A DNA stretch of 64,000 nucleotides. Origin: Phoronis australis (taxonomy: Eukaryota > Animalia > Phoronida). The notes beneath the pieces were generated by a model. That model was not told the origin of the DNA and did not search any database. It worked only from the letters and a program-made list of their open reading frames with translations. The position numbers and the translations under genes were made by a program. The stretch is from assembly GCA_002633005.1 (NCBI GenBank), contig NMRA01000092.1:777116-841115 (forward strand), in the 5' to 3' direction. Of this stretch, positions 1 to 64,000 are shown piece after piece; within the stretch, counting starts at the first letter, position 1; the number at the start of each line of letters is the position of its first letter.

Positions 1-172
1 CCCCCCCCCAAATACTAAAACTGCACACATTTAAATCTTGTTTCAGACGTATAATTTTAATTACCCGGGTTAATTAATAAACTCAACCTTTCCCTTCGCT
101 CTTGCTGTTTTATTTTTTTTTGCGGCAGCCAAGGGGGGGGGAGGGCCCCCTGCCCCCCTAAATCCGCCTATG
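1..172. repeat. Dispersed non-autonomous repeat (G/C-run, GGCGGATTTAG terminus), truncated by window start
   Basis: Near-identical to the reverse complement of 57406-57573 (shared ...tttaaatcttgtttcag...ttaattaataaactcaac...gcggcagccaagg...cctaaatccgcct). Confidence 0.8.
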
Positions 173-1567
173 TCATTGGTTAAAATAATGAAACGGACGT
201 CATAACATTCAGTCATTCCCATTGGTTGAAATTTGAGAAACCCCTTTCAGTTTACTGTTACGTAGTATGGCGACCACATTTGACTTGAATAGTTGCAATC
301 AAGGGAACCCCGATCCCGTAGCTAAGTCCAAACAAGTACAGTGCACAGAAGGCGTGTGCAAGTGGTGGCGATGTGATCGATAAACTTCCGACCAAGCATG
401 CGCATTGATGCCCACACACAAAATTCCGTTTGTCGTTCATCATGTTTCCACAGGGCCACTTTTCAGTATAGGTGGCGCTGTGTCAGAGCGTAAGGAAAAA
501 CTTGAGGCAACGGAAATACCGGATGCTCTTGAAGGTGTTTCACTTCTGTGCATGGGGCTAACTTCAATCATAAATACATAGGGGTAAGAGACGACTGAAA
601 TTATGGCTTCATCTGAGAAGGTCTCAAGTCTTTTCTGTCATCCTCACTCATTAATTTGCCTTTTGATGTACTGTTAACAACCCTTGTTTAAGCCTGTTAT
701 TACAGGGGTATTCCGGAGCTTTCGATGACATTCTTCGTATCGATGACTATCTCTACTAACTGAAGTTTGCACACGTCCATCAGAAATTAAACACCGACAA
801 CGTCCGTGTATTTTCGTTTCCTCAATACCCAAGATGTTCCGAATACTACGAGGAATGTATGAGTTTTCTACAAACATATTCGAGGTGTTCTGGTTGACTA
901 CCTCGTAGACACACCGCGATAGGTTGCTCGCAGTTTCGTAAAGAGGTTATGCGAAAACTAAAGCTTTTTCTACCAACGAAATAACATAGTCCTTCACAAA
1001 GTCCGCTGTCCGTTACCATCCAATCGATAGATTTCAAAAACGCGTCTGTTCTTATAACCATATCCAAACTGTGATTTTGTTTAATTTGGGGCATCATATG
1101 CCGCTTATTTTAAAAACCATCTTCGCAAAATGGCCTTTGTTTTCAAATGTAGTCACAGCAACAACATATCTGGTCGTTTTTTATCACGACGTTTACATAC
1201 AAAAAATGCTGTACTTTTTAAAATGTAGATTTCTAGAAAATATGGACTTATGGTCCGGTAATATACTAAAATGAATAAAATTACGTTCCAAAATAAATTG
1301 TTTATAAAATCTTCACTTTCGTCCAATTTCTTCTAGCGCCGGTAACTACTGCGATGCGCTTGCTCCGTTTTGGCTGGCAGTTCAGTGGAGAAGATCAAAC
1401 GATGTCACCGATGCTCTGTAAACATCCAGTCGAATTCAATCGATTCATTTGCCTAAACGATAAGTTAAGTGGAAAACATTCTTTGTCCCACTACAACCGT
1501 TAGCAACCGTTTGGCCTGTGATTGTCGCTTGACTGCTCTTGTTGACGTCAACTCGCTAGGCGCATGC

Positions 1568-1711
1568 TCACGATGTGTGTGCAGTGTAAATATCTTGAGA
1601 ATTGTCTGGTATTAGTCCACAACACAAAAAACGTTTGTATGCGCGTCTGAACTGAGGGTTGATTGAATAGATGAACACATTACACATCGAGTTTAGCCAG
1701 CCCAACCACAC
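1568..1711 (-). CDS. Aminergic GPCR, coding exon 2 (TM7, helix 8, C-tail: VWLGWLNSMCNVFIYSINPQFRRAYKRFLCC...)
   Basis: tatttgcag|GTG acceptor, phase 0 matches the exon-1 donor; WLGWxNS TM7 motif, FRRAY helix 8, CC palmitoylation site, TGA at 1570-1568. Confidence 0.9.
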   Translation of the reverse strand: MWLGWLNSMCNVFIYSINPQFRRAYKRFLCCGLIPDNSQDIYTAHTS

Positions 1712-3646
1712 CTGCAAATAAATATAAGAATTCATAACATCGGTGACTAAGGAAAGATCTGAGTGGGGTTCATTGCCCAACGGGCCAAGTCCGCATTCAA
1801 TTTATTACAGATTTGACAAGTGTCAAGCAGCTAACTGTGTTGGTGTTCAGGTGGAAGCAGTTTTACAAAGTATGGTTCTTTGCATCGGAAAGTACCACGT
1901 TTACAAACAAAGATTAAAGTGCAAATATCCCTGCCTTGTAATGTTTAAAAAGGAAGTTGCATTGTACATTTCCACTGAACGGTATAATAATATATATATA
2001 TTAACAAAATGAAGTATGGTGAATTTATAGAGCGCTGGCAAGATATTGACCTTGTTTGCTTATTCTGAATGAATCATAGCGTCTACTGTGTTTTTTCCCC
2101 ATTGTCAAATTACCTTTGTACATATCAGCACTGTAAGTTAACACCTTAACTGTTCCTTGACTAGAACAAAAAGTTATTGCATCTGTAATTGTATGATCTG
2201 TACCGTACCTATTATATTGAATAAAAAAAACTGTGTTGGGTAAACCATGACCACTGAAAAAACGCCAAAAATACACCCAGGCAACCCCTTTTACTTTATC
2301 TACAATTATCGATGTCAAAAATCAGATTTTTGGAAGACCTGGCACTGTAGGTCTCGTTATAATACATTGATCTTAGTCCAGTAAGTTTGTCTGATGGAGA
2401 AATGGCTGCTCGCAGGACAGAAATAAGTTGAATTCTAGTTCAACACTTGGATGGATCGCTACATGATACCGGATGTCTGTAGCTTTAAGAAGACGTGGAA
2501 ATCACAACAGTGTTAACGTATAGGTTTCACTCACATCTTTGAGACATCTCATGTTCACTTTTGTTATCGAACTTCAAAACAAGTACCTTCGAATCCACCA
2601 TGTATATAATAACCAATATCGTTTGTGCGAGGACCAAAATATATAATCAAAACATTCTTCAGAGATAGCAACGAGGGCAGCTTCTCGCAGGAGAAATGTG
2701 TACGCTCGTAAATAAACCGTATCAACAATTGTACCTTTTTTCACAATTTCGGCAAGCGAAAGCGAAACAAAGCTTCAGCCAAAATACTTCAAGACAATGA
2801 TGCTATTTTGGGCCGTCTGTATTTTAGCTAACATTTGTCTCGTTTTTATAATTTCCAAAAATTAAAGATGTGCAAAGATTATGGAACTTGACCGACATTT
2901 TCATTACGGCCAAATTGATGAACCAAACTGACCCGCTTGTATAATTACCGCATCATTCTTTAATTTAAATCAGAAGCACATCTCAAAAATGCAAATCCCA
3001 CGATGGGACAAGAGACAAATAAAGGTTTCAAATAAAAATCTCATCCTGAAGCAGCTGAAGTGTTTAAGCGGCGATTTAACCGGTGCTTTTCAACTGGTTT
3101 TCGTGAAATGTTTGAGGTTCAACTTTACACCTTATACAAAAATTGAGATATCATTTAAGGCCAAAAACATAATTATGGTTTTTAGCCGACTAATTTTTAA
3201 ACCTGCACTCACTACTTAATTAAAAAAGACCTCGCTTGCATGAGTTTCAGTCAATAGTCTCGAACATTTTCGAAAATCCACACGAAGTCATGCCGTTGCT
3301 TGTTCAGAGAGCCGTAAGTATAAATTTGTAAACGAAGACTGCGGCTCAATGCAGTCATTAGGAGGCGAGACCGTCTCGACCACGAGTTCACCCAGAACTG
3401 CCATCAACGTGTAGTAGAAATCACCGTTATTTCGTGAGAACGCTTAAGAAAGGGGACCAAAAGAAATCTGAAAAAATCAGACTGAAATTGCCCGTTTTCG
3501 TTGTTCTTTGTGCCCTACATTAGAAAATAATTTCATTGTTTTTCGTCTGAAAATACCGTATATGGGAAAATCTGACCGGGTCTATGTAAAATAATGCGCA
3601 AGTATGAGTTTATGGAGTAAATGCCTCCTTCGGGCCTACGCGGGAC

Positions 3647-4046
3647 TGACAATGGCATGGCTGCAGTGACTATGGTATGGCTGCAGTAACAATGGCATGG
3701 GTGCAGTCACAATGGCATGGCTGCAGTAACAATGGCATGGGTGCAGTCACAATGGCATGGGTGCAGTCACAATGGCATGGGTGCAGTCACAATGGCATGG
3801 CTGCAGTGACAATGGCATGGCTGCAGTCACAATGGCATGGGTGCAGTCACAATGGCATGGGTGCAGTGGCTATGGTATGACTGCAGTAACAATGGCATGG
3901 GTGCAGTCACAATGGCATGGCTGCAGTAACAATGGCATGGGTGCAGTCACAATGGCATGGCTGCAGTAACAATGGCATGGGTGCAGTCACAATGGCATGG
4001 CTGCAGTGACAATGGCATGGCTGCAGTGACAATGGCATGGCTGCAG
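3647..4046. repeat. 20-bp minisatellite (AATGGCATGG(G/C)TGCAGT(C/G/A)AC), about 20 units, in GPCR intron
   Basis: Directly visible tandem array; accounts for the repetitive ORFs at 3677-4165. Confidence 0.97.
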
Positions 4047-5478
4047 CATTGAAATTCATTCAAAACTGGTTTGAGTTGAGCAGACAAAAATGCATCTGTT
4101 TTACTCGTCTTATGGGAATTTTCTTCTGGAAAATGAGCAACTGTAAAAGTTTCACACCAAATCATCAGTTTTCAAAGGTCAAGACCAACTAATAAGCTTT
4201 TTGGCCTCAACAGGAATGTTTTTAGAATTTGAGTGACATTACATGCTTTTATCTTGACTTCTGTCTGAAAATTTCGGATTTCCGGTGAAGGCTTTACTCA
4301 TTTTTATTGAAAAAATAATCGCATTTTACATCAATGCACGATAGTGCCCGCAAAATTCAGTATTTGCATGATTATAATGATCAAATACAAGTTGAGCTAC
4401 AGTACGGCGCTTTGCTTTCAAAAAAACTCAGGTTCACAAAGTGATGCAATGATTATGCCGCTCGGTAACAGTGGATGTTCTTTTAAAGTATCCTGCCTAA
4501 AGACATCCAGCTTCTATGAGGCTCACAATACTATAACTACATAACAATTGGTTTACGTCATGAATGTCACCATGAATGCTATAACATATTATGCAATTAA
4601 TTACGTAACTACTATGGTAGTTTCGTTAGAAAACGTTAAACACAAGGATTCATTATTCAGAGATCTGTTTCGGGAAAAACTTCGTTTGACTTAAGTCAGA
4701 AATTTGACCTTTTACCCCACACAAGCATTTCTGACAAATAATTAAATCTCACGAGAAAAAATGCACAGCCTCTTCGAATATACTCGCAAACGCTAATTGA
4801 TACCTTCTATGAATGATTTCTAGACTGTGTTCCGTTTATAATTACTTTGTCAAAACTTTATTCTACAATCGCGAAGTGTGACCAAATTTATGTCTTACGT
4901 CTTACGCCACTTTTCCTTAAACGGAGTCCGGGAATGATTTTGGACCTTAATTAAATGTGGTATAAAAAGGAACAAATATTTGTGTCTAATATTTTTCTAT
5001 GCACCTCAATTGTCAATCGAAATTTATCTTCAACCTGTCTTTTTCTCAGTGATATATCTCGTAGATTCTATTTTCTGAAGAAAACCTCTGAAGTGTTTTA
5101 AGTGTTTTTCGCGTTTTCAGTTTGGACGCTATTTGAATCTGGGCTGACCGAACGTCCACCATTTGTCTTCGTAAAATATTACAAGTTATCTTTGTATCAC
5201 AAGGACGTTGATGTTCACACTGTGCTTTTTGTCTGCAGGTCTGAACACAGGCAGCATTTTTTTTCCGAAAACCATTTTCTATATACCAAACTGTAACCTC
5301 AAAGGCAAATCACTTTAGAAACATGCACTGGTATACCCCATTAGCCTGTCCTATCAAGAGTCTTATCGTTTGAAATTTCATCCGTAATACAATATCGTGC
5401 CAGGCCAAATCGCCATGAACGGCTACATCAAAAACAACGTTGGTATCTATTTTGCATTGCATCACATTATGCCCAAAT

Positions 5479-5634
5479 CAGTGCTGTAGTGGGGCGTAGG
5501 CGCAGGTAGGCGCAGCCAACCACCTTTTGGCATTTGAACGTAGCGCCTACGCACCGTAAGTTACGTTCAGTACTCAAGGTGATACGGTGGGCTTTCGGCG
5601 CCTACTTACCTCTAATTTTACAACTACACCACTG
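5479..5634 (+). mobile_element. hAT-type MITE, copy 1 (~156 bp)
   Basis: TIR CAGTGCTGTAGT...ACTACACCACTG; flanks gcccaaat/gcccaaac (7/8 TSD); homologous to 27155-27310 and 58998-59153. Confidence 0.88.
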
Positions 5635-7873
5635 GCCCAAACAATGCCATATAATGAAGTAAAAGGCAAACACAGACGTCAATCAGTCGAGCAGGCCCTT
5701 TAGTCACTTACAGTAGAAATTGATCACTCAACTGCCTTCACGGCTACAGCCTCAGCAAAAACACAAGGTCTTAGAGCAAAATCTAAATGTTCTTCTAAAA
5801 ACATACCTAAATATTTGTGCTCAGCGTTTTTACTTATGTTACACAGGGCAATAGAAAAATGTCCAATATTCGGCAACTTTGGAACATTGTATCTCAGACA
5901 TGGCTGATCGGATTCACTTTCGGATATTATGCACTATGCACTGTTCTCTATGACGCTGTTAGGAATTGTATTTAAAATGTTCCGCTTTTTCATGAGGGGT
6001 TATCAAGTATAGGACTTATAGGATTTTTATGAAAGAAAGTTGCATAAATGTAAAGGAAACGGTAATTTAGAAAACTGCAACAGCGTTTTTTTAAAGATTT
6101 TTATGTAGTTGAACATTTATGTCATACGAAATGTTAGATCCTGTTGTTTTGCCATGAATCTTTTCTTCTTTTTTGCTAAATTTTCTTAAACAATTAGCGG
6201 CACATTGTTATAAAGTCAAAAATCAAATTCTTCAGAGTTTCTGCTTCCAGACAATGTATACATAAATAAATTCTATAGCTTTGTAGACATTTGGTTAAAT
6301 ACATAAACTCATCCATAAGTTCCTTCATAACCTAAAGTGACGTCATACAATAGACAACATGACAGTTATGACGGACGCAGGAGGCCGCGGGGACAGTTTA
6401 GGTATCACAGTATATGGAGATTGGAATTTGCCTTCTAGTACGACGTGTTTGTTCAAGAGTAATGCGATTTGCTAACCAACAGGGCTGAGCTCCGTAGACA
6501 GCAATGCATCGACTCCCACTTGCGGCGAACATTATTCTGTCATGGAGCGGGACCAGTGAATTCAATCCTACAATTTACTGTAACCCCACCGACTAAACGT
6601 TTCAGTAGCCGTCACTTTGGTAGGATAGGCTAGTAATCTCCCGAGCATACCCGCAAAATAGTCGCCATACACTTCCAATATATTTCTTTCACTCGCAAAA
6701 AACGTGGTCTACGGAACGCTCTCCTGGTCTCTGAATTTGAGCAACAAAGACACAAGCGCCTGATAGCCAACTGCAGCCTCTTCGTGTTTTTCAAACATAG
6801 AGATTGAAATCAAATACGTTCTCACAGAAAAAAAAAAACACAAAACATTCAAACAATCCACTGGGTAGGACCAATGCATCACCGTTGAAATATGTTTAAG
6901 CAAATATGTTGGAAATTGATTTTTGACAAGCTGAAATACTTTGTAAATTAACTTTTTGTTTAATGCTGTTGACATTGCACTTCGCGATTAATTTCGAAAA
7001 TATCTTCGCATTGGCAATCAAACAAAAAAATTAAAATTAGCAAGACAATAGAATTTGTATGGATCAACAACGGTTTACAGAGAAGAGTATGTTACAACAA
7101 ACAATTCAGATTCATTTTTGAATTGATACTACATAGAGGTTGGATCCACACCATTCTGAGAATGTCGTCAAAAAGTTTTATTAGCAAAAATCGATCCGTG
7201 GTTGTAGTTTTGCTTGATATTAACTCTCTGGAATGTTGTCCGTTGTGTGGAATGACCTCTGTTTGTGATTTTTATGATACCACAAAGTAATCCCACTCTA
7301 TAATATAACTACACTGCCGGTATATTTGAGCGTACGCCTTTAAAACATTGCATGTAATAAAACCTCGCCCTCGTGACTAACGTAACGTTATGACATACAT
7401 ACACACAGCTTTGAGTCGGAAGTTATTAGCACGGAGCGACTTGACGATTGGTCAATCGGGGTAAAAGTATGTTACATGAAGTTTAAGTAACAATAATGAA
7501 AAAGAAGAACTCCTGGGCTATTAATTATGAAAAATATACAGTTAAAAGTACTATAAACAGCCGGTTTCAACCTGTTCCTCTCAGAGAACTGAAGTGATTC
7601 TGGGCATTGAGAAGACCATACTCGGTGCAGAAATGGGCAGAGAAACATGTCGAAGACTTCTGTTAGTGTAAGTTATTCGGTTCTTACACACGTAACCAAG
7701 GAGCTGGTTTGAACACAACCCCACAGGGAGAAGAGGTTCGCTCACGAGCAGCTCAGGTGTGTCTCAGCCTAAATCTTTACAAATTTGTTCGCTGGGGAGG
7801 GGGAGTGAGGAGACAAATAATAATTTCGCAACCGCCCGTTGCATAACTGGCAAGGTACTTAATTGACACTTAC

Positions 7874-8767
7874 GAAAGACAGGAACAAGTCCAAGACTCC
7901 AGGAACGCACAAGAACATCGCCGTGTCGACAGTGATGAAGAGATTGATGAGGAAGAAAGGCATCCAACAGATGAAGAAGATAAGGAGGACAAGCGCAATG
8001 GTCTTGGTTGCCTTATTATTGTTCTTTTTCGCTCCACCACCGCCACCGAAGTTAGCTTGCGCCTTGTCCATGTCGGCAATTTGCCGCGCGTGCCGCCTGG
8101 CAATCTGAAGTACCCGTATATAGAGCACGAGCAGCACGACGAATGGCACGTAGAAGGAGCACATAGAGGAAGCTATTGCGTAGGCCGGCTTCATGGACGG
8201 CTTACAAAACGGGGTGTCGGGCTGAACGGCAGTGATATAAAAAGACTGCTCGCCCTCAATCTGGTACGCTTCACTTAGGATAGGTCCAAATGAGATTCCT
8301 GCCGCGATAATCCACGCAGTGATAATCATTATCAATGCAACCTTCTTGGTTATGATTTCGTGGTACTGAAATGGTCGCGTGACGGCAATATATCGTTCAA
8401 TAGATATCAAAAGAAGATTATAAATGGAAACAGTTGACAGGCACACGTCAAGACTGAACCACAGCAGGCAGTAATGTCCGAAAGGCCAGACGCCTGAGCC
8501 GAAGTCTTGCACCATGGCAAATGGCATCAAACAAAAACCTACCAGAAAGTCAGTGATGGCAAGATTGATAATGAAATAGTTCGTGATCTTGGTTCGCAAA
8601 GCTTCATACTTTAACACAGCACATATAACGAGTAAGTTACCAAATATGGTGATGACTACCGCGGTGGACAGGATAATCAGTATAAAGTATTTCCAGTCCC
8701 CGAGGTTCACAATTGGCCGGGGATCCCAGCAGTCAGAGCACAGACAATCGCTGGTGTTGTTAGACAT
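7874..8767 (-). CDS. Aminergic class A GPCR (D1-like dopamine / beta-octopamine / H2-like Gs group), coding exon 1 (TM1-TM6, ECL3); spliced product ~345 aa
   Basis: ATG at 8767 (MSNNTS, N-glycosylation sequon); GNxLV, NLAITD, WPFG, D3.32 in SLDV, ERY, TM5 ASSMCSFYVP, CWMPFF; donor TTC|gtaagt after 7874. Confidence 0.92.
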
Positions 8768-11700
8768 ACTAACGGTCGCCAATATTCTCGAAAGAGTTTT
8801 TCACGACAGTCCTTTAAAGTATAGAAACAGACAATTTCGAATGATACCTCTCATACAACCCAACTTGTCGAACAAAATACGAGTGTTGTCAACAACGACA
8901 AAGTATTCAGCAAGTGTACTCAGAAAAGAGCGACGTAGTCACCACTGTTGACGTATGCTTGTTATTAGAACTTTCCGGAGATATTAACCTCAACGATTGT
9001 TTTATTGTTTCCAATGAACTGAACCATTAAATCTAGTACACTCCTTGGCTTGCCATCGATTTGTCCAACAATTAAGCAATAAACGATCGCAATTAGTGAT
9101 CGCTCGCACTTGCAACAATGATTATGGCTCTGTTTCACATTAGTGTTATTCTCAAAATCACGTCTGAAGAACGTCAATGCTTAACTCTGTTTTGTGTTTC
9201 GCAAGTTCTGAAAAAACGAACACCGAAATCCTCTATATGCTCAAAACACACACCCGGACTTTTTTCCGCATCCTCTGGTCACTTGTCCATTAAGAACTAA
9301 TTGCTTGTCGGTAACAACGTCTTTGCTCGTCAATATGCAACTTTCTTGGTTTCCTTCAAAAGTCACGTACTTCGATTAAAGGCTATGTTTAATCTTTGTC
9401 AAAGACACACAGTTCTGCTTGTAAACTAGTTCGATGAATGCCGATCACAAGTTGAGGATTTGTGTATACGGTGAGTGACAAACATGGTCTGCGCCAAACG
9501 TCGATGTTACTATGGCGCGGTTGTTTGCTTAGTACTGGTCTATTGTCCTTTGACGTGCGATCCTGGAGGAAAGAGTAAAAGGTGTATTATTGGTTAATGA
9601 TCGCAATAAAACATTGTCAATAGAGACGGCGATATAAACTTTAAGGCTGATTGAATTTTATAAACCAAGAACGCGTCAATTAAAAAGGAAATTTTCACTC
9701 TCTGGCGTTAATGGCTTGTGTGGTCTCCCAGGAAAGAGATGTTTTTTGAAATAACACGGGCATACAAATGCACGCTTACACAAATAAACATTATGCAAAA
9801 ACCACAAACACTGCTCAGTCGCATAACTCCAATAAATACAGTTTCTACTGACTGAAGTGAGACCTTTTGCACTGACATTTAAAACATGGAGGCAACGGTG
9901 TAGGAAAGAACATTAATTTGTTAAATTCATAGAAATCAAATTCAATTCTGACACTTAGAGTTCAAATAGCACGTGTTAAGGTGTCCATTGTGAAATGGAA
10001 AAGAGAGAAGAGAAAATTCAAATACATGTCCACAGAAGATCTAAGGCTCCCCCAGTCTTAATGGAGACCACGTGGTACAATGTACACAATACTAAATGAA
10101 AAAATAGTGTATCACTACTCGTAATACTATCTTAATATTAAACTTTTTAAAATCGTGTTTTTTAATTACGGATCGTTTAAACTTAGCTTTCCATCACATT
10201 GCAGTTGTACGTCTAAGAAATGAAGTCACTTTTAGCAGTTTTTTCGTTTCTGAAACTTTTCGAAAATTTTTCAATGAGTGCTCCTTTCACAGCATTTCGC
10301 AAAAAATGTTTCGCATTAGTTTGTGAAATTGTTACCGTCACGTGTGTATACTTTAAAAATAGGGCGATTATTACTATTGGTATACATTCCAACACACAGA
10401 AAAATTTGCGAAATGTTGCGGTGAAGTAGACCTCTTGAAGGTATCAGTTTTGACTAGAACTATAGAACAACAAAATCCGTTGTGTTTTAGTGATTTTATT
10501 ACAAATGGCCAATTCTCGCCGCTGGCTGCCAATCATTCGGTGAAATCCAGACCGATGACTCTTATCATTTAAATGCTTTTAAAGTTGCTTGCATTTCGCC
10601 CTGTTTAGCTGAGCAAAAAACGGAGATTGAGCCTTTCACTCCTATATAACTAGTCTCCTAATACTCCTAACCGTGATAGGATCTATTTCCGTTACCAACA
10701 AGACCATTGAAATCCTCAGCCACTTCAAAAAAAAAAAATTCAGAGTATATTGGCGTTTAGGCCAACAATAAAAGTGCGTATTCGAAAAATGCGCATGTAC
10801 GCATTACCTGTGACTTAATTGAATTGCCGACTCATTCCACAAGAATTCAAGATCGGGTGAGTATGATAATGTTGTTAACCCCAAAGTGTTACGTTTAAGA
10901 ATTAATCATAAGCAGCTGAACAGCGGCAAAATGGAACTTTAAAATACTAGACTATTTATCGGATAGAGTATAGCTCCGCTAGCAAAACGTTGGACTGCGA
11001 CCGCTGCGGTTAATCTAAAAAAAAACACTTTTCTCGACCAATTTTATTTCAATAATAAGCAATAAAACGCTTTAATTTTGATTATACCGCGGTCTTCATA
11101 GAAATAAGAGCATCTCGATATCCAAAAATGAGAAAGAAATGTTCTACTTATGATAAAACACATACTTAAAAGGAAATCTTACCTAAAGTGAGCATGGGGA
11201 AGAGAATTATAGAATGTCGGCTTTCATAATGCGATGAGTGTGTTAAATAAATGTTTTTATATTTATACATATTTACACATGTATTCGCGAGTTCACAGCC
11301 AATCATAGCGCCCGGCATTTGCTTGGATACACTATAAAACTGACCAATGAAACGATGTGTTTGCAAGCAACAGATATGTTTTGCTGACCGAGACAGCTTT
11401 ATAGAGCGTGACACGTGTATACTACTTCAATGAACCTCGCATCCTTAATCGCCAGAGGCTACTGTTACGTAACGTAACTGAACAGTAGGCATGCATTGAT
11501 TTTTGATCAGCCACTTCCCAATTCGAACGTTATGATCAATAAATTGCTGTTGGATCGATGGCCATCTTATTTGAAAACGTTGCAATTTATGTATAAAACT
11601 GCGATCATTTTTACTTGCTGACATTTGGTTAATTATATCTTGGTCTTTATAATAATTAACAATTGAGCGATGTATTTTAACCTTTAAAGATGCCTTCTTA

Positions 11701-11815
11701 AATATTTTAACTATGTCTGTAAACTACACAGATCTTGGGAACGACTTCGTTCCTCACCGCCAGGACTTAGTTAAGATTATGTGAGACCTTATCGACAAAT
11801 GTAGTTATATATGAT

Positions 11816-11883
11816 TGTGTGTGCGTGTGCGCACGTATGCGCGTGTGTGCATGTCTGTGTGTATGTGTGTGCGTTTGTGTGTG

Positions 11884-11926
<43 letters not shown>
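11816..11926. repeat. (TG)n microsatellite, partly degenerate
   Basis: Visible GT/GC dinucleotide run. Confidence 0.95.
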
Positions 11927-11929
<3 letters not shown>

Positions 11930-12979
11930 GATGGGACTTTTTTACCAATCTGTTATAATTGGATCACGTGACAATGTCTTTTTAGTAAAGTTTAGACAAA
12001 AAGAAAAGTACAGCCATAAATTTGTCCCGCCTTGTGGAAGAATCGTGTCTTGCTGATGAATTATGACAGCGAAAATATCTAGCAGCATACCGCACTCATA
12101 ATTGGAATAAATGCCCCTCCCCCCCGGTCTACACAGGGCCGTTGCACTGCCACTGGCAACGGTTGTCTTGTTTTCGCCGGTTTCCTGGAAAGTATAATTC
12201 CTTGTGTACTCATTATCCATACTTGGTCGACCAATTTAGTCTTCTTTAAAAATTGATCAAGCTGCACTTAGAAAAGTCATTTCGCAGATACCGGACGATC
12301 CCTGCAGGGCTATAAAATTATTAATTTAACATGGCAATTTACGAAATCGATACTTGTAAGCTTTGATATAGCCACTTTATAAATGACTTAACCTTGAGCA
12401 ATAACGCGTGGTCGCATTTAAACAAAAATGGCTAAATTAAAACCACACAAGAACGGAGGAAATCTAGATTTTGGAAATCGGTCAAGTAGTGTTCGTTTCC
12501 GTATTGAAAAGAAAGTGACCAGTTTGTACAAGGAAATCAATCAATTCAAGAAAAGTAAAGAGGCTTTGAGCCTGTCCGGTATGTCGAGTTTAGTGCAACC
12601 CAGGTACCCGAGTTCACCGCGAGTATATTAAGTACTTAAGCACTATAAATGCTTCAAGTCAAAATCAAAATTAAATGCGTTCCCTCTTCCTTATTCATAA
12701 CGAGAACTACATGCATTCATTTTTGAATTTATAAAAAGCAGAACATTTGCTGCTGTTAATATTATCCGCAGAAGTTACGAGTCCCACTAGAATTGAAAAA
12801 GAGAATGTAATCAGGTTGCGTCTATTTAGGATTGATGAAACAGTACACACATTAGAAAGTTTCAACAAAATTACTTGTATGCGTTCAGGTACTTAGATAT
12901 GCTTTGACGAGACTAAATGCCGAAGTAATTATCTTATGATTGTTAAACAGGCAGACATAAGGGTTTTGCCGTATATGAG

Positions 12980-13314
12980 GGAACATTGTCCTTCTTGCAA
13001 TGCGGATAAAATGACTCAGAATTCCATTTTTACAGGAATGATCATTGCGTGAGGAGACGAGAAACCGATGCCTTCGACAATGTGTCCATGCATTAGAAAT
13101 GTTATGTTTAAGAGACTCTTTGAGACACAAAACAAGACGTTAAAATTAACATGTTTATTGTACACGCACAAACACTGCGTGTACAGTTAACGCGTTTATT
13201 GTACACGCACTGTCTCTCGTATACAATAAATGTGTTAATTGTATACGCATTGTCTCTCTATGTGTGCAATTAAAACGTTTATTGTACACGCAGAGACAGT
13301 GAGGACAATGTTCC
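12980..13314. mobile_element. MITE-like element with 13-bp TIR and internal GTTTATTGTACACGCA repeats
   Basis: GGAACATTGTCCT at 12980 and AGGACAATGTTCC ending 13314; repeated and inverted tgtacacgca units at 13150-13295. Confidence 0.6.
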
Positions 13315-16300
13315 TAAACGACATAATTGATCTTGAGTAATCTGTTGTTTGTATTTAATCTGTATTGTGTGCTGGAGTCTTGCTATCATTGAGTTGAAAC
13401 ACCGAATGATCTGAATGAATTCTGACTGTGTTTTTCATCTCTCCACGTTATATTAATAATTCTGGTGTTTGTAAAGCACCCACTCAATCTAAGCGCCTTT
13501 AGTATTAAAACAGCATGTATGTAAATTTACATTCGCCTGTGATTTGCAGCCGACATCCGATTAGGACCAAAAAACATAGTTGACTATGGTCTCTGTTCTT
13601 ATGAAAATCGAGTAGGTTGTGTTTTTTTGCTGAACACCATTTCAAAAAAGAATGTCCACGCAAGACGACTCATCGCTTGATAAATCGTAGCGTTTCAAAC
13701 CTTATCACCCTTGCTAAGGTGCCTTCATTGAGCTTTCCGAGCAACGCCGGAACTTGGCTGAGGAAGCCGTGCGTTTGTTCTGACTCTTTTCTTTGTCAGT
13801 GAGTGCAGGTTGCACTATAAGACGGGGTACAGACCAGAACCAACTATGTTTTTTCAGCTTTAGGTGCCTGGTTACTCTTTCCTCACAGAGGCCATTCTCA
13901 ATAAAGAAGGGACTCCCATTGAGAAAAAAAAACTACTCAGGAGCCTTGAGAACGTCTCCTCTCCAAGACCCAAAATCAAACTCGTGAGCTCACGGTCGTT
14001 TACCTTGTACCAAAGGGTTGATCATCGATTCTTCAGCACTACACGTGCAAAGCATTGATAAAACTGCCTATTGGCGCTAGCGGTTGACTTTTACTACATT
14101 GGCAAACTGACTTAAACGCTAGCGTTTTCGCTAGCGCGTTCGCTTGTAGTAAAAATGCCACGCAGTCATGTGAACGGTTTGCAGGCGGTTTGAGTTACCC
14201 CCAAACTGCTGGCGATTTTTCCAGCACTTTTAAAGCCAGATTGATTACTTCGAAAAGCACACAAGCGCATTAATCAATTCATGCCCGAGAGTGAGTTTTT
14301 TACACCAATCTTACCCTAAAAGCATCTAAAAATATTGTATGGCAGATTCGCTATCTAAAATATGCGACACTGGACGGAAGGTTTGTCCATTTTAATAAGT
14401 TCCTAACAAATCAAATAGAGAGTTATTCAGAAGATTAGTTTATATAGCACTTAATGATTTTTATGTTAAAGGGTCGTAAGTGATTGATGTTAAGCTAAAC
14501 GATTGCCAACTTTGCATGGATCAGACGTAGGCTACGACCTCAATCCCATTTGAAATGGACACGGTGTCCACCATTAGTTTTGTAAATATCGGTTTAAAAA
14601 CATTCAAAACATATTCAAGCATATGAAGAAGTGATTTTAACTCGACTGTAGTAGAGGGACGCAGAAGAAGAACGATTAAAGAAGGCGTTACAGCGAATAA
14701 TTACAAATGCTGGATAGCTTCCCAATCCTGAAGAACTATGCTATAATACACAGGCAATGGGAAACTAACACCAGAGACGTTTTCATTAAAATCGCATAGC
14801 GACAAACAGGAAGACTATTGCTTACAAACACGAAACAGCAAAAAAAAATTTTTTTTTGAAGTTATCAATCACATTATGAGAAATTAGCGTGTTTTTGTCT
14901 TTTAACTAAATACGGATTGCTTTGACCGTCTAACTAAATAAACTTTCTATGAATTCTGCTGTCAACATCGATGATGTAGAAATCAACGATGGCAGCATGC
15001 TAAAATATCATGAGATGCTGACGTCGCTATCGTTAATTAACAATACACAGCGCATGCTTATCTTCTTTGAAAAGGATTTTTTCACAAAAAGCAGCACAAA
15101 AATCTGCGAAATCTATTTGACAAGAATTTTATTTACCGTCACAAATTAGGACTTAATAGTTCTGAGATACTGTTTAAATTTTTCTTCCACCTAGCCCATT
15201 TAGTGAGCGCATCAAACAAAACAAGTAATATAATAGCGTAACAGGTGTGCTTGGACAAGACTTGTTGGATATCTCAATTAGATACTTGATTGAAATCTAC
15301 ACGTAAGCAACCCCATTTTGTTAAAATTTGATCACGAATTTTATCAACTGTCTGTAGACAACCGCTGGCGACAAGAACAATGGTTGTTTTAAATGATAAG
15401 ACACGAATTGCGGAATTCACTACTTAAACGAGAAAGCGATCTACCTCAAATATTGACCTATAGGCTTAATATATAGACACTTGGTAGTCACTTGAAAATT
15501 CGATAACTCTTCAACCAACAGAGCACAGTTCCTTAACAAACACCAGTTTGACACCAAGCTGCAATAGTCAGACACCAGATTATCGGCAGTGACCAATCTG
15601 CACGGTAACCCCTGGCCCTTAGCAGAGCTACAGTGGTTCGAGTAAAACTCAAATATTGAAAATCGTACGTCATATATTGATTTTTCACTCAATAGTAACA
15701 GGCATGACACAAGCCAATAAGAAATTCATTATATCAGAAACACGAAATGGGTATTCTAAGGTATTAGAAATAAGTGGATATTATGACAGAGGCTGATTTT
15801 GGGGCGAAGGTGAGCAAACCTTCCTTTCAGGCTCGCCTTCGAAAAGTATTGTTAGACCCCCTTGTGACATTCTAGGTTCACAGGTGCTATGACGTATGTT
15901 TTGCTATGACCTCCCTCTACCGGAATGAAAAACAGCTCTTACACCACTTAGTCTCATAAAGGTGGCCTCAAATATTCCGTACTCAGATTAGAAGTGATTT
16001 CTGGACTTGAGAAGACGACACCTGGAGGATTAATTTGGCTTGATTCTGCGGTAAAGGGCCTACATTTTTTGCAGCAACTCTAATCCACAACTCGCTCATT
16101 TCTGACAGCAAGAAAATACCTTTTCCTCGTGCCATTTTTACATTTCCAAAACAAGATTGCGGTCTTATCCTCTATCAGCATTGTAGGATATTAATTCAAC
16201 ATACCTAATTTTCTCTCTCAATTAAATCAGTTCTCACCAAGGACCAGAAATATCTTCCGAACCGAGCACGCAAAGGATTGAGAATAGTTTTATGTCGGTA

Positions 16301-19300
16301 CCTTATGCAATTCAAATGTAAGTGTTTTTGTTATCGAAACTCCAACAACACGGTGATTGGGGTTTTATTGAATGTATGCGATGAGTTCCGTCTGGGTGCT
16401 CACCGCCAATGACTGATCACCAGTGTCAAGTGGGATTAGGGCACGGGTCGAGAGGGGATATTTAGATAAGAAGGAATCAAATAATGTAATAATGACACAT
16501 TTGTAGTTGACTGTGTACCAAAGGTCTACGATTCAGTCAAATATTTCACTGGAAAACATTAAAAGTTGCAATGCGAAAAAACGATGGAATGCAAATTGAC
16601 AATTCTGTTCATCACTTTTTGATCAATTCACAGTACATATTGTTACACTGCCTCGGTTTCGTGCCACGCTTTTCCGGGATTTATCCGACTAGATTATACG
16701 AAAACGGCAACATTTTGCAAGACGCGTCAGCCAGAACTACGTCATACCAATACACATTTTGTTATGTTGGGAGACATTGTATGATAGAGCCGGGGATGTT
16801 TTGCCCCCCTGACTTTTAATTTTGCCACAGGGACATTGGCGGATCTAAGGTGTCGCAAGAAGGCTCAAACCACATTTTTCGAAGAAAATATGTTTGCTTA
16901 AGCTGTATTCTTGTTAGGTCGTGTCTGTAGGGGAGGGGGCGGCCACATGGTACCCTTAATTCGCCTTTTAGGATACGGTTGGGTTAGTGTGAACGGAAGG
17001 GTAAAAAGGATATTGATCCCCATCAGGAGAGACATGACGTCAAATAAAGCCACTGGTTAGTGCTGTCACTTAGCAAAGCTTCTTGGAAATCGGGTTAATC
17101 AATGCATTGAAAAAAAAGAAATGATCACCGATAATATTAAGGCATTTTACGCCACTTAACCAAAGCTGAAAATTGAATTAAGCGCGGCATGGTGATGGCA
17201 GTTTTGTCTGCAAATAGTAATCGTCGTCTTCCTCAATTGTTTTCTTTTAGGAAACAACGGAACATTTTTTTTTTCAGAAATAAAACGTTGTTGATACATA
17301 CGGATGATTTTCCAACAAGGCTTATATCACTGAACGCGAAAATATCATCAACATTCAGCAAAACCCACGAGTTACAATAGGCAAAAATGCACGTGCTTAC
17401 CCGAAATTAGGTAACATTTTCAACAGGCATGAGTTAACATATGTTTGTTTCAGCTAAGGGCAAAAAACATTTGATTCTGGTCTTTTAGTCCAACTCATGT
17501 TGAGACCTGCGCTCACCAACTAAAAAAACGCCGACCTGCCAAAATTTCAGTCGATGTCTCGCATTTTTCTGAAAAGCTACACAGAGGCAAATTCAGCAAG
17601 GGAAAGCAAGGTTTATAGCCCTTTAACGAACTGTCGTTGAACAAAACTGCAGTGTTGCCACGCAGTGTACCGAAAAACAAGAAAAGGCGGCGAAATTGCC
17701 AAGTATTCCGACACTGAATGAGAAAGACGAAAAAGACGATCGACATTATCATCTTGAACGCAAAAACTGGAGAAGAGTAGTGACCATGTAGGGGTATCCA
17801 CAGACAAGAAATAGCGATACACCACGTAAAAATAAATATATGAACAACTTCAGGCATGTCAACAAATCGAACTGGAACACAATGTATTAACACACACGTC
17901 TCCATCTCAAATATCCACCTGCCTTTGACTTATACCTTCTGCCTATTGACGATAAGCTGGTATTTGTTTTTGAATAGACGCCTTTCGAATTTAAGATTGT
18001 TCACATTTTTGTCGTGAGCGTTCCTGGTTTGGTACACAAGAATTCGTAAACCGATTGCCTATCCGGCTTTTCGAATTCCATCAAGAAGCTCGGAAGTATT
18101 CTCCGCCAAAAATTACAAATTTACACTAAAGTCAGAAGTCAAGAGAACTGTCAAATTTACAAATAGTATACAACCCTTACCGTAAGTTAAATATACCCTT
18201 CGTCAATCAGCTTAGCATCTGCTTCTGTCCAAACGAGCTGACACCTGTATCATCCCACATTAATAAAACATGCAAAAGTTTTAACCAGTCAGGTATAAAA
18301 TTGCTGATTGAACGATAATGAGAAAATTTGATTATATTGCGCTGGCATCGTCAGCCTATCATTGTTGATTCCCGTCAGCATAGTTTCTGCGTAACCTAAA
18401 AACTCCTGTTCACCAATAGTATTATCTGATATGAGATGTTTAATAGCGGTGTATGGTTCTGAGGGCTACATACGAGCCCGTCATCTCTTGTATTGTGTGT
18501 AACGTGTAGACGTATGTACTGCTTAAGGCGCTAACATTAATTTTTGTTATGACAAGCACGGCCCGTGATCTTCATAAGATCGTTGACGATAAATAACAAT
18601 TGGACTACCGTATTTAAACGTTTGTAAAAGACACACATGGAGTTCGGGTTAAATTTGAAGTAGTTTATTTCACAATCTTGAGTTTCCGATAATTTTAAAG
18701 ACCAAGCTTCCATAATGTTAGGTGTTAATGAAGGTATTGAATTCTGCAGATCAGTAAAGAAATTCCAAGTAGTGTACTATTATTTCCACATATATCAAAG
18801 AATCGACAAATCGTGTCCAATTGCGATCATCTGAAAAAGCTGAAATAGTTATTCGTCAACAACCAATATTTCGAAGATTTGAGATTAAAACACAGAAAGT
18901 CCGTCCAACTGATGAAAAATGACACAGCATTTAATCAACAGCGACTACATGGTTCTTGCTTTTAGAGTTAGTGAGGGACGAGTAAAAAGCTTATCCGTTA
19001 GTTCTAATGGGTAAATGGCATGGACGTCTAACGGAAAAACAATTTGATTTATTAATGTTGTTGACAGGGCAAGAAATTTCAAGTTTGGCATGTAATATTT
19101 TGTACCTAAAGAAACTGCACTTTTGAAAAACATTTAATTCGCTGAGGAGACGTGAGATATCAAGGGAGAAAGATTTTGATAATTCGTTCCAATATTATTC
19201 AGTATGAACACAAAGCGTTTGATGATGACGATCCCACAATGCATACGGTGTATGGCCCCGAAATACTTTAAGTGTCTTTTAGAAACAGTCCAAATTGTAA

Positions 19301-19318
19301 ACTAAGAGTTTTTAAGAA

Positions 19319-19735
19319 TTAATACGAAAATAGGTTTTGTATGCGTATGAGTGTGTAAACCATCTGTCTGCGAGACTGATTTCTTCTGGTGTCCTGCCAG
19401 CAGTGCTTACTGTTGTGGCGTAATGAATGTGACCGGTATCTACCATGTTCCACACCCAGTTTCGTCATTGCTAACTGGAAGAGAGCATTAAACTGATGGC
19501 GAGTGAGAGATTTTCTTCCAAAATGACAAAGGAACTGGTGGGCAGTTAGTGGACTGATTTTGCTAAAGTTGAGCATGTTGTCCACAAGGCATATAAGTGG
19601 GTGGTGGGTTAAGCGATGTATAACGAATGTTGATGTTTTCCCACGTTGGTCGGTCTTGGATGAATCGATTTTAATAAAAACCTTGTCGCTGGCGATGGTG
19701 ACGTTGCCCGCTTGAAGACCTCCATAACGTGTCAA
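19319..19735 (-). mobile_element. Decayed tyrosine-recombinase fragment (DIRS/Ngaro-like retroelement or Crypton)
   Basis: IKIDSSKTDQRG and YRSHSLR motifs typical of eukaryotic YR catalytic domains; frame is lost after HSLR. Confidence 0.75.
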
Positions 19736-21858
19736 AGGGAAAAGTTTTTGATAACGTTAAGGCTTATTTTCGTTCCATTGTTATTTATGAACACAAAATG
19801 TCTCACGCAGATACGAAGGGAGGTAGGGACAATGTTTATATGTTAAAATATTCCTATTTTGATAGACCATCATAAAATGTGGAGCATTTTTAATATAATT
19901 TCTATAAATTGTTCTAGAGAACTGTGTTATTGAAATCAGCGCGTTCATATCGTACAAGCAAGAAGTATAAGTCTTCATACACGGAGTTTTAATTTAGGAC
20001 TTTCTATACGCTTTGCAGAAAGTCCCGAGTTCGAACCCCGATCAGACCAGAGATCTTTTCAGACATAACTATAGGTCACGTGATGTGACCAACATATGGC
20101 GTGTATGGAAATTTATAATTCTTACTTATGTTCTGGCTGACTATGCATGAAACGTAGTAACTGAAACTTTCAAATGAACCCGATGGAATATTTCTGAGAT
20201 ATGATGCTCCAAATTTGGACATTTTTCAAAGGTTCTACATACAACACTGTTCAAGGACTGAAACTGTGTTACACATCTGCGAGGTTGGCTGAAAACAAAC
20301 AGAAAGTTGGAAAAAAATCAGCAAACAAAATCAAGCAGACCATAGTCATAAAGGTGTTGTCAATGCTACTTGCAAACAGAAATGAAAATCAAGACTGGCA
20401 TAATAGAATGCGGTTCATCAACGTCTTTCACCGTTGTTGTTTTGCTGACTTCATGTAATAGGACCTTTTATATGTCACTTGTATGTTCATATTTACACTT
20501 AATGACATCAACTAATTAATCACCTTTTGTCATTTTACTCCAATGACGCAAGTTTATGAGTAGCACGAGCTTTGCAATAACAACTGCTCTGAGTCATATA
20601 CTACGGGAAACAATAAAACACGGTAGGGCCATAAACGTGTCGGGAGGCACTCATTTTTCTTTCTACAGTGTAGGTGAATTATATAAAAAATCTCATCAGT
20701 AAATGATTAACACACGCGTCAGACTACGACTAGTGCATTCTGGGTCAAAAGGTCAGACAAACCAACACGTATAGCGCAAACAAGATGGATCACAGAACAC
20801 CGATTTACGTTTTCACTTCCGTTTACATATGACGTCATTGACAGGTCTGCGTATTTAGCCAAATGTCTACTACAATACTCAATAAAATTATATTTTTCTG
20901 AAAATAGAAAGCCTTTAGAAATTGATTTATGCTTTTTACGAAAATATAATTAATTGGGACACATAACCACGTCTTGTTAGTAATACTTAGCAAAAATGAA
21001 AGGTTCACGGATAGAAAAACAATCGCATGCGCCATTTTCGAAGTCGGGGGGGGGGGCTTCGGGGTTTCAATCGAGCCCCCACCCCCCGAGGAAAAGGTCT
21101 GTTAAAGATAGGATATAGATGGACAACAACAACAAAATTGTTGCACCTACTGGTACTACTAAATACAAAGATAACTAAGTCAGAAATAATTTTGAATTTG
21201 CTCCTGATTCAAAGCGCTTCAGGTGCCAACGGGCCGTACCCGCGCCTGATGGCAACACCAAAGGATAACAAGGGAGTATAGAAGTAAATGTCTATACTTA
21301 GGCATAGAAATCTAGCCCTATAACCTAAGTAAACAAAACAGTAACGTGAGAGCTCCCAAAAAGTAGTGCGGTGTGAATACCCTTAAATCGACCAAGAAAC
21401 AAAACAGCTGAAAATTGAGATTTCTTATATTTCTATTTCGGCTTAATTGCTAGCAGGCATTTTCAAATTTTGAATTGAAAATGATCGTCAAATATCTAAA
21501 TATGTTGTTCATCTACAGTGTCCACTTTGATTTTGGATTGTTGGATTGACGTGCATGCGTGCACACGTGTGTGCGTTTCCTTTCTGTAAATTCAGCACAC
21601 CTTGAGGGCAAGTTCACTCTGGACAGTCCTCCGTCGTGGTCAAAACCAGACATTTTACTACCGTGTTTACTTGCACTGAGAAAACTCCTTCGAGCATTTT
21701 CACTTTATTAGGGAAATGTAGGCCTAGACCTCAATGAAGAAAGTTTTCTCTAGTCAATCAGTGTCAATGATGCACAGGCCCCCAGACTTCATACGAGCAA
21801 CAAAGTTGGTGGAAAAGATTTCCAAGGTTACATGTCACTATGGCAAAGAGTAACTCCT

Positions 21859-22826
21859 AAGGTCCACTACTCCGAAAGTCCACTCCTCTGAAGGTCCACT
21901 ACTCCGAAAGTTCGCTACCATCGAAATTTCACTACTTCGAATTTCCACAATTCCGAAACCAGGCCCGGGATCTTTTTGCTGGAAATGGAACTCGAAATTA
22001 TGTTTGTCAACTTCTGTTCTTCTTTTGTGAGATCTCAGTAAAATATTTATTGTTCTATATCTGTGGCTTACACGGATAACCTTTTAATCCCAGTTTACAC
22101 TTCCTGACACCAGCATTAAGGCTAAAACTTTGAGTCTAAACTCGAAATCTCGAGTTTTACTCGACTAGCAAGGAGTGTACACATACTACACTCCTTGCTC
22201 GTAGCACGAATGTAGGGGTCATTAGGTGCAAACCTGGACTAGAAAATCACGTGCACAAACAATAATGAACTCGATCACAGGCTAATAGACACTTATACTG
22301 AGTTAGCACAAAAGTAGAACAAAAATGACAAAAATAAGTTCGAGTTCTATTTCCAGTAAAAGATTAGACCCCGGGACAGAACTTCCGATAGTTCATTTCT
22401 CTGATAGTCTGCTCTCGACTCATTCTGAAACGGAGACAACACCTAGGGCACGAGAGTCAAGGCTGCGGCGACCAACGGCGGTTTTAAATTTAAGAAGACT
22501 GAATCGGACTCCCTGACTTCGCAAAGACTGACTGTGGCTGGGTGGCCTAGTAACTACAGTACATAAAGTTTCGACCCGCGTGGTTCCTTGGATGAGGTTG
22601 AGGTGCAGCGGCCAGTTGTTTTCGGTATGGGTACACCACTCAGTGCATCTAATAACCGAAGTATCGTTTATTTTTACATGTAAAAGTATAAAAATTACAC
22701 TTGAGTCTAAAAGTTTAGATATCTTTGGAGCAGTGAACCTTCGGAGTAGTGAATATTTGATATAGTGAACGTTCGGAACAGTGAACCTTCGGAGTAGTAA
22801 ACTTTCGAAATAATGGGCTGTTCCCA
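21859..22826. mobile_element. Non-autonomous DNA transposon with inverted arrays of ~16-17-bp subterminal repeats (AAGGT(T/C)CACTACTCCG)
   Basis: Direct array at 21859-21958 and reverse-complement array (cggagtagtgaacctt-like) at 22725-22810. Confidence 0.65.
21964..22375. mobile_element. MITE with ~85-bp imperfect TIRs nested in the previous element
   Basis: cccgggatct...ctggaaatggaactcgaa...ttttgtgagatctcagta versus tactgagttagcacaaaagtagaac...ttcgagttctatttccag...ccccggg; related copy at ~41880-42088. Confidence 0.7.
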
Positions 22827-23557
22827 TTTCCAGCGTTGTAAGCAGCTTAGTAACACACAAAAATACAAGCAGATAAACAATTTCGTCGTCATTCACCGAC
22901 TAGACTTCATATTTCCGTTCGATTACGTAATGCGGTGTAATCACTCATTTAAGCATGCCTGATTTAAAACTTTGGGCCAAATTACATCAGAAATTGAAAC
23001 CCGTTCTTTGCGAGGAACCGTCACAGCTGTGTCAAAGGCCTTACCGAAAACTGTACAGTGTCGACGTTTGCAAAATATCAAGGGTCCACAGTTCTGTAAA
23101 TTAGCACCACTCCCCACTCAATGCTGGCTACGGGCCTGAAATATCCGGTATTCTTGGACCATCCCGATTTGCAGTCAAGTGATCTTTACTCACCCTAACA
23201 GTCGAAAAGGCTTTGGTGACACATACACATCCCATGGAAGGTAGACATCAATGGGTAATTGTTATGTTACCCCGGGACTCTTTTATCGATGAACAAAAAT
23301 TGTTAACATTCTTTCAACCATTCATTCTGTATCAGACGACAACATCCGAGAAGATGCCGAATCATTAGTGCGTTAAAGTAACAACAGGAGTTCACTTTTT
23401 TATCACAATTCATTGTTATTTGACGAAGCTATTACTGACAAGGCGATCTTTAGTTAAGATGACAGAAATTACTTTTGGGACCACATTACTTGGCAAGACG
23501 CCATTAGTATTCCCGATATAGTATAAAAGATATATATTTTTTTTCAACTAGACTAAG

Positions 23558-23788
23558 CATGCATGCACACGTGGGGGGGCTCGGGGGGCTCGAATGAGCC
23601 CATGTGGTGAAAATGGGCAAAATGGCCCACCTCAGAGAAAAAACTCCGAAAAGGTAGACAACAAGAAAAAGTCCATTGAAAGGCAGGAACTACCAAAAAA
23701 TTCGGCGAATGCACCCCGTAAATCTTAGTAAAAGGTCCATACTCTCAAGAATTCGAGCTCCCCATTTTGTAGGCTGGGTGCGCGCATG
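23558..23788 (-). mobile_element. MITE family with CATGCGCGCACCCAG termini, copy 1
   Basis: Reverse-orientation homolog of 33227-33470 and 53212-53458. Confidence 0.65.
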
Positions 23789-26700
23789 CTAAGAATAGTG
23801 GACTTTTCGTGTTGGCCCTCCATAGAGTAACGAGAGCGCGACTTTCACTTGATGTCAGTGCAGATTCGATGGAGAGAAATTCATAGTGATTCATTAACTT
23901 AAAAACAGAGGAATAAATCTCACCGTCAGACCCTCCCATTGTTTGATTAACTTGACTTCACTAACATATTTTAGATCGAAACTCTCCCGCTTTATCAGTC
24001 ACAGCACTGACGTCGCAAAACGCGGTTTCTTCTTGGCAATGGTAAATGTATGAAGCATGATGTCCTTCATCCAGGGAATAAAAAAGTTACAAATTTGCAA
24101 TTGTTATAAAATAGGGGAGGACCTGGATGGCACAGGGAAATGTGAATTCTTTGACGACATGGAGGAATGAAAGCTTACGTAGACCAGAATAAAGAATCGA
24201 AACTAGAGGCGATTTTGAGGGCGGCAAGATTTTGACGAAGACGAATGTCTTTGTGTTTTCATTAGTTGTTATATTCCTCTACGCTTTTTAAGTGCTTTAG
24301 TACAAACTGTCGTCATGTTGTTTGTATAGAATGAATCATAATCATGTTCTAATTATGGTTGCATTTAAAGTTTTGGTATGCAATCCATAAATGTAGTTGT
24401 TGAGCTACAACTGGAAACAATGCCTTTTCATCTTTGAGTCCGGAGTAAGGGAAATGTTTTACCTGTATTTGCCCAGCAAATATTAAAGGAAATATAAAAT
24501 ACCATGACAATAAATAGACAGCTATAAATAGCTGCAATGTGTACACACCTTTAATGTCTGTTTGTCAGCACCGAGAAGTGGGCAGTTGTTTGCTTTACTT
24601 GTTTTTAACAATGACCATAAATTTGCATTATTGGACTTATTGGAATCGTTGGTAGTTGAACGTAACTAATATACCTGGGTCAATTAAAATCAAATCAAAT
24701 TGTCGCTGCTGCACGAATTTCCGTAAAGGAACAACTTGTATAGTGAATCACATTAGCAGAACGAGGCAGAACAGCATGAAATGAGTCCAAGTTTCAGTTA
24801 TCACAAATTTGACAGCCTCCGTCACCACCTCATTTTACTTTTTATGGTCCAGTACGTCACGGTGGGCGGAGATGAAATTCAAACCAAGGAAATCCCGTAG
24901 ATCTCCAGGAATGAGAAGATTACAGATCAATTTATGCTCAAGATTCAACGTGTAGAGATTCCCTCAATGGACTTGCAAATTTATTTATTTTAGTGTCAAG
25001 GATCACTAATAGGGTGGATTGTTCCAGTCGCCATTTTTCCACGTACTTGCTATTGTCGTAAGTCACGGTTCATACCATTAAGCTCCCGGTTAAGGTTTTT
25101 GTAGCTCCCCAAAATGACAAAAAATGGGATGGTCCTGGATTGATGGCAATTTTGTGGAGTATGGTTGCCACGAATGGTATTCAGTTGTTCTTTGAAATTG
25201 TTTTGAGTAAAAAAGTCCAGAAATTTGGACTCTGTTCTGTTCTATTCGAATCTGGAAAACCCGCCAATTTCAAAGCACTTCCTTGATCAATGCATTTTTT
25301 TTTTGCTACGAATACAAGTACCTTTCATACGCATGGGAATTTCACAGAATCTGATTGGTAAAGACATATTTTAACGTATGGAATCTACGGTGCAAAAGCA
25401 TTTCGATTCTTGTCTCAGCTATGGGACCGAGGCAGTCGTAAATTAGTTAAATTTCTTCATCTTTGAGAAAATCATCGAATGTGCTTTCTGTGAGCTATGT
25501 GTTTTTCAAATGTCAAGGGGTTTTGTTGAACCACTAACATGTGATTACGTCCAGATCAGCCACTCGACCTGTCGTCTTTGTCCTGTAGGTTGGGTTTGTT
25601 TTTCATTAGTGGTCTGTATACTATCAAGTGGTAGTGAATGATATTTGTAGAAAAACTTATTTGTTTAATGAACAACGACTTTCTGAAGTTCTGTGTTTTA
25701 CGCTACATTTTGTTTTCTTAAAGTTTTTAAAATCACCAGTTTCATACAAAAAACACAAAAACACCACTCGACCAGTCAAATTAGAACATCCCAAAACACC
25801 ATCTGACGTTATGATAATTAGCTGATCTCGAAGTACGAGCATTCATTGGTTAAAATATTCTACATAAAATCGGGACAACTAATCACAGCACTAGTCATCC
25901 TCCATTGTGTTTAATGTGAAGTCGTCCAATAGCGGAGTTGAAATCGAATCGATTTAATGATTGCGCATGTCCGGTAATTAGTGTGCGCAAAGCCTACTGG
26001 GATTGAGAGATGTATTAGGAATGGCCGATTGGTGTGCACGACGTACAGTCTGTGTGCATTAAACTACACTGCTGTCTGTAATTTTGCTGCTATTCGCCCT
26101 AATATGCGCCCATGCACCTATAAGTGCTCCCACGCGTTTTACGACTTCGCTAAAGTAAGCGCCCAGCCCATGAACTACACATGTTTGCGAAAAATGCCTT
26201 TTAGTTACCTACAGTTCTAAAATTCTACAGTAACGTCTCTAATTTACCAAAAAGATCCGACAGTCCTGAATTTGTAGACCACGAGCCTCGTCTCTATGTT
26301 TGTATTTAGCCGCGATTAAAAAAGAAGGCAAACATTTTGGTGCTCTTGCGAGGAATGTGTTCCTCTATGGTCTGGACTTTCAAAACAGACGCAGCGTAGT
26401 TGTCGGAAGGATTGTATTGTATCTTTCCCTTACACATCTTCTCCCTTACCGTGGTATAATAAGGAATGTCAAGGCGTTTAATTGCGTTTCTGGTGGTTGG
26501 TACAATTTAGTTTTTGACCACGCCCTAGCTCTTTTTGCTTTCCAGGGGGACATCGGAGAAGTGCGGATATGGCACGAGTTTGTACAAGAAATTCGCGCGC
26601 TAATGGACAGGACACATTGGCGCTGGGTACGTTCATACGTCACACTCATGATCGTGTAACTAAGTAACTTTCAATTGAAGTCGCTTCTCTTCTATAGACC

Positions 26701-26799
26701 TAATTCCCTCCGACAGGAGGCGCGTTCCAAAACGAGGCTCACTACGATAACTCTGTTGGCTTATCGGCATAGTTGTATTCCGCGTTGTTCGAACGGCTA

Positions 26800-26900
26800 G
26801 AAAAATATGGACATTCAACTGTCTGTTTTACAATTCCTAAGGACGTTGAGATTCGGAAGCGTTGGGTCGTTGCCATACGCCGCAACACTGGAAAATATGT
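26800..26900 (+). mobile_element. THAP-domain remnant (FTIPKDVEIRKRWVVAIRR), transposon-derived
   Basis: F-x-x-P-K-D...RKRW-x-x-A-I-R-R is the central THAP motif; no intact C2CH set is visible. Confidence 0.6.
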
Positions 26901-27154
26901 ACGTGTAAAATTTATAAATGTTTGCGAAAAGTTAGATCATATTTTGTCGCATCTCGGCTCAGTGCCCGGCGCCGGCCGGGAGCATCGTACCAATGACCGG
27001 AGAATCTTAGGCCAGCCAGGCTGCGTTTTCATGACTACGAGTTGAAACATGATGCATTTTTCTTTCGAAAAAAGACAGGGCCGTCACTCCCTCGAATTTG
27101 GGGCCGAATATCGGCCCTATTCCCCGGTCAAAAATATTGAAAATCACGCGAAAT

Positions 27155-27310
27155 CAGTGCTGTAGTGGGACGTAGGCGCACGTAGGCGCAGCCAACCACC
27201 TTTTGGCATTTGAACGTAGCACCTACGCACCGTAAGTTACGTTCAGTGCTCAAGGCAATACGGTGAGCTTTGGGCGCCTACTTACCTCTAATTTTACCAT
27301 TACAGCACTG
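27155..27310 (+). mobile_element. hAT-type MITE, copy 2
   Basis: TIRs CAGTGCTGTA / TACAGCACTG; perfect 8-bp TSD cgcgaaat on both sides. Confidence 0.92.
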
Positions 27311-30149
27311 CGCGAAATTCCCCCCACGATCTGCTTAGAAATTCCCCTAGTGATTGAAAATTTCTCTCCGAAGTTCAAATCACCTGTAACCACACAGGTG
27401 ACAATTTGAAAGAGCACCAAATGCTACTTGAAACAAAGCCTATGAGAGCTTGTGACAGGGCGGGGGTGCTGTTGATGGTGACCGGGAGGTAGATTTTTCC
27501 CCTCACACGGCGAAAAAAATCCCCTCTCAGAAGGCACAGGCACGTTTCCCCTCGGATGAACGAGGCCCCTAAAGAAACATGATAACTATGCTTGCTCTGT
27601 CCAGTTAACTGAAACTGAGCTCTAAAACCACATTATGCTTTGGAAGAACGAATCAGGTGTTTTAATTTTAAAATTCAACTTGGTCCAGATTGATATTTGA
27701 AACCTAAGACCTGAAATAGACTCACTGGAGGGACGTAAGAATTATTAAAACCAAGAAAGCAGAATTGATGGTCAAATAATTTTTATTTTCAATAACGAGC
27801 CTGGTTTTTTATTTTAATAAAAATATATATTTAATAACATCAATTTTTCTTTCAGATCTATGACAAATCAACTGTTAGTCACAGTACCTAGGCTATGCTT
27901 GATGTTAATATTCTTGATCAACAAATTAAACCAGATATGACTAAATGCACAACAATACGAGCAGATGACCTGGTTCGTGTAGAAAGCATTATCAACTGTA
28001 CAATTTACAAGAAAAATGTAACTCTGCATTTACCATAATACCTTATCCGTAACACTACGGTCGTCGCCATTTGGTCATATTTACTTTTTATATTTCGAAC
28101 CTAGTTTTCCAAAAAAAGATATCCTTTCATCAGACAACTTTTTGGTGCATTGACTTGTTCTCTAATGTATTTTTCAACGTCTCTGTGGTTAATTATCGAC
28201 ACATTTTTAAGATTTAATGTCCAGGTTAGACTCGAAAGACTAGCTATATAACTCATGCAATGTCAACTTCCGCTTTGTTTATCGCAGTGAGCCTCGCTTT
28301 GGATATTAATGTCCGCCGTGTAAATTAGGTATACGTTCTCGTTTTTGGGATGTTGAATTTACGGTTGTAACATGCAGTGCTATAACAGAATGTTTAATGA
28401 TGCTGACAATGTAGTCAATAGTCAAAATAAGGTAAAAGGTGATTTTAAGCATTTTAAGACTTGTTTACACTTGAAATGGAGTGATTCACTTCCGTGTTCG
28501 CAGCATCGGCCGCAAAGTAAGACAGAAACTTAATTGTGATTTTCATTGTTCAACGGCGGGTTCGTACTCTAAACCCTTTAAAACATCAACGTAATGGATG
28601 CACTACAGGAAGACATTGTGAGCTAAGTGGAGTTCGTGCCGAGCTATGAATTCACAAATGTTTCCGTCTCCACTGATGGAAGGAAGATCTAGGAGATGCA
28701 CTTACTGCACTGGGATCCAAACCAGCAGATTACTAAAATACATGATTTTTTCAAATGGTCTCGCACACATTAGTGGTATTATTATTTTAATAAAAACAAC
28801 AAGTTTCAAATCGTGACACGTTTCGTGAGAACCGTCCCACATCTTCAGATGTTTATTCTCACATAAGTAGCCAAGATCCGTATACAAAGAAAATCAATGC
28901 ATTGCTACACCGTTAGTGTGCCAATCCAACTGTTGTTGTATCTATGTTCTGATGCTCTTTGTATACAGCTCTTAGCTAGTAATTTGAGAATAAACGTCTA
29001 GAGATGTTGGAAGGTTCCCATGAAACATGCCACGATTTAAAGCGGTTGTTGTTTTTATTCAAGTAATATGGAAGTTTTATGTTTACAAACGTCAACAATT
29101 GACCCGAGGGTACTTCATAGGTAGTTTACGACATGAGTACATGACGGGTTGGTAACTACCACAAAAGGGGGTACTTGACGAGCCAGGCAGTCTGCTAAGT
29201 ATCCACTGATGTGTATTTCAAAGCTGGAAAATTTTGAAGAATAAAATAGACAACACAACAGATATTTACATTTTAATTCAATAAATAAGGACTTTGTAGG
29301 GTTTATCTCTTACAGACAAATTATATTACGGGGAAGAACCTCCATGCTAGAATGACTTTTTAGGGTGAACTTTTATCATGCAGACTCAGTAAATGGAAAA
29401 CCTTGTGGAGTGGCTGTTGTTGCCGCGACCAAACAACACGCGTGCGCAGTAAAATTTGAACTGTAATAATAAAATTGCTCTATTCTTGAAATACTTACTC
29501 AAATTTGAACACTGCAGAAATGTATACCCAAGTGCTTTAACCTTTATTTCACATATTTTACAAATCTCAGTTATCATGCAGATTTCACACGGCTACAAAA
29601 AATTACATGCAAATAAAAAGGGCGCACCAACCTAGTGAAAAGCACCTTACACATGTATTGTCGACCCAACGTAAAATGATGATAAGGATTTCAGTTTTCA
29701 AACTGCCCCAAAAAGCCGTAAAGCAGTCATTGCTTCACGACATTAACAACTTATCAAACATTTGAACATGATTTATTTCAAATACCGCATTATTTAATTT
29801 GAAAAATTGTCGCTTTTGCACTGAGTATATTTTGTTGATTTGGCGTATAATAAAATTGCGAGACATCAAATTTCACAATTCTTTCATATACAATACGCAA
29901 ACCCAGATGTAGGCATTAAGTCCATAAACCAAACGCCGACTTAACAAAGCCAGTAAACTGGTAAACATAGATAAAGCCATTAAAACATAAAACTAACATC
30001 GTGAAACGAAAATCAGTCTCTAAGTACTCCTTTGTGGTTGAGACGTTCAAATGCCTACTAGGCGAGTGGTGACACAAGAACGTCAAAGCTGTCATCCAGT
30101 AGACCACTAAAAGGATTTGGAAGATCGACAGCAGTGACTTGTCAGGTTC

Positions 30150-30630
30150 ATTCAAGGCGTTAATGTACCAAAATGGGTTTCTCCCAAGTATGCTGTGGAG
30201 TTGATGTTGTATGAAGAGTCTTTAACAGCAGTCGATTCGATACGGCGGAAAACTAGTAGCACGCTATGGCAGTGGCTTGAAGTACCACCCAGGTTTTCAC
30301 GGGATCGCAGATAGATGGTGCAGGATGAAAGTCAGACAGTCTGATGGAGCAGTGCGTCGAGTCACATGGCTGGCTTGGACACTGAGGAGGGAGTTTGGAC
30401 AAGGTGGAACCTACCTGAAAGGCGCGTGACAAGGATAGAGCTGTGGAGGGTGGAGTCGCTACGCATCACATTCCTGTTGAGATCTGTTCATGATGTTTTT
30501 CCATCACCAGTGAAACTGCCGGTTGAGACTTGCCAAAGATCCAAAGTCTGAATTTCGTGGTGGGACCGATACACTTGCCCATGTTTTGACTGGCTGCAAC
30601 GTTGTTTTCAAGCAAGATAGGTACACATGC
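30150..30630 (+). mobile_element. Decayed RLE-type non-LTR retrotransposon fragment (HERO/NeSL-like; RT C-terminus to zinc-knuckle region)
   Basis: Frameshifted translations LMYQNGFLP..MLYEESLTAVDSIRRK...WLEVPP, GVWTRWNLPERRVTRIELWRVESLRITFLLRSVHDVFPSP and GTDTLAHVLTGC...QDRYT resemble this clade (recognised from memory, not searched). Confidence 0.75.
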
Positions 30631-31218
30631 TCTGCCCGTCTGGCTAATCTCCCATGTTCTCGCCGTTCGGGAAAGGAAAAGGAAGTCAATCTACTCGTAG
30701 ACTGGGGGTGAGGATGCATAGATAGAATAATGTTTGCAGAGGGACAATCGATCAAAACCAGCCTGGACGTGTGATTAGCCATCACTGTGAGCCAGCCAGT
30801 CGAGATTATTATGGGTTTAGGGTCTGAACTTGCAAGGAAGCTGGATATCCATCTGTTGATGTCGACATGACCGAATGAGCAACAGCCATTAACGAAAAAT
30901 AACCACCAATCGACCCACCCCTAACAGGGTTAATCAACCGAGGCACAATGGGACCAGCGACAACGATATCTCTGGAGGTAAAGAAATCCTTGAACCATTG
31001 ACGTTCAACAGTTAATAATACTGTCAATAAACTGTTGTCACGCATGGAATCATAGTTGAATTCAACTTTTATTTCACAAACTAAGATTCAACATTTTCAA
31101 CAAAAGATGACGTCATCTAATGCTGACATTGCAGCACGTGTTAGAACGCTTGTTGGATTTTACATCAAGTTTTGTAGACGTGTTTATGTAGTGTTCTCAT
31201 ATAAATCAATCGAAAATT

Positions 31219-31963
31219 ATGGCGACTACAAATTCAATTCCGATTCAACAATCAAATGAGTATGGCGGAAATAATTTTTTCAAAGATGTATCCGAAAATC
31301 ATGATGGAGAGCGTTCGCGTGCCAAATGTCGAAGCCAAATTAATTCTTACAGCGGTACGTCAACTCAAATAATCAACGAGAAGTTTCATCATTTAAAGCA
31401 CCATGATCCAAGTGGGCAAACTACTGGCAGGGAAGCCACATTATCCATAAGTGAAGATGGACGGCAGATGACCAAAGTTTTGACTAGTGCAAGGTTAGAC
31501 TGTGGCAAAGAATCGAGTAGCAACCCTACCGAGTTAAAGGAAGGAGCGAATCAGGCACGTTACAAACAAACACAAGTTCACGCTGGTGCGATGAGAACTC
31601 ACAGTCCTCCAGTCAGTAAGAACTTGACATCTTTGCACAACACGCCGAAGTACGGGTACGCAAATGAGCAACCACATCGTCCAGTCACGCTAAGCTTCCC
31701 ACATCTCAACAAACCAGGACAGCCCAATGCTGCAAAGGTACTGGGTGAGGTGAAGTTAGCTTCGGGATCGCAGCCTTTGACTTCTATATGTCTGACGCGT
31801 GTGAACTCTGTAGGTGCAATGCCGGCACCAAAGAGTGGCCAAAAACCTTTGTTCACTTTCAGTCTCGCCAGACCGCCAGCGTCTTACGCACCTAATACTT
31901 TCGCCGCAATACCAGTTACCGGTTTAGAAGACGACGATTCTTCTCCCTGCAATGTCTTACCAG
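31219..31963 (+). CDS. SoxH: SoxH/Sox30-like transcription factor, exon 1 (low-complexity N-terminus)
   Basis: 278-codon ORF with CCAG|gtgagg donor, phase 1, in frame with the HMG exon. Confidence 0.75.
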
Positions 31964-32123
31964 GTGAGGGGCGGCTTTGCAGAGCTGGAAAATGTCTAAC
32001 AAGTAGTGTGCGCTCGACACAATTCCATTTTTCATACCTGGGATTATTGCCATAAGAGTATCACTCTTTTATGGATTTTACTGAACCGGTTTTATGTTTA
32101 TATCAAAAGGTAATTATTTGTAG

Positions 32124-32378
32124 GTACAAATTCCATTTATCGGACGCCAGGTGCCGTTAACATCAACCGAAGCGGTAACGTAAAGCGACCAATGAACGCC
32201 TTCATGGTCTGGGCCCGGATGTATCGGCCACAGCTGGCAGCTCAGTTCCCAAACGCGAACAACGCGGAGATAAGTGTGCGCCTTGGGCAAGTGTGGAACG
32301 ATATGAATAATGACCAGAAGAAACCGTTTTACGAGGAGTCGGAACGAATAAAGAACCGCCACAAAATGGACCATCCTG
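32124..32378 (+). CDS. SoxH: SoxH/Sox30-like, exon 2 (HMG box)
   Basis: [41 protein letters not shown]...KKPFYEE; WAR..RP.LA...P.ANNAEISV is diagnostic of Sox30/SoxH; ttgtag acceptor, CCTG|gtttgc donor. Confidence 0.95.
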
Positions 32379-32487
32379 GTTTGCAACTTAACTGTTTACG
32401 ATGTATTGGTGGTAATTCAAACATGAAAACATGCCATATTGCCACCAAAATATGCAAAACAAAAATATTCTTCATGTGATTAAGATN

Positions 32488-32684
32488 AAGTGTGGAATGA
32501 TATGAATAATGACCAGAAGAAACCGTTTTACGAGGAGTCGGAACGAATAAAGAACCGCCACAAAATGGACCATCCTGGTTTGCAACTTAACTGTTAACGA
32601 TATATTGGTGGTAATTCAAACATGAAAACATGCCATATTGGCACCAAAATTTGCAAAACACAAATATTCTTCATGTGATTAAGA
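32488..32684 (+). other. Duplicate of 32289-32486 immediately after a single N; probable assembly overlap
   Basis: ~197-bp near-identical copy with a few substitutions, separated by n at 32487. Confidence 0.85.
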
Positions 32685-33226
32685 CATCGCTTGGCGGAAT
32701 AAAATTCCCCAAGCATCGCATGTTACTGTGTCGTAAAGTGACTTTTTTGTTCTCTCGATACATGTCGTCTTCGATTGACTTGAAACTTACACACAAGGCA
32801 TTACTCTTTAATAGCTTGAGGCCTCTTATTTTTGTTGATTACAGACAAAAGATGGCGATGTGACGGCCATTTTATAAATTCCTGCTTCGCCTCCTTTGAA
32901 CTATTCTCCTCAAATTTGGTACGCAGACAGATCTCATCAAACGCCCTCTCAAATGTGTTTCTCTCTACGACTCATTGTTCTCTAGTAATTTGACATTTCC
33001 TACTGACTGCTCACCAAGGGGTTGATTTGTTGTGGTATTGTTCAGTTGAGCTTCCTGGGGATCACTCGGGATCTCGTAAGAAGCTACCAAAAATGCACAA
33101 GCCGTTTCTCGCTCTGACTATTTGTTCTCGAATTAGTTCAGATTTACTGACGACTAAGATCGGACGCTGGTGCATTTCTCGGACTCCAGTAGTGCAATTG
33201 TCGTATCAAGGGGGTTCAAGGACAAC

Positions 33227-33470
33227 GCATGCGCGCACCCAGCCTAAAATATAAGGGGGCTCAAAATTATCGATATAGGGACGTTTTACTGAAAAAAAAC
33301 GAAGACTAAAAACAAAACGGGGCCACTAGATTCAGGCCTACGAATCGTGCATCTGCGCCAATTTCCTGTGTCTTTTGTGGCTTTTTGTGTCGTTTACTTG
33401 GATTTTTTTTCACTGAGGCGGACCTTTTTGCCCAATTCGCCAAATTGGGGGGAGGGGGGGCACCCTTTCC
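33227..33470 (+). mobile_element. CATGCGCGCACCCAG MITE family, copy 2 (3' truncated)
   Basis: gcatgcgcgcacccagcc...ggacctttttgccca...ggggg shared with 53212-53458. Confidence 0.6.
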
Positions 33471-34136
33471 TGTCATTTCCTCAATGGACAAGCATGAAAC
33501 TTACACACAGCATGTAACCATAATCTAACCCAGCAACAGCTCAAAGAGAATACTTTTTGGTCGAAATGGGATACAAGATGGAGCTATCATCAGCTACATT
33601 TTCTGACAACTGTTTTTTATTCATAGACTTTCTTGTTGATTAATCCCCGTGGTTATAGTCTTTATCAATTATATCATCACTGTTTAACGATGATGACGAT
33701 GATATTGTCATTTTCAGCGTCATCGGAGGTGTTGGTGACGTCATCGTTCTTAGTTTCGACGTTGTCATGGTCGTCTTTACAAAGCATGACCGTCAGTCGC
33801 CTTGCGGCGTTGTTTGCATTGTCGTTGGTTTCATGTCAGAGACGTGGACAATATTTGCGGCTTTGTAATTGATATCAGTGCATCAGTGTTGTCATCAGCA
33901 TTGATGATGACGTCGTCGTCTTCGTCAATAATTGCCGATGTTTTTAATTCTATCGGCAGCATTGTCGTTAATTGTTTGCTCGACAATATCGTGGTTTTTG
34001 GAGGTCGTGAGAGTTGTCGCCTTTGATTTCGTTGCCATCGTTTTCACAGTCCCCTTTTGTGTTGCTTTCACCAATTGTCGTTCCTTCAGAGCACTTTCAT
34101 ATACCAATGGTTGTGTTTTTGTTACCCGATACTCAG

Positions 34137-34394
34137 GGTGGGTGTACAGACCACAGCCGTCGCGGAAACGCAAGACAGAGCCCTTCGCCAACCAGACTCT
34201 ATGGGCACGCTTTGGCTTCTCATCAGTAGCCAACAGTTCGTCCACGATGTCCAGCACGTCACTGCCCACCAGTACTCAAGCGCCAGCTGCAGTGTCGTCG
34301 GCTCACTCAGTAACTTCCGCTGGAACACCTACCACGGTGACCATGCCACTTGCTGCAGACAACGCCATGCGTGCGGCTCAATCGAGACAATGTG
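34137..34394 (+). CDS. SoxH: SoxH exon 3 (end of HMG: GWVYRPQPSRKRK; S/T-rich region)
   Basis: actcag|GG TGG completes HPGWVY, matching the Sox30 FPGWVYQP-KRK pattern; donor gtcagt, phase 1. Confidence 0.9.
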
Positions 34395-34578
34395 GTCAGT
34401 TTAAAAATTAAAATTTCTCCCTTTGATAAAATTGTGCTCGCGTGTGTTCGTAGCTGATCAAGACATATCTTATTCTCAACACTGCATTGATGACTGACTG
34501 CAGTTCAGTCTCAGTGATCATATTTTTCTAATCGTCATTGAAAATGACGCTAATCAAAGTTCAATTCTTGTTCCTCAG

Positions 34579-34749
34579 CCTCTGTACAAGGTCCCATGCA
34601 GTACACATTGGTAACTCATCAGCCGAACCATCACCCATTACCCGTTACCAGCAATTTCAAAATTGTGAATAGAGTGCAGACTCCTCAACAGCCGTCATCA
34701 TTACCAATTACCACTAGGGGTCGCCCGCCATCAATGTCCGTCAGAACAA
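34579..34749 (+). CDS. SoxH: SoxH predicted exon 4
   Basis: ttcctcag acceptor, gtaagt donor, 171 nt, open in phase 1-1. Confidence 0.7.
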
Positions 34750-34954
34750 GTAAGTCGGAATGCTTGTAACTTAAGCGGCGAATTTCAAGCAGTGCAAACT
34801 CAGCAAAAACATTTAGTCATGTGAAGATGAAAGGAATAGAGTTAAAATTAGTAGGCTCTAATAATGAATTCTTAAACTACAAAATTCCGTAATAAATGTG
34901 TTTATTAGTGCAGAATCAGAACAGTCTCGTGTACCTTTTTTACTTCTGTTTTAG

Positions 34955-35052
34955 CCAACTTCCAAACATTCAACACCCAAGGGCGTCAAGTTCTGTACAC
35001 GCCGGCTTACCCTGCCGCTAAACACGCCCTGCAGACCACCAACAGAGACCAG
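34955..35052 (+). CDS. SoxH: SoxH predicted exon 5
   Basis: ctgttttag acceptor, CAG|gttggt donor, open in phase 1-0. Confidence 0.6.
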
Positions 35053-35612
35053 GTTGGTCTGCCAGATAGAGGGCTGACTGTCACGTCTGTGACGCAGAGG
35101 TAATTAAGACTCGTTGTAGAGCGATCTCGAGTTGTCTGGCATTGTCGGTTAGCATATAAGCATCACTGTCGAGTTGTAGCTTAATTGATGTCCGGTTTAG
35201 TCTAAATACACTTACTGTACTTCGTCCGTGAAATAATTGGTTCCGCAAAACTTTTGAAAATGAGCGCTCGAGCAGATATATTGCATAATCGAACACCCAA
35301 AACTTGTGAATAAGCTCCCCTTATAAAAACCACCACTAGAAGTCTTTCGGATAAGCCTAATACAAGGTCACTCATTTAAAGCTTGTGGATGTCCCGTAAG
35401 AGCCATCTTTAGGGCACACTCGCTCGTTTTAAAATTGAAGTTAACGAACTTTTAAATTAAGAAAATAAGAAGAGACAAGTAAATTTCAGATACGAGTAAT
35501 TTACCACTGTTTTCGAAGGAACGTTTCCCAGGAGCATCTTTTATAAATTAAAAAGAGACGCAATCATGCTTAAGAAAACCAAGGGAATTCCGAAATTAAA
35601 TATCCGGTACAG

Positions 35613-35660
35613 GGAAACCATGATGAAATATATGCCGAGGAAATCTTGGTGATGAACGAG
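35613..35660 (+). CDS. SoxH: SoxH predicted exon 6 (GNHDEIYAEEILVMNE)
   Basis: cag acceptor, GAG|gtaagt donor, 48 nt, phase 0-0. Confidence 0.55.
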
Positions 35661-35749
35661 GTAAGTGAGACGGCAAACGGAAATTGCCTTCCCTGCCGAA
35701 ACCAAAGGATTTCATTGCTGAATAATTAATTTTGCCAATTAGTTCAAAG

Positions 35750-35945
35750 CCTGCGCAGTCTTCAACATCGTTACGAAACAAACACGCTGTCAACTTTCGG
35801 TGGTGCAAGGACGAGCCCATGGCTTTGGAAGAGGACGATGACGACTGGCCGTTTCCGTTTCCTGCCATACCGAACCCATACTGCGAAGATTATGATTACG
35901 CAGAAAACGCAGCAGGAATGGGAACATTTAAATACGTGCTGTCAG
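35750..35945 (+). CDS. SoxH: SoxH predicted exon 7 (acidic/aromatic: EEDDDDWPFPFPAIPNPY)
   Basis: Open coding-like frame; acceptor ambiguous (35750 or 35759); TCAG|gttttg donor, phase 1. Confidence 0.5.
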
Positions 35946-36540
35946 GTTTTGGCATTTTTATACTGTCCATAGACTCATAATAAAAATTCAGTATTAAAAA
36001 TGTGAGACCTAAAAAGGATAACATGTAGCTCAGCCGTATCCTCAATGTAGATTCAGCTGGTTTCAATACTTTAATACTTGGGACATTAAACTCGCGCTTT
36101 CTTCCAAAAAAGTTTTGATTTAGGTCACACACCAGTGTGAAATTAATTTCCTCAACTTGTTTCTTAGCCAAATTAGAGATGATTTCAGGACTGCAAAAGA
36201 GCTAACAATAAGTTATTATTTGAGACCAAGGTCGTAAAATTTCTGGTTATTCCGGGACCTGAAATTTTTGGCTTGATCAGAAGAGCGGACTGTAAGCTCT
36301 TCCCTAGCCCATAGACCACTTACTGAGTAAAGAGTAAGACAATATCAATTTTATTGTGGTAAGTGGCCTAAATCGAAACTTGTTTTTTGGCAGAAAGCAG
36401 GGGTTCAGTGCCACTTGGAATTACTTGTGTTTCCATGTTTATACTTATTCATGGGCTGTGGTGCAGGACTTAGACATACCAAGTTAGAAATGCCTCATCC
36501 ACAAACGAAAAAGTGAGATCTTTCAAATTTAACGTTGCAG

Positions 36541-36697
36541 TTAAGTCCCATCATTGTCATCCAGTGCAGCAATGTAACATTGTTTTACCAGACGATGAAG
36601 ACTACAACAGCGACCCCTATGATGCTTTCTGCGCCGGCTATGACTCGGAGGAAGAGGAAGAAGCTTTTCAAATCGACAGCAAGTTTGATCGCAAAGG
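36541..36697 (+). CDS. SoxH: SoxH predicted exon 8 (acidic)
   Basis: ttgcag acceptor, GG|gttagt donor, phase 1-2, DDEDYNSDPYDAF...DSEEEEE. Confidence 0.6.
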
Positions 36698-38075
36698 GTT
36701 AGTCGCAAGTTAATAACATTCTCGCTCATCTACTGTCTCAAGAACATGTTTTAAATCATGTTAGAGATGAGATCAGTGCTATACACGTCGGCGGGAAATC
36801 ATCTGCCGCGGAAACTTTTTCTACGTCTATGGCCAGTCTCATTCGACAGTCTTTAAAATGATCTCACTGTCACACGCACGTACTTGAGATTATATGTTCC
36901 TCAGTCACAACTAACGTCACTCACTACATGAAGGTTGGACAATAAAAAACGGTTTGCTCAGAAATTTCTACTCAAATATGCATGGAACCCTACAGCATCA
37001 GTCGAACTATCCTTTTTCACTTTATCACATCAAATTGCTTTCGAGTGGTGATTTAACGACAAAAATGTCAAAAAAAACACATCAAGATCGCAAACTCAAC
37101 GAGGCTATTTTGTGACGTTCACTGCAGGTGGCCTTCGTACACATCCAGATTTTTCACGGATGCTCCGGAAGCAATTCCGAAGCACTGGTTTTGCACGCCC
37201 ACGGATATTATTTGAGTGCCCTACACATACATGTAACCACATAATTTAGTGTCAATTTGAATGTATTTAAACTTTGGTTTTGTAAAACAACGCCGTTTAT
37301 AATCGAAGAACCATGGATTGCTGGCTACTAAGGTAGGTCTACTGCGAAATTCGGCAGTTACCGATAGATGACATCCCGCTACTAAACCTGAGATCAGACT
37401 TCGGAAATCTCCGTCAGAAGCCGAGTGTTCGTCGTGCTTCAACCAAACAGTAGCACATGATGTCAGGATCAAACACAAGATACGTCAGTTTTTGCGATTA
37501 AATTCTAGATTAAGTAATATGATAAGCTATAAAAAAGCACATTAACGATAAATGGAATACTAACTTTAGTAATCTTAATCATTTAAACTGGGGAAAATTT
37601 TCGTCTCTTTGACATAAATGTAGGGTTTGCTTGCTCAAACTCGAAGTTTTATCTCCCACAGGCGTGTAACTTAAAGCACAGCTGAAATCCGCCATGTTAA
37701 CCATTTAGCCTACGTGAATTCAGTTTTCTGATTGTTTTGGAAATTCCGTCCCCAATTCACCACTCACAAGGACAGTATAATGGGATCCAGGGAAGATAAG
37801 GCTTCGGAGGTTTATCCAATAACAGTCTGTGGGAGGCGCACGCTGATTTTATTTGGATTTGGAACAGTTGAAATTGGGAGACTATGCTCAGCAAAGTTTT
37901 AGTGTCCAACCTTTATGTTTCTTATACGATTATGAGTCATCAGGAAATTCGTCTGTCTGTGCTGTCACTCGTCACTTAAAAACAAACTTTTGAAAAAATC
38001 CATCGTATATCCTTATTGACAAGTAAAAGTAACTGACAACCAATGGTGCGTCTGAAATCTCGCTTGTTTCAACAG

Positions 38076-38163
38076 ATGGACGCGGTACATGTCAGGTCAG
38101 GAGGACGACCTGGAGAACGCTTTCATGCGGGAAAACGAGGAGTGCGAGAAGGAAAACCAGCAG
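38076..38163 (+). CDS. SoxH: SoxH predicted exon 9 (WTRYMSGQEDDLENAFMRENEECEKENQQ), GC donor
   Basis: tttcaacag acceptor, phase 2; ends CAG|gcaagt, phase 0. Confidence 0.55.
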
Positions 38164-40229
38164 GCAAGTACTCTGTTGAAACTTATTGTGACGTGTTTGT
38201 GACGTTAGAACTGAACACGAGACAATCCAAAGGTGTGCCCAACATGGAGTCTGGTTACATATTAATTAAACAGTTTTATTTACGTCGCGGATCATGCACT
38301 TTCAAAACACCCCATTTCTGCGATAACTTAGTAGCACTAATAAACAGAAAAAGTAGTTATAAAGGTAGTTTGAAAAGCTTTCGCGTTCAATGCTTCTTTA
38401 AGATAACCCTAGAGCGAGTGTTTTCTTTCTCTTCTTAAAAAACTCTGATGGAAATAAATGCGTTCTTTCAAAAATAAGAACAGCTACAGGCATAAAAGTT
38501 GAAGTAACTGGGCAAATGGCCTACTAAATTTAAATTCTGAGTACTGCAGAGTGAGCTTATGTCTTTGACAAGAATCTCCTCTGTGTTCAGCGAACCAAAA
38601 AACAGTGCTTATTTTTAAATGGTGGGGTGCACTAGAGCGTCAATTCACCGAGGCTTGGCTTTACTCAATTAGTTCAGATAGAATTACATGCGCACTGGAT
38701 CCTTTCCACGGGCACTAGCAAATCTTGTCGTCTGCTCATTGTGACCTTTGTTCTATTCTCATTTTGTCGCATAGGAAATCTTATTCAACAATTTGAATAG
38801 AAACAGAACCAGCGATAAGTGATTCTGAACTTTTTTGACATTCAAGTATCATTCGTCAACAGACACACGGAAAGTAATGAAATGATTTGATAACTGATGA
38901 GCGATTAATGCCTTGGGGCGTGATGTGAGAGCTTGATTATTGCGCCATGTTGTGACAAATATTATCGCGCCATGTTGTGACACATATTGTCGCACTCGAC
39001 ACTTTTTCTTTCTTATGCAACAACCAAACCCTCATATTACGTCACTGCCGCAAGAAAAATGAAAGAGTAACAACGTGAAGGGTGAGGAAACATTGAGTTC
39101 AGTAACTAGAACCGGTATCGGATGAGAGGGGGCTTAGAGCCCAGATTCCGGCGATTGATTTTCTGAACAGACGGTGAGGCCGGCTGTGCGCATGCAATAG
39201 CGCTTTGCACAATTGCTCGATTCAACATGTTGCCCCCCTTATGGTATCCTAGACCCGCCACTGCATTATTAGGTATCAGATCTTGCTTAGTTACATTTTA
39301 TTATTTTCATATTCTGTTGACATAAGGGCAAAAAGTTAAAAATTTCTTATAGCCGATTCTTTCTCGTTATATCTTACTCGCATACTGGCAAAAAAGTTCA
39401 AGTGTGGGTCGAGATTACCTCATTTAGTTATACATTTGTCTTTTATTGTCTCCAGTTTGAATGGTATGCGTGTCGTAATGGTATGCGTGTCGCTATTTAT
39501 TTTCACTGGAATATTTGTCACTCTCCCTTTCTGCCAGTGATATTCTTTCACCCTATTCCATTCCTTGAATACTTGCATGCGGGTACTATCATGGTAAACA
39601 AAATGTATACGAGCGGATGTTTATGCAATCACTAGGACCATTGAGCACATACAGGTCATTACATAAATTAACTATGGTCGCTTTGAGGAGTTCTATCGAA
39701 CACTTTCGGCCCACCTTATCCTAAAAAATTATTCCAACACCCCTGAAGCGGCAAGTGTGTATTTATTATTGTTTTAGCAAACAAATGCATTTACTCATAT
39801 TCGCTTTCAGTATGTAGCCATTACTCATTCCAACTGAAAGGCAAAAGACCGAGACACATTTCACGACATAAAAAGCAGGTTGGGGCCGGCAGGGGTCCGT
39901 TGGTATGCAACACTCTAGTTGATAACTCGTGCTAAACACATTTAATTCTTAAACCAACACTAGCGTAGTACTTAGATCCGGTCAGAGTATCAGGCTCCAC
40001 ATGTAACCAGAGGTGTAGTAATTCATATCGAAAAAATGATATTATCTTACATTTCAATGGCCTCTTCTTCCCTCCTTCCTCGTAAATTGCCCCTTTGTCG
40101 AACTATTTATTTGAGCAGACTCCTCAATGGTGTCGACTTTCATGACATGTTGTTTGGCCGTGAACTCGTCAAATCCTGCACGAGACGGCCACGCCACCTG
40201 GTGACTGATATTTAAACGCTCACTTTCAG

Positions 40230-40442
40230 GAGGTGCCCCCGAGTTCGTACGTCGACGAGAGCACGGTCATGGAGCAACACCTGGCTTCAAGGTTATTGAA
40301 TTCCTACACAAAAGTTGATGACGTATGTCCACAGTTGGTGCCAACGTGTAAAAACGAGGAACCTGATGACATACAGATGCAACCGCCGCGTAAACGTGCT
40401 CGACTGGAGAACGTCGAAAACACTACATTCATAAATTTATGA
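40230..40442 (+). CDS. SoxH: SoxH predicted last exon (PPRKRARL NLS-like motif); assembled protein ~740 aa
   Basis: cactttcag acceptor, phase 0; TGA at 40440-40442; AATAAA at ~40829. Confidence 0.6.
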   Translation, partial: EVPPSSYVDESTVMEQHLASRLLNSYTKVDDVCPQLVPTCKNEEPDDIQMQPPRKRARLENVENTTFINL

Positions 40443-41879
40443 GCCCTTACTCTTCAACAGAAAATTAAGTGTCAAATGTTGACCCTTTACTTACTTGTAT
40501 ACGAATGTCTATTTATTGTCTGTGTGGCCGAGAGCTAGAAGTTACGCATTTGGTGTCCATTTTTATACCTATCTACTTGTATACCAAATCAAAGTTTACA
40601 ATGTTTTTCATGTACTAGCATAATGTACTTTTTAACCAATCTTTAAATTCCTGTTTTACAGAATGCCAGGTAGCCGTTTTCCAATCACCGAACTTAGTTT
40701 GCTACCAACAGGATTATAATCATTGTATTCCTTTTATAAAATATTTATTATGTAAATGTCCTCTAGCGTTCATGTGCAGTTTAAATGTTTTTGAGATGAA
40801 CTTTCATTCTTGGCAGCTCAGCGAGCACAATAAATGAATGGTCAAGCGTTTGTAAAGAGCTGTCGACGCATTGAAGTGTGGAAGGCCCGTTGGTGATTTC
40901 ATCTTGTAGCGCACGCCTACACTCGAATGCATCATCTAAGTGCCAGAATTACCTTCATCGAGAAACATTCCCCAATGCTTTAATAATCTGGCGCGAAACC
41001 TGAAGTGCTCGATCACCAAGCTTTAGAAACGGAAATCGTTATTAGGTGAAATTCTTGAAAAAACATTCAAAGTTTTGGAAAATAAATGCTTTATGGTAAA
41101 CAAAGATGGTCGAATGACATTTTAAGTTGCAATAAGATTGATATTTCAGATCTTCAGGACGTGGTAACCTCAGACTAATCACTGGTGCGAAAATGTTAGT
41201 GGAGGCTTACATCCCACGGGATATCTTTGCCAGCCAGATATATACCTAACCTAAGATTACGTTTCTGATAAATATTCGATGTTCGACAGCAACTAGGAAC
41301 CACTTTCATTGTACAGAGCAGCCAGCCGTTCAGTAACGCTAGGACCTTGTTAAAAAGCAAGACTTCGCGAGATTACGTGAGATATTGCCTTGTATTTTAA
41401 ATGAGAACACTTGATTTTGGCTAGGTCATGGCGTAGGTCCTAGCGTAGGTCCTGGCCTACTGAACTCTACCCAGGGATCCACTCTTTCACACTAGCATCT
41501 CTTGAGGAATATCATTGCCAATTGATGATCAAGTCATACGTATAATTCCGTGAGAGGGCGTCAATGCGCACGTCCTGGTGAAGCATTGCGAATCCTTCAG
41601 GTGTTTTAGTTGATGCCGTGTTTCCCTGAGTGAGGCACAGCAGCCGCAAGTCACAAATAAGGCATATATCAATTCCCACCTCCAACGAATCGGAATGTCC
41701 GAATGTTATTTCGTTCAGGGGTGGAGATCTAATCTTTTTACACGAGATGAAACGAAATTGTTTTTTGTCGTTTCCCATTCTTTGGAAATGCGAAATAAGT
41801 GCCTATTATTCTGTGCTCAATTACATCAAGGATTATGCAAACGAGATTCTAGTCCAATGATCCCTATAATCGAGCTAAA

Positions 41880-42088
41880 AACTTGAGTAAAAACTTGAGT
41901 AAAAACTCAAAATTTCTAGTTCAGCTTTGGATTTTTGCGCTAATGCTGAGACCATTAAGTGCAGACCAGGATTAGGCATTGTCCACGTAAACTGTGTATT
42001 CGGGCATCGACTACTTGACACTCACCTTGAGTTCGCACAAAAGTAGAACAGAAAAAGACAAAGATAATTTGAAATGATAAGACCCCGG
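41880..42088 (+). mobile_element. Diverged partial copy of the 21964-22375 MITE
   Basis: Shares gagtt.gcacaaaagtagaac...gaccccgg end and aaacttgagt..aaactc internal motif. Confidence 0.55.
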
Positions 42089-43077
42089 ATCCTGCTAACC
42101 AGTGAGAAACCAGGTTCATCTTCCTTTGACAAAACTACTCTACTACTATTACCATTCGTAGCACCGGGAAAGAATGGACGTTTTCAGTCAGGGGCCCTGC
42201 AGACAATTCAAAATGAAGCACCACCCGAAGACGCCGAAATAACGGGTAGCGCATGCGCTTACTTGCGAGGCTACGAGTAATAGAACAGCACTTGGGTTAG
42301 TGCGTCTTTGGGCTGACATTACGTTTCACAGTGGCTCCGTGACCGCCTGCATATGCTTGTACCCAGATCGTCCGCCTCTATTCCACAATGCAACTGCTAC
42401 CAGCGGCGGCGGCGCATTACGTTAAACTGCAATAAATTTGTGAAAACGTTATTTCCATCATATTGTATGTACAAGCGCATGCTCTAATAAATACTGTCGA
42501 AAAAATCACATTTATCTCATCGCCATCGATGTTTACATCCGTCTGCAAAACGAGCAATAATGACACCTCCAGTCTAAATAATCAAGTTTCCCCAGATCAA
42601 CCTTTCTCTACCTATCCTGTCAAGTTACCGGTTCCTGTTATAATTTGAATACCAACCGACACAGTGTTAACTGCAGGTCTTAATGAGTTTAATATAAGCA
42701 ATCTCAGAATTAACGTTCCTTAAAATTCCAGCGTGATTGTAAAGTGAGAAAACATTCACCGAACAAAAACAGAAGGAAACGAGTTGGAGTCGGAGGTGCA
42801 GGTAAACACACTAGAAGTTAAAAAAGATCATTAAGTTCAATGTCTATACGGCCTCTGTCGCGCCATGGGTTAAAGATCAACGGTTCTTCGCCACGCCCAT
42901 CTGTCGGGCACGTGTGCCCAGGTTGTCCTCATTCGCCAATGTCCAAGTTGAGCCATATTCACTTTCCTAAAAACCTTCAAGCCGTTCTCAGCCATTCCAG
43001 GAGGTTGCGAGGCGCGCCGGAGAGGAATATAGCAAGTGTGAAATCAATTTTCAACTGATTTTGAAACAAATTTCGCA

Positions 43078-43350
43078 ATGGTTCACCAAAAGGGATGTTT
43101 AATTTTATTCGCGGCAGTTATCGTCCTGGTTCCGGTAGCGCTAGCAGCCCCGCAGTGCCCACCATGCGATACACGTTCGTGCCCAGCATTTGACAGAAGG
43201 TCGTGCCTACACGGAATGGCCACCGACCGGTGTCGCTGTTGTTTGGGTTGCGCCCGAGGCCTGGGGCAGCTGTGCAGTGCCTCACGGAAGACGCTGGACG
43301 GTGGTCACTACCACGGACAGTGCGGGAATGGAATGGAATGTCGCAAGAGG
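43078..43350 (+). CDS. IGFBP7/KAZALD1-like gene A, exon 1 (signal peptide + IGFBP N-domain)
   Basis: Hydrophobic leader; CPPC...C...DRCRCCLGCARGLGQLC...GQCGNGMEC cysteine pattern; AGG|gtaagt donor, phase 0. Confidence 0.92.
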
Positions 43351-45241
43351 GTAAGTGGAGCATGTCCACACCACCGTGTGCGATAAACACATGTTACCGC
43401 GCTTATCCTAAAACATTGCCTAAAATATTCAACCAGCGTTTTTATGCAGTGGTAAGAATACTGTTTCAACAACATTCACGACCCCACCACAATATTAAGG
43501 CAGTTCTCAGTACGCTATGTCAGAAAACTGTAAAATCGGGCGGGGGGGGGGCGAATGGCGGTACAATCTCATTAGTAACCCCGTGAACGATGCATGTTGT
43601 TGTCCAAAGTTGCCCGTTTTCCTCGGTCCCCAACTTGTTTCCGATCAAGTTGTAAAGCGTGTATGGCGCACGCGGCACGGACGTACTGAGTTTGGTGAGA
43701 CTGATTGTTTAGTAATTAAAACATTAAACATTAAGTATGGGCCATTCCGTAGCGTGCATAGGTTTGGTGGTGCCGAGGCGATTTTTTATGGTATGCCCCT
43801 CTCTCTACTCAAATTCACGGACCCTAGAAATAAGAAAAGTAAAAAAATGAAACGTAAAAGAGGAACTTTATTCAAATTAACTACAAATCAGTCACAATTT
43901 CAAAAGGCCCTTCCTCTCCTGCACGTGCACGTTAATGGGGCTGTGTTAGTGTTACACTAAACCCGTTCTCGCGACTTTGGCCAAAACATACATTGAATGC
44001 GACACAGGCGGTTCGTTCCAGTAGCAACTCTGTTTTAGCCGTTGTGTTACAATTCTCAAGAACGTAACTTGGTGTGACGGAGCAAGAGTTTCTAGTAACT
44101 TTGGGTTGACTCCAGATAAACATTTTGTCCTCACGGCTTTTTGTTAATAAATATTGATATGCTTCACAATATAACATGAAACACTAATTAGGTTATCCAA
44201 ATAAACATCACCGACGCACTCACGCGTCCTCACGCGCACTCACGCTGTGAGCTTCCTAGCAAGTCAACTGGAAAGAAACTTTCAAGGAGGCCTATTTTCT
44301 CCTTTTGTATACCGAAACTGATGTGTATAACAGACCATGTACTTTACTAAACACCGGCCAACGAGGTTGGAAAGGTCACAGGCATTTCGTCTGGGAAAAA
44401 TATTCTCATTCTTTTTAGAATAACACACCGTGTTCTGCGCTGAACGTAAACGTGTCATCCAGTCGTCATGAACTACAAGTGATAGCTGAACACGATTTGT
44501 ATTTCCCTAAATTCCAACGTTGCGTTCTTGTCGTCAGCGACACCCAGCCTACCAATTATTGAAAATTAGAACAATTAAAAAAAGCTCTTAACAATTAAAA
44601 AAAAACAACTATTAACATGAAATCTTAATTTCGGTAGCAGACCCATAGCATAAGTTTTTGGATTGTGAACCTAAAATGATCGTAGAAGGGAAATATATAT
44701 ACTTCTATCTCCGAGTGGAGACTCTGACCAAGTAGGCTTCCAAAAACGAAAATGGACCACCTGCACGCACAATTTCACTATTGATCCAATTTACTTTAAT
44801 ATATGTTGCCAACGTGCTTTGATCTGTGGCGTTGTTGCAACAGATTTTTTACTGAATGGTTGTATAATTTCTAAACACAGAAAAACAAAGTCCGAATGCA
44901 GACGACTGCCGTCGAGCCCAATTATTAAGCCTGGTTACAACACTTGCGAACAGCTACTTCTCCCAAGCTTAGAAAAATGACTTAGAATTTGAATAAGGAA
45001 TTAAAGAGCTTAACTCAGTTTTATACTAGCAAAGGTGGTGAAAATATTTTTTTTTATTTTTTGAACAGATTAAGGGCGCATTGGAACTGTAAATAGCATT
45101 GGTGGTTTATTCTATTTCAGTAAATCGTTAAAATGTACAACACATGAGTGTCGAAAAAGGGACAAGTATTGTGCTTGAACATTTCGAGTCTCTTTCGCAA
45201 TACTGGGGAGTTCTATTGAAAATTCCACGTTCGTTATCTAG

Positions 45242-45398
45242 GACGATTTGGGTGTCGGGTACGGCGACGAATGGTTGTGTTACTGCATATCAAAGCAGGA
45301 GGTGTGTGGCACCGATGGCGTGACGTACGACAATCCCTGTCAGATGAGGAAAGCCGGGAGAACGATTCGCACAGCTCACCAGGGTGCATGCAGACAGG
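45242..45398 (+). CDS. Gene A exon 2 (Kazal domain: CYCISKQEVCGTDGVTYDNPCQM...HQGAC); absent from the ORF track
   Basis: tatctag acceptor, G|gtaggt donor, phase 0-1; canonical VCGTDGxTYxNxC. Confidence 0.92.
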
Positions 45399-45897
45399 GT
45401 AGGTGGCACGTGTTGTGATCTAGCTTAAATAGTTATGCTACATATCTAAGTCGCAAGGTGAGGAAATAATTGAGTGGCCAGACACGAGCACTGGCCAGTT
45501 GCTAGCCATGTACCTGATCCCTTGCATTCAATTCGAACAGAAACGTACACTTGGACACGACTCCCTGAAACAATAAGAATATTAATAATTCTAATTTTCT
45601 TCAACTTTTGTGGAAAGGAAGAAGCTTCTGCCAAAATTGTGCAAAGTGCAAGCGATGTTTTCGTGAAGTATACCTTCCGTTTTAAGTCAGGAGCACAAAA
45701 TTTACCCAAAGTTCGTGTTGAGAGTTCGGCCATTGAACTGGCGTGCATTAAAAAAATAATAATTGTTGTACCAGACGTGCGTAGGCCGTGCATGTCGGCC
45801 ACTTTGCACTGATCGCATGGAACTATTTTTGTGCTTTATTAATATATAGTTAAAACCGAGCTGAGGATCTAGAAACCTGGCTCAAATGTCTAGCAGT

Positions 45898-45974
45898 GTA
45901 GCCCAGTGGGACTCGAACCCACAACCTTGAGTAAAAAAAGGCGGGCATCTATCACACTATGCCACACTGCCTCC
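45898..45974 (-). mobile_element. tRNA-derived SINE head or tRNA pseudogene
   Basis: Minus strand has A-box-like TGGCATAGTG and B-box GGTTCGAGTCC; a T-run disrupts the anticodon arm. Confidence 0.55.
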
Positions 45975-46233
45975 TCTACTGGCGTGCGTTCCGTAGACCT
46001 ATTTTTTGTAATAGAAACAATAACTCGCACAACTTCGCGAGATATCGCCATGTGTTGCAAAGCACTTGATCACACTGGCTTCCTTGGGTAGATTCTTGCG
46101 TCCACTCTGAGGCCTGCACACCGATCTGTTTCTTTGCCATCGCACAAGGTGACCAGAAAGTGATCCGCACAAAATGTGCAAACTGTAGAAAAGAATTGCA
46201 AGGCTACGGAAACGCCCATGTCTCCCAGTTTAA

Positions 46234-47222
46234 TGAGTTCCCACCATGACCCTGTATCTCAAAAAGAATTTTATTAAAACGTTTTAAGAGATTTAATAGC
46301 CTGTTGCTAAGAAACAAGCAAAAATTGAAAAAAATCTGTTATTGGGTTTGTACGTAATGGGTGGAAGGCCGTCTCCGCCGTTGTTGGTTTTACCAGTGCT
46401 ATACTGAGGAGATGTGAGGAAAATCCGCGGAGAACTGCCTTTTCAGACATGAAAAGGTGTTTGTGGAGGCTGTAGTAACAGCAACTTGACTGAGAACGTT
46501 CAAATTTCCTAAATACGTGGAAGTTGCACACAAATGCGCCACACCAGAGTGTGGAATGTCAGTGTGGAACACGCGATTCAGTCGGGAGCCACACTTTGTT
46601 CGGCACATTTCAATCGTGTTTCGACCAAACACAAAAGGGAGTTACGATGAAGGACTCTCCACATTTGCAAATTTTGCAAGTAACGAACAAACTGCTTCCA
46701 TTCGACGGTGAGTGATGCCAGTCCCTCATCCCCGGGCACAGATCGAGTGCTACGACACGTAGGCTTACGCACTATGTCTAGACCGTGCTCATTCCATCAT
46801 GGCAATGGTGAATACGAGTGATCCAGGTTTACCCTGGCCTTTGTCAGTGATTATTAAGTGTCTATTTTGTGAATATTGACCACCCCCTTGGATCAGTTGG
46901 TTGTGGCTCACATGAGTCTGCAGCATTTCTCGTGGTAGTGGGTCAAGTGCATACGGCCTCAAAGTCGACGAAAACTCGCTGTCTGATTTTACTTTAGTGT
47001 GATGCCCGTATCCTCTCTCCTCCATCGCAATTGATTGTCAAGTGACCAAACGTTTTCCACCCATTACATCATTTGGCGGGAAACTTGGAAATAGCTATTT
47101 TTCTTCACAATTAAAAATCGTGACTATTCGGAATAAAAAGTTATTTTGTTAGAGTCTAACGTATTCATTTCATGTTAGCTAACTGAAAACTCAAAAACTA
47201 AGAAAATGCATGTGGGAACTCT
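46234..47222. mobile_element. Decayed Kolobok-like non-autonomous element (TTAA TSD)
   Basis: ttaa|TGAGTTCCCACCATG ... CATGTGGGAACTCT|ttaa; minus-strand LRPYALDPL resembles the KolX N-terminal PYxFEP motif. Confidence 0.6.
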
Positions 47223-47574
47223 TTAAACCTTGCACCGCAAAACATCCGACTTAAGAAAACTCATGAAACTTAATTTTCGCGCTTCTGTCTGTTTAGCACC
47301 ATGAAATACAACACGCTCAACAGCGTAAACCTCAACCAAAACATGTCTTTGCTCCTAGCGTTGAATAAATACCCGTGGCTTGTGACATGATGCCAAAACT
47401 GAGTTATTATTAGTTTATAAGGAATTTTTTTTGAATTTGCTAAAACCATATCATTATAGGTTTTCGTGTCCGCCAATGGCAACGAACGAACCACCCCTTT
47501 TCTACCTGTTTGGTGTCTCACGAAGTAGCCTTCAACACACTACGGTTTTGCTGTTCCGTGTGCTAGAATATTCC

Positions 47575-48168
47575 GCGATCGCCTTACATAAGGTTGACCT
47601 TACCTTGTCAAGAGGTGTCGCGTTAACCTGTGAGGAAGGCGAGAAACGATGCAACGAAGTCAGTGGTTCATCTGCAGAGTGAATGCCACTATGTTGCGGT
47701 GCGTCGTTGTCAGAACTATGAAGCTGCGAGGAAAGCGGTAGACTTCCTCGAGAGCCCGAATTGCTTAGGAAGTGGCTCGCGGAAGTGAAGAATGAAAATT
47801 ACGCTGTTAATAGCAAATATGCGGCCGTGAAACATCTCCGTGTCTGTGGCCGGCATTTCGTCGACAGTGATTTCTCTGACGAATGCCAGCTTACCAAAGA
47901 AATATCCGTACGTTCCGTTGCCTGTGCACGTTCACGGCGCCTCTTTTCTTGATCAGTGTATTACGGTTCGAACTGATAGCCTGTAAAACCTAACGACCCA
48001 CCTGTGAAGTCTTCGTCGGATGAGCAGTCCTCCAAGTCAGGGGATTGCGAGTTGCCACGTTGACGTTTATTATTCTGCGTTCTGTTTCGAAATGAATTAT
48101 TCTCACCCTAACCAATGCTTATATAAAACTGAAACAACATCTGTCTCATTAGATACAAATTGTAATGC
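47575..48168 (+). mobile_element. THAP-encoding transposon remnant, left arm of a ~600-bp inverted pair
   Basis: LPREPELLRKWLAEVKNE...HLRVCGRHF; reverse-complement homolog at 50360-50947. Confidence 0.8.
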
Positions 48169-48920
48169 CTTTGTGGTATTCGTGAATGCAAATGTTTTGA
48201 GAAGACAGCATTGAATAAACCACTGCGTTACCGGTTTCAGATGTAATAAAGGTAATTGACCGGGCACCGAGGTCGCGTGAGCGCATGCTAATTCAGTGTT
48301 TGCTGACAGAAAGCTGTTGTGAAACAATTACTCGATTTTAGATGCTACGGTCACATGTTAGGGGAATCTTTATTTAGAAAAACAAATACGTTATTCAAAT
48401 CACTGTTATTGTACAGCTTTTGCCCAGACGGTTCTGTGGCCCGGAAGCCTGTGAGGGGAACCTGACTTCGCGGCCCCCGACAAGTATATGTAGACTTTCA
48501 GTTTCGTGGCTAATTCACCAAAATAACTACGTCACATTATTTCTTTGGCTCACTTTTTGTGACTGGAGGTTTAGTTTCCAACTTAAAGGCGAAGGCAACC
48601 TTTTTCCATGTCATTTTGAGCTAAAATAAGGTTGGTTGGTTATCCTAGACATATTTTCCACTTAATTACAGCTTTTCGTAATTTTATATATTACTCGTCC
48701 GCTACTCCGGAAGTGACGTTTTAGGAGGCAAGCGTTTCCCGCCACTTGGTTTTGCGTTGACTTTACCTTGCGAATCTGTTCTATTCTACTTTTGTTTTGT
48801 GCTGTTTTTCAACAATTGTCGCCACCACTTTCCATCGACGAGTATTCTGCGGCAAGATAGGTTAGTAGAGAACTCAACTACGTTGGATTTAGGGATTGTT
48901 TAGTGTGTTGTAAGCTGAAA

Positions 48921-49225
48921 ATGGCTGGAGTCGGTGACCCGTATCACAGTGACAGTAGTGTGAGTGACGGAGACCTTTTTCACAGCAGTGGTGACGAGGA
49001 ATTTTTTCACGGACATTCAGTGGGTGGGTACATGTTTGAGCCCGAGTATAACGAGGCAGAGTACGCACAGGCACAGGCAGCTGTTGAGAGAAACGAGGCG
49101 GCTACTGAGGACAGACGTGGTGACACATCTTGGTGCAAATGCACTGTGTGCGTTGTTATGCCTACCTCAATGGAATGCTTGTGCTGTTCAGAGTTCGACG
49201 AGGCCAAGCCACTACTGGACATGGT
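48921..49225 (+). pseudogene. KolX-like 5' fragment (Cys-rich, related to P2X7 ballast domain)
   Basis: GYMFEPEY...SWCKCTVCVVMPTSMECLCCSE matches the WCxCxxCxxM...ExxCCxE signature; truncated at the deletion junction. Confidence 0.75.
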
Positions 49226-50016
49226 TAAGTGGACCTCCGGCATACCACGGACAGAGGAACAACTGTCCCACTTGCCAGAGTGTCCCGCGACACACTCCCA
49301 CTGGATGGTGACCTGAGCACCCAAACTGCTTACATCGTGTCGTGTGACTCCCTCGCCACACACCTGGCACCTTCTAAATAGCTCCAACACTTTAGACAAG
49401 TCCACAATAAACTTATCAAAGTTTGGCTCACCGATCTGTTCACTGGACGACGAACTGTCCTCTTCACTGGGTGTCGAACTGAGCCTGTAATCACTCCCAC
49501 TACTCAATATCGCTGCAGGGCTGCTTAGAGGCTCTGGGCTGGAGAAAACAGCACAGGGCGAATCACTACTGGTTCCAGGAATTGCACGCTCTGGGGTACG
49601 TTCGGAGGCACGGGTGACAGTAGATGAAGTGCCTCCACTGGCTCCAGTCACTGTACTGGCCACAGCTCGCGAGGCTTCTCGCTTCAAATACGCACTTCTC
49701 GAGGGTGGCAACGGGGCACTGCCGGTAATCAACACAGACGGAATGATAACCTTCTTCAGACGTTGTTTCGCAGGGACCTTCATCAGTTCAGCGTACAAAT
49801 CTCTTTCGTAATTGGATGGCAGAAAGTGCTTGCCACACACACGGTAATTCTCCACTGCTTTCGGTACGTTGCGTGGACGGGTAACGCTGCGTTCTTTACA
49901 CGAACGAGCCAAGTACGGCGAAGTGTGTCATCCATCGGAAAGCGATGCAAAGGTACTCCCAAAGCGCGCGTGGGCCGATAATTAGTATATCCTGGTACGC
50001 AGCAACAGTGTGGCAT
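49215..50016 (-). pseudogene. Kolobok transposase N-terminal fragment (THAP + Cys/His domain), frameshifted, DDE core missing
   Basis: MPHCCCVPGY..LHRFP..RRTW / YRVCGKHF...IIPSV; S-rich linker; KFIV...LELFRRCQVCG...WECVAGH..W. Confidence 0.8.
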
Positions 50017-50359
50017 ATTGACTGACTAGTAAATGAAAGCAAACGACGACGGAACTTAACACAACCGAGGTAGAACAATGAGTGACTCGGCAGCTCTCAC
50101 AGTCAGACTATATGAAAAGAAATTGGAGCGAAATGCTTGCCTCCTAAAACGTCACTTCCGGAAGAGCGGACGAGTAATTAATATAATTACGAAAAGCTGT
50201 AATTAAGTGGAAAATATGTCTAGGATAACCAACCAACCTTATTTTAGCTCAAAATGACATGGAAAAAGGTTGCCTTCGCTTTTAAGCTGGCTTAGGCGGC
50301 CGCGACGGGCCTGATCGGTTTCCGAGCCACTGGCTGGGATAGCAAGCGTTTTGTGTGTT

Positions 50360-50947
50360 TGCATTACAAATTGTATCTAATGAGACAGACTTTGTTTCAG
50401 TTTTATAGAAGCATTGGTTAGGATGAGAATAATTCATTTTGAAACAAAGCGCAGAATAATAAACGTCTACATGGCAACTCGCCCGGCGCCAATCCCGACT
50501 TAGTCAAGAGCTCATCCGACGAAGACTTCAAGGGTCTGATCGTTCGGTTTCACAGGCTATCAGTTGGAAGCGGAATACACTGATCAAGAAATATTAGAGA
50601 GGCACCGTGAACATGCACGGATAGTTCTTTGGTAAGCCGAAATTCATCAGAAAAATCACTGTCGACGAAATGCCGGCCACAGACACGGAGATGTTTCACG
50701 GCCTCATACTTGCTATTAACAGTGTACCTTTCATTCTTCACAACCGCGAGCCACTAACTAAGCATTTCGGGCTCTCGAGGAAGTCGAAAAAACGATATAC
50801 CCGCTTTTTTCGCGGGAACGATGCACCGCAATATAGCGGCATTCACTCTGCAGACGAACCACTGACGTAGCTGCGTCGTTTCTCACCTTCCTCACAGGTT
50901 AACGCGACACCTCTCGGCAAGATGAGGTCGACCGTATAAGAGGCGAT
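50360..50947 (-). mobile_element. THAP-encoding transposon remnant, right arm of the inverted pair
   Basis: KNERYTVNSKYEAVKHLRVCGRHFVDSDFSDE, paralogous to the ORF at 47761-47952. Confidence 0.8.
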
Positions 50948-52063
50948 GTGGATATAGACCGACTAAGACGGTAAAAAAAGACTAATTAAATCGCGTGGCA
51001 TTCTCTTTTAAGAAGTGGTCTGTAGGCCCGGGAAGGACAGACAGTTTGTAACGAGTTCTTCATTCCTAGCTCATATGAGTTGTCAGTTCTGTCCAAATCC
51101 AGAAACCACACCTATTTTGAATGAGGAACAATTTGAGACCAATTTCATAACCGTATAAGGGACCTAAATCAAAACTTGATTTTCTACGCAAAGAGCGGGT
51201 TTAATGTCTCTTCAAAGACTGTTCATTAATATTTTGAAGATCCCGTAAATTGTCGTTGGTTTATTGGAGATCGACGATAGATATAATTGAAATCGAATAA
51301 CGGTTTCACGGTTTTATCACTAGTGTTTTAATATCTCGTCATCTGGTTCTCGTCGTTTTCTGCATGTTGATAAACAAACTCAGAAGAAAACACTGATACA
51401 GTTTAGGAAAGACCTGTGTTTAGATAGAGCATCACATTTGCTGAGAGAATATGATTTTCATTTACTTCTCTGCCAAGTTCTATCGCCATTGTGATAGCTT
51501 GTCACAAACGCAATACCTCTTCAATTAGTGAAAGCATTTTGAAATCAGTCGCGTAACTTTTGGCCAAATTACAAAACGTTGCGCGTTCTGCAGACCACCA
51601 AAGAAGTGCGCCTTTTTCTGGAAACCTCAGTGACACCAAACAATATAATTTGTGGAGACACGCTTATCGATCAGGGAGGCTTAGAAACGCTTGCCAGACC
51701 CATAATAACAAACACCTCAACCAAACATAGTCTTATAAACACTCATACAGACGCTAAATTTTAAGCAAAAACACACAATATCCGGTCAAATTAATACGAA
51801 CCCATAATTGACTTCTTTCTTCATAATAAGAATGAACAAAATCTAGTGTGTGTTGAATAGTTTTCGGAAGCATGATAAATATGTGGACACATATGTGGCA
51901 TTGAATTATAGTGGCAACAGGATCAGAGGATACACAAGTCAAGTAGCGCTGTCAGCGACGGCAGTTTTTGGTCCGTCACAGTATTTATGAGCACTGATAA
52001 AGAGTGTACCACGAGAAGGAAATGTTTCATTATCTTATGTGAACTCAAACATTCATGTTATAG

Positions 52064-52204
52064 CTCCAGTCATCATAAGTCCACCAAAGAACGTGAAGAC
52101 TGCTGCTGGATCTTGGATCATGATGACGTGTGAAACCAAGGGCTATCCTCCACCATCCGTCACTTGGGAGTACCGACATGGCGCCACCAGAAGGTCACTT
52201 CCAG
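52064..52204 (+). CDS. Gene A exon 3 (Ig I-set domain, first half)
   Basis: APVIISPPKNV...MTCETKGYPPPSVTW...LPG; tag acceptor, G|gtaaag donor, phase 1-1. Confidence 0.9.
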
Positions 52205-52574
52205 GTAAAGTTTGGCACCTACCTTATCAAACGAACAACTGGCAATGATCCTAGCAACGCCCGTGAAGTATCAATGAACTTCAATCGGGGCCTATTAGCT
52301 ACACGTACTCGTCATATCATAGCCACCATTCTAAGGATGGCACTGTATGCAGTGTTCGAGCTTCAACAAATAAATGTGCTGGCCGCCCGCCGGTCCAGTT
52401 ACTTGAATATGTGACCACATCCATGTAGGGCCTACAAGTGAAAGTTTACAGGCCCACTTGCAAATCCACTGGCCCTGGGCCACCGGACCAGCGTGTATTT
52501 CGAACGTTCACTGTATGTAGCTTCAGCGAAAACAAATAAGGTTATTTAAATTAAAACTCGAAATTCGTTTCCAG

Positions 52575-52751
52575 GAGGTGACAGGCACATAGCCGCAAAC
52601 TCTCGTGGAGGTCCAGGAAAGTACGGGACTACAGGATTCCTTCAGATAATGGATCTTCAAGCCGAACACAGCGGTGACTATGTGTGTGTCGCGCGTAATC
52701 GCCATGGATCGACCGACGCATCTGCAAGGCTACTGATTACCAGGGATGAAG
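52575..52751 (+). CDS. Gene A exon 4 (Ig domain, second half)
   Basis: GDRHIAANSRGGPGKYGTTGFLQI...GDYVCVARNRHG; RGGP is characteristic of the IGFBP7/KAZALD1 Ig domain; GAAG|gtaaac donor, phase 1, no stop. Confidence 0.9.
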
Positions 52752-53211
52752 GTAAACGTGTGGCGTATGTGCATTTTACATCAAATAAGTTTTTTGTTTC
52801 AACCAATCAAATTTTACCACATGGATACTTGTGTATTACATGATGTGAGAAAACTTGTATTTGGCTAGACCTGTTGACGTCATTGCAAAAATTGTGTAGA
52901 TCTGGGTGTGATTTTCTAGTGTTTCGTAGACTGAATAGAAATTCTTAATTTTTTCAATTTATTTCTCATTGGATGATTTCGGAGTGAATTGGTTTCAATC
53001 TGACATTGCCTCATCAGAAACTAACAAAGAAATGTCACTACCGTTAGATGCTACCACTGTTAATTTCCCAGTTATTAACTTCGAATGTTTGTTGGCAATT
53101 GGATATAAATAAAACTACGAACGAGCTTACCTTTGTAACCATCAACTCTCAGTTGGAGGAAAGGACCGAGGGATAGAGGTGCCTCTTGGGATTCTTAGGC
53201 TCGGACCCAGA

Positions 53212-53458
53212 CATGCGCGCACCCAGCCTTCAATATGGGGGTGCTCGAATTTCTGTCGATGTGGACCTTTTCCTGACAAAATATCGGCAGGACTAAAAAA
53301 ACGAGGAACTATCTTAATACCTGTAAACTGTGCGTCATTTTAGTAGACTTTTGCCTCGTTTCCTTAGAGTTTTTGTTTCTTTGAGGTGGACCTTTTTGCC
53401 CACTTCTCCAAATGGGGGGGGCTCGTTGGAGCCTCCCGAGCCCCTGGGTACGCGCATG
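53212..53458 (+). mobile_element. CATGCGCGCACCCAG MITE family, copy 3 (both ends present)
   Basis: catgcgcgcacccag ... ctgggtacgcgcatg TIRs. Confidence 0.7.
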
Positions 53459-53691
53459 CTAGAGTCCAGACTTCCCTGCTAGGTCACATTTACAATTTAC
53501 ATTGCAGTAACGAAGAAATCTCGAGGGGGCCGTACGTTTGCCCACTGTCAGGCCCTTGGACAAATTCGTGAATCTGCAGCTGCCGAATAGCACTGCTTAA
53601 ATAATTTGGAGACATTCAGGGGAGCATCTATCACACTAGTTGTGCTGTCCTAGTGAAATGACTAATGAAACCCATGACGTCATCGTTTCAG

Positions 53692-53991
53692 AGCCCATAT
53701 TGCCCACCTGGCCTGCACACATCTCAGACAATTCAGGTGCCCTCCAGTCAGAATATCGGCCGATGGTGGCAAACTCAGACCATAACCCGGAGCGGCAGTC
53801 CAAACCAACGGCCAAATACACTATGCACTATGTCAACTCACTTCCGTTTGAACAATTTGTGGAGTTGTTTGGTGGCGTTGTCGATAACTGTTCTGTCTGC
53901 GCAGCTGCAACATGGAGTTTGCGGCCATTTTCAGATTCAACGGACTTGCACGACAAAATGATACGATTCGTGGACTCTCTTCCTTCCTACG
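53692..53991 (+). CDS. Linker + OHCU decarboxylase (URAD)-like domain, first half; probable exon 5 of gene A
   Basis: VNSLPFEQFVELFGGVVDNCSVCAAATWSLRPFSD...FVDSLP aligns by eye to URAD VNSMD..EFVDVFGN..E.CPLIAAAVWSQRPFSD; cgtttcag|AG acceptor, phase 1, with ACTAAT ~30 nt upstream; G|gttagt donor. Confidence 0.82.
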
Positions 53992-54368
53992 GTTAGTATT
54001 CTGAAATAAATAAAGACACTATACACTAAAAGCTGCAAAGGATTCAAAATTAGATTGGAACCTATGAGAAATTAATTTGGCCTACAGGATCACCCAAATG
54101 AATTTCTGAAAATAATTAAAATATCTGATGGTGAGGTGTCACATGCCTGTTGAAGCCAATAAAAATCCATAATCAATGAATACTCTTGGAATGAGATACG
54201 CGAACATAGCAACTTTTGTCGGTATTGGTAGACCATGGAACAATTTCAAATATCGTCCAGTACTCTGCAGAAAGTTGGTTTACTTATACCCCCAATGGAT
54301 GGCAATATAGTTAAATCGGTTACAGACAGAACGCGTTCCCTGGGAGAAACTAACTTTTGATTTACACC

Positions 54369-54902
54369 TGTCACGTTTTCCCCGGGTGTGGGTGAGCGCA
54401 GGTGGTTACCGACCGGTGGTAATAGCTTTCGGAGCGACGATAGACCGAGGACTGTCTCGAGTTAATCACTTTATTAATCTCGACCGTACGTTCACAAGCC
54501 TACTCAAACAAAACGTCCGACGTAATGTCTGTTTTATGCTCCAGCCAGTGCTGCGAAGCCTTGACTAGTGATAAACTTCTGAGACACTTTCAGCAACTCA
54601 ACTGTAACTGTAATTCTCTTTAACTTTAACGGATTTTTTCTTTTTAAGTTTAATTGATTTTCAACTAACTTTACTGACGGGTCACAAACCTGTGCGTGGG
54701 TATTTATAGTCACGTAGGCCTACAATATTCTAGAACCTTTCACCAATTTAACCACACATTCTAGAACTTTCCAGAATCAACCCAATCATTCTCCAAATAT
54801 ATACTAGGCTCTAGCATGTTCCAGATTACATTGATCACTTATATGCTAGAATCTTCTAGAATGTTCCAAACTATTCTTTGGTATACAAATGATATCATCA
54901 CA
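54369..54902 (-). mobile_element. Candidate solo LTR (534 bp)
   Basis: Minus strand begins TGTGATG and ends GTGACA; TTCTAGAA-rich U3-like part, then TATAAATA, then AATAAA; no clean TSD. Confidence 0.55.
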
Positions 54903-56247
54903 GTCCTGACCTCAGGGGTCATGCCAATCAATAACTATCTGCTAAAATACACACAGAACAATAGAACAGAATAATTAAACTAAGAACACTGTCAGTCCAC
55001 TCCTGACAAGACCATTTGATTTCAACTTGTCCCTTAGTCTGATGGTCTTGCAACTGATAGCTCGTTATATGTTCGGCCTACATTACAAACGAATTTTGTA
55101 GAGCCTAGCCTCATGTAATAAAGGTCTGCCAGATTTCGTCAAGTCCTCAAACAATTTGATTGTATTTTGACTAAGGAACTATTTGCGACCAGCTTCGTAA
55201 TTACGCTAGATGGTCTAAATCAATCTTTGACGAAAGGGGAGTTTACCCGGTTGAAGAGACACGCTGGGTTTTAAGGTCGAAAAACGCATTTTAGGAATTG
55301 TTGGACGGGATTGACTTTATGAAGATATTAGCTTTGAGCAGAGCTATAAAGTAACAAAATTCGTTACTATGTTTTTTCTAATTTTACATAGGCCTACTTT
55401 TCAGTAAAATTATCTCCCAATTAAGGCGTGGGGTTTTAGCTTCGTCAAGAGTTGAGTGTTTGGCAGTAATGAATATAACTTGCCCGCATTTTGAGAACCA
55501 GTTTTCCCCATTGAATAACATGCATCAAACTGCTATCAGTTCTCGTCGATAATGCCCCTTTAAATAAAATTCTTTCTGTCATTCGAATGTGTACGGCTGA
55601 ACACCAATGTCACTTTTTAGATGAAATAACGCCTAAAATAAGCGGTGTCGCAGTCAATAATAAGAGATAAATCTATATCTAAGATGACACTGTTAAACAC
55701 ACGTTGGGGTGTTATTGCAGCTATAAAGCCAACAAGGCTCTGCGTTCAAAGCAGAAGGTTTGCTATGCACTGGTCTGAAACTGTCGGGGCAACAGCATTC
55801 ATGTGTTTTAGCTGAAGTTTTCATTTCCGAATGGCCAATTCACATAAGTGTAAAAAACAACTATTTTACTGGTTTGGTTACAAAGCATTTGCCCGCAGGA
55901 AATGACTTCGTCTAGGTTTTTATAAGTTTTGGCATTCTAAGACTCACTTGGCCAACAAGTAATTGTAAGAAAGCAAGCGATTTTCCCTAGTAATGGGAAG
56001 TACTGTTTTTATATACAAAGATTTCTTCAAACGCAGGCTATGTATATTTAATTGACTTCATAAAACCATTGGATTGGGTGTTATTTTTCAAATATTGTAA
56101 AATAGTTTAAACCCGTTTAACACAGGTCTCTATTAAAAAGATTCATTCACTTAGTCACCTGATGCGTTCCCTGGCGTGAGAAACAGAAGCAAAAGATGAT
56201 GCTTGGTGAAGTTCGTAATTTAATTGTCTTTCTTTCGTTCGTCGCAG

Positions 56248-56552
56248 GGCAAGAGGGGATTCTACGTTTGTTCTCAGGACTGAAAGCGCTATCTCAGCCC
56301 CAGTTCCTGTGGAGTGAAAATGAGCGCCAGGCTTTACAGGAGAGAGATGCCAGATATAGGAGCCGGTTTAATTTCCCGCTCATCCTGGACAATTCTCCCC
56401 AGTCCGGTTTCCAATCGCTGCTCGACCAGGCCGACAGCCGAATGAGAGCCAGTCCTCAAGAGGAACTGAAGCGAAGCCTAGCGACCGTCAGGGCAATCAT
56501 AACCTCTCGAATATGCCAAATGATTGACGACAAGAACAATTTCAAAGCATGA
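56248..56552 (+). CDS. URAD-like domain, second half; probable last exon of gene A
   Basis: GQEGILR...ERQAL...YRSRFNFPLIL...SPQEELKRSLATVRAI..SRI; gtcgcag acceptor, phase 1; TGA at 56550-56552. Confidence 0.85.
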
Positions 56553-56823
56553 CCGTCCCTATACTACTAAGAACATATTTCCGTCATATGACAAAGAAAG
56601 AGAAAGTAGTAACCTCTAAGCAACGTTATTTTTGCTAAAGCACAACGGGCGTTGAACGTCAGCTAGGCCTACTTGCGTCAACTTTTCTAGTATTTTTATG
56701 AGCGCTGCCCCAGAAATCGCTTTCGCACTATATCCAGGTTCTCATTCCCTTTCATACACTCACTAGTAAGACCGAGCTCAGAGGAGTAGAGGACGCATTT
56801 GTGATATGCTTGTCTGCCAGTAA

Positions 56824-56884
56824 GGCCAGGATTCGATCCCGGGTCTCCGAAAAGGGAGCCCGGAGCTCTAACCAATGAGCCTCA
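56824..56884 (-). mobile_element. tRNA-derived SINE head
   Basis: Minus strand GGCTCATTGGTTAGAGC (A box/D arm) ... GGATCGAATCC (B-box-like). Confidence 0.55.
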
Positions 56885-57405
56885 ATGTTGTTTAGTCGGC
56901 GAGCAATGTTTGGGAGTGGCTTCGAAATCGAATAGAAAGTATGAGACAAGTTTAGTATGTGTCTTATAATCTAATTTAGAGAAAATAATTACCGTGCAAG
57001 ATGGTGTACTAGACGCCAGTTTAGACAATCACGTTTCCTTCAATGTTGGTACCGATCTGAAGAATTTGGTGTCAGTTAACAAAAACAGACACCACTTGGA
57101 AGAATGTGCTTGGGCCATCATTCAATACTCCTGACATATCAGTCGAGTTCTTGGCTACGGCTTATCAGGGCGCGGGATTGTGAAAACACTCCTCCTCCAT
57201 GTCCCAAAACAGTGACTGCAAACGAAAGCGTAAAGATGGCTTTACGATGAGCTTTGGCCATTTGCAATTTATATCAACGATATTAGGAGAACTACAAAAG
57301 CACGTGACTTGACAAAGTACAGGTGATGCTGTCGTCAACAATGAGCTGTTTTCTTATTCCTAACATCGGACTGCCAAGACACATAAACAAAACCACACCA
57401 GTTAT

Positions 57406-57573
57406 CACAGGCGGATTTAGGGGGGGGGGGGGGNCAGGGGGCCCGCCCTCCCCACCTTGGCTGCCGCAAAAATATAAAACAGCAAAAGCGTAGGGAAATG
57501 TTGAGTTTATTAATTAACCCGGTAATTAAAATTATGCGGCTGAAACAAGATTTAAATGTGGGCAGTTTTAGTG
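57406..57573. repeat. Second copy (inverted) of the repeat at 1-172
   Basis: Direct sequence similarity. Confidence 0.8.
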
Positions 57574-58997
57574 TCAAATTCGGAAAACGGCGCAATGTAT
57601 CCCAGGCGACCGGCAGTGACGCTGGGCACAACGACTCCGTTTCCGTCGTCTGCTCCACTGTGCAATGAAGAAAATCACTTCATTTTTTAAAGAAAATGGA
57701 ATCTGAATGATGATGAAAAAACAGAAGCTGCTGGTAAGATGTCAATTTTAATCGAAGCCTTAGTGAACCACTCAGAATCTCATAATTCTTTGTTTGCCAA
57801 ACCTTAACTTTAGACGATTTCCAAAGCAATCGCGTCATTATTGCCAACACAAAAAACGGATTTGGTCTTTTGGGCAATTGAAGACTATTTGAAATACAAC
57901 AAATTTGTTACGAGCCGATCGTACAAAATATAAAACATGTAATAAGCATTACAAAAGAAGGAGGTTTCGCGCGCAAACGCTGTGAACCATAAACAAGTTA
58001 GGCGTTAGATCGTGGTGGTGCATTGGTAAAGCACGCGCGCTTTATCCGCCTGGTCGTGAATTCGATTCTGTGGTACTTGCATTTTTTCCTGTTTGACACT
58101 TTCTAAGTGTTTTTTTTTTGCCTTTTTTCTTGGATAATACTTCGGGAATCAAGGAAAATGCTAGATTTTTAGAGGAAAAAATCAAAAATTTCCTGGGCGG
58201 GAGGGGGGCAAACTCCCCTCCCGACCTCCCCCCATTCGGTGCTATGCGCATCTACAATCGTGCTTTGAGCAATGATTCATCTTCTCGGGTGTTCTCACCC
58301 TCCCGTAAAAATGAAAGGAGTTCAGTATACATAGGCGGATTTGGGGGGGGGGGGGCGNATGAAGCGTGAGGAAATATTGAGTTTAGTAAGCAGGACCGGT
58401 AGCCGGGCCTCGGACGGAATCGTGTTCTCGTTTTTTATTTTTAGTCCACCAATTGATTTCCTGAACAAAAGGTCCACATCCCCGGCCCCCCCACAACTTT
58501 AGGACATACAGCCCCGCTTTGCCTAATCCCCCTCGAGGCAACATGTTGGGCCCCCTCGTTATGGTATCTTAGGTCCGCCACTGGTATTGCCATGCCCATA
58601 CCCGGGATTTGGGGTCCGCCTTAGCAAGACAAATTTAATTCATATTACATGTACTTTTTCAATTACCTCCGTAAAATCCTTTCAGTTTTCGCTGAAAATT
58701 AAAGATTGATATTGTAGTTACCGAGGAATCGGCAACTGAGTTGCAGACGATGTAATATTTAGCAATCGAAAATCCAGACAGAAGTGTTACATAATTAACA
58801 GTTTTGTACCAGACGGGTACGTTTGGGACCCGATTGCACGTTGAGTGTTATTTATACTGCTGCAACTGTATTACTTAACTAATTTGGGAAAAGCTGATGA
58901 TCAAACCGGCTACAGACGTCAAGTAGACATTGACCTACCTTTTGAACTTTCAGAGGGCACTGATTGAAGTAGTGCGGGAGGTGAACAATATCACATG

Positions 58998-59153
58998 CAG
59001 TGCTGTAGTGGTAAAATTAGAGGTAAGTAGGCGCCCAAAGCCAACCGTATCACCTTGCGCACTGAACGTAACTTACGGTGAGTAGGCGCTACGTTTAAAT
59101 GCCAAAAGGTGGTTGGCTGCGCCTACGTGCGCCTACACCCCACTACAGCACTG
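58998..59153 (-). mobile_element. hAT-type MITE, copy 3 (reverse orientation)
   Basis: CAGTGCTGTAGTG...CACTACAGCACTG; flanks atcacatg/atctcgtg (6/8). Confidence 0.88.
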
Positions 59154-60887
59154 ATCTCGTGGCCGCATGGCACTCGGCCCGGCACTCGGATTTGACGTGT
59201 GTGGGATAATATGTTATATTGTTGGGTTGTGAAGTAAGTTTCTTCTTTAACAAAATAACATTCAAATGCTTTTTTTAAGTTATTCAATGACATAAAATAA
59301 TGACTGTTTACGTCTTTTTAGCAAACTGTGTTGAAACCCCTTAAAAACAGATGAAGCGTTGCTAAGCCGTTGTTACGTAACCTTTACGCGAAAACGTTCA
59401 GAAACTCTTATCTGCGCATCATTGTCAAAGATACTATATCCCAAGGTAACTATAAAATCTTTGTCATTGTGGAACGGGCCTCGCAAGCGTCGTTGCCCGT
59501 TAGGACTTCACAAAACGAAAATGGCCGCGAGTTGAGAGATCTCACGGGAGTGTTTTAGGAATATATCCGTTGGATAGGTGAGAATAAATCAACAAGGCAA
59601 TGTGTGTGGAGTATCTGAGACATGTAAACAACATAAATAAACCTTGCGTGTAAATTCGTGGTGTTCAGATACAATGAATGACTGAGGTTGTCGAAGGCAT
59701 AGTTGCAATTATCAATACCGCGGGTTCACTAACTTTCAAACACTTTCAAATAGCGCGGAGTTATTTTTTCAACCCGCCATCATAGCAAAAGTATTAACCC
59801 ACATTCCAACCAAGAAGCGAACCTAAACTTTTTTTAGTTAAACCAGTCACAGCTATGAAATTGGTTCTTAACTTGTTCTTTAATCAGACGAGAAATTAGT
59901 CGTAGGTTTGCAAAGAACTGCCGGTTCGGTTATTCCTTGGGACCGTGCTCAGCGCAAAAATGGCCATCTGTGACAAACAAACTTTTAGAAGCAATAACTA
60001 ACTTCCAGTTGAAGCCCTGAAATCACCTCTAATTTGACTAAGGAACATTTTTTTGTTTCTGTGATGCCATGACGGGTTTATAGACCCTGCTATGAATTAG
60101 CTTACCGGAGTACCAACTCTCGGCTTGTCACCGATATCTTTATGCCAAACAACTACTGGAATCTGTGGTATCTGTTTTAATCAGCACAGATTTGTAAATG
60201 AAGCTTGAAGTGCCAATGGAGTGGCGTAATCCATGAACGGGGCATGTTTTCAGAAAAAACAGCCGAAGCTGTAGCCAATGCACCAAAGAAGACTAAATGT
60301 CGAAACAAAAGAAATAACAGATACCGGAATACATTTCAAGGTAAATTACCGATGGACACATTCACTATCTTGTCTAAAGTTCACTCACGTGACAAAAATG
60401 TAATTATTACTACATTTACTAGTTCCAATTTTCTTCTAACAAAATGAGAATGAAAAAATCAGTCTCTGAAGGAAAATTTCTCGAAATTCTGGAAATTTCA
60501 TGCCTGAAATCAAAGTGAATAATTTTACAGACGAGATTTGTAACCGTTCTGGATTATTTTCAACAACAGCTCCAGTCAATTCATAATATAATGTTAGTGG
60601 ACAACTCGAATATTATCGCAAGCGCAGTGGTATCGTGGGGGCGATAATTCCGGGAACCGCAGACAAAGTAACTGAAGCCATATGTTCAGGCAACCAGCGC
60701 GAAACTGACCCCGCCTCTCAAGAGGTCATAATTCCTTGCTCGGATTACATCAGTCCACCATCTTGAAATTTCCAGTGGCAGACGTCTGACGTGGCCACGT
60801 ACTGGATAATTTTAGGGAACACAAAGAGTAGCACTGCGACTTGGGACCCTCAACTCTTCTGAACAGCGGACTTCCGAACCTGCGGAC

Positions 60888-61160
60888 ATGGCCATCAAAT
60901 TGTTGTGCCTCGCCATCGCGGCGACTTGTTGGTTGTTCAGTGTTGTCAGCTCACAAAGGTTCCCAGCCGACTGTCCAAAGTGTAGAGCCGATCTCTGTCC
61001 GCCGATCAAGGAGGACTCGTGTGGGGCAGGAATGACATTGGACAAGTGTGGTTGTTGTAATGTGTGTGCCCGTGGCCACGGGGAGCTGTGTACTCACCCC
61101 AAGGTCAAGTCCAGTTTCCACTACGGCCAATGTGGTGCTGGGCTGGAGTGCAGAGTGAGG
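60888..61160 (+). CDS. IGFBP7/KAZALD1-like gene B, exon 1 (signal peptide + IGFBP N-domain)
   Basis: Leader peptide; DKCGCCNVCARGHGELC...YGQCGAGLEC; AGG|gtaagt donor. Confidence 0.93.
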
Positions 61161-62264
61161 GTAAGTAAAGACGGTGTGTTGATGCTTTTTGCTAACTAAC
61201 TTGGCGTATTGCTCGATATCAAGATCACGCGCCATAAACTAATTAAAAAATAGAATTAACAATTCCTGAAGTTCATTGCGTAGCGTGGTTTATATTTGGT
61301 GGAGACCTTTGGTACAAGGATCACCCCTCACCAGGTGTTTAGTATTTTACAATGTCATGTCCTGGCTGTGTACAATAGTCAGTCGTTTCTGTGTGATATT
61401 GTGGCCGCAGTGTTTTTGAAGAAATACCACTGAATTATGTTAATGTTTGGTTCGCAACTGAAGCCTGGGAAATGAATGAAATATGACTTCTGTCTTTAGC
61501 CAACTTACACACTGGCTCACTGTCACTGTTTGGATTTTTTATTTTCCTTTTAGTCAGCGAGACGGGCATTGTCTATATACGAGAGTGATTTAGTATCCAA
61601 TATAAGCAAATATACTATATCTATAAAATCTTTGATATAAGTGCACGACGCCATTTGCTGAAACACAGCATGCTGTCCCGGCATGCATGCCGCTTCGGAT
61701 AATTAATGCGACCTGTCTTTCTGTGATGTGTTTGTGTTCATTTGCTATGCGTAATCAGGGGTACGACGCCTGCCAGCATTCCGTTGTGAACGAAATTGTT
61801 TTTGTAATGGTCACTTCATCGTTTAAAGTCTATTCAGCATCATCTTCAACTCTATTTTTAGAGCGGATTTTTAAGCATTCTTTCATGCGGCGACTTTCAA
61901 GTCTCTATATAAAAACGTCAAAACGTTCTTAATTTGCTGGATCGAACTATGAATGGTCTATAAAGAATACTTGTGTTACTGATACTTCTGCGACTAGATT
62001 CGCCGGTGCAAATCCAATTTTTTGTTTTGACTGAAAATAGCTTCAAACTCCACGGAAATTGTGTTTTCTTGAAGGTATCTGGCACACGGCATTTCGTGAT
62101 GTCATTTTACGGGTTGCTGCCTCATTTTTATCAGAGAGCTAACTCGAGAATTGTGAACGTAAACAATCCTTGCATGTAAAAAAAGATAATCCATGGATGT
62201 GACCATAATTTTAAAATGAGTGGCAGAGAACAACACTGCATCTGTTGCTCTATTTTATTTTCAG

Positions 62265-62433
62265 ACTGACCTGCGGGACACCACCAAGCTAGAGTCAATC
62301 TGTTACTGCATGAAGGATGGTTTGGTGTGTGGCACCGACGGTAACACGTACCCCAACGTGTGTCAGCTGATGTATGCCTCCGTGGTTGGTGGAAAAGAGA
62401 TTAAAGTAGCGAAAAAAGGCATCTGCAAAAGTG
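62265..62433 (+). CDS. Gene B exon 2 (Kazal domain); gene continues beyond the window
   Basis: ttttcag acceptor; CYCMKDGLVCGTDGNTYPNVCQL...KGIC; G|gtaaga donor, phase 1. Confidence 0.92.
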
Positions 62434-64000
62434 GTAAGAGACCATTGTATAAGGGTCAACGCAGTGTTCAGACTGTTTCTGCCATCGACCCGGTACCAAT
62501 GTTTACGTCGAGGCTTTATCCGATGGTGAAATGAAGCCTCGAGTCTAACCTACAATGAAAATAGTAAACTTTTCTACAATACGTTTATTAATTATTATTT
62601 AATGTTTATTACGAAAACTATTATGTACAACCGTTGGAGTAAGCCCAGAAAGCGATAGGAAGCATTTTATCTGGGCGTAAAATAGTCTTAAATAGTCAAA
62701 CTACATTTTTCACAGATCAGGGGTCTTCTAATTTTAAATCACAAACAATTTTTATACACGTTTACGATTTTCAGTTCCTACGCCCATTATCACAAGGTTG
62801 TTTAGGCTAAATGGCCTCTGTGTTTAGTTTAGTTTAAAGCCCACGGTGTGTGGGCCTGGTGTTAAGTCTGTTTTTGCCACTGAGGTCAACTACACTTATC
62901 AGTTTTACTAAGCGAATACAAAACTGTTTTTGTTGTGGGTTTCTCTGGTGTGCGATATTCTTTAAATTATGACAAGAATTTCCTTAATTTTGCGCCCACG
63001 TTTTGTATGGATGGATGTTGATAGTTCCCAGCGTAGTTTCACAATACAAGAAATGTGAAACACTGCAATAATCCTAAAGAAACGGTGAAGGACGCTGAAC
63101 TTAAGAAAAACGAGTACTGTTACTTTGTACTGAAACAATGAAGATTGGGGTATCTTAGCAGGAACGAAACAGCACGAAATGTGTTTAAATTTGGGTCATG
63201 ATATGGCGGAAAACGTACTTTCGTTTCAATGACTGGAGCGTTCGCTGGCTGTCAGAAAGTGAGACAGTGACGTCACTCCGATGGACTGCTGGTAAAACAG
63301 CAAGATTCATAATTCGTCCACGATTATGGCAAACCCTTCAATCAAGGCTAGTTTTTTTAAACGGAAAATTATTAACTGACAATACTGTGGAATTTAGTAC
63401 TACCAGAATATGAACTGATGAATATAGACAAAGCCTTTTAGTATAGTATAGAGGATCTATTGTTCTGAAATTTCACCAGCCCGGTCTCTAGCACTTAACT
63501 CTGTGGCAAAATGAGCACGTGATTACAATTGTTGTTGACCGCTGAGCCACTTGAAGGAAGGAAATACGAAAACCTAGAAATTCGACACAGAATAAGTTGT
63601 TAAAATCCTTAGCTCATAATCAACCCACAGGAACGTCAAATGTCAAGTACAGTATTTCGACGTTTTAACAACTGCAGACTGTTCACAGACTCCGCGATGA
63701 AAAACGCTGGACCTTGTTACTGCATAAATAATACGGTATAATTGATCACCGATGGGTTTTGGGGTCACTGCACGAAAACGAAAACAGTGCGCGTACGTTC
63801 TAAAACACCATGGTTTAGTCCGAGTACAATGGACATTCATAAGTATGGTTTGACAAAATCGAAACGGATTTACAATTTTTAATAGATCTGTTTTTTGTTT
63901 TTCGTCGCCAGTTTCACTTTACATTAGTGCAGACGAAATCCTGGAATCCTGACCGGAACACGTAAATGATTTGCATGCAATACATACTCAATAGAATGTA

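Follow-up and report, generated by a model that had tools for sequence, protein, structure and literature searches.

Within the window analysed here (64,000 nucleotides, or 64 kb, of the Phoronis australis genome), one plus-strand gene joins an IGFBP-Kazal-Ig protein to a domain related to OHCU decarboxylase (URAD). Six exons with GT-AG borders form a single frame of 1353 nt and 450 aa, with intron phases 0, 1, 1, 1 and 1. The product reads, in order, as a hydrophobic leader, the IGFBP, Kazal and Ig domains, a 44-aa linker, and the OHCU-decarboxylase (URAD) domain. We propose, with a probability of about 0.5, a likely secreted Kazald protein that carries a folded, probably dimer-forming, and likely inactive URAD tail. 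The six-exon chain had been predicted originally from the letters of the DNA, and its coordinates, splice sites, phases, frame, and length were all reproduced.

Gene structure and fused mRNA

Pfam was run exon by exon, and every match given here exceeds its own Pfam cut-off. The coding part of exon 1 (43078-43350) holds the start codon, the hydrophobic leader (about aa 1-23), and the IGFBP domain (aa 27-88; E 6.9e-8, 33.4 bits against a cut-off of 28 bits). Exon 2 (45242-45398) encodes the Kazal domain (Kazal_2, E 7.2e-9). The Ig (I-set) domain is divided between exon 3 (52064-52204; Ig_3 1e-7, I-set 4e-7) and exon 4 (52575-52751; I-set 2.4e-5), which over its full length matches the IGFBP7 chain 9zhh_A (E 2.7e-7). 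Exon 4 has no stop and closes with a phase-1 donor, and the fusion intron, intron 4 (52752-53691; 940 nt, phase 1), leads into the 44-aa polar linker (aa 250-293), as had been predicted and as sequence and junction reads bear out. The linker is encoded by the 5′ part of exon 5 (53692-53822), where the frame is open and Pfam gives no match. The 3′ part of exon 5 (53823-53991) supplies the N-terminal half of the URAD-like domain (OHCU_decarbox 1-49, 1.1e-5), and the exon matches PDB 2o70 (E 1.2e-11). It is followed by intron 5 (53992-56247) and by the coding part of exon 6 (56248-56552), which contains the degenerate C-terminal part of the domain and the stop (OHCU_decarbox 89-154, E 6.2e-8; PDB 3o7h and 5uou, E 4e-4). 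The 3′ UTR (56553-56981, end approximate) is transcribed, with a sense depth of 27.8 in bin 56512-56981 of run X4. All four domain types expected in the original prediction (IGFBP, Kazal, I-set, OHCU_decarbox) were found by this per-exon comparison.

The raw reads came from runs X4, X3, and X2 of one study, of which about 18-19% each was read, at 98% likeness for junction reads. None of the matching sequencing runs listed is on record as RNA, and the RNA evidence is what the reads themselves show. All five junctions are crossed by raw RNA reads, with counts for introns 1 to 5 of 18, 29, 32, 40, and 30 in X4, the deepest run, 3, 5, 3, 3, and 3 in X3, and 2, 2, 0, 2, and 3 in X2. Every junction read has the same orientation, which is that expected for plus-strand RNA in a usual stranded library. 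The predicted Ig-to-URAD junction (52751-53692) was recovered with 40, 3, and 2 reads in the three runs; its 40 reads in X4 have 31 start points, and the other junctions count 18-32. Contigs of run X1, from another study and with a guessed RNA status, contain the exon 2-3 and exon 4-5 joints.

Since exon depth in X4 is flat at 35-42, the sense depth of intron 4 lies below 1 (0.25 and 0.65 in its two bins, next to about 37 for exons 4 and 5), and the fusion junction is as well covered as the others, the fused mRNA is almost certainly the main product, as read junction by junction from short reads in three runs of one study. Exon 1 has a depth of about 40 per coding base, a value inflated by the 5′ UTR. 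Two neighbouring genes, a Kazald gene and a decaying URAD gene with occasional read-through splicing, would account for the resemblance of each half to a complete ancestral gene and for the read-through stop (52841-52843) and AATAAA (53108) inside intron 4. By RNA depth both signals are hardly used; sense reads are nearly absent from the intron, and in X4 no other junction has as many reads as the fusion junction, which also appears in all three raw runs and in the contigs of the second study. The two-gene reading is largely refuted and has very little probability left. Transcripts ending at the stop at 52843 and a separate transcription start for the URAD-like exons had been named in advance as outcomes that would speak against a fusion. 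Neither holds in these libraries, where intron 4 is nearly empty and no pile-up of read starts or ends is listed near 52843 or within exon 5 (X4, X3, and X2); a different isoform confined to some other tissue may exist.

The Kazald part and its tandem paralogue

The N-terminal part looks like Kazald rather than chordate IGFBP7. Of the earlier label “IGFBP7/KAZALD1-like,” the three-domain scaffold stands and the name IGFBP7 gives way to Kazald, following PMC12955574, where the “IGFBP7” genes of non-chordates are argued to belong to Kazald. That paper takes IGFBP, Kazal, and Ig in this order as the mark of an invertebrate Kazald, and the Pfam matches place them in this order in the fused gene, a layout that by itself indicates a bilaterian animal. 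The arrangement is shared with the Kazald family (KAZALD1-4 and invertebrate “IGFBP7/IGFBP-rP1”) and is spread here over four exons, the second Ig exon bearing the family motif in a by-eye comparison with alignments from PMC12955574 (supplement files 7 and 8). The chains of described members stop shortly beyond Ig (abalone, 239 aa, PMC7555818; human Kazald1, 304 aa, PMC12486400), whereas here, after the four exons with the three domains, the same mRNA runs through two further exons and adds 201 aa. In addition, most invertebrates have one Kazald gene according to PMC12955574, and two stand in tandem here. Protein searches with single-exon queries returned no Kazald sequence, the word-index searches among them being weak.

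Hydropathy above 1.6 is reached only by 19-aa windows that start at aa 1-12, and after aa 30 none exceeds 1.25. Because this is a single N-terminal hydrophobic stretch and secretion is described for members of the Kazald family (PMC7555818), we regard the product as likely secreted, with a signal peptide predicted from hydropathy. Kazald ligands extend beyond insulin-like peptides: binding to TGFBR1 is reported for human Kazald1 (PMC12486400), and how much IGF binding counts in this subgroup is disputed (PMC5618481). It is from family likeness that a link between the fused protein and insulin/IGF signalling may be suggested.

The tandem paralogue (60888-62433, plus strand) begins 4.3 kb downstream of the fused gene with exon 1 (60888-61160; Pfam IGFBP 1.7e-9) and exon 2 (62265-62433; Kazal_2 4.5e-9), and its remainder lies beyond the window. 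Its exon 1 is 38% identical to that of the fused gene, and the intron phases are 0 and 1 in both. No second URAD-like piece occurs within the 64-kb window. No support emerged for an ancient ParaHox neighbourhood of Kazald/IGFBP7 and URAD (PRHOXNB), an idea that was rejected: no homeobox match occurs among the long ORFs scanned in the window, the Ptychodera cluster is described in PMC3698058 without a flanking PRHOXNB, and the position of vertebrate Kazalds with Tlx/Lbx/Fgf8 does not support a ParaHox link.

The URAD-like tail

Homology to PF09349 and an all-helical fold are indicated for the tail by Pfam, PDB matches, and the predicted model of exon 6. The model has a pLDDT of 80 and was built on a URAD alignment. 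In a Foldseek comparison its best 10 rows are all URAD-family chains, at a probability of 0.99-1.0 and E values of only 0.007-0.14.

The tail was compared with 15 full-length URADs in zebrafish numbering, in which we take H67 and Q88 to be the catalytic His and Gln and assume a role for E87. His67 is replaced by Phe358 (56271-56273), and His is absent from the whole of exon 6. The active-site segment (56268-56309) has collapsed to 14 residues instead of 30, without a Glu inside; with this 16-residue deletion the Ser/Glu/Gln substrate segment is lost, and no insertion or deletion at this place is listed in the RNA reads. Changed or deleted are S84 and E87 (each present in 15/15 URADs), P68, D69, and E153 (14/15), Q88 (13/15), R124 (12/15), and H67 (11/15). 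The remaining 4 of the 15 are ordinary-looking URADs with Tyr or Leu at position 67, so the His change alone is weak proof and the case rests on the deletion. In URAD, one His and one Gln, both conserved, are named as catalytic (PMC13751858). With the catalytic His changed to Phe and the substrate segment deleted, the tail very probably is a pseudoenzyme without decarboxylase activity. The C-terminus, FKA, lacks a PTS1-like end, which by pattern is present in 7/15 homologues; the end of zebrafish URAD, TKL, is described as a weak PTS1 (PMC8919083).

A tail that is still an OHCU decarboxylase, acting extracellularly or as a cytosolic isoform started at ATG 53763 or 53823, would be aided by the in-frame position of both ATGs and by the four homologues without His, which may still be enzymes. 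Against this, the equivalents of Ser84, Glu87, and Gln88 are lost or replaced, exon 6 is free of His, and the 40 junction reads match the exon 5 depth of about 38, so that a major separate start cannot be accommodated. Such an activity is highly improbable.

The tail retains structural invariants, namely F115, P118, R138, E146, I157, and R161 (each in 15/15 URADs) as well as L70. Its N-terminal half is on average 42% identical to the 15 URADs, which share 39% among themselves; the C-terminal part reaches 23%, against 43% among URADs. In a tree of 16 URAD rows the tail is unplaced on a long branch (1.86 vs a median of 0.73). Its frame is open to the ancestral length. In a neutral simulation with substitutions only, run from the present sequence without indels or a fusion date, 33 of 500 replicates were still free of stops at 70% identity, as were 16 of 500 at 60%. 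The sequence evidence makes it probable that the tail is kept by selection.

An unlikely account of the tail is a tolerated passenger, one that reached fixation by chance in a redundant Kazald copy and is kept only as misfolding would block secretion, or else is slowly decaying or clipped. The paralogue 4.3 kb downstream could do the ancestral job, no relative with the fusion was found in weak homologue searches, and core residues could be maintained by selection against misfolding alone. However, an early stop in the last exon or the stop and AATAAA of intron 4 would shed the tail, and that route accounts for less than about 2% of exon depth; the N-terminal half has also not drifted relative to true URADs, and the active site has. 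Equally doubtful is a tail repurposed for binding a ligand or partner, whose collapsed site would hold a matrix component, receptor, or small molecule, thereby localising or tuning the Kazald part. The same pathway yielded transthyretin through duplication, active-site change, and hormone transport (PMC13751858), change is concentrated at the active site, and the long branch fits remodelling as well as decay. But deletion of the pocket-lining segment makes old-style binding of OHCU, allantoin, or purine unlikely, and any new pocket would be hypothetical, the model covering the exon 6 piece.

Purine-metabolite binding and URAD-type dimerisation had both been suggested for the tail; with the catalytic and substrate-binding residues lost, the former becomes the weaker and the latter the stronger idea. 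Zebrafish Urad is a homodimer that buries 2300 Å2 per monomer, with Cys25 and Cys66 at the interface (PMC5445154). Cys316 (53889-53891) aligns with Cys25, and this interface cysteine is retained. The equivalent of Cys66 is Leu, and the deletion begins right after it, which could disturb the dimer interface; the conserved N-terminal half may be merely a structural core. Dimerisation as the job of the tail is put at nearly even odds.

Origin and comparison with known systems

Intron 5 lies in phase 1 in the Gly59 codon, at the ancestral animal URAD intron site, and its position and phase are identical in a canonical URAD locus. The motif of the next exon is missing in 110 of 128 URAD hits, and in 56 of those the alignment stops at the intron site, aa 350-351. 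Because the ancestral animal intron is kept, the URAD part derives from a genomic URAD gene. Such a gene would have followed one member of a tandem Kazald pair on the same strand. A donor closing the Ig exon would have come to use an acceptor that lay 5′ of the URAD start codon, and former untranslated sequence would have become the linker, for which no convincing match exists among the 128 URAD-type hits. The domain would have moved out of the peroxisome or cytosol, losing its active site and targeting tail and keeping its helical frame. The tail would probably pair two chains, and the product would bind insulin-like or other growth-factor partners with two arms. The capture of a URAD fold onto an IGFBP-Kazal-Ig scaffold, as first supposed, is borne out by one transcript that joins both (junction reads, Pfam).

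No relative or paper with an IGFBP-Kazal-Ig-URAD architecture was found, with one species at hand and weak homologue searches; the claim that the architecture is undescribed agrees with the literature to that extent. Word-index protein searches (exon 5, exon 4, and a two-sequence IGFBP alignment) returned nothing even for a well-populated domain and are uninformative. Among ESM Atlas clusters of at least 50, the matches to exon 6 were all unrelated helical clusters, with a low recognition score; the exon 5 piece matched OHCU_decarbox clusters, at values below 0.9, and none of the sets included IGFBP. Metagenomes were scanned for animal URAD loci beside a Kazald gene and yielded one locus in 124 candidate stretches, which at 1.7 kb and without a Kazald match cannot test linkage.

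The gene offers a clean, RNA-backed capture of a housekeeping enzyme into a likely secreted signalling-type protein, and its steps can still be read: the intron is shared, a linker was recruited, the targeting tail was lost, the active site collapsed, and the frame was kept. Specialists on Kazald and the urate pathway gain a small, testable pseudoenzyme and a natural test of a C-terminal add-on on Kazald ligand binding. Should the fusion turn out to be neutral and confined to a single species, its architecture would still be new and valid, though of modest weight.

The tail resembles URAD/PRHOXNB (PF09349; zebrafish 2O70) in sequence, predicted helical fold, intron site, structural invariants, and interface Cys25. 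It differs in Phe for His, the 16-residue deletion, the absence of a PTS1-like end, and the likely signal peptide upstream. URAD occurs in multidomain chains elsewhere, as in the Urad-Urah allantoin synthase of plants, diatoms, and bacteria (PMC13751858) and in bacterial allantoicase/carbamoylase-URAD fusions (NCBIfam PRK13797, PRK13799). These known fusions are intracellular enzyme-enzyme joins, the allantoin synthases uniting two active steps of one pathway, whereas here a degenerate URAD is joined to an unrelated extracellular protein.

A further parallel is transthyretin, which arose from HIU hydrolase of the same three-step urate pathway by duplication and inactivation of the enzyme (PMC13751858). 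Export for a hormone-related job would be the shared outcome. Transthyretin stands alone and uses the old active site as its hormone pocket; the tail is an add-on to a secreted scaffold, known from sequence. A full URAD counterpart of transthyretin, exported, stripped of catalysis, and serving clade-wide as an extracellular module that dimerises or targets a growth-factor binder, would found an undescribed Kazald subfamily with its own insulin-like or TGF-beta role; this wider picture is possible, though rather unlikely. A repurposed uricase is described from reptile skin (bioRxiv 10.1101/2023.06.02.543418). After transthyretin (HIU hydrolase) and uricase, URAD would be the third urate-pathway enzyme to be repurposed, by the different route of domain capture.

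Exon chain and transcription of the fused gene

The fused gene is composed of six exons on the plus strand (43078-43350, 45242-45398, 52064-52204, 52575-52751, 53692-53991 and 56248-56552). As originally predicted, they join through GT-AG sites with matching intron phases (0, 1, 1, 1 and 1) into a 1353-nt frame of 450 amino acids, in which the sole stop is terminal. Pfam, run on the single exons one by one, places an IGFBP domain in exon 1 (E 6.9e-8), Kazal_2 in exon 2 (E 7.2e-9), I-set in exons 3 and 4 (E 4e-7 and 2.4e-5) and the OHCU decarboxylase (URAD) profile OHCU_decarbox in exon 5 (profile 1-49, E 1.1e-5) and exon 6 (profile 89-154, E 6.2e-8). The latter two calls agree with matches to PDB sequences, namely zebrafish URAD for exon 5 (2o70, E 1.2e-11) and Klebsiella URAD for exon 6 (E 4e-4). 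By hydropathy, the only strongly hydrophobic stretch of the protein is N-terminal, which fits a putative signal peptide and a presumably secreted product without membrane anchor.

RNA reads from three raw runs of one study (X4, X3 and X2; ~18-19% of each run) were mapped at 90% and 98% likeness. At 98%, introns 1-5 are crossed by 18, 29, 32, 40 and 30 reads in X4, by 3, 5, 3, 3 and 3 in X3 and by 2, 2, 0, 2 and 3 in X2, and all junction reads share one orientation. The predicted splice across intron 4 (52752-53691), which joins the Ig exon to the URAD-like part, is thereby found in each run; in X4 its reads have 31 distinct starts and a shorter side of up to 71 bases. Additionally, the joints of exons 2-3 and 4-5 occur at equal depth in contigs from a second study (X1, presumed to be RNA); both probably belong to a single 447-base contig.

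One outcome that the original prediction had itself named against a fusion of the Kazald-type (IGFBP-Kazal-Ig) part with URAD is that transcripts from the Ig exon end at the stop in intron 4. Two depth bins set to span this intron exactly have a sense depth of 0.25 and 0.65, repeat-derived reads included, whereas the six exons have 34.7-42.3 per base. Transcripts that continue from the Ig exon to the stop at 52843 or to the AATAAA at 53108 thus make up less than about 2%, and the depth of exon 5 (37.9) is explained by reads spliced from exon 4. The fused mRNA is the dominant product, and two separate genes are very improbable. Its level varies among samples, as the depth in X4 is ~9x or more that in X3 and X2; junction reads total 149, 17 and 9, respectively, at similar run size. 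Among the coding differences listed in mapped reads (at least 7), 5 are silent and 0 fall in the URAD-like domain, numbers that are too small to weigh.

Origin and probable loss of activity of the URAD-like part

The phase of intron 5 and the Gly codon it interrupts are identical to those of a canonical URAD locus from metagenome contigs (L001). A HMMER search with exon 5 over 1.84 billion cluster representatives returned 128 proteins, the best of which are ordinary URADs at 40-53% identity. The next-exon motif is missing in 110 of them, and 56 of these 110 cease aligning at amino acids 350-351, as expected if the matches are genomic read-outs of the same exon. By these sequence comparisons, the URAD-like part is derived from a genomic animal URAD; the common intron and the alignment stops at its site speak against a source that was retrocopied or bacterial. 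The 44-aa linker matched nothing in the searches made and is presumably former untranslated sequence. At L001:1610-1670, an apparent further intron precedes the conserved Tyr of the URAD C-terminal part; exon 6 of the fused gene has none.

The URAD-like domain was aligned to 15 full-length matches and numbered by way of P0031, which matches zebrafish 2o70 without gaps. H67 and Q88 are taken as the catalytic His and Gln. H67 (His in 11/15), P68, D69, A123, R124 and E153 are changed or deleted, and S84 and E87 (both 15/15) as well as Q88 (13/15) are gone. The segment after R65 holds 14 residues in place of 30. Because His is absent from the whole of exon 6, the loss is independent of gap placement; no indels are listed in RNA reads at this segment. 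R65, L70, F115, P118, R138, E146, I157 and R161 are kept. Compared with the 15 URADs, the N-terminal half is 42% identical (the 15 share 39% with one another), the site region 34% (47%) and the C-terminal part 23% (43%). The fused protein also lacks a PTS1-like end. The catalytic pair of URAD is a conserved His and Gln, according to a urate review (PMC13751858).

Tyr or Leu replaces the catalytic His in four of the 15 full-length URADs as well (P0037, Patiria miniata XP_038067026.1; P0001; P0107; P0128), which keep Ser84 and Glu87. The His change by itself is therefore weak evidence of lost activity, and inactive or altered URADs may be commoner than assumed. P0037 is also the nearest row to the URAD-like domain by tree path, a placement without support. 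With the residues lost, an active enzyme is hardly credible, and the tail looks like a pseudoenzyme with a kept frame, presumably folded and under selection. The predicted model of exon 6 alone has four helices (mean pLDDT 80, shortened segment low-confidence). Its best ten Foldseek rows are all URAD-family chains, although no row reaches an E value of 0.001 and an alignment of URADs had guided the model.

Novelty and surroundings of the fusion

None of the 128 URAD-type representatives matches the Kazald part in a BLAST search with the spliced protein, and a fused relative could sit behind another cluster representative. Among the 17 of these proteins that were scanned with Pfam, there is one further fusion, in two seadragon species (RefSeq; P0106, XP_061522060.1, and P0129, XP_061613972.1), where THAP and a P-element HTH region are joined to an intact-looking URAD. 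It represents a further URAD fusion in animals or else an annotation merge common to both species. A search of literature with subscription journals mostly outside its coverage found, among the papers listed, nothing relevant that joins IGFBP, Kazal or Kazald with OHCU decarboxylase, URAD or PRHOXNB; the main text of a Kazald paper (PMC12955574) contains neither OHCU nor URAD, and PMC13751858 no IGFBP. Within these searches the architecture is undescribed. The predicted fusion is confirmed as a real new architecture in the Kazald family, with a likely dead URAD tail, and the original interpretation is supported in part.

Intron 2 harbors a 3.4-kb element (47578-50947), likely a DNA transposon, in which several inverted repeats have long arms (122-176 nt, 86-93%). 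It carries THAP fragments on both strands and a weak P2RX7_C-like frame (48861-49313), and many reads that map to it come from related copies. A weak THAP-like fragment (26773-27042, plus strand, E 0.015) is probably another transposon relic. An HMG-box exon (32114-32476, Pfam 1.6e-21) with long open frames on both sides looks like part of a Sox gene (31192-34408, plus strand), putatively SoxH/Sox30-like. The minus strand encodes a Rhodopsin-family GPCR (7862-8800, 7tm_1 E 7e-56); by eye, its last helix appears to lie in a further exon (1571-1801), where a Pfam match is absent.

Possible role of the tail and relation to known Kazalds

In zebrafish, two Urad chains form a homodimer, and Cys25 and Cys66 are part of its large interface (PMC5445154). 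The fused protein retains Cys25, within the undrifted half, and has lost Cys66. On this basis a dimer-forming tail is favored (probability about 0.5), which would pair chains and yield a two-armed Kazald. Less likely are a new binding pocket of the transthyretin kind and, to the same degree, a tolerated passenger. Evidence from a single species limits the weight of the finding; the direct evidence from RNA and the resemblance to the transthyretin case raise it.

According to PMC12955574, Kazalds are defined by the IGFBP-Kazal-Ig order and occur across bilaterians, being absent from cnidarians and sponges, and non-chordate IGFBP7 labels are argued to be Kazalds. Since the alignments of that paper have been cut down to the three domains, they would not reveal a tail. 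Decapod members are discussed as insulin-like peptide binders (PMC5618481); for human Kazald1, binding to TGFBR1 is reported (PMC12486400). A second Kazald-type gene (leader, IGFBP exon and Kazal exon; 60888-62433, plus strand, continuing beyond 64000) lies 4.3 kb downstream of the fused gene; exon 1 is 38% identical between the two and the first two intron phases are equal. Phoronis australis thus has two tandem Kazald-type genes in the window, whereas most invertebrates have one copy according to PMC12955574.

What the first reader, a model, noticed from the sequence alone, without database searches (positions are those of the whole stretch)
53823..56552. The URAD-like domain looks like a maintained pseudoenzyme
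Seen: after the conserved GQEGILR the sequence reads LFSGLKALSQPQFLWSENER, where characterised OHCU decarboxylases have (C/A)HPDLAG...SxxEQ..AGL. The catalytic His is replaced, and roughly 16 residues including the SxxEQ glutamate motif are missing within one exon, so a missed exon cannot explain it. The C-terminus (-FKA) is not a PTS1. Flanking helices (WSLRPFSD, YRSRFNFP, EELKRSL) and both exon frames remain intact. Inference: selection keeps the fold but not catalysis, and a canonical URAD gene probably exists elsewhere in the genome.
Basis: partly seen in the sequence, partly recalled or inferred. Interest (0 to 1): 0.75.

Follow-up and report, generated by a model that had tools for sequence, protein, structure and literature searches.

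The report
Dead urate enzyme fused to Kazald
In this invertebrate, a copy of a uric-acid-breakdown enzyme that has lost its active-site residues is spliced onto the end of a Kazald (IGF-binding-protein-like) gene whose product is predicted to be secreted; the domain is likely kept as a non-enzymatic structural module, possibly to pair the protein up, and we found no such fusion elsewhere.

Summary
The two URAD-like exons are the last two of a six-exon, 450-aa gene: predicted signal peptide, IGFBP, Kazal, Ig (a Kazald), a 44-aa linker, then the OHCU-decarboxylase-like domain. RNA reads show the three 3' splice joints (30-40 reads each in one run) and no extra exon in the URAD intron. The catalytic His is gone, the SxxEQ segment is deleted (16 residues) and the FPFVICAR strand is altered. 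The decay is one-sided: 15 of 17 family-conserved positions are kept in the N-half, 18 of 44 in the catalytic C-half (p=0.001). The frame stays open to the natural end, and the C-half model still matches zebrafish URAD (Z 12.1, rmsd 2.2). The ancestral URAD intron is kept, which points to a DNA-level duplication. Best reading: a dead enzyme domain kept by selection, most likely as a dimerising module; dimerisation is inferred, not tested. No fused relative was found in four protein searches or in the papers searched. Orthologs, dN/dS and a second, canonical URAD could not be tested. New variant of a known kind; interest 0.5.

The parts
43078..43350 (+). Exon 1: predicted signal peptide (aa 1-23) and IGFBP domain
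   Evidence: Pfam PF00219 E=6.9e-08; hydropathy 2.04 for aa 1-23; stranded RNA depth in the bin 42600-43265. The joint to exon 2 is predicted from GT-AG and frame; it was not among the joints printed.
45242..45398 (+). Exon 2: Kazal domain
   Evidence: Pfam PF07648 E=7.2e-09; 34 reads of X4 carry the end of this exon as a loose end before 52063
52064..52204 (+). Exon 3: first half of the Ig (I-set) domain
   Evidence: Pfam Ig_3 E=1e-07; joint 52204>52575 in 33 reads of X4
52575..52751 (+). Exon 4: second half of the Ig domain with the Kazald RGGP...TG.LQI signature
   Evidence: Pfam I-set E=2.4e-05; IGFBP7 (9zhh) matches residues 1-54, E=2.7e-07; signature seen in Kazald peptides of PMC12955574 supplement 4; joint 52751>53692 in 40 reads of X4, 2 of X2, 3 of X3 and a contig of X1
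53692..53822 (+). Exon 5, 5' part: 44-aa linker, predicted unstructured, probably recruited from sequence upstream of the old URAD start
   Evidence: No secondary structure, pLDDT 56-72; origin inferred from the Met at 53823 matching the start of standalone URADs such as P0034
53823..53991 (+). Exon 5, 3' part: N-half of the URAD-like domain (four helices), well conserved; holds Cys316 (53889-53891, zebrafish Cys25) and an N-glycosylation sequon at Asn315
   Evidence: phmmer to zebrafish 2o70 E=2.5e-12, 25 of 54 identical by my count; 15 of 17 conserved positions kept; pLDDT 88-97; Cys and sequon positions
53992..56247 (+). Intron 5, phase 1, at the ancestral URAD intron position
   Evidence: GT-AG, joint in RNA; 84 of 105 database fragments that stop matching here have Gly at this position, 75 of those 84 followed by a residue fitting intron read-through
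56248..56552 (+). Exon 6: C-half of the URAD-like domain and stop; active-site loop degraded at 56268-56312 (His lost, 16 residues missing)
   Evidence: Pfam PF09349 covers only profile 89-154; 18 of 44 conserved positions kept; model matches 2o70_F 60-168, Z 12.1, rmsd 2.2, 93 aligned, 22% identical
56553..56900 (+). 3' UTR (approximate; the end is not defined)
   Evidence: Stranded read depth continues to about 56900
60888..62433 (+). Tandem Kazald-like paralog, exons 1 (60888-61160) and 2 (62265-62433); the rest lies beyond the window
   Evidence: Pfam IGFBP E=9.7e-10 and Kazal E=1.8e-08; joint in 232, 44 and 41 reads of X4, X2, X3

Best explanation
The URAD-like exons are the expressed, spliced C-terminal domain of a Kazald (IGFBP-Kazal-Ig) protein that is predicted to be secreted; the domain lacks the catalytic residues and is likely kept by selection as a non-enzymatic helical module, most probably one that pairs two copies of the protein. 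Shown: the gene structure, the splicing of Ig exon to URAD exons, the loss of His and SxxEQ, the one-sided decay. Inferred history: a URAD gene was copied as DNA, with its intron, behind one of two tandem Kazald genes; a phase-1 acceptor upstream of the old URAD start joined it to the Ig exon and turned upstream sequence into the linker; once exported from the cell the domain no longer met its peroxisomal pathway, and the pocket half drifted while the other half stayed fixed. Inferred function: URAD is a homodimer, so the module would make a two-armed Kazald with higher avidity for its extracellular ligands. My odds by step: fusion real 0.97, no decarboxylase activity 0.95, domain kept by selection 0.8, dimerisation as the reason 0.45.
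For: Splice joints in RNA. Active-site losses H67, P68, D69, E83, S84, E87, Q88, G92, F119, C122, R124; a review assigns proton transfer to the conserved His and bond destabilisation to the conserved Gln (PMC13751858, passage). Asymmetry: 15 of 17 against 18 of 44 conserved positions, Fisher p=0.0012 (p=0.0035 without gapped columns); terminal branch 0.63 for the N-half against 1.7-1.8 for the C-half, medians of other tips 0.52 and 0.39-0.45; against zebrafish URAD, which was not picked by the N-half search, 46% against 22%, whereas among canonical URADs the C-half is the more conserved (46% against 38%). Neutral simulation: at 1.0-1.1 extra changes per site the exon stays open in 204 and 183 of 5000 runs, without counting indels. 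All 5 coding differences listed in the RNA are at third positions, 4 silent (p=0.02). Models of both halves are helical and URAD-like. Zebrafish URAD is a homodimer burying 2300 A2 per monomer with Cys25 and Cys66 at the interface (PMC5445154 section 17); the kept block (about residues 3-65) includes Cys25 and runs up to Cys66. IGFBP7 works through oligomer avidity (PMC13510594 abstract and Results part 1).
Against: No ortholog was found, so constraint rests on one sequence against distant paralogs. None of the 5 coding differences lies inside the URAD domain itself (one is in the linker), so they speak for the gene, not the domain. The reference URADs came from a search with the N-half, which inflates N-half identity. 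At a smaller excess (0.25-0.5 changes per site) the frame stays open in 12-30% of neutral runs. Cys66 is replaced by Leu, and a new sequon at Asn315 sits beside Cys316, where a glycan could block the dimer face (4 of 125 parsed relatives have it). Only two interface residues are known to me from text; the full interface was not mapped. Cys25 is common in the family (91 of 125), so keeping it is weak evidence. The AlphaFold models used URAD alignments and lean towards that fold; Foldseek E-values were only 0.02-0.06. The signal peptide rests on hydropathy, not on a predictor.
Confidence: 0.5

Rival explanations
1. The dead domain is kept, but as a new binding surface (for a protein, glycan or matrix component) built in the fast-changing C-half, in the way transthyretin arose from HIU hydrolase.
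For: The C-half changed about three times faster than the N-half yet kept its frame, length and helical pattern; fast change can reflect adaptation. The HIUase-to-transthyretin precedent is described in PMC13751858 (passages).
Against: No partner or conserved new surface is shown; without orthologs, adaptation cannot be told from relaxation.
Confidence: 0.22
2. The domain is a passenger: a fairly recent fusion that is tolerated and decaying, kept in frame only because a misfolded or frameshifted tail would harm the Kazald part, or by chance.
For: No fused relative in four searches; lower expression than the tandem paralog (joint reads 41 against 232 in X4, 2 against 44 in X2, 3 against 41 in X3); long branch (1.94).
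Against: Neutral decay should hit both halves; the N-half shows no excess. A stop in a last exon would simply shorten the tail, yet the frame runs to the natural URAD end after much change, and both length changes seen in the alignment (minus 16, plus 1 residue) are in frame.
Confidence: 0.17
3. The domain still binds a purine breakdown product (allantoin, urate or OHCU) and makes the Kazald protein respond to it.
For: The fold is kept; standalone URAD-like proteins without the His but with the rest of the pocket exist in corals, a sea star and amphioxus, and the window groups weakly with the sea-star one (72/90).
Against: Here the pocket itself is removed: SxxEQ is deleted and the FPFVICAR strand changed. 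The grouping is on a long branch and is not repeated in the N-half tree.
Confidence: 0.07
4. The domain is still an active OHCU decarboxylase with relocated catalytic residues, or the fusion is an assembly or annotation artefact.
For: Pseudoenzyme calls from sequence are sometimes wrong (general knowledge).
Against: Exon 6 contains no His at all. RNA reads from three runs and one contig support the joints and list no indel in the exons.
Confidence: 0.04

Closest known systems
Kazald family (Kazald1-4; invertebrate 'IGFBP-rP1/IGFBP7-like'), PMC12955574
   Same: IGFBP-Kazal-Ig order, four exons for these domains, RGGP...TG.LQI signature in the Ig domain.
   Different: Two extra exons add a linker and a URAD-like domain. 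The Kazald peptides in that paper's supplementary file 4 end shortly after the Ig domain in the part I read (part 1 of 6), and the whole file holds none of five short URAD motifs.
OHCU decarboxylase URAD (Pfam PF09349; zebrafish 2o70/2o73)
   Same: Fold (Z 12.1, rmsd 2.2, 93 aligned), N-half sequence, intron position, domain length apart from the deletion.
   Different: No catalytic His, no SxxEQ, altered pocket strand, no PTS1, fused behind a predicted signal peptide and three extracellular domains.
Urah-Urad fusions (allantoin synthase, plant TTL, diatom 5z5m), PMC13751858 section 8
   Same: URAD as one domain of a longer chain.
   Different: Those join consecutive enzymes of one pathway and keep activity; here the partner is a signalling or matrix protein and the enzyme part is degraded.
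Transthyretin from HIU hydrolase; reptilian CRUOX from uricase (PMC13751858 passages; PMC10517255 abstract)
   Same: An enzyme of urate breakdown put to another use; for transthyretin also loss of catalysis with the scaffold kept.
   Different: Those are whole proteins with known functions; this is a single-species domain fusion with no function shown, from the third enzyme of the pathway.
Standalone His-less URAD-like proteins (Patiria XP_038067026, Branchiostoma XP_035678159, Pocillopora XP_058950687) and weakly active human URAD
   Same: Catalytic His replaced (Tyr, Phe or Leu in 6 of 20 hits that continue into the C-half), or activity reduced with the fold kept (human; PMC13751858 sections 18-19).
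   Different: Five His-less ones scored keep 30-42 of the 44 conserved C-half positions against 18 here, keep the SxxE segment, and are not fused.

Membership tests
Kazald family | IGFBP, Kazal and Ig-like domains in this order | tested here: met
   Pfam on each exon; definition in PMC12955574 methods passage
Kazald family | Four-exon layout of these domains | tested here: met
   Exons 1-4; two of their three joints seen in RNA. The paper defines this for vertebrates; intron phases were not compared.
Kazald family | Closer to Kazald than to IGFBP7 by reciprocal best hit or tree | not tested
   No Kazald sequence was available as a stored protein; comparison with the supplement was by eye
Kazald family | Secreted (signal peptide) | tested here: inconclusive
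   Hydrophobic N-terminus, hydropathy 2.04 over aa 1-23; no signal-peptide predictor was available
OHCU decarboxylase (URAD) fold family, PF09349 | Profile score above the curated cut-off | tested here: met
   26.4 and 33.8 bits against 24 for exons 5 and 6
OHCU decarboxylase (URAD) fold family, PF09349 | All-helical URAD fold | tested here: met
   C-half model: the eight best VIA rows are OHCU decarboxylase structures or their homolog Atu2327, Z 8.2-12.1, next row 3.3; N-half four helices. Halves were folded apart, with URAD alignments.
Active OHCU decarboxylase (EC 4.1.1.97) | Catalytic His in HPDL | tested here: not met
Active OHCU decarboxylase (EC 4.1.1.97) | SxxEQ segment (Glu87, Gln88) | tested here: not met
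   16-residue shortfall; gap also implied by 93 aligned over chain 60-168
Active OHCU decarboxylase (EC 4.1.1.97) | Peroxisomal targeting signal PTS1 (animal URADs) | tested here: not met
   C-terminus; zebrafish has a weak PTS1 (PMC8919083 passage)
Active OHCU decarboxylase (EC 4.1.1.97) | Decarboxylation of OHCU to (S)-allantoin | not testable with these tools
   Needs an assay
Active OHCU decarboxylase (EC 4.1.1.97) | Homodimer | not tested
Pseudoenzyme (maintained dead enzyme) | Expressed with an intact frame | tested here: met
   (RNA only; protein not shown)
Pseudoenzyme (maintained dead enzyme) | Purifying selection across orthologs | tested here: inconclusive
   No orthologs found; indirect signs

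The most novel reading that the evidence does not exclude
The third enzyme of urate breakdown has been recruited, dead, into the extracellular space as a dimerisation or binding module of an IGF-binding-type protein: a transthyretin-like rebirth of URAD by exon capture, conserved in an undersampled invertebrate lineage and giving that Kazald paralog a new valency or ligand.
Probability: 0.4. Interest if true: 0.7.

Novelty: new variant of a known kind. Interest (0 to 1): 0.5.

Why it matters
The URAD fusions described in the review I read all join enzymes of purine breakdown, and the Kazald proteins surveyed in print end after the Ig domain. A secreted, dead URAD domain would be the first non-metabolic use of this fold that I could find, beside transthyretin (from HIU hydrolase) and reptilian skin uricase. 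It offers a natural experiment on what URAD can do without catalysis, a question the 2026 review raises for the nearly inactive human URAD (PMC13751858 section 18), and a clear case of a cytosolic or peroxisomal enzyme captured as a module of an extracellular protein, with the splice phase, old start codon and old intron still readable.

Tried and rejected
Whole-genome search for a canonical URAD: no genome is held; tblastn of 12 URADs finds only these two exons in the window at meaningful scores. Word-index protein searches with exon 6, the exon 5 N-half and an alignment of the two IGFBP exons, all for longer proteins: 0 of 224, 0 of 1 and 0 of 385 candidates passed E 0.01; the third shows that this index does not even reach ordinary Kazald relatives, so the blanks are weak. 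phmmer of the N-half over 1.84 billion representatives: 132 hits; by reading them none carries IGFBP, Kazal or Ig; the 462-aa hit P0102 that looked like an ortholog is a THAP-URAD model from a seadragon with its His intact. ESM Atlas: exon 6 gave unnamed clusters below the recognition threshold, exon 5 only OHCU_decarbox clusters under 0.8; no use. Run search listed no RNA holder by index; the raw-read runs laid afterwards carry the evidence. Primary structure papers: French and Ealick 2010 not held; Cendron 2007 seen only as a reference entry. Paper searches (listings only, except the papers cited): no listed paper holds 'OHCU decarboxylase' with Kazal or IGFBP (20 of 462 listed), and one search found 0 papers with all three terms. 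Scan notes: nothing by place, sequence or the fusion words. Descent from the sea-star His-to-Tyr paralog: weak, not repeated, left open. Retrocopy origin: rejected, the ancestral intron is kept. Missed exon: rejected. Host taxon: not settled; the Ig loop looks by eye most like leech and oyster Kazald, the URAD tree leans weakly to a sea star.

Full report
Gene context. The finding's coordinates cover the last two exons of a longer gene on the + strand. Six exons with GT-AG ends give one open frame of 450 aa. Pfam on the single exons gives IGFBP, Kazal, Ig (two exons) and OHCU decarboxylase (two exons), each above its cut-off. The first 23 residues are hydrophobic, as expected of a signal peptide (inferred). 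IGFBP-Kazal-Ig in four exons is the Kazald layout (PMC12955574, passages), and the Ig exon carries the RGGP...TG.LQI signature seen in that paper's peptide file (part 1 of 6 read). A second Kazald-like gene starts at 60888. The organism is an invertebrate bilaterian by these genes (inference); I could not narrow it further.

The fusion is real. Reads of three raw RNA runs (X2-X4; about a fifth of each was read) and contigs of X1 were laid on the locus. Joints 52204>52575, 52751>53692 and 53991>56248 stand in 33, 40 and 30 reads of X4 and in 0-3 reads of X2 and X3; 34 reads carry the Kazal exon end before 52063; the reads are stranded for a + transcript; no indel is listed in the exons; non-repeat intron bins have next to no depth. 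The exon 1-2 joint was not among the 15 of 157 joints printed and stays predicted. The fusion gene has fewer joint reads than the paralog: 41, 2, 3 against 232, 44, 41.

The observation. The spacing from GILR to the conserved Tyr is 29 residues against 45 in 8 of 9 His-bearing URADs and 44 in one. In zebrafish numbering His67, Pro68, Asp69, Glu83, Ser84, Glu87, Gln88, Gly92, Phe119, Cys122 and Arg124 are changed or missing (the residue-level pairing around 119-124 depends on a one-residue gap). Exon 6 has no His. Loss of activity is therefore a strong prediction, not a measurement.

Is it maintained? Four indirect tests. (a) At positions shared by at least 7 of 9 His-bearing URADs the domain keeps 15 of 17 in the exon 5 half and 18 of 44 in the exon 6 half, p=0.0012. 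(b) On one fixed tree of 16 sequences its terminal branch is 0.63 for the N-half and 1.77 (1.68 without the ambiguous stretch) for the C-half, while the rest of the tree has the same length in both. These references came from an N-half query, which favours the N-half; zebrafish URAD, an independent reference, gives the same picture (46% by my count; 22%), and canonical URADs are more alike in the C-half. (c) Simulated neutral change of exon 6 leaves the first 88 codons open in 183-204 of 5000 runs at the estimated excess, but in 605-1513 of 5000 at 0.25-0.5 changes per site, so this test depends on the distance estimate. (d) The 5 coding differences listed in the RNA are all at third positions and 4 are silent, but none is inside the URAD domain. 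AlphaFold models with URAD alignments give four confident helices after an unstructured linker for exon 5 and pLDDT 78 for exon 6, lowest over the altered loop (59-65); the exon 6 model matches zebrafish URAD at Z 12.1, rmsd 2.2 over 93 residues, with Foldseek ranking only OHCU decarboxylase structures and their homolog Atu2327 at the top but at E 0.02-0.06. Together these favour selection on the fold, chiefly on residues about 3-65, at roughly 0.8.

How it arose (inferred). 84 of 105 database fragments that stop matching after the N-half have Gly at the position of this intron, mostly followed by residues that fit intron read-through, so the intron is the ancestral URAD intron and the copy was made as DNA, not from mRNA. 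The Met at 53823 lines up with the start of standalone URADs. The Ig exon ends in phase 1 and exon 5 begins in phase 1. The simplest history is exon capture behind one of two tandem Kazald genes. Whether catalysis was lost before or after fusion is open: His-less standalone URAD-like proteins exist in corals, a sea star and amphioxus (6 of 20 continuing hits), and the window groups with the sea-star one at 72/90 on a long branch but not in the N-half tree.

What it does (inferred). Zebrafish URAD is a homodimer with a large interface that includes Cys25 and Cys66 (PMC5445154 section 17). The kept block includes Cys25 (Cys316 here) and the helix leading to Cys66, and stops just before the catalytic loop. 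The related IGFBP7 acts through oligomers that bind heparan sulfate with high avidity (PMC13510594 abstract and first part of Results). A dimerising tail would therefore be a useful addition, and I rank it first. Against it: Cys66 is Leu here, a sequon at Asn315 could place a glycan at that face, the N-half may be kept simply as the folding core, and the complex prediction could not be run. A new binding surface (0.22), a tolerated passenger (0.17), ureide sensing (0.07) and activity or artefact (0.04) are the rivals.

Comparison and novelty. It works like a pseudoenzyme module and is a member of the URAD fold family and, by domain order, of the Kazald family; it is not a member of the active OHCU decarboxylases. 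No fused relative turned up in three word-index searches (weak) or among 132 phmmer hits from 1.84 billion representatives. The urate-pathway review has no occurrence of IGFBP or Kazal; the Kazald paper has none of URAD, OHCU or decarboxylase in its main text or of OHCU and decarboxylase in its nine held supplements. Subscription papers and bioRxiv supplements could not be seen. Verdict: a real, apparently undescribed domain fusion with a dead enzyme domain, known so far from one species and without a shown function. New variant of a known kind; interest 0.5.

Noticed in passing
window 60888-62433 (+): Second Kazald-like gene in tandem, with about 6 to 20 times more joint reads than the fusion gene; its Ig exons lie beyond the window, so whether it also carries a URAD domain is unknown.
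   Followed up: partly
window 47578-50947 (intron 2 of the fusion gene): Transposon-like element with long nested inverted arms around a 306-aa frame at 49010-49927 (-) with a weak THAP match (E=0.013); heavily covered by diverged RNA reads.
   Followed up: partly
proteins P0113/P0139, P0034, P0112, P0002, P0114, P0117: Standalone URAD-like proteins without the catalytic His in corals (Tyr; a 111-member cluster), Patiria (Tyr), Branchiostoma (Phe) and unnamed sources; they keep most of the pocket and may be an undescribed pseudoenzyme group.
   Followed up: partly
proteins P0102, P0133: THAP-domain plus intact URAD in one model in two seadragon species; real fusion or annotation merge not checked.
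   Followed up: no
window 31192-32476 (+): HMG-box (Sox-like) gene exons (Pfam E=1.6e-21); a 197-bp tandem duplication flanks the N at 32487, perhaps an assembly join.
   Followed up: no
window 7862-8800 (-): Rhodopsin-type GPCR exon (Pfam 7tm_1 E=7.2e-56), apparently continuing near 1571-1801.
   Followed up: no
window 3647-4046: Tandem repeat array seen in the self-comparison and as repetitive frames.
   Followed up: no
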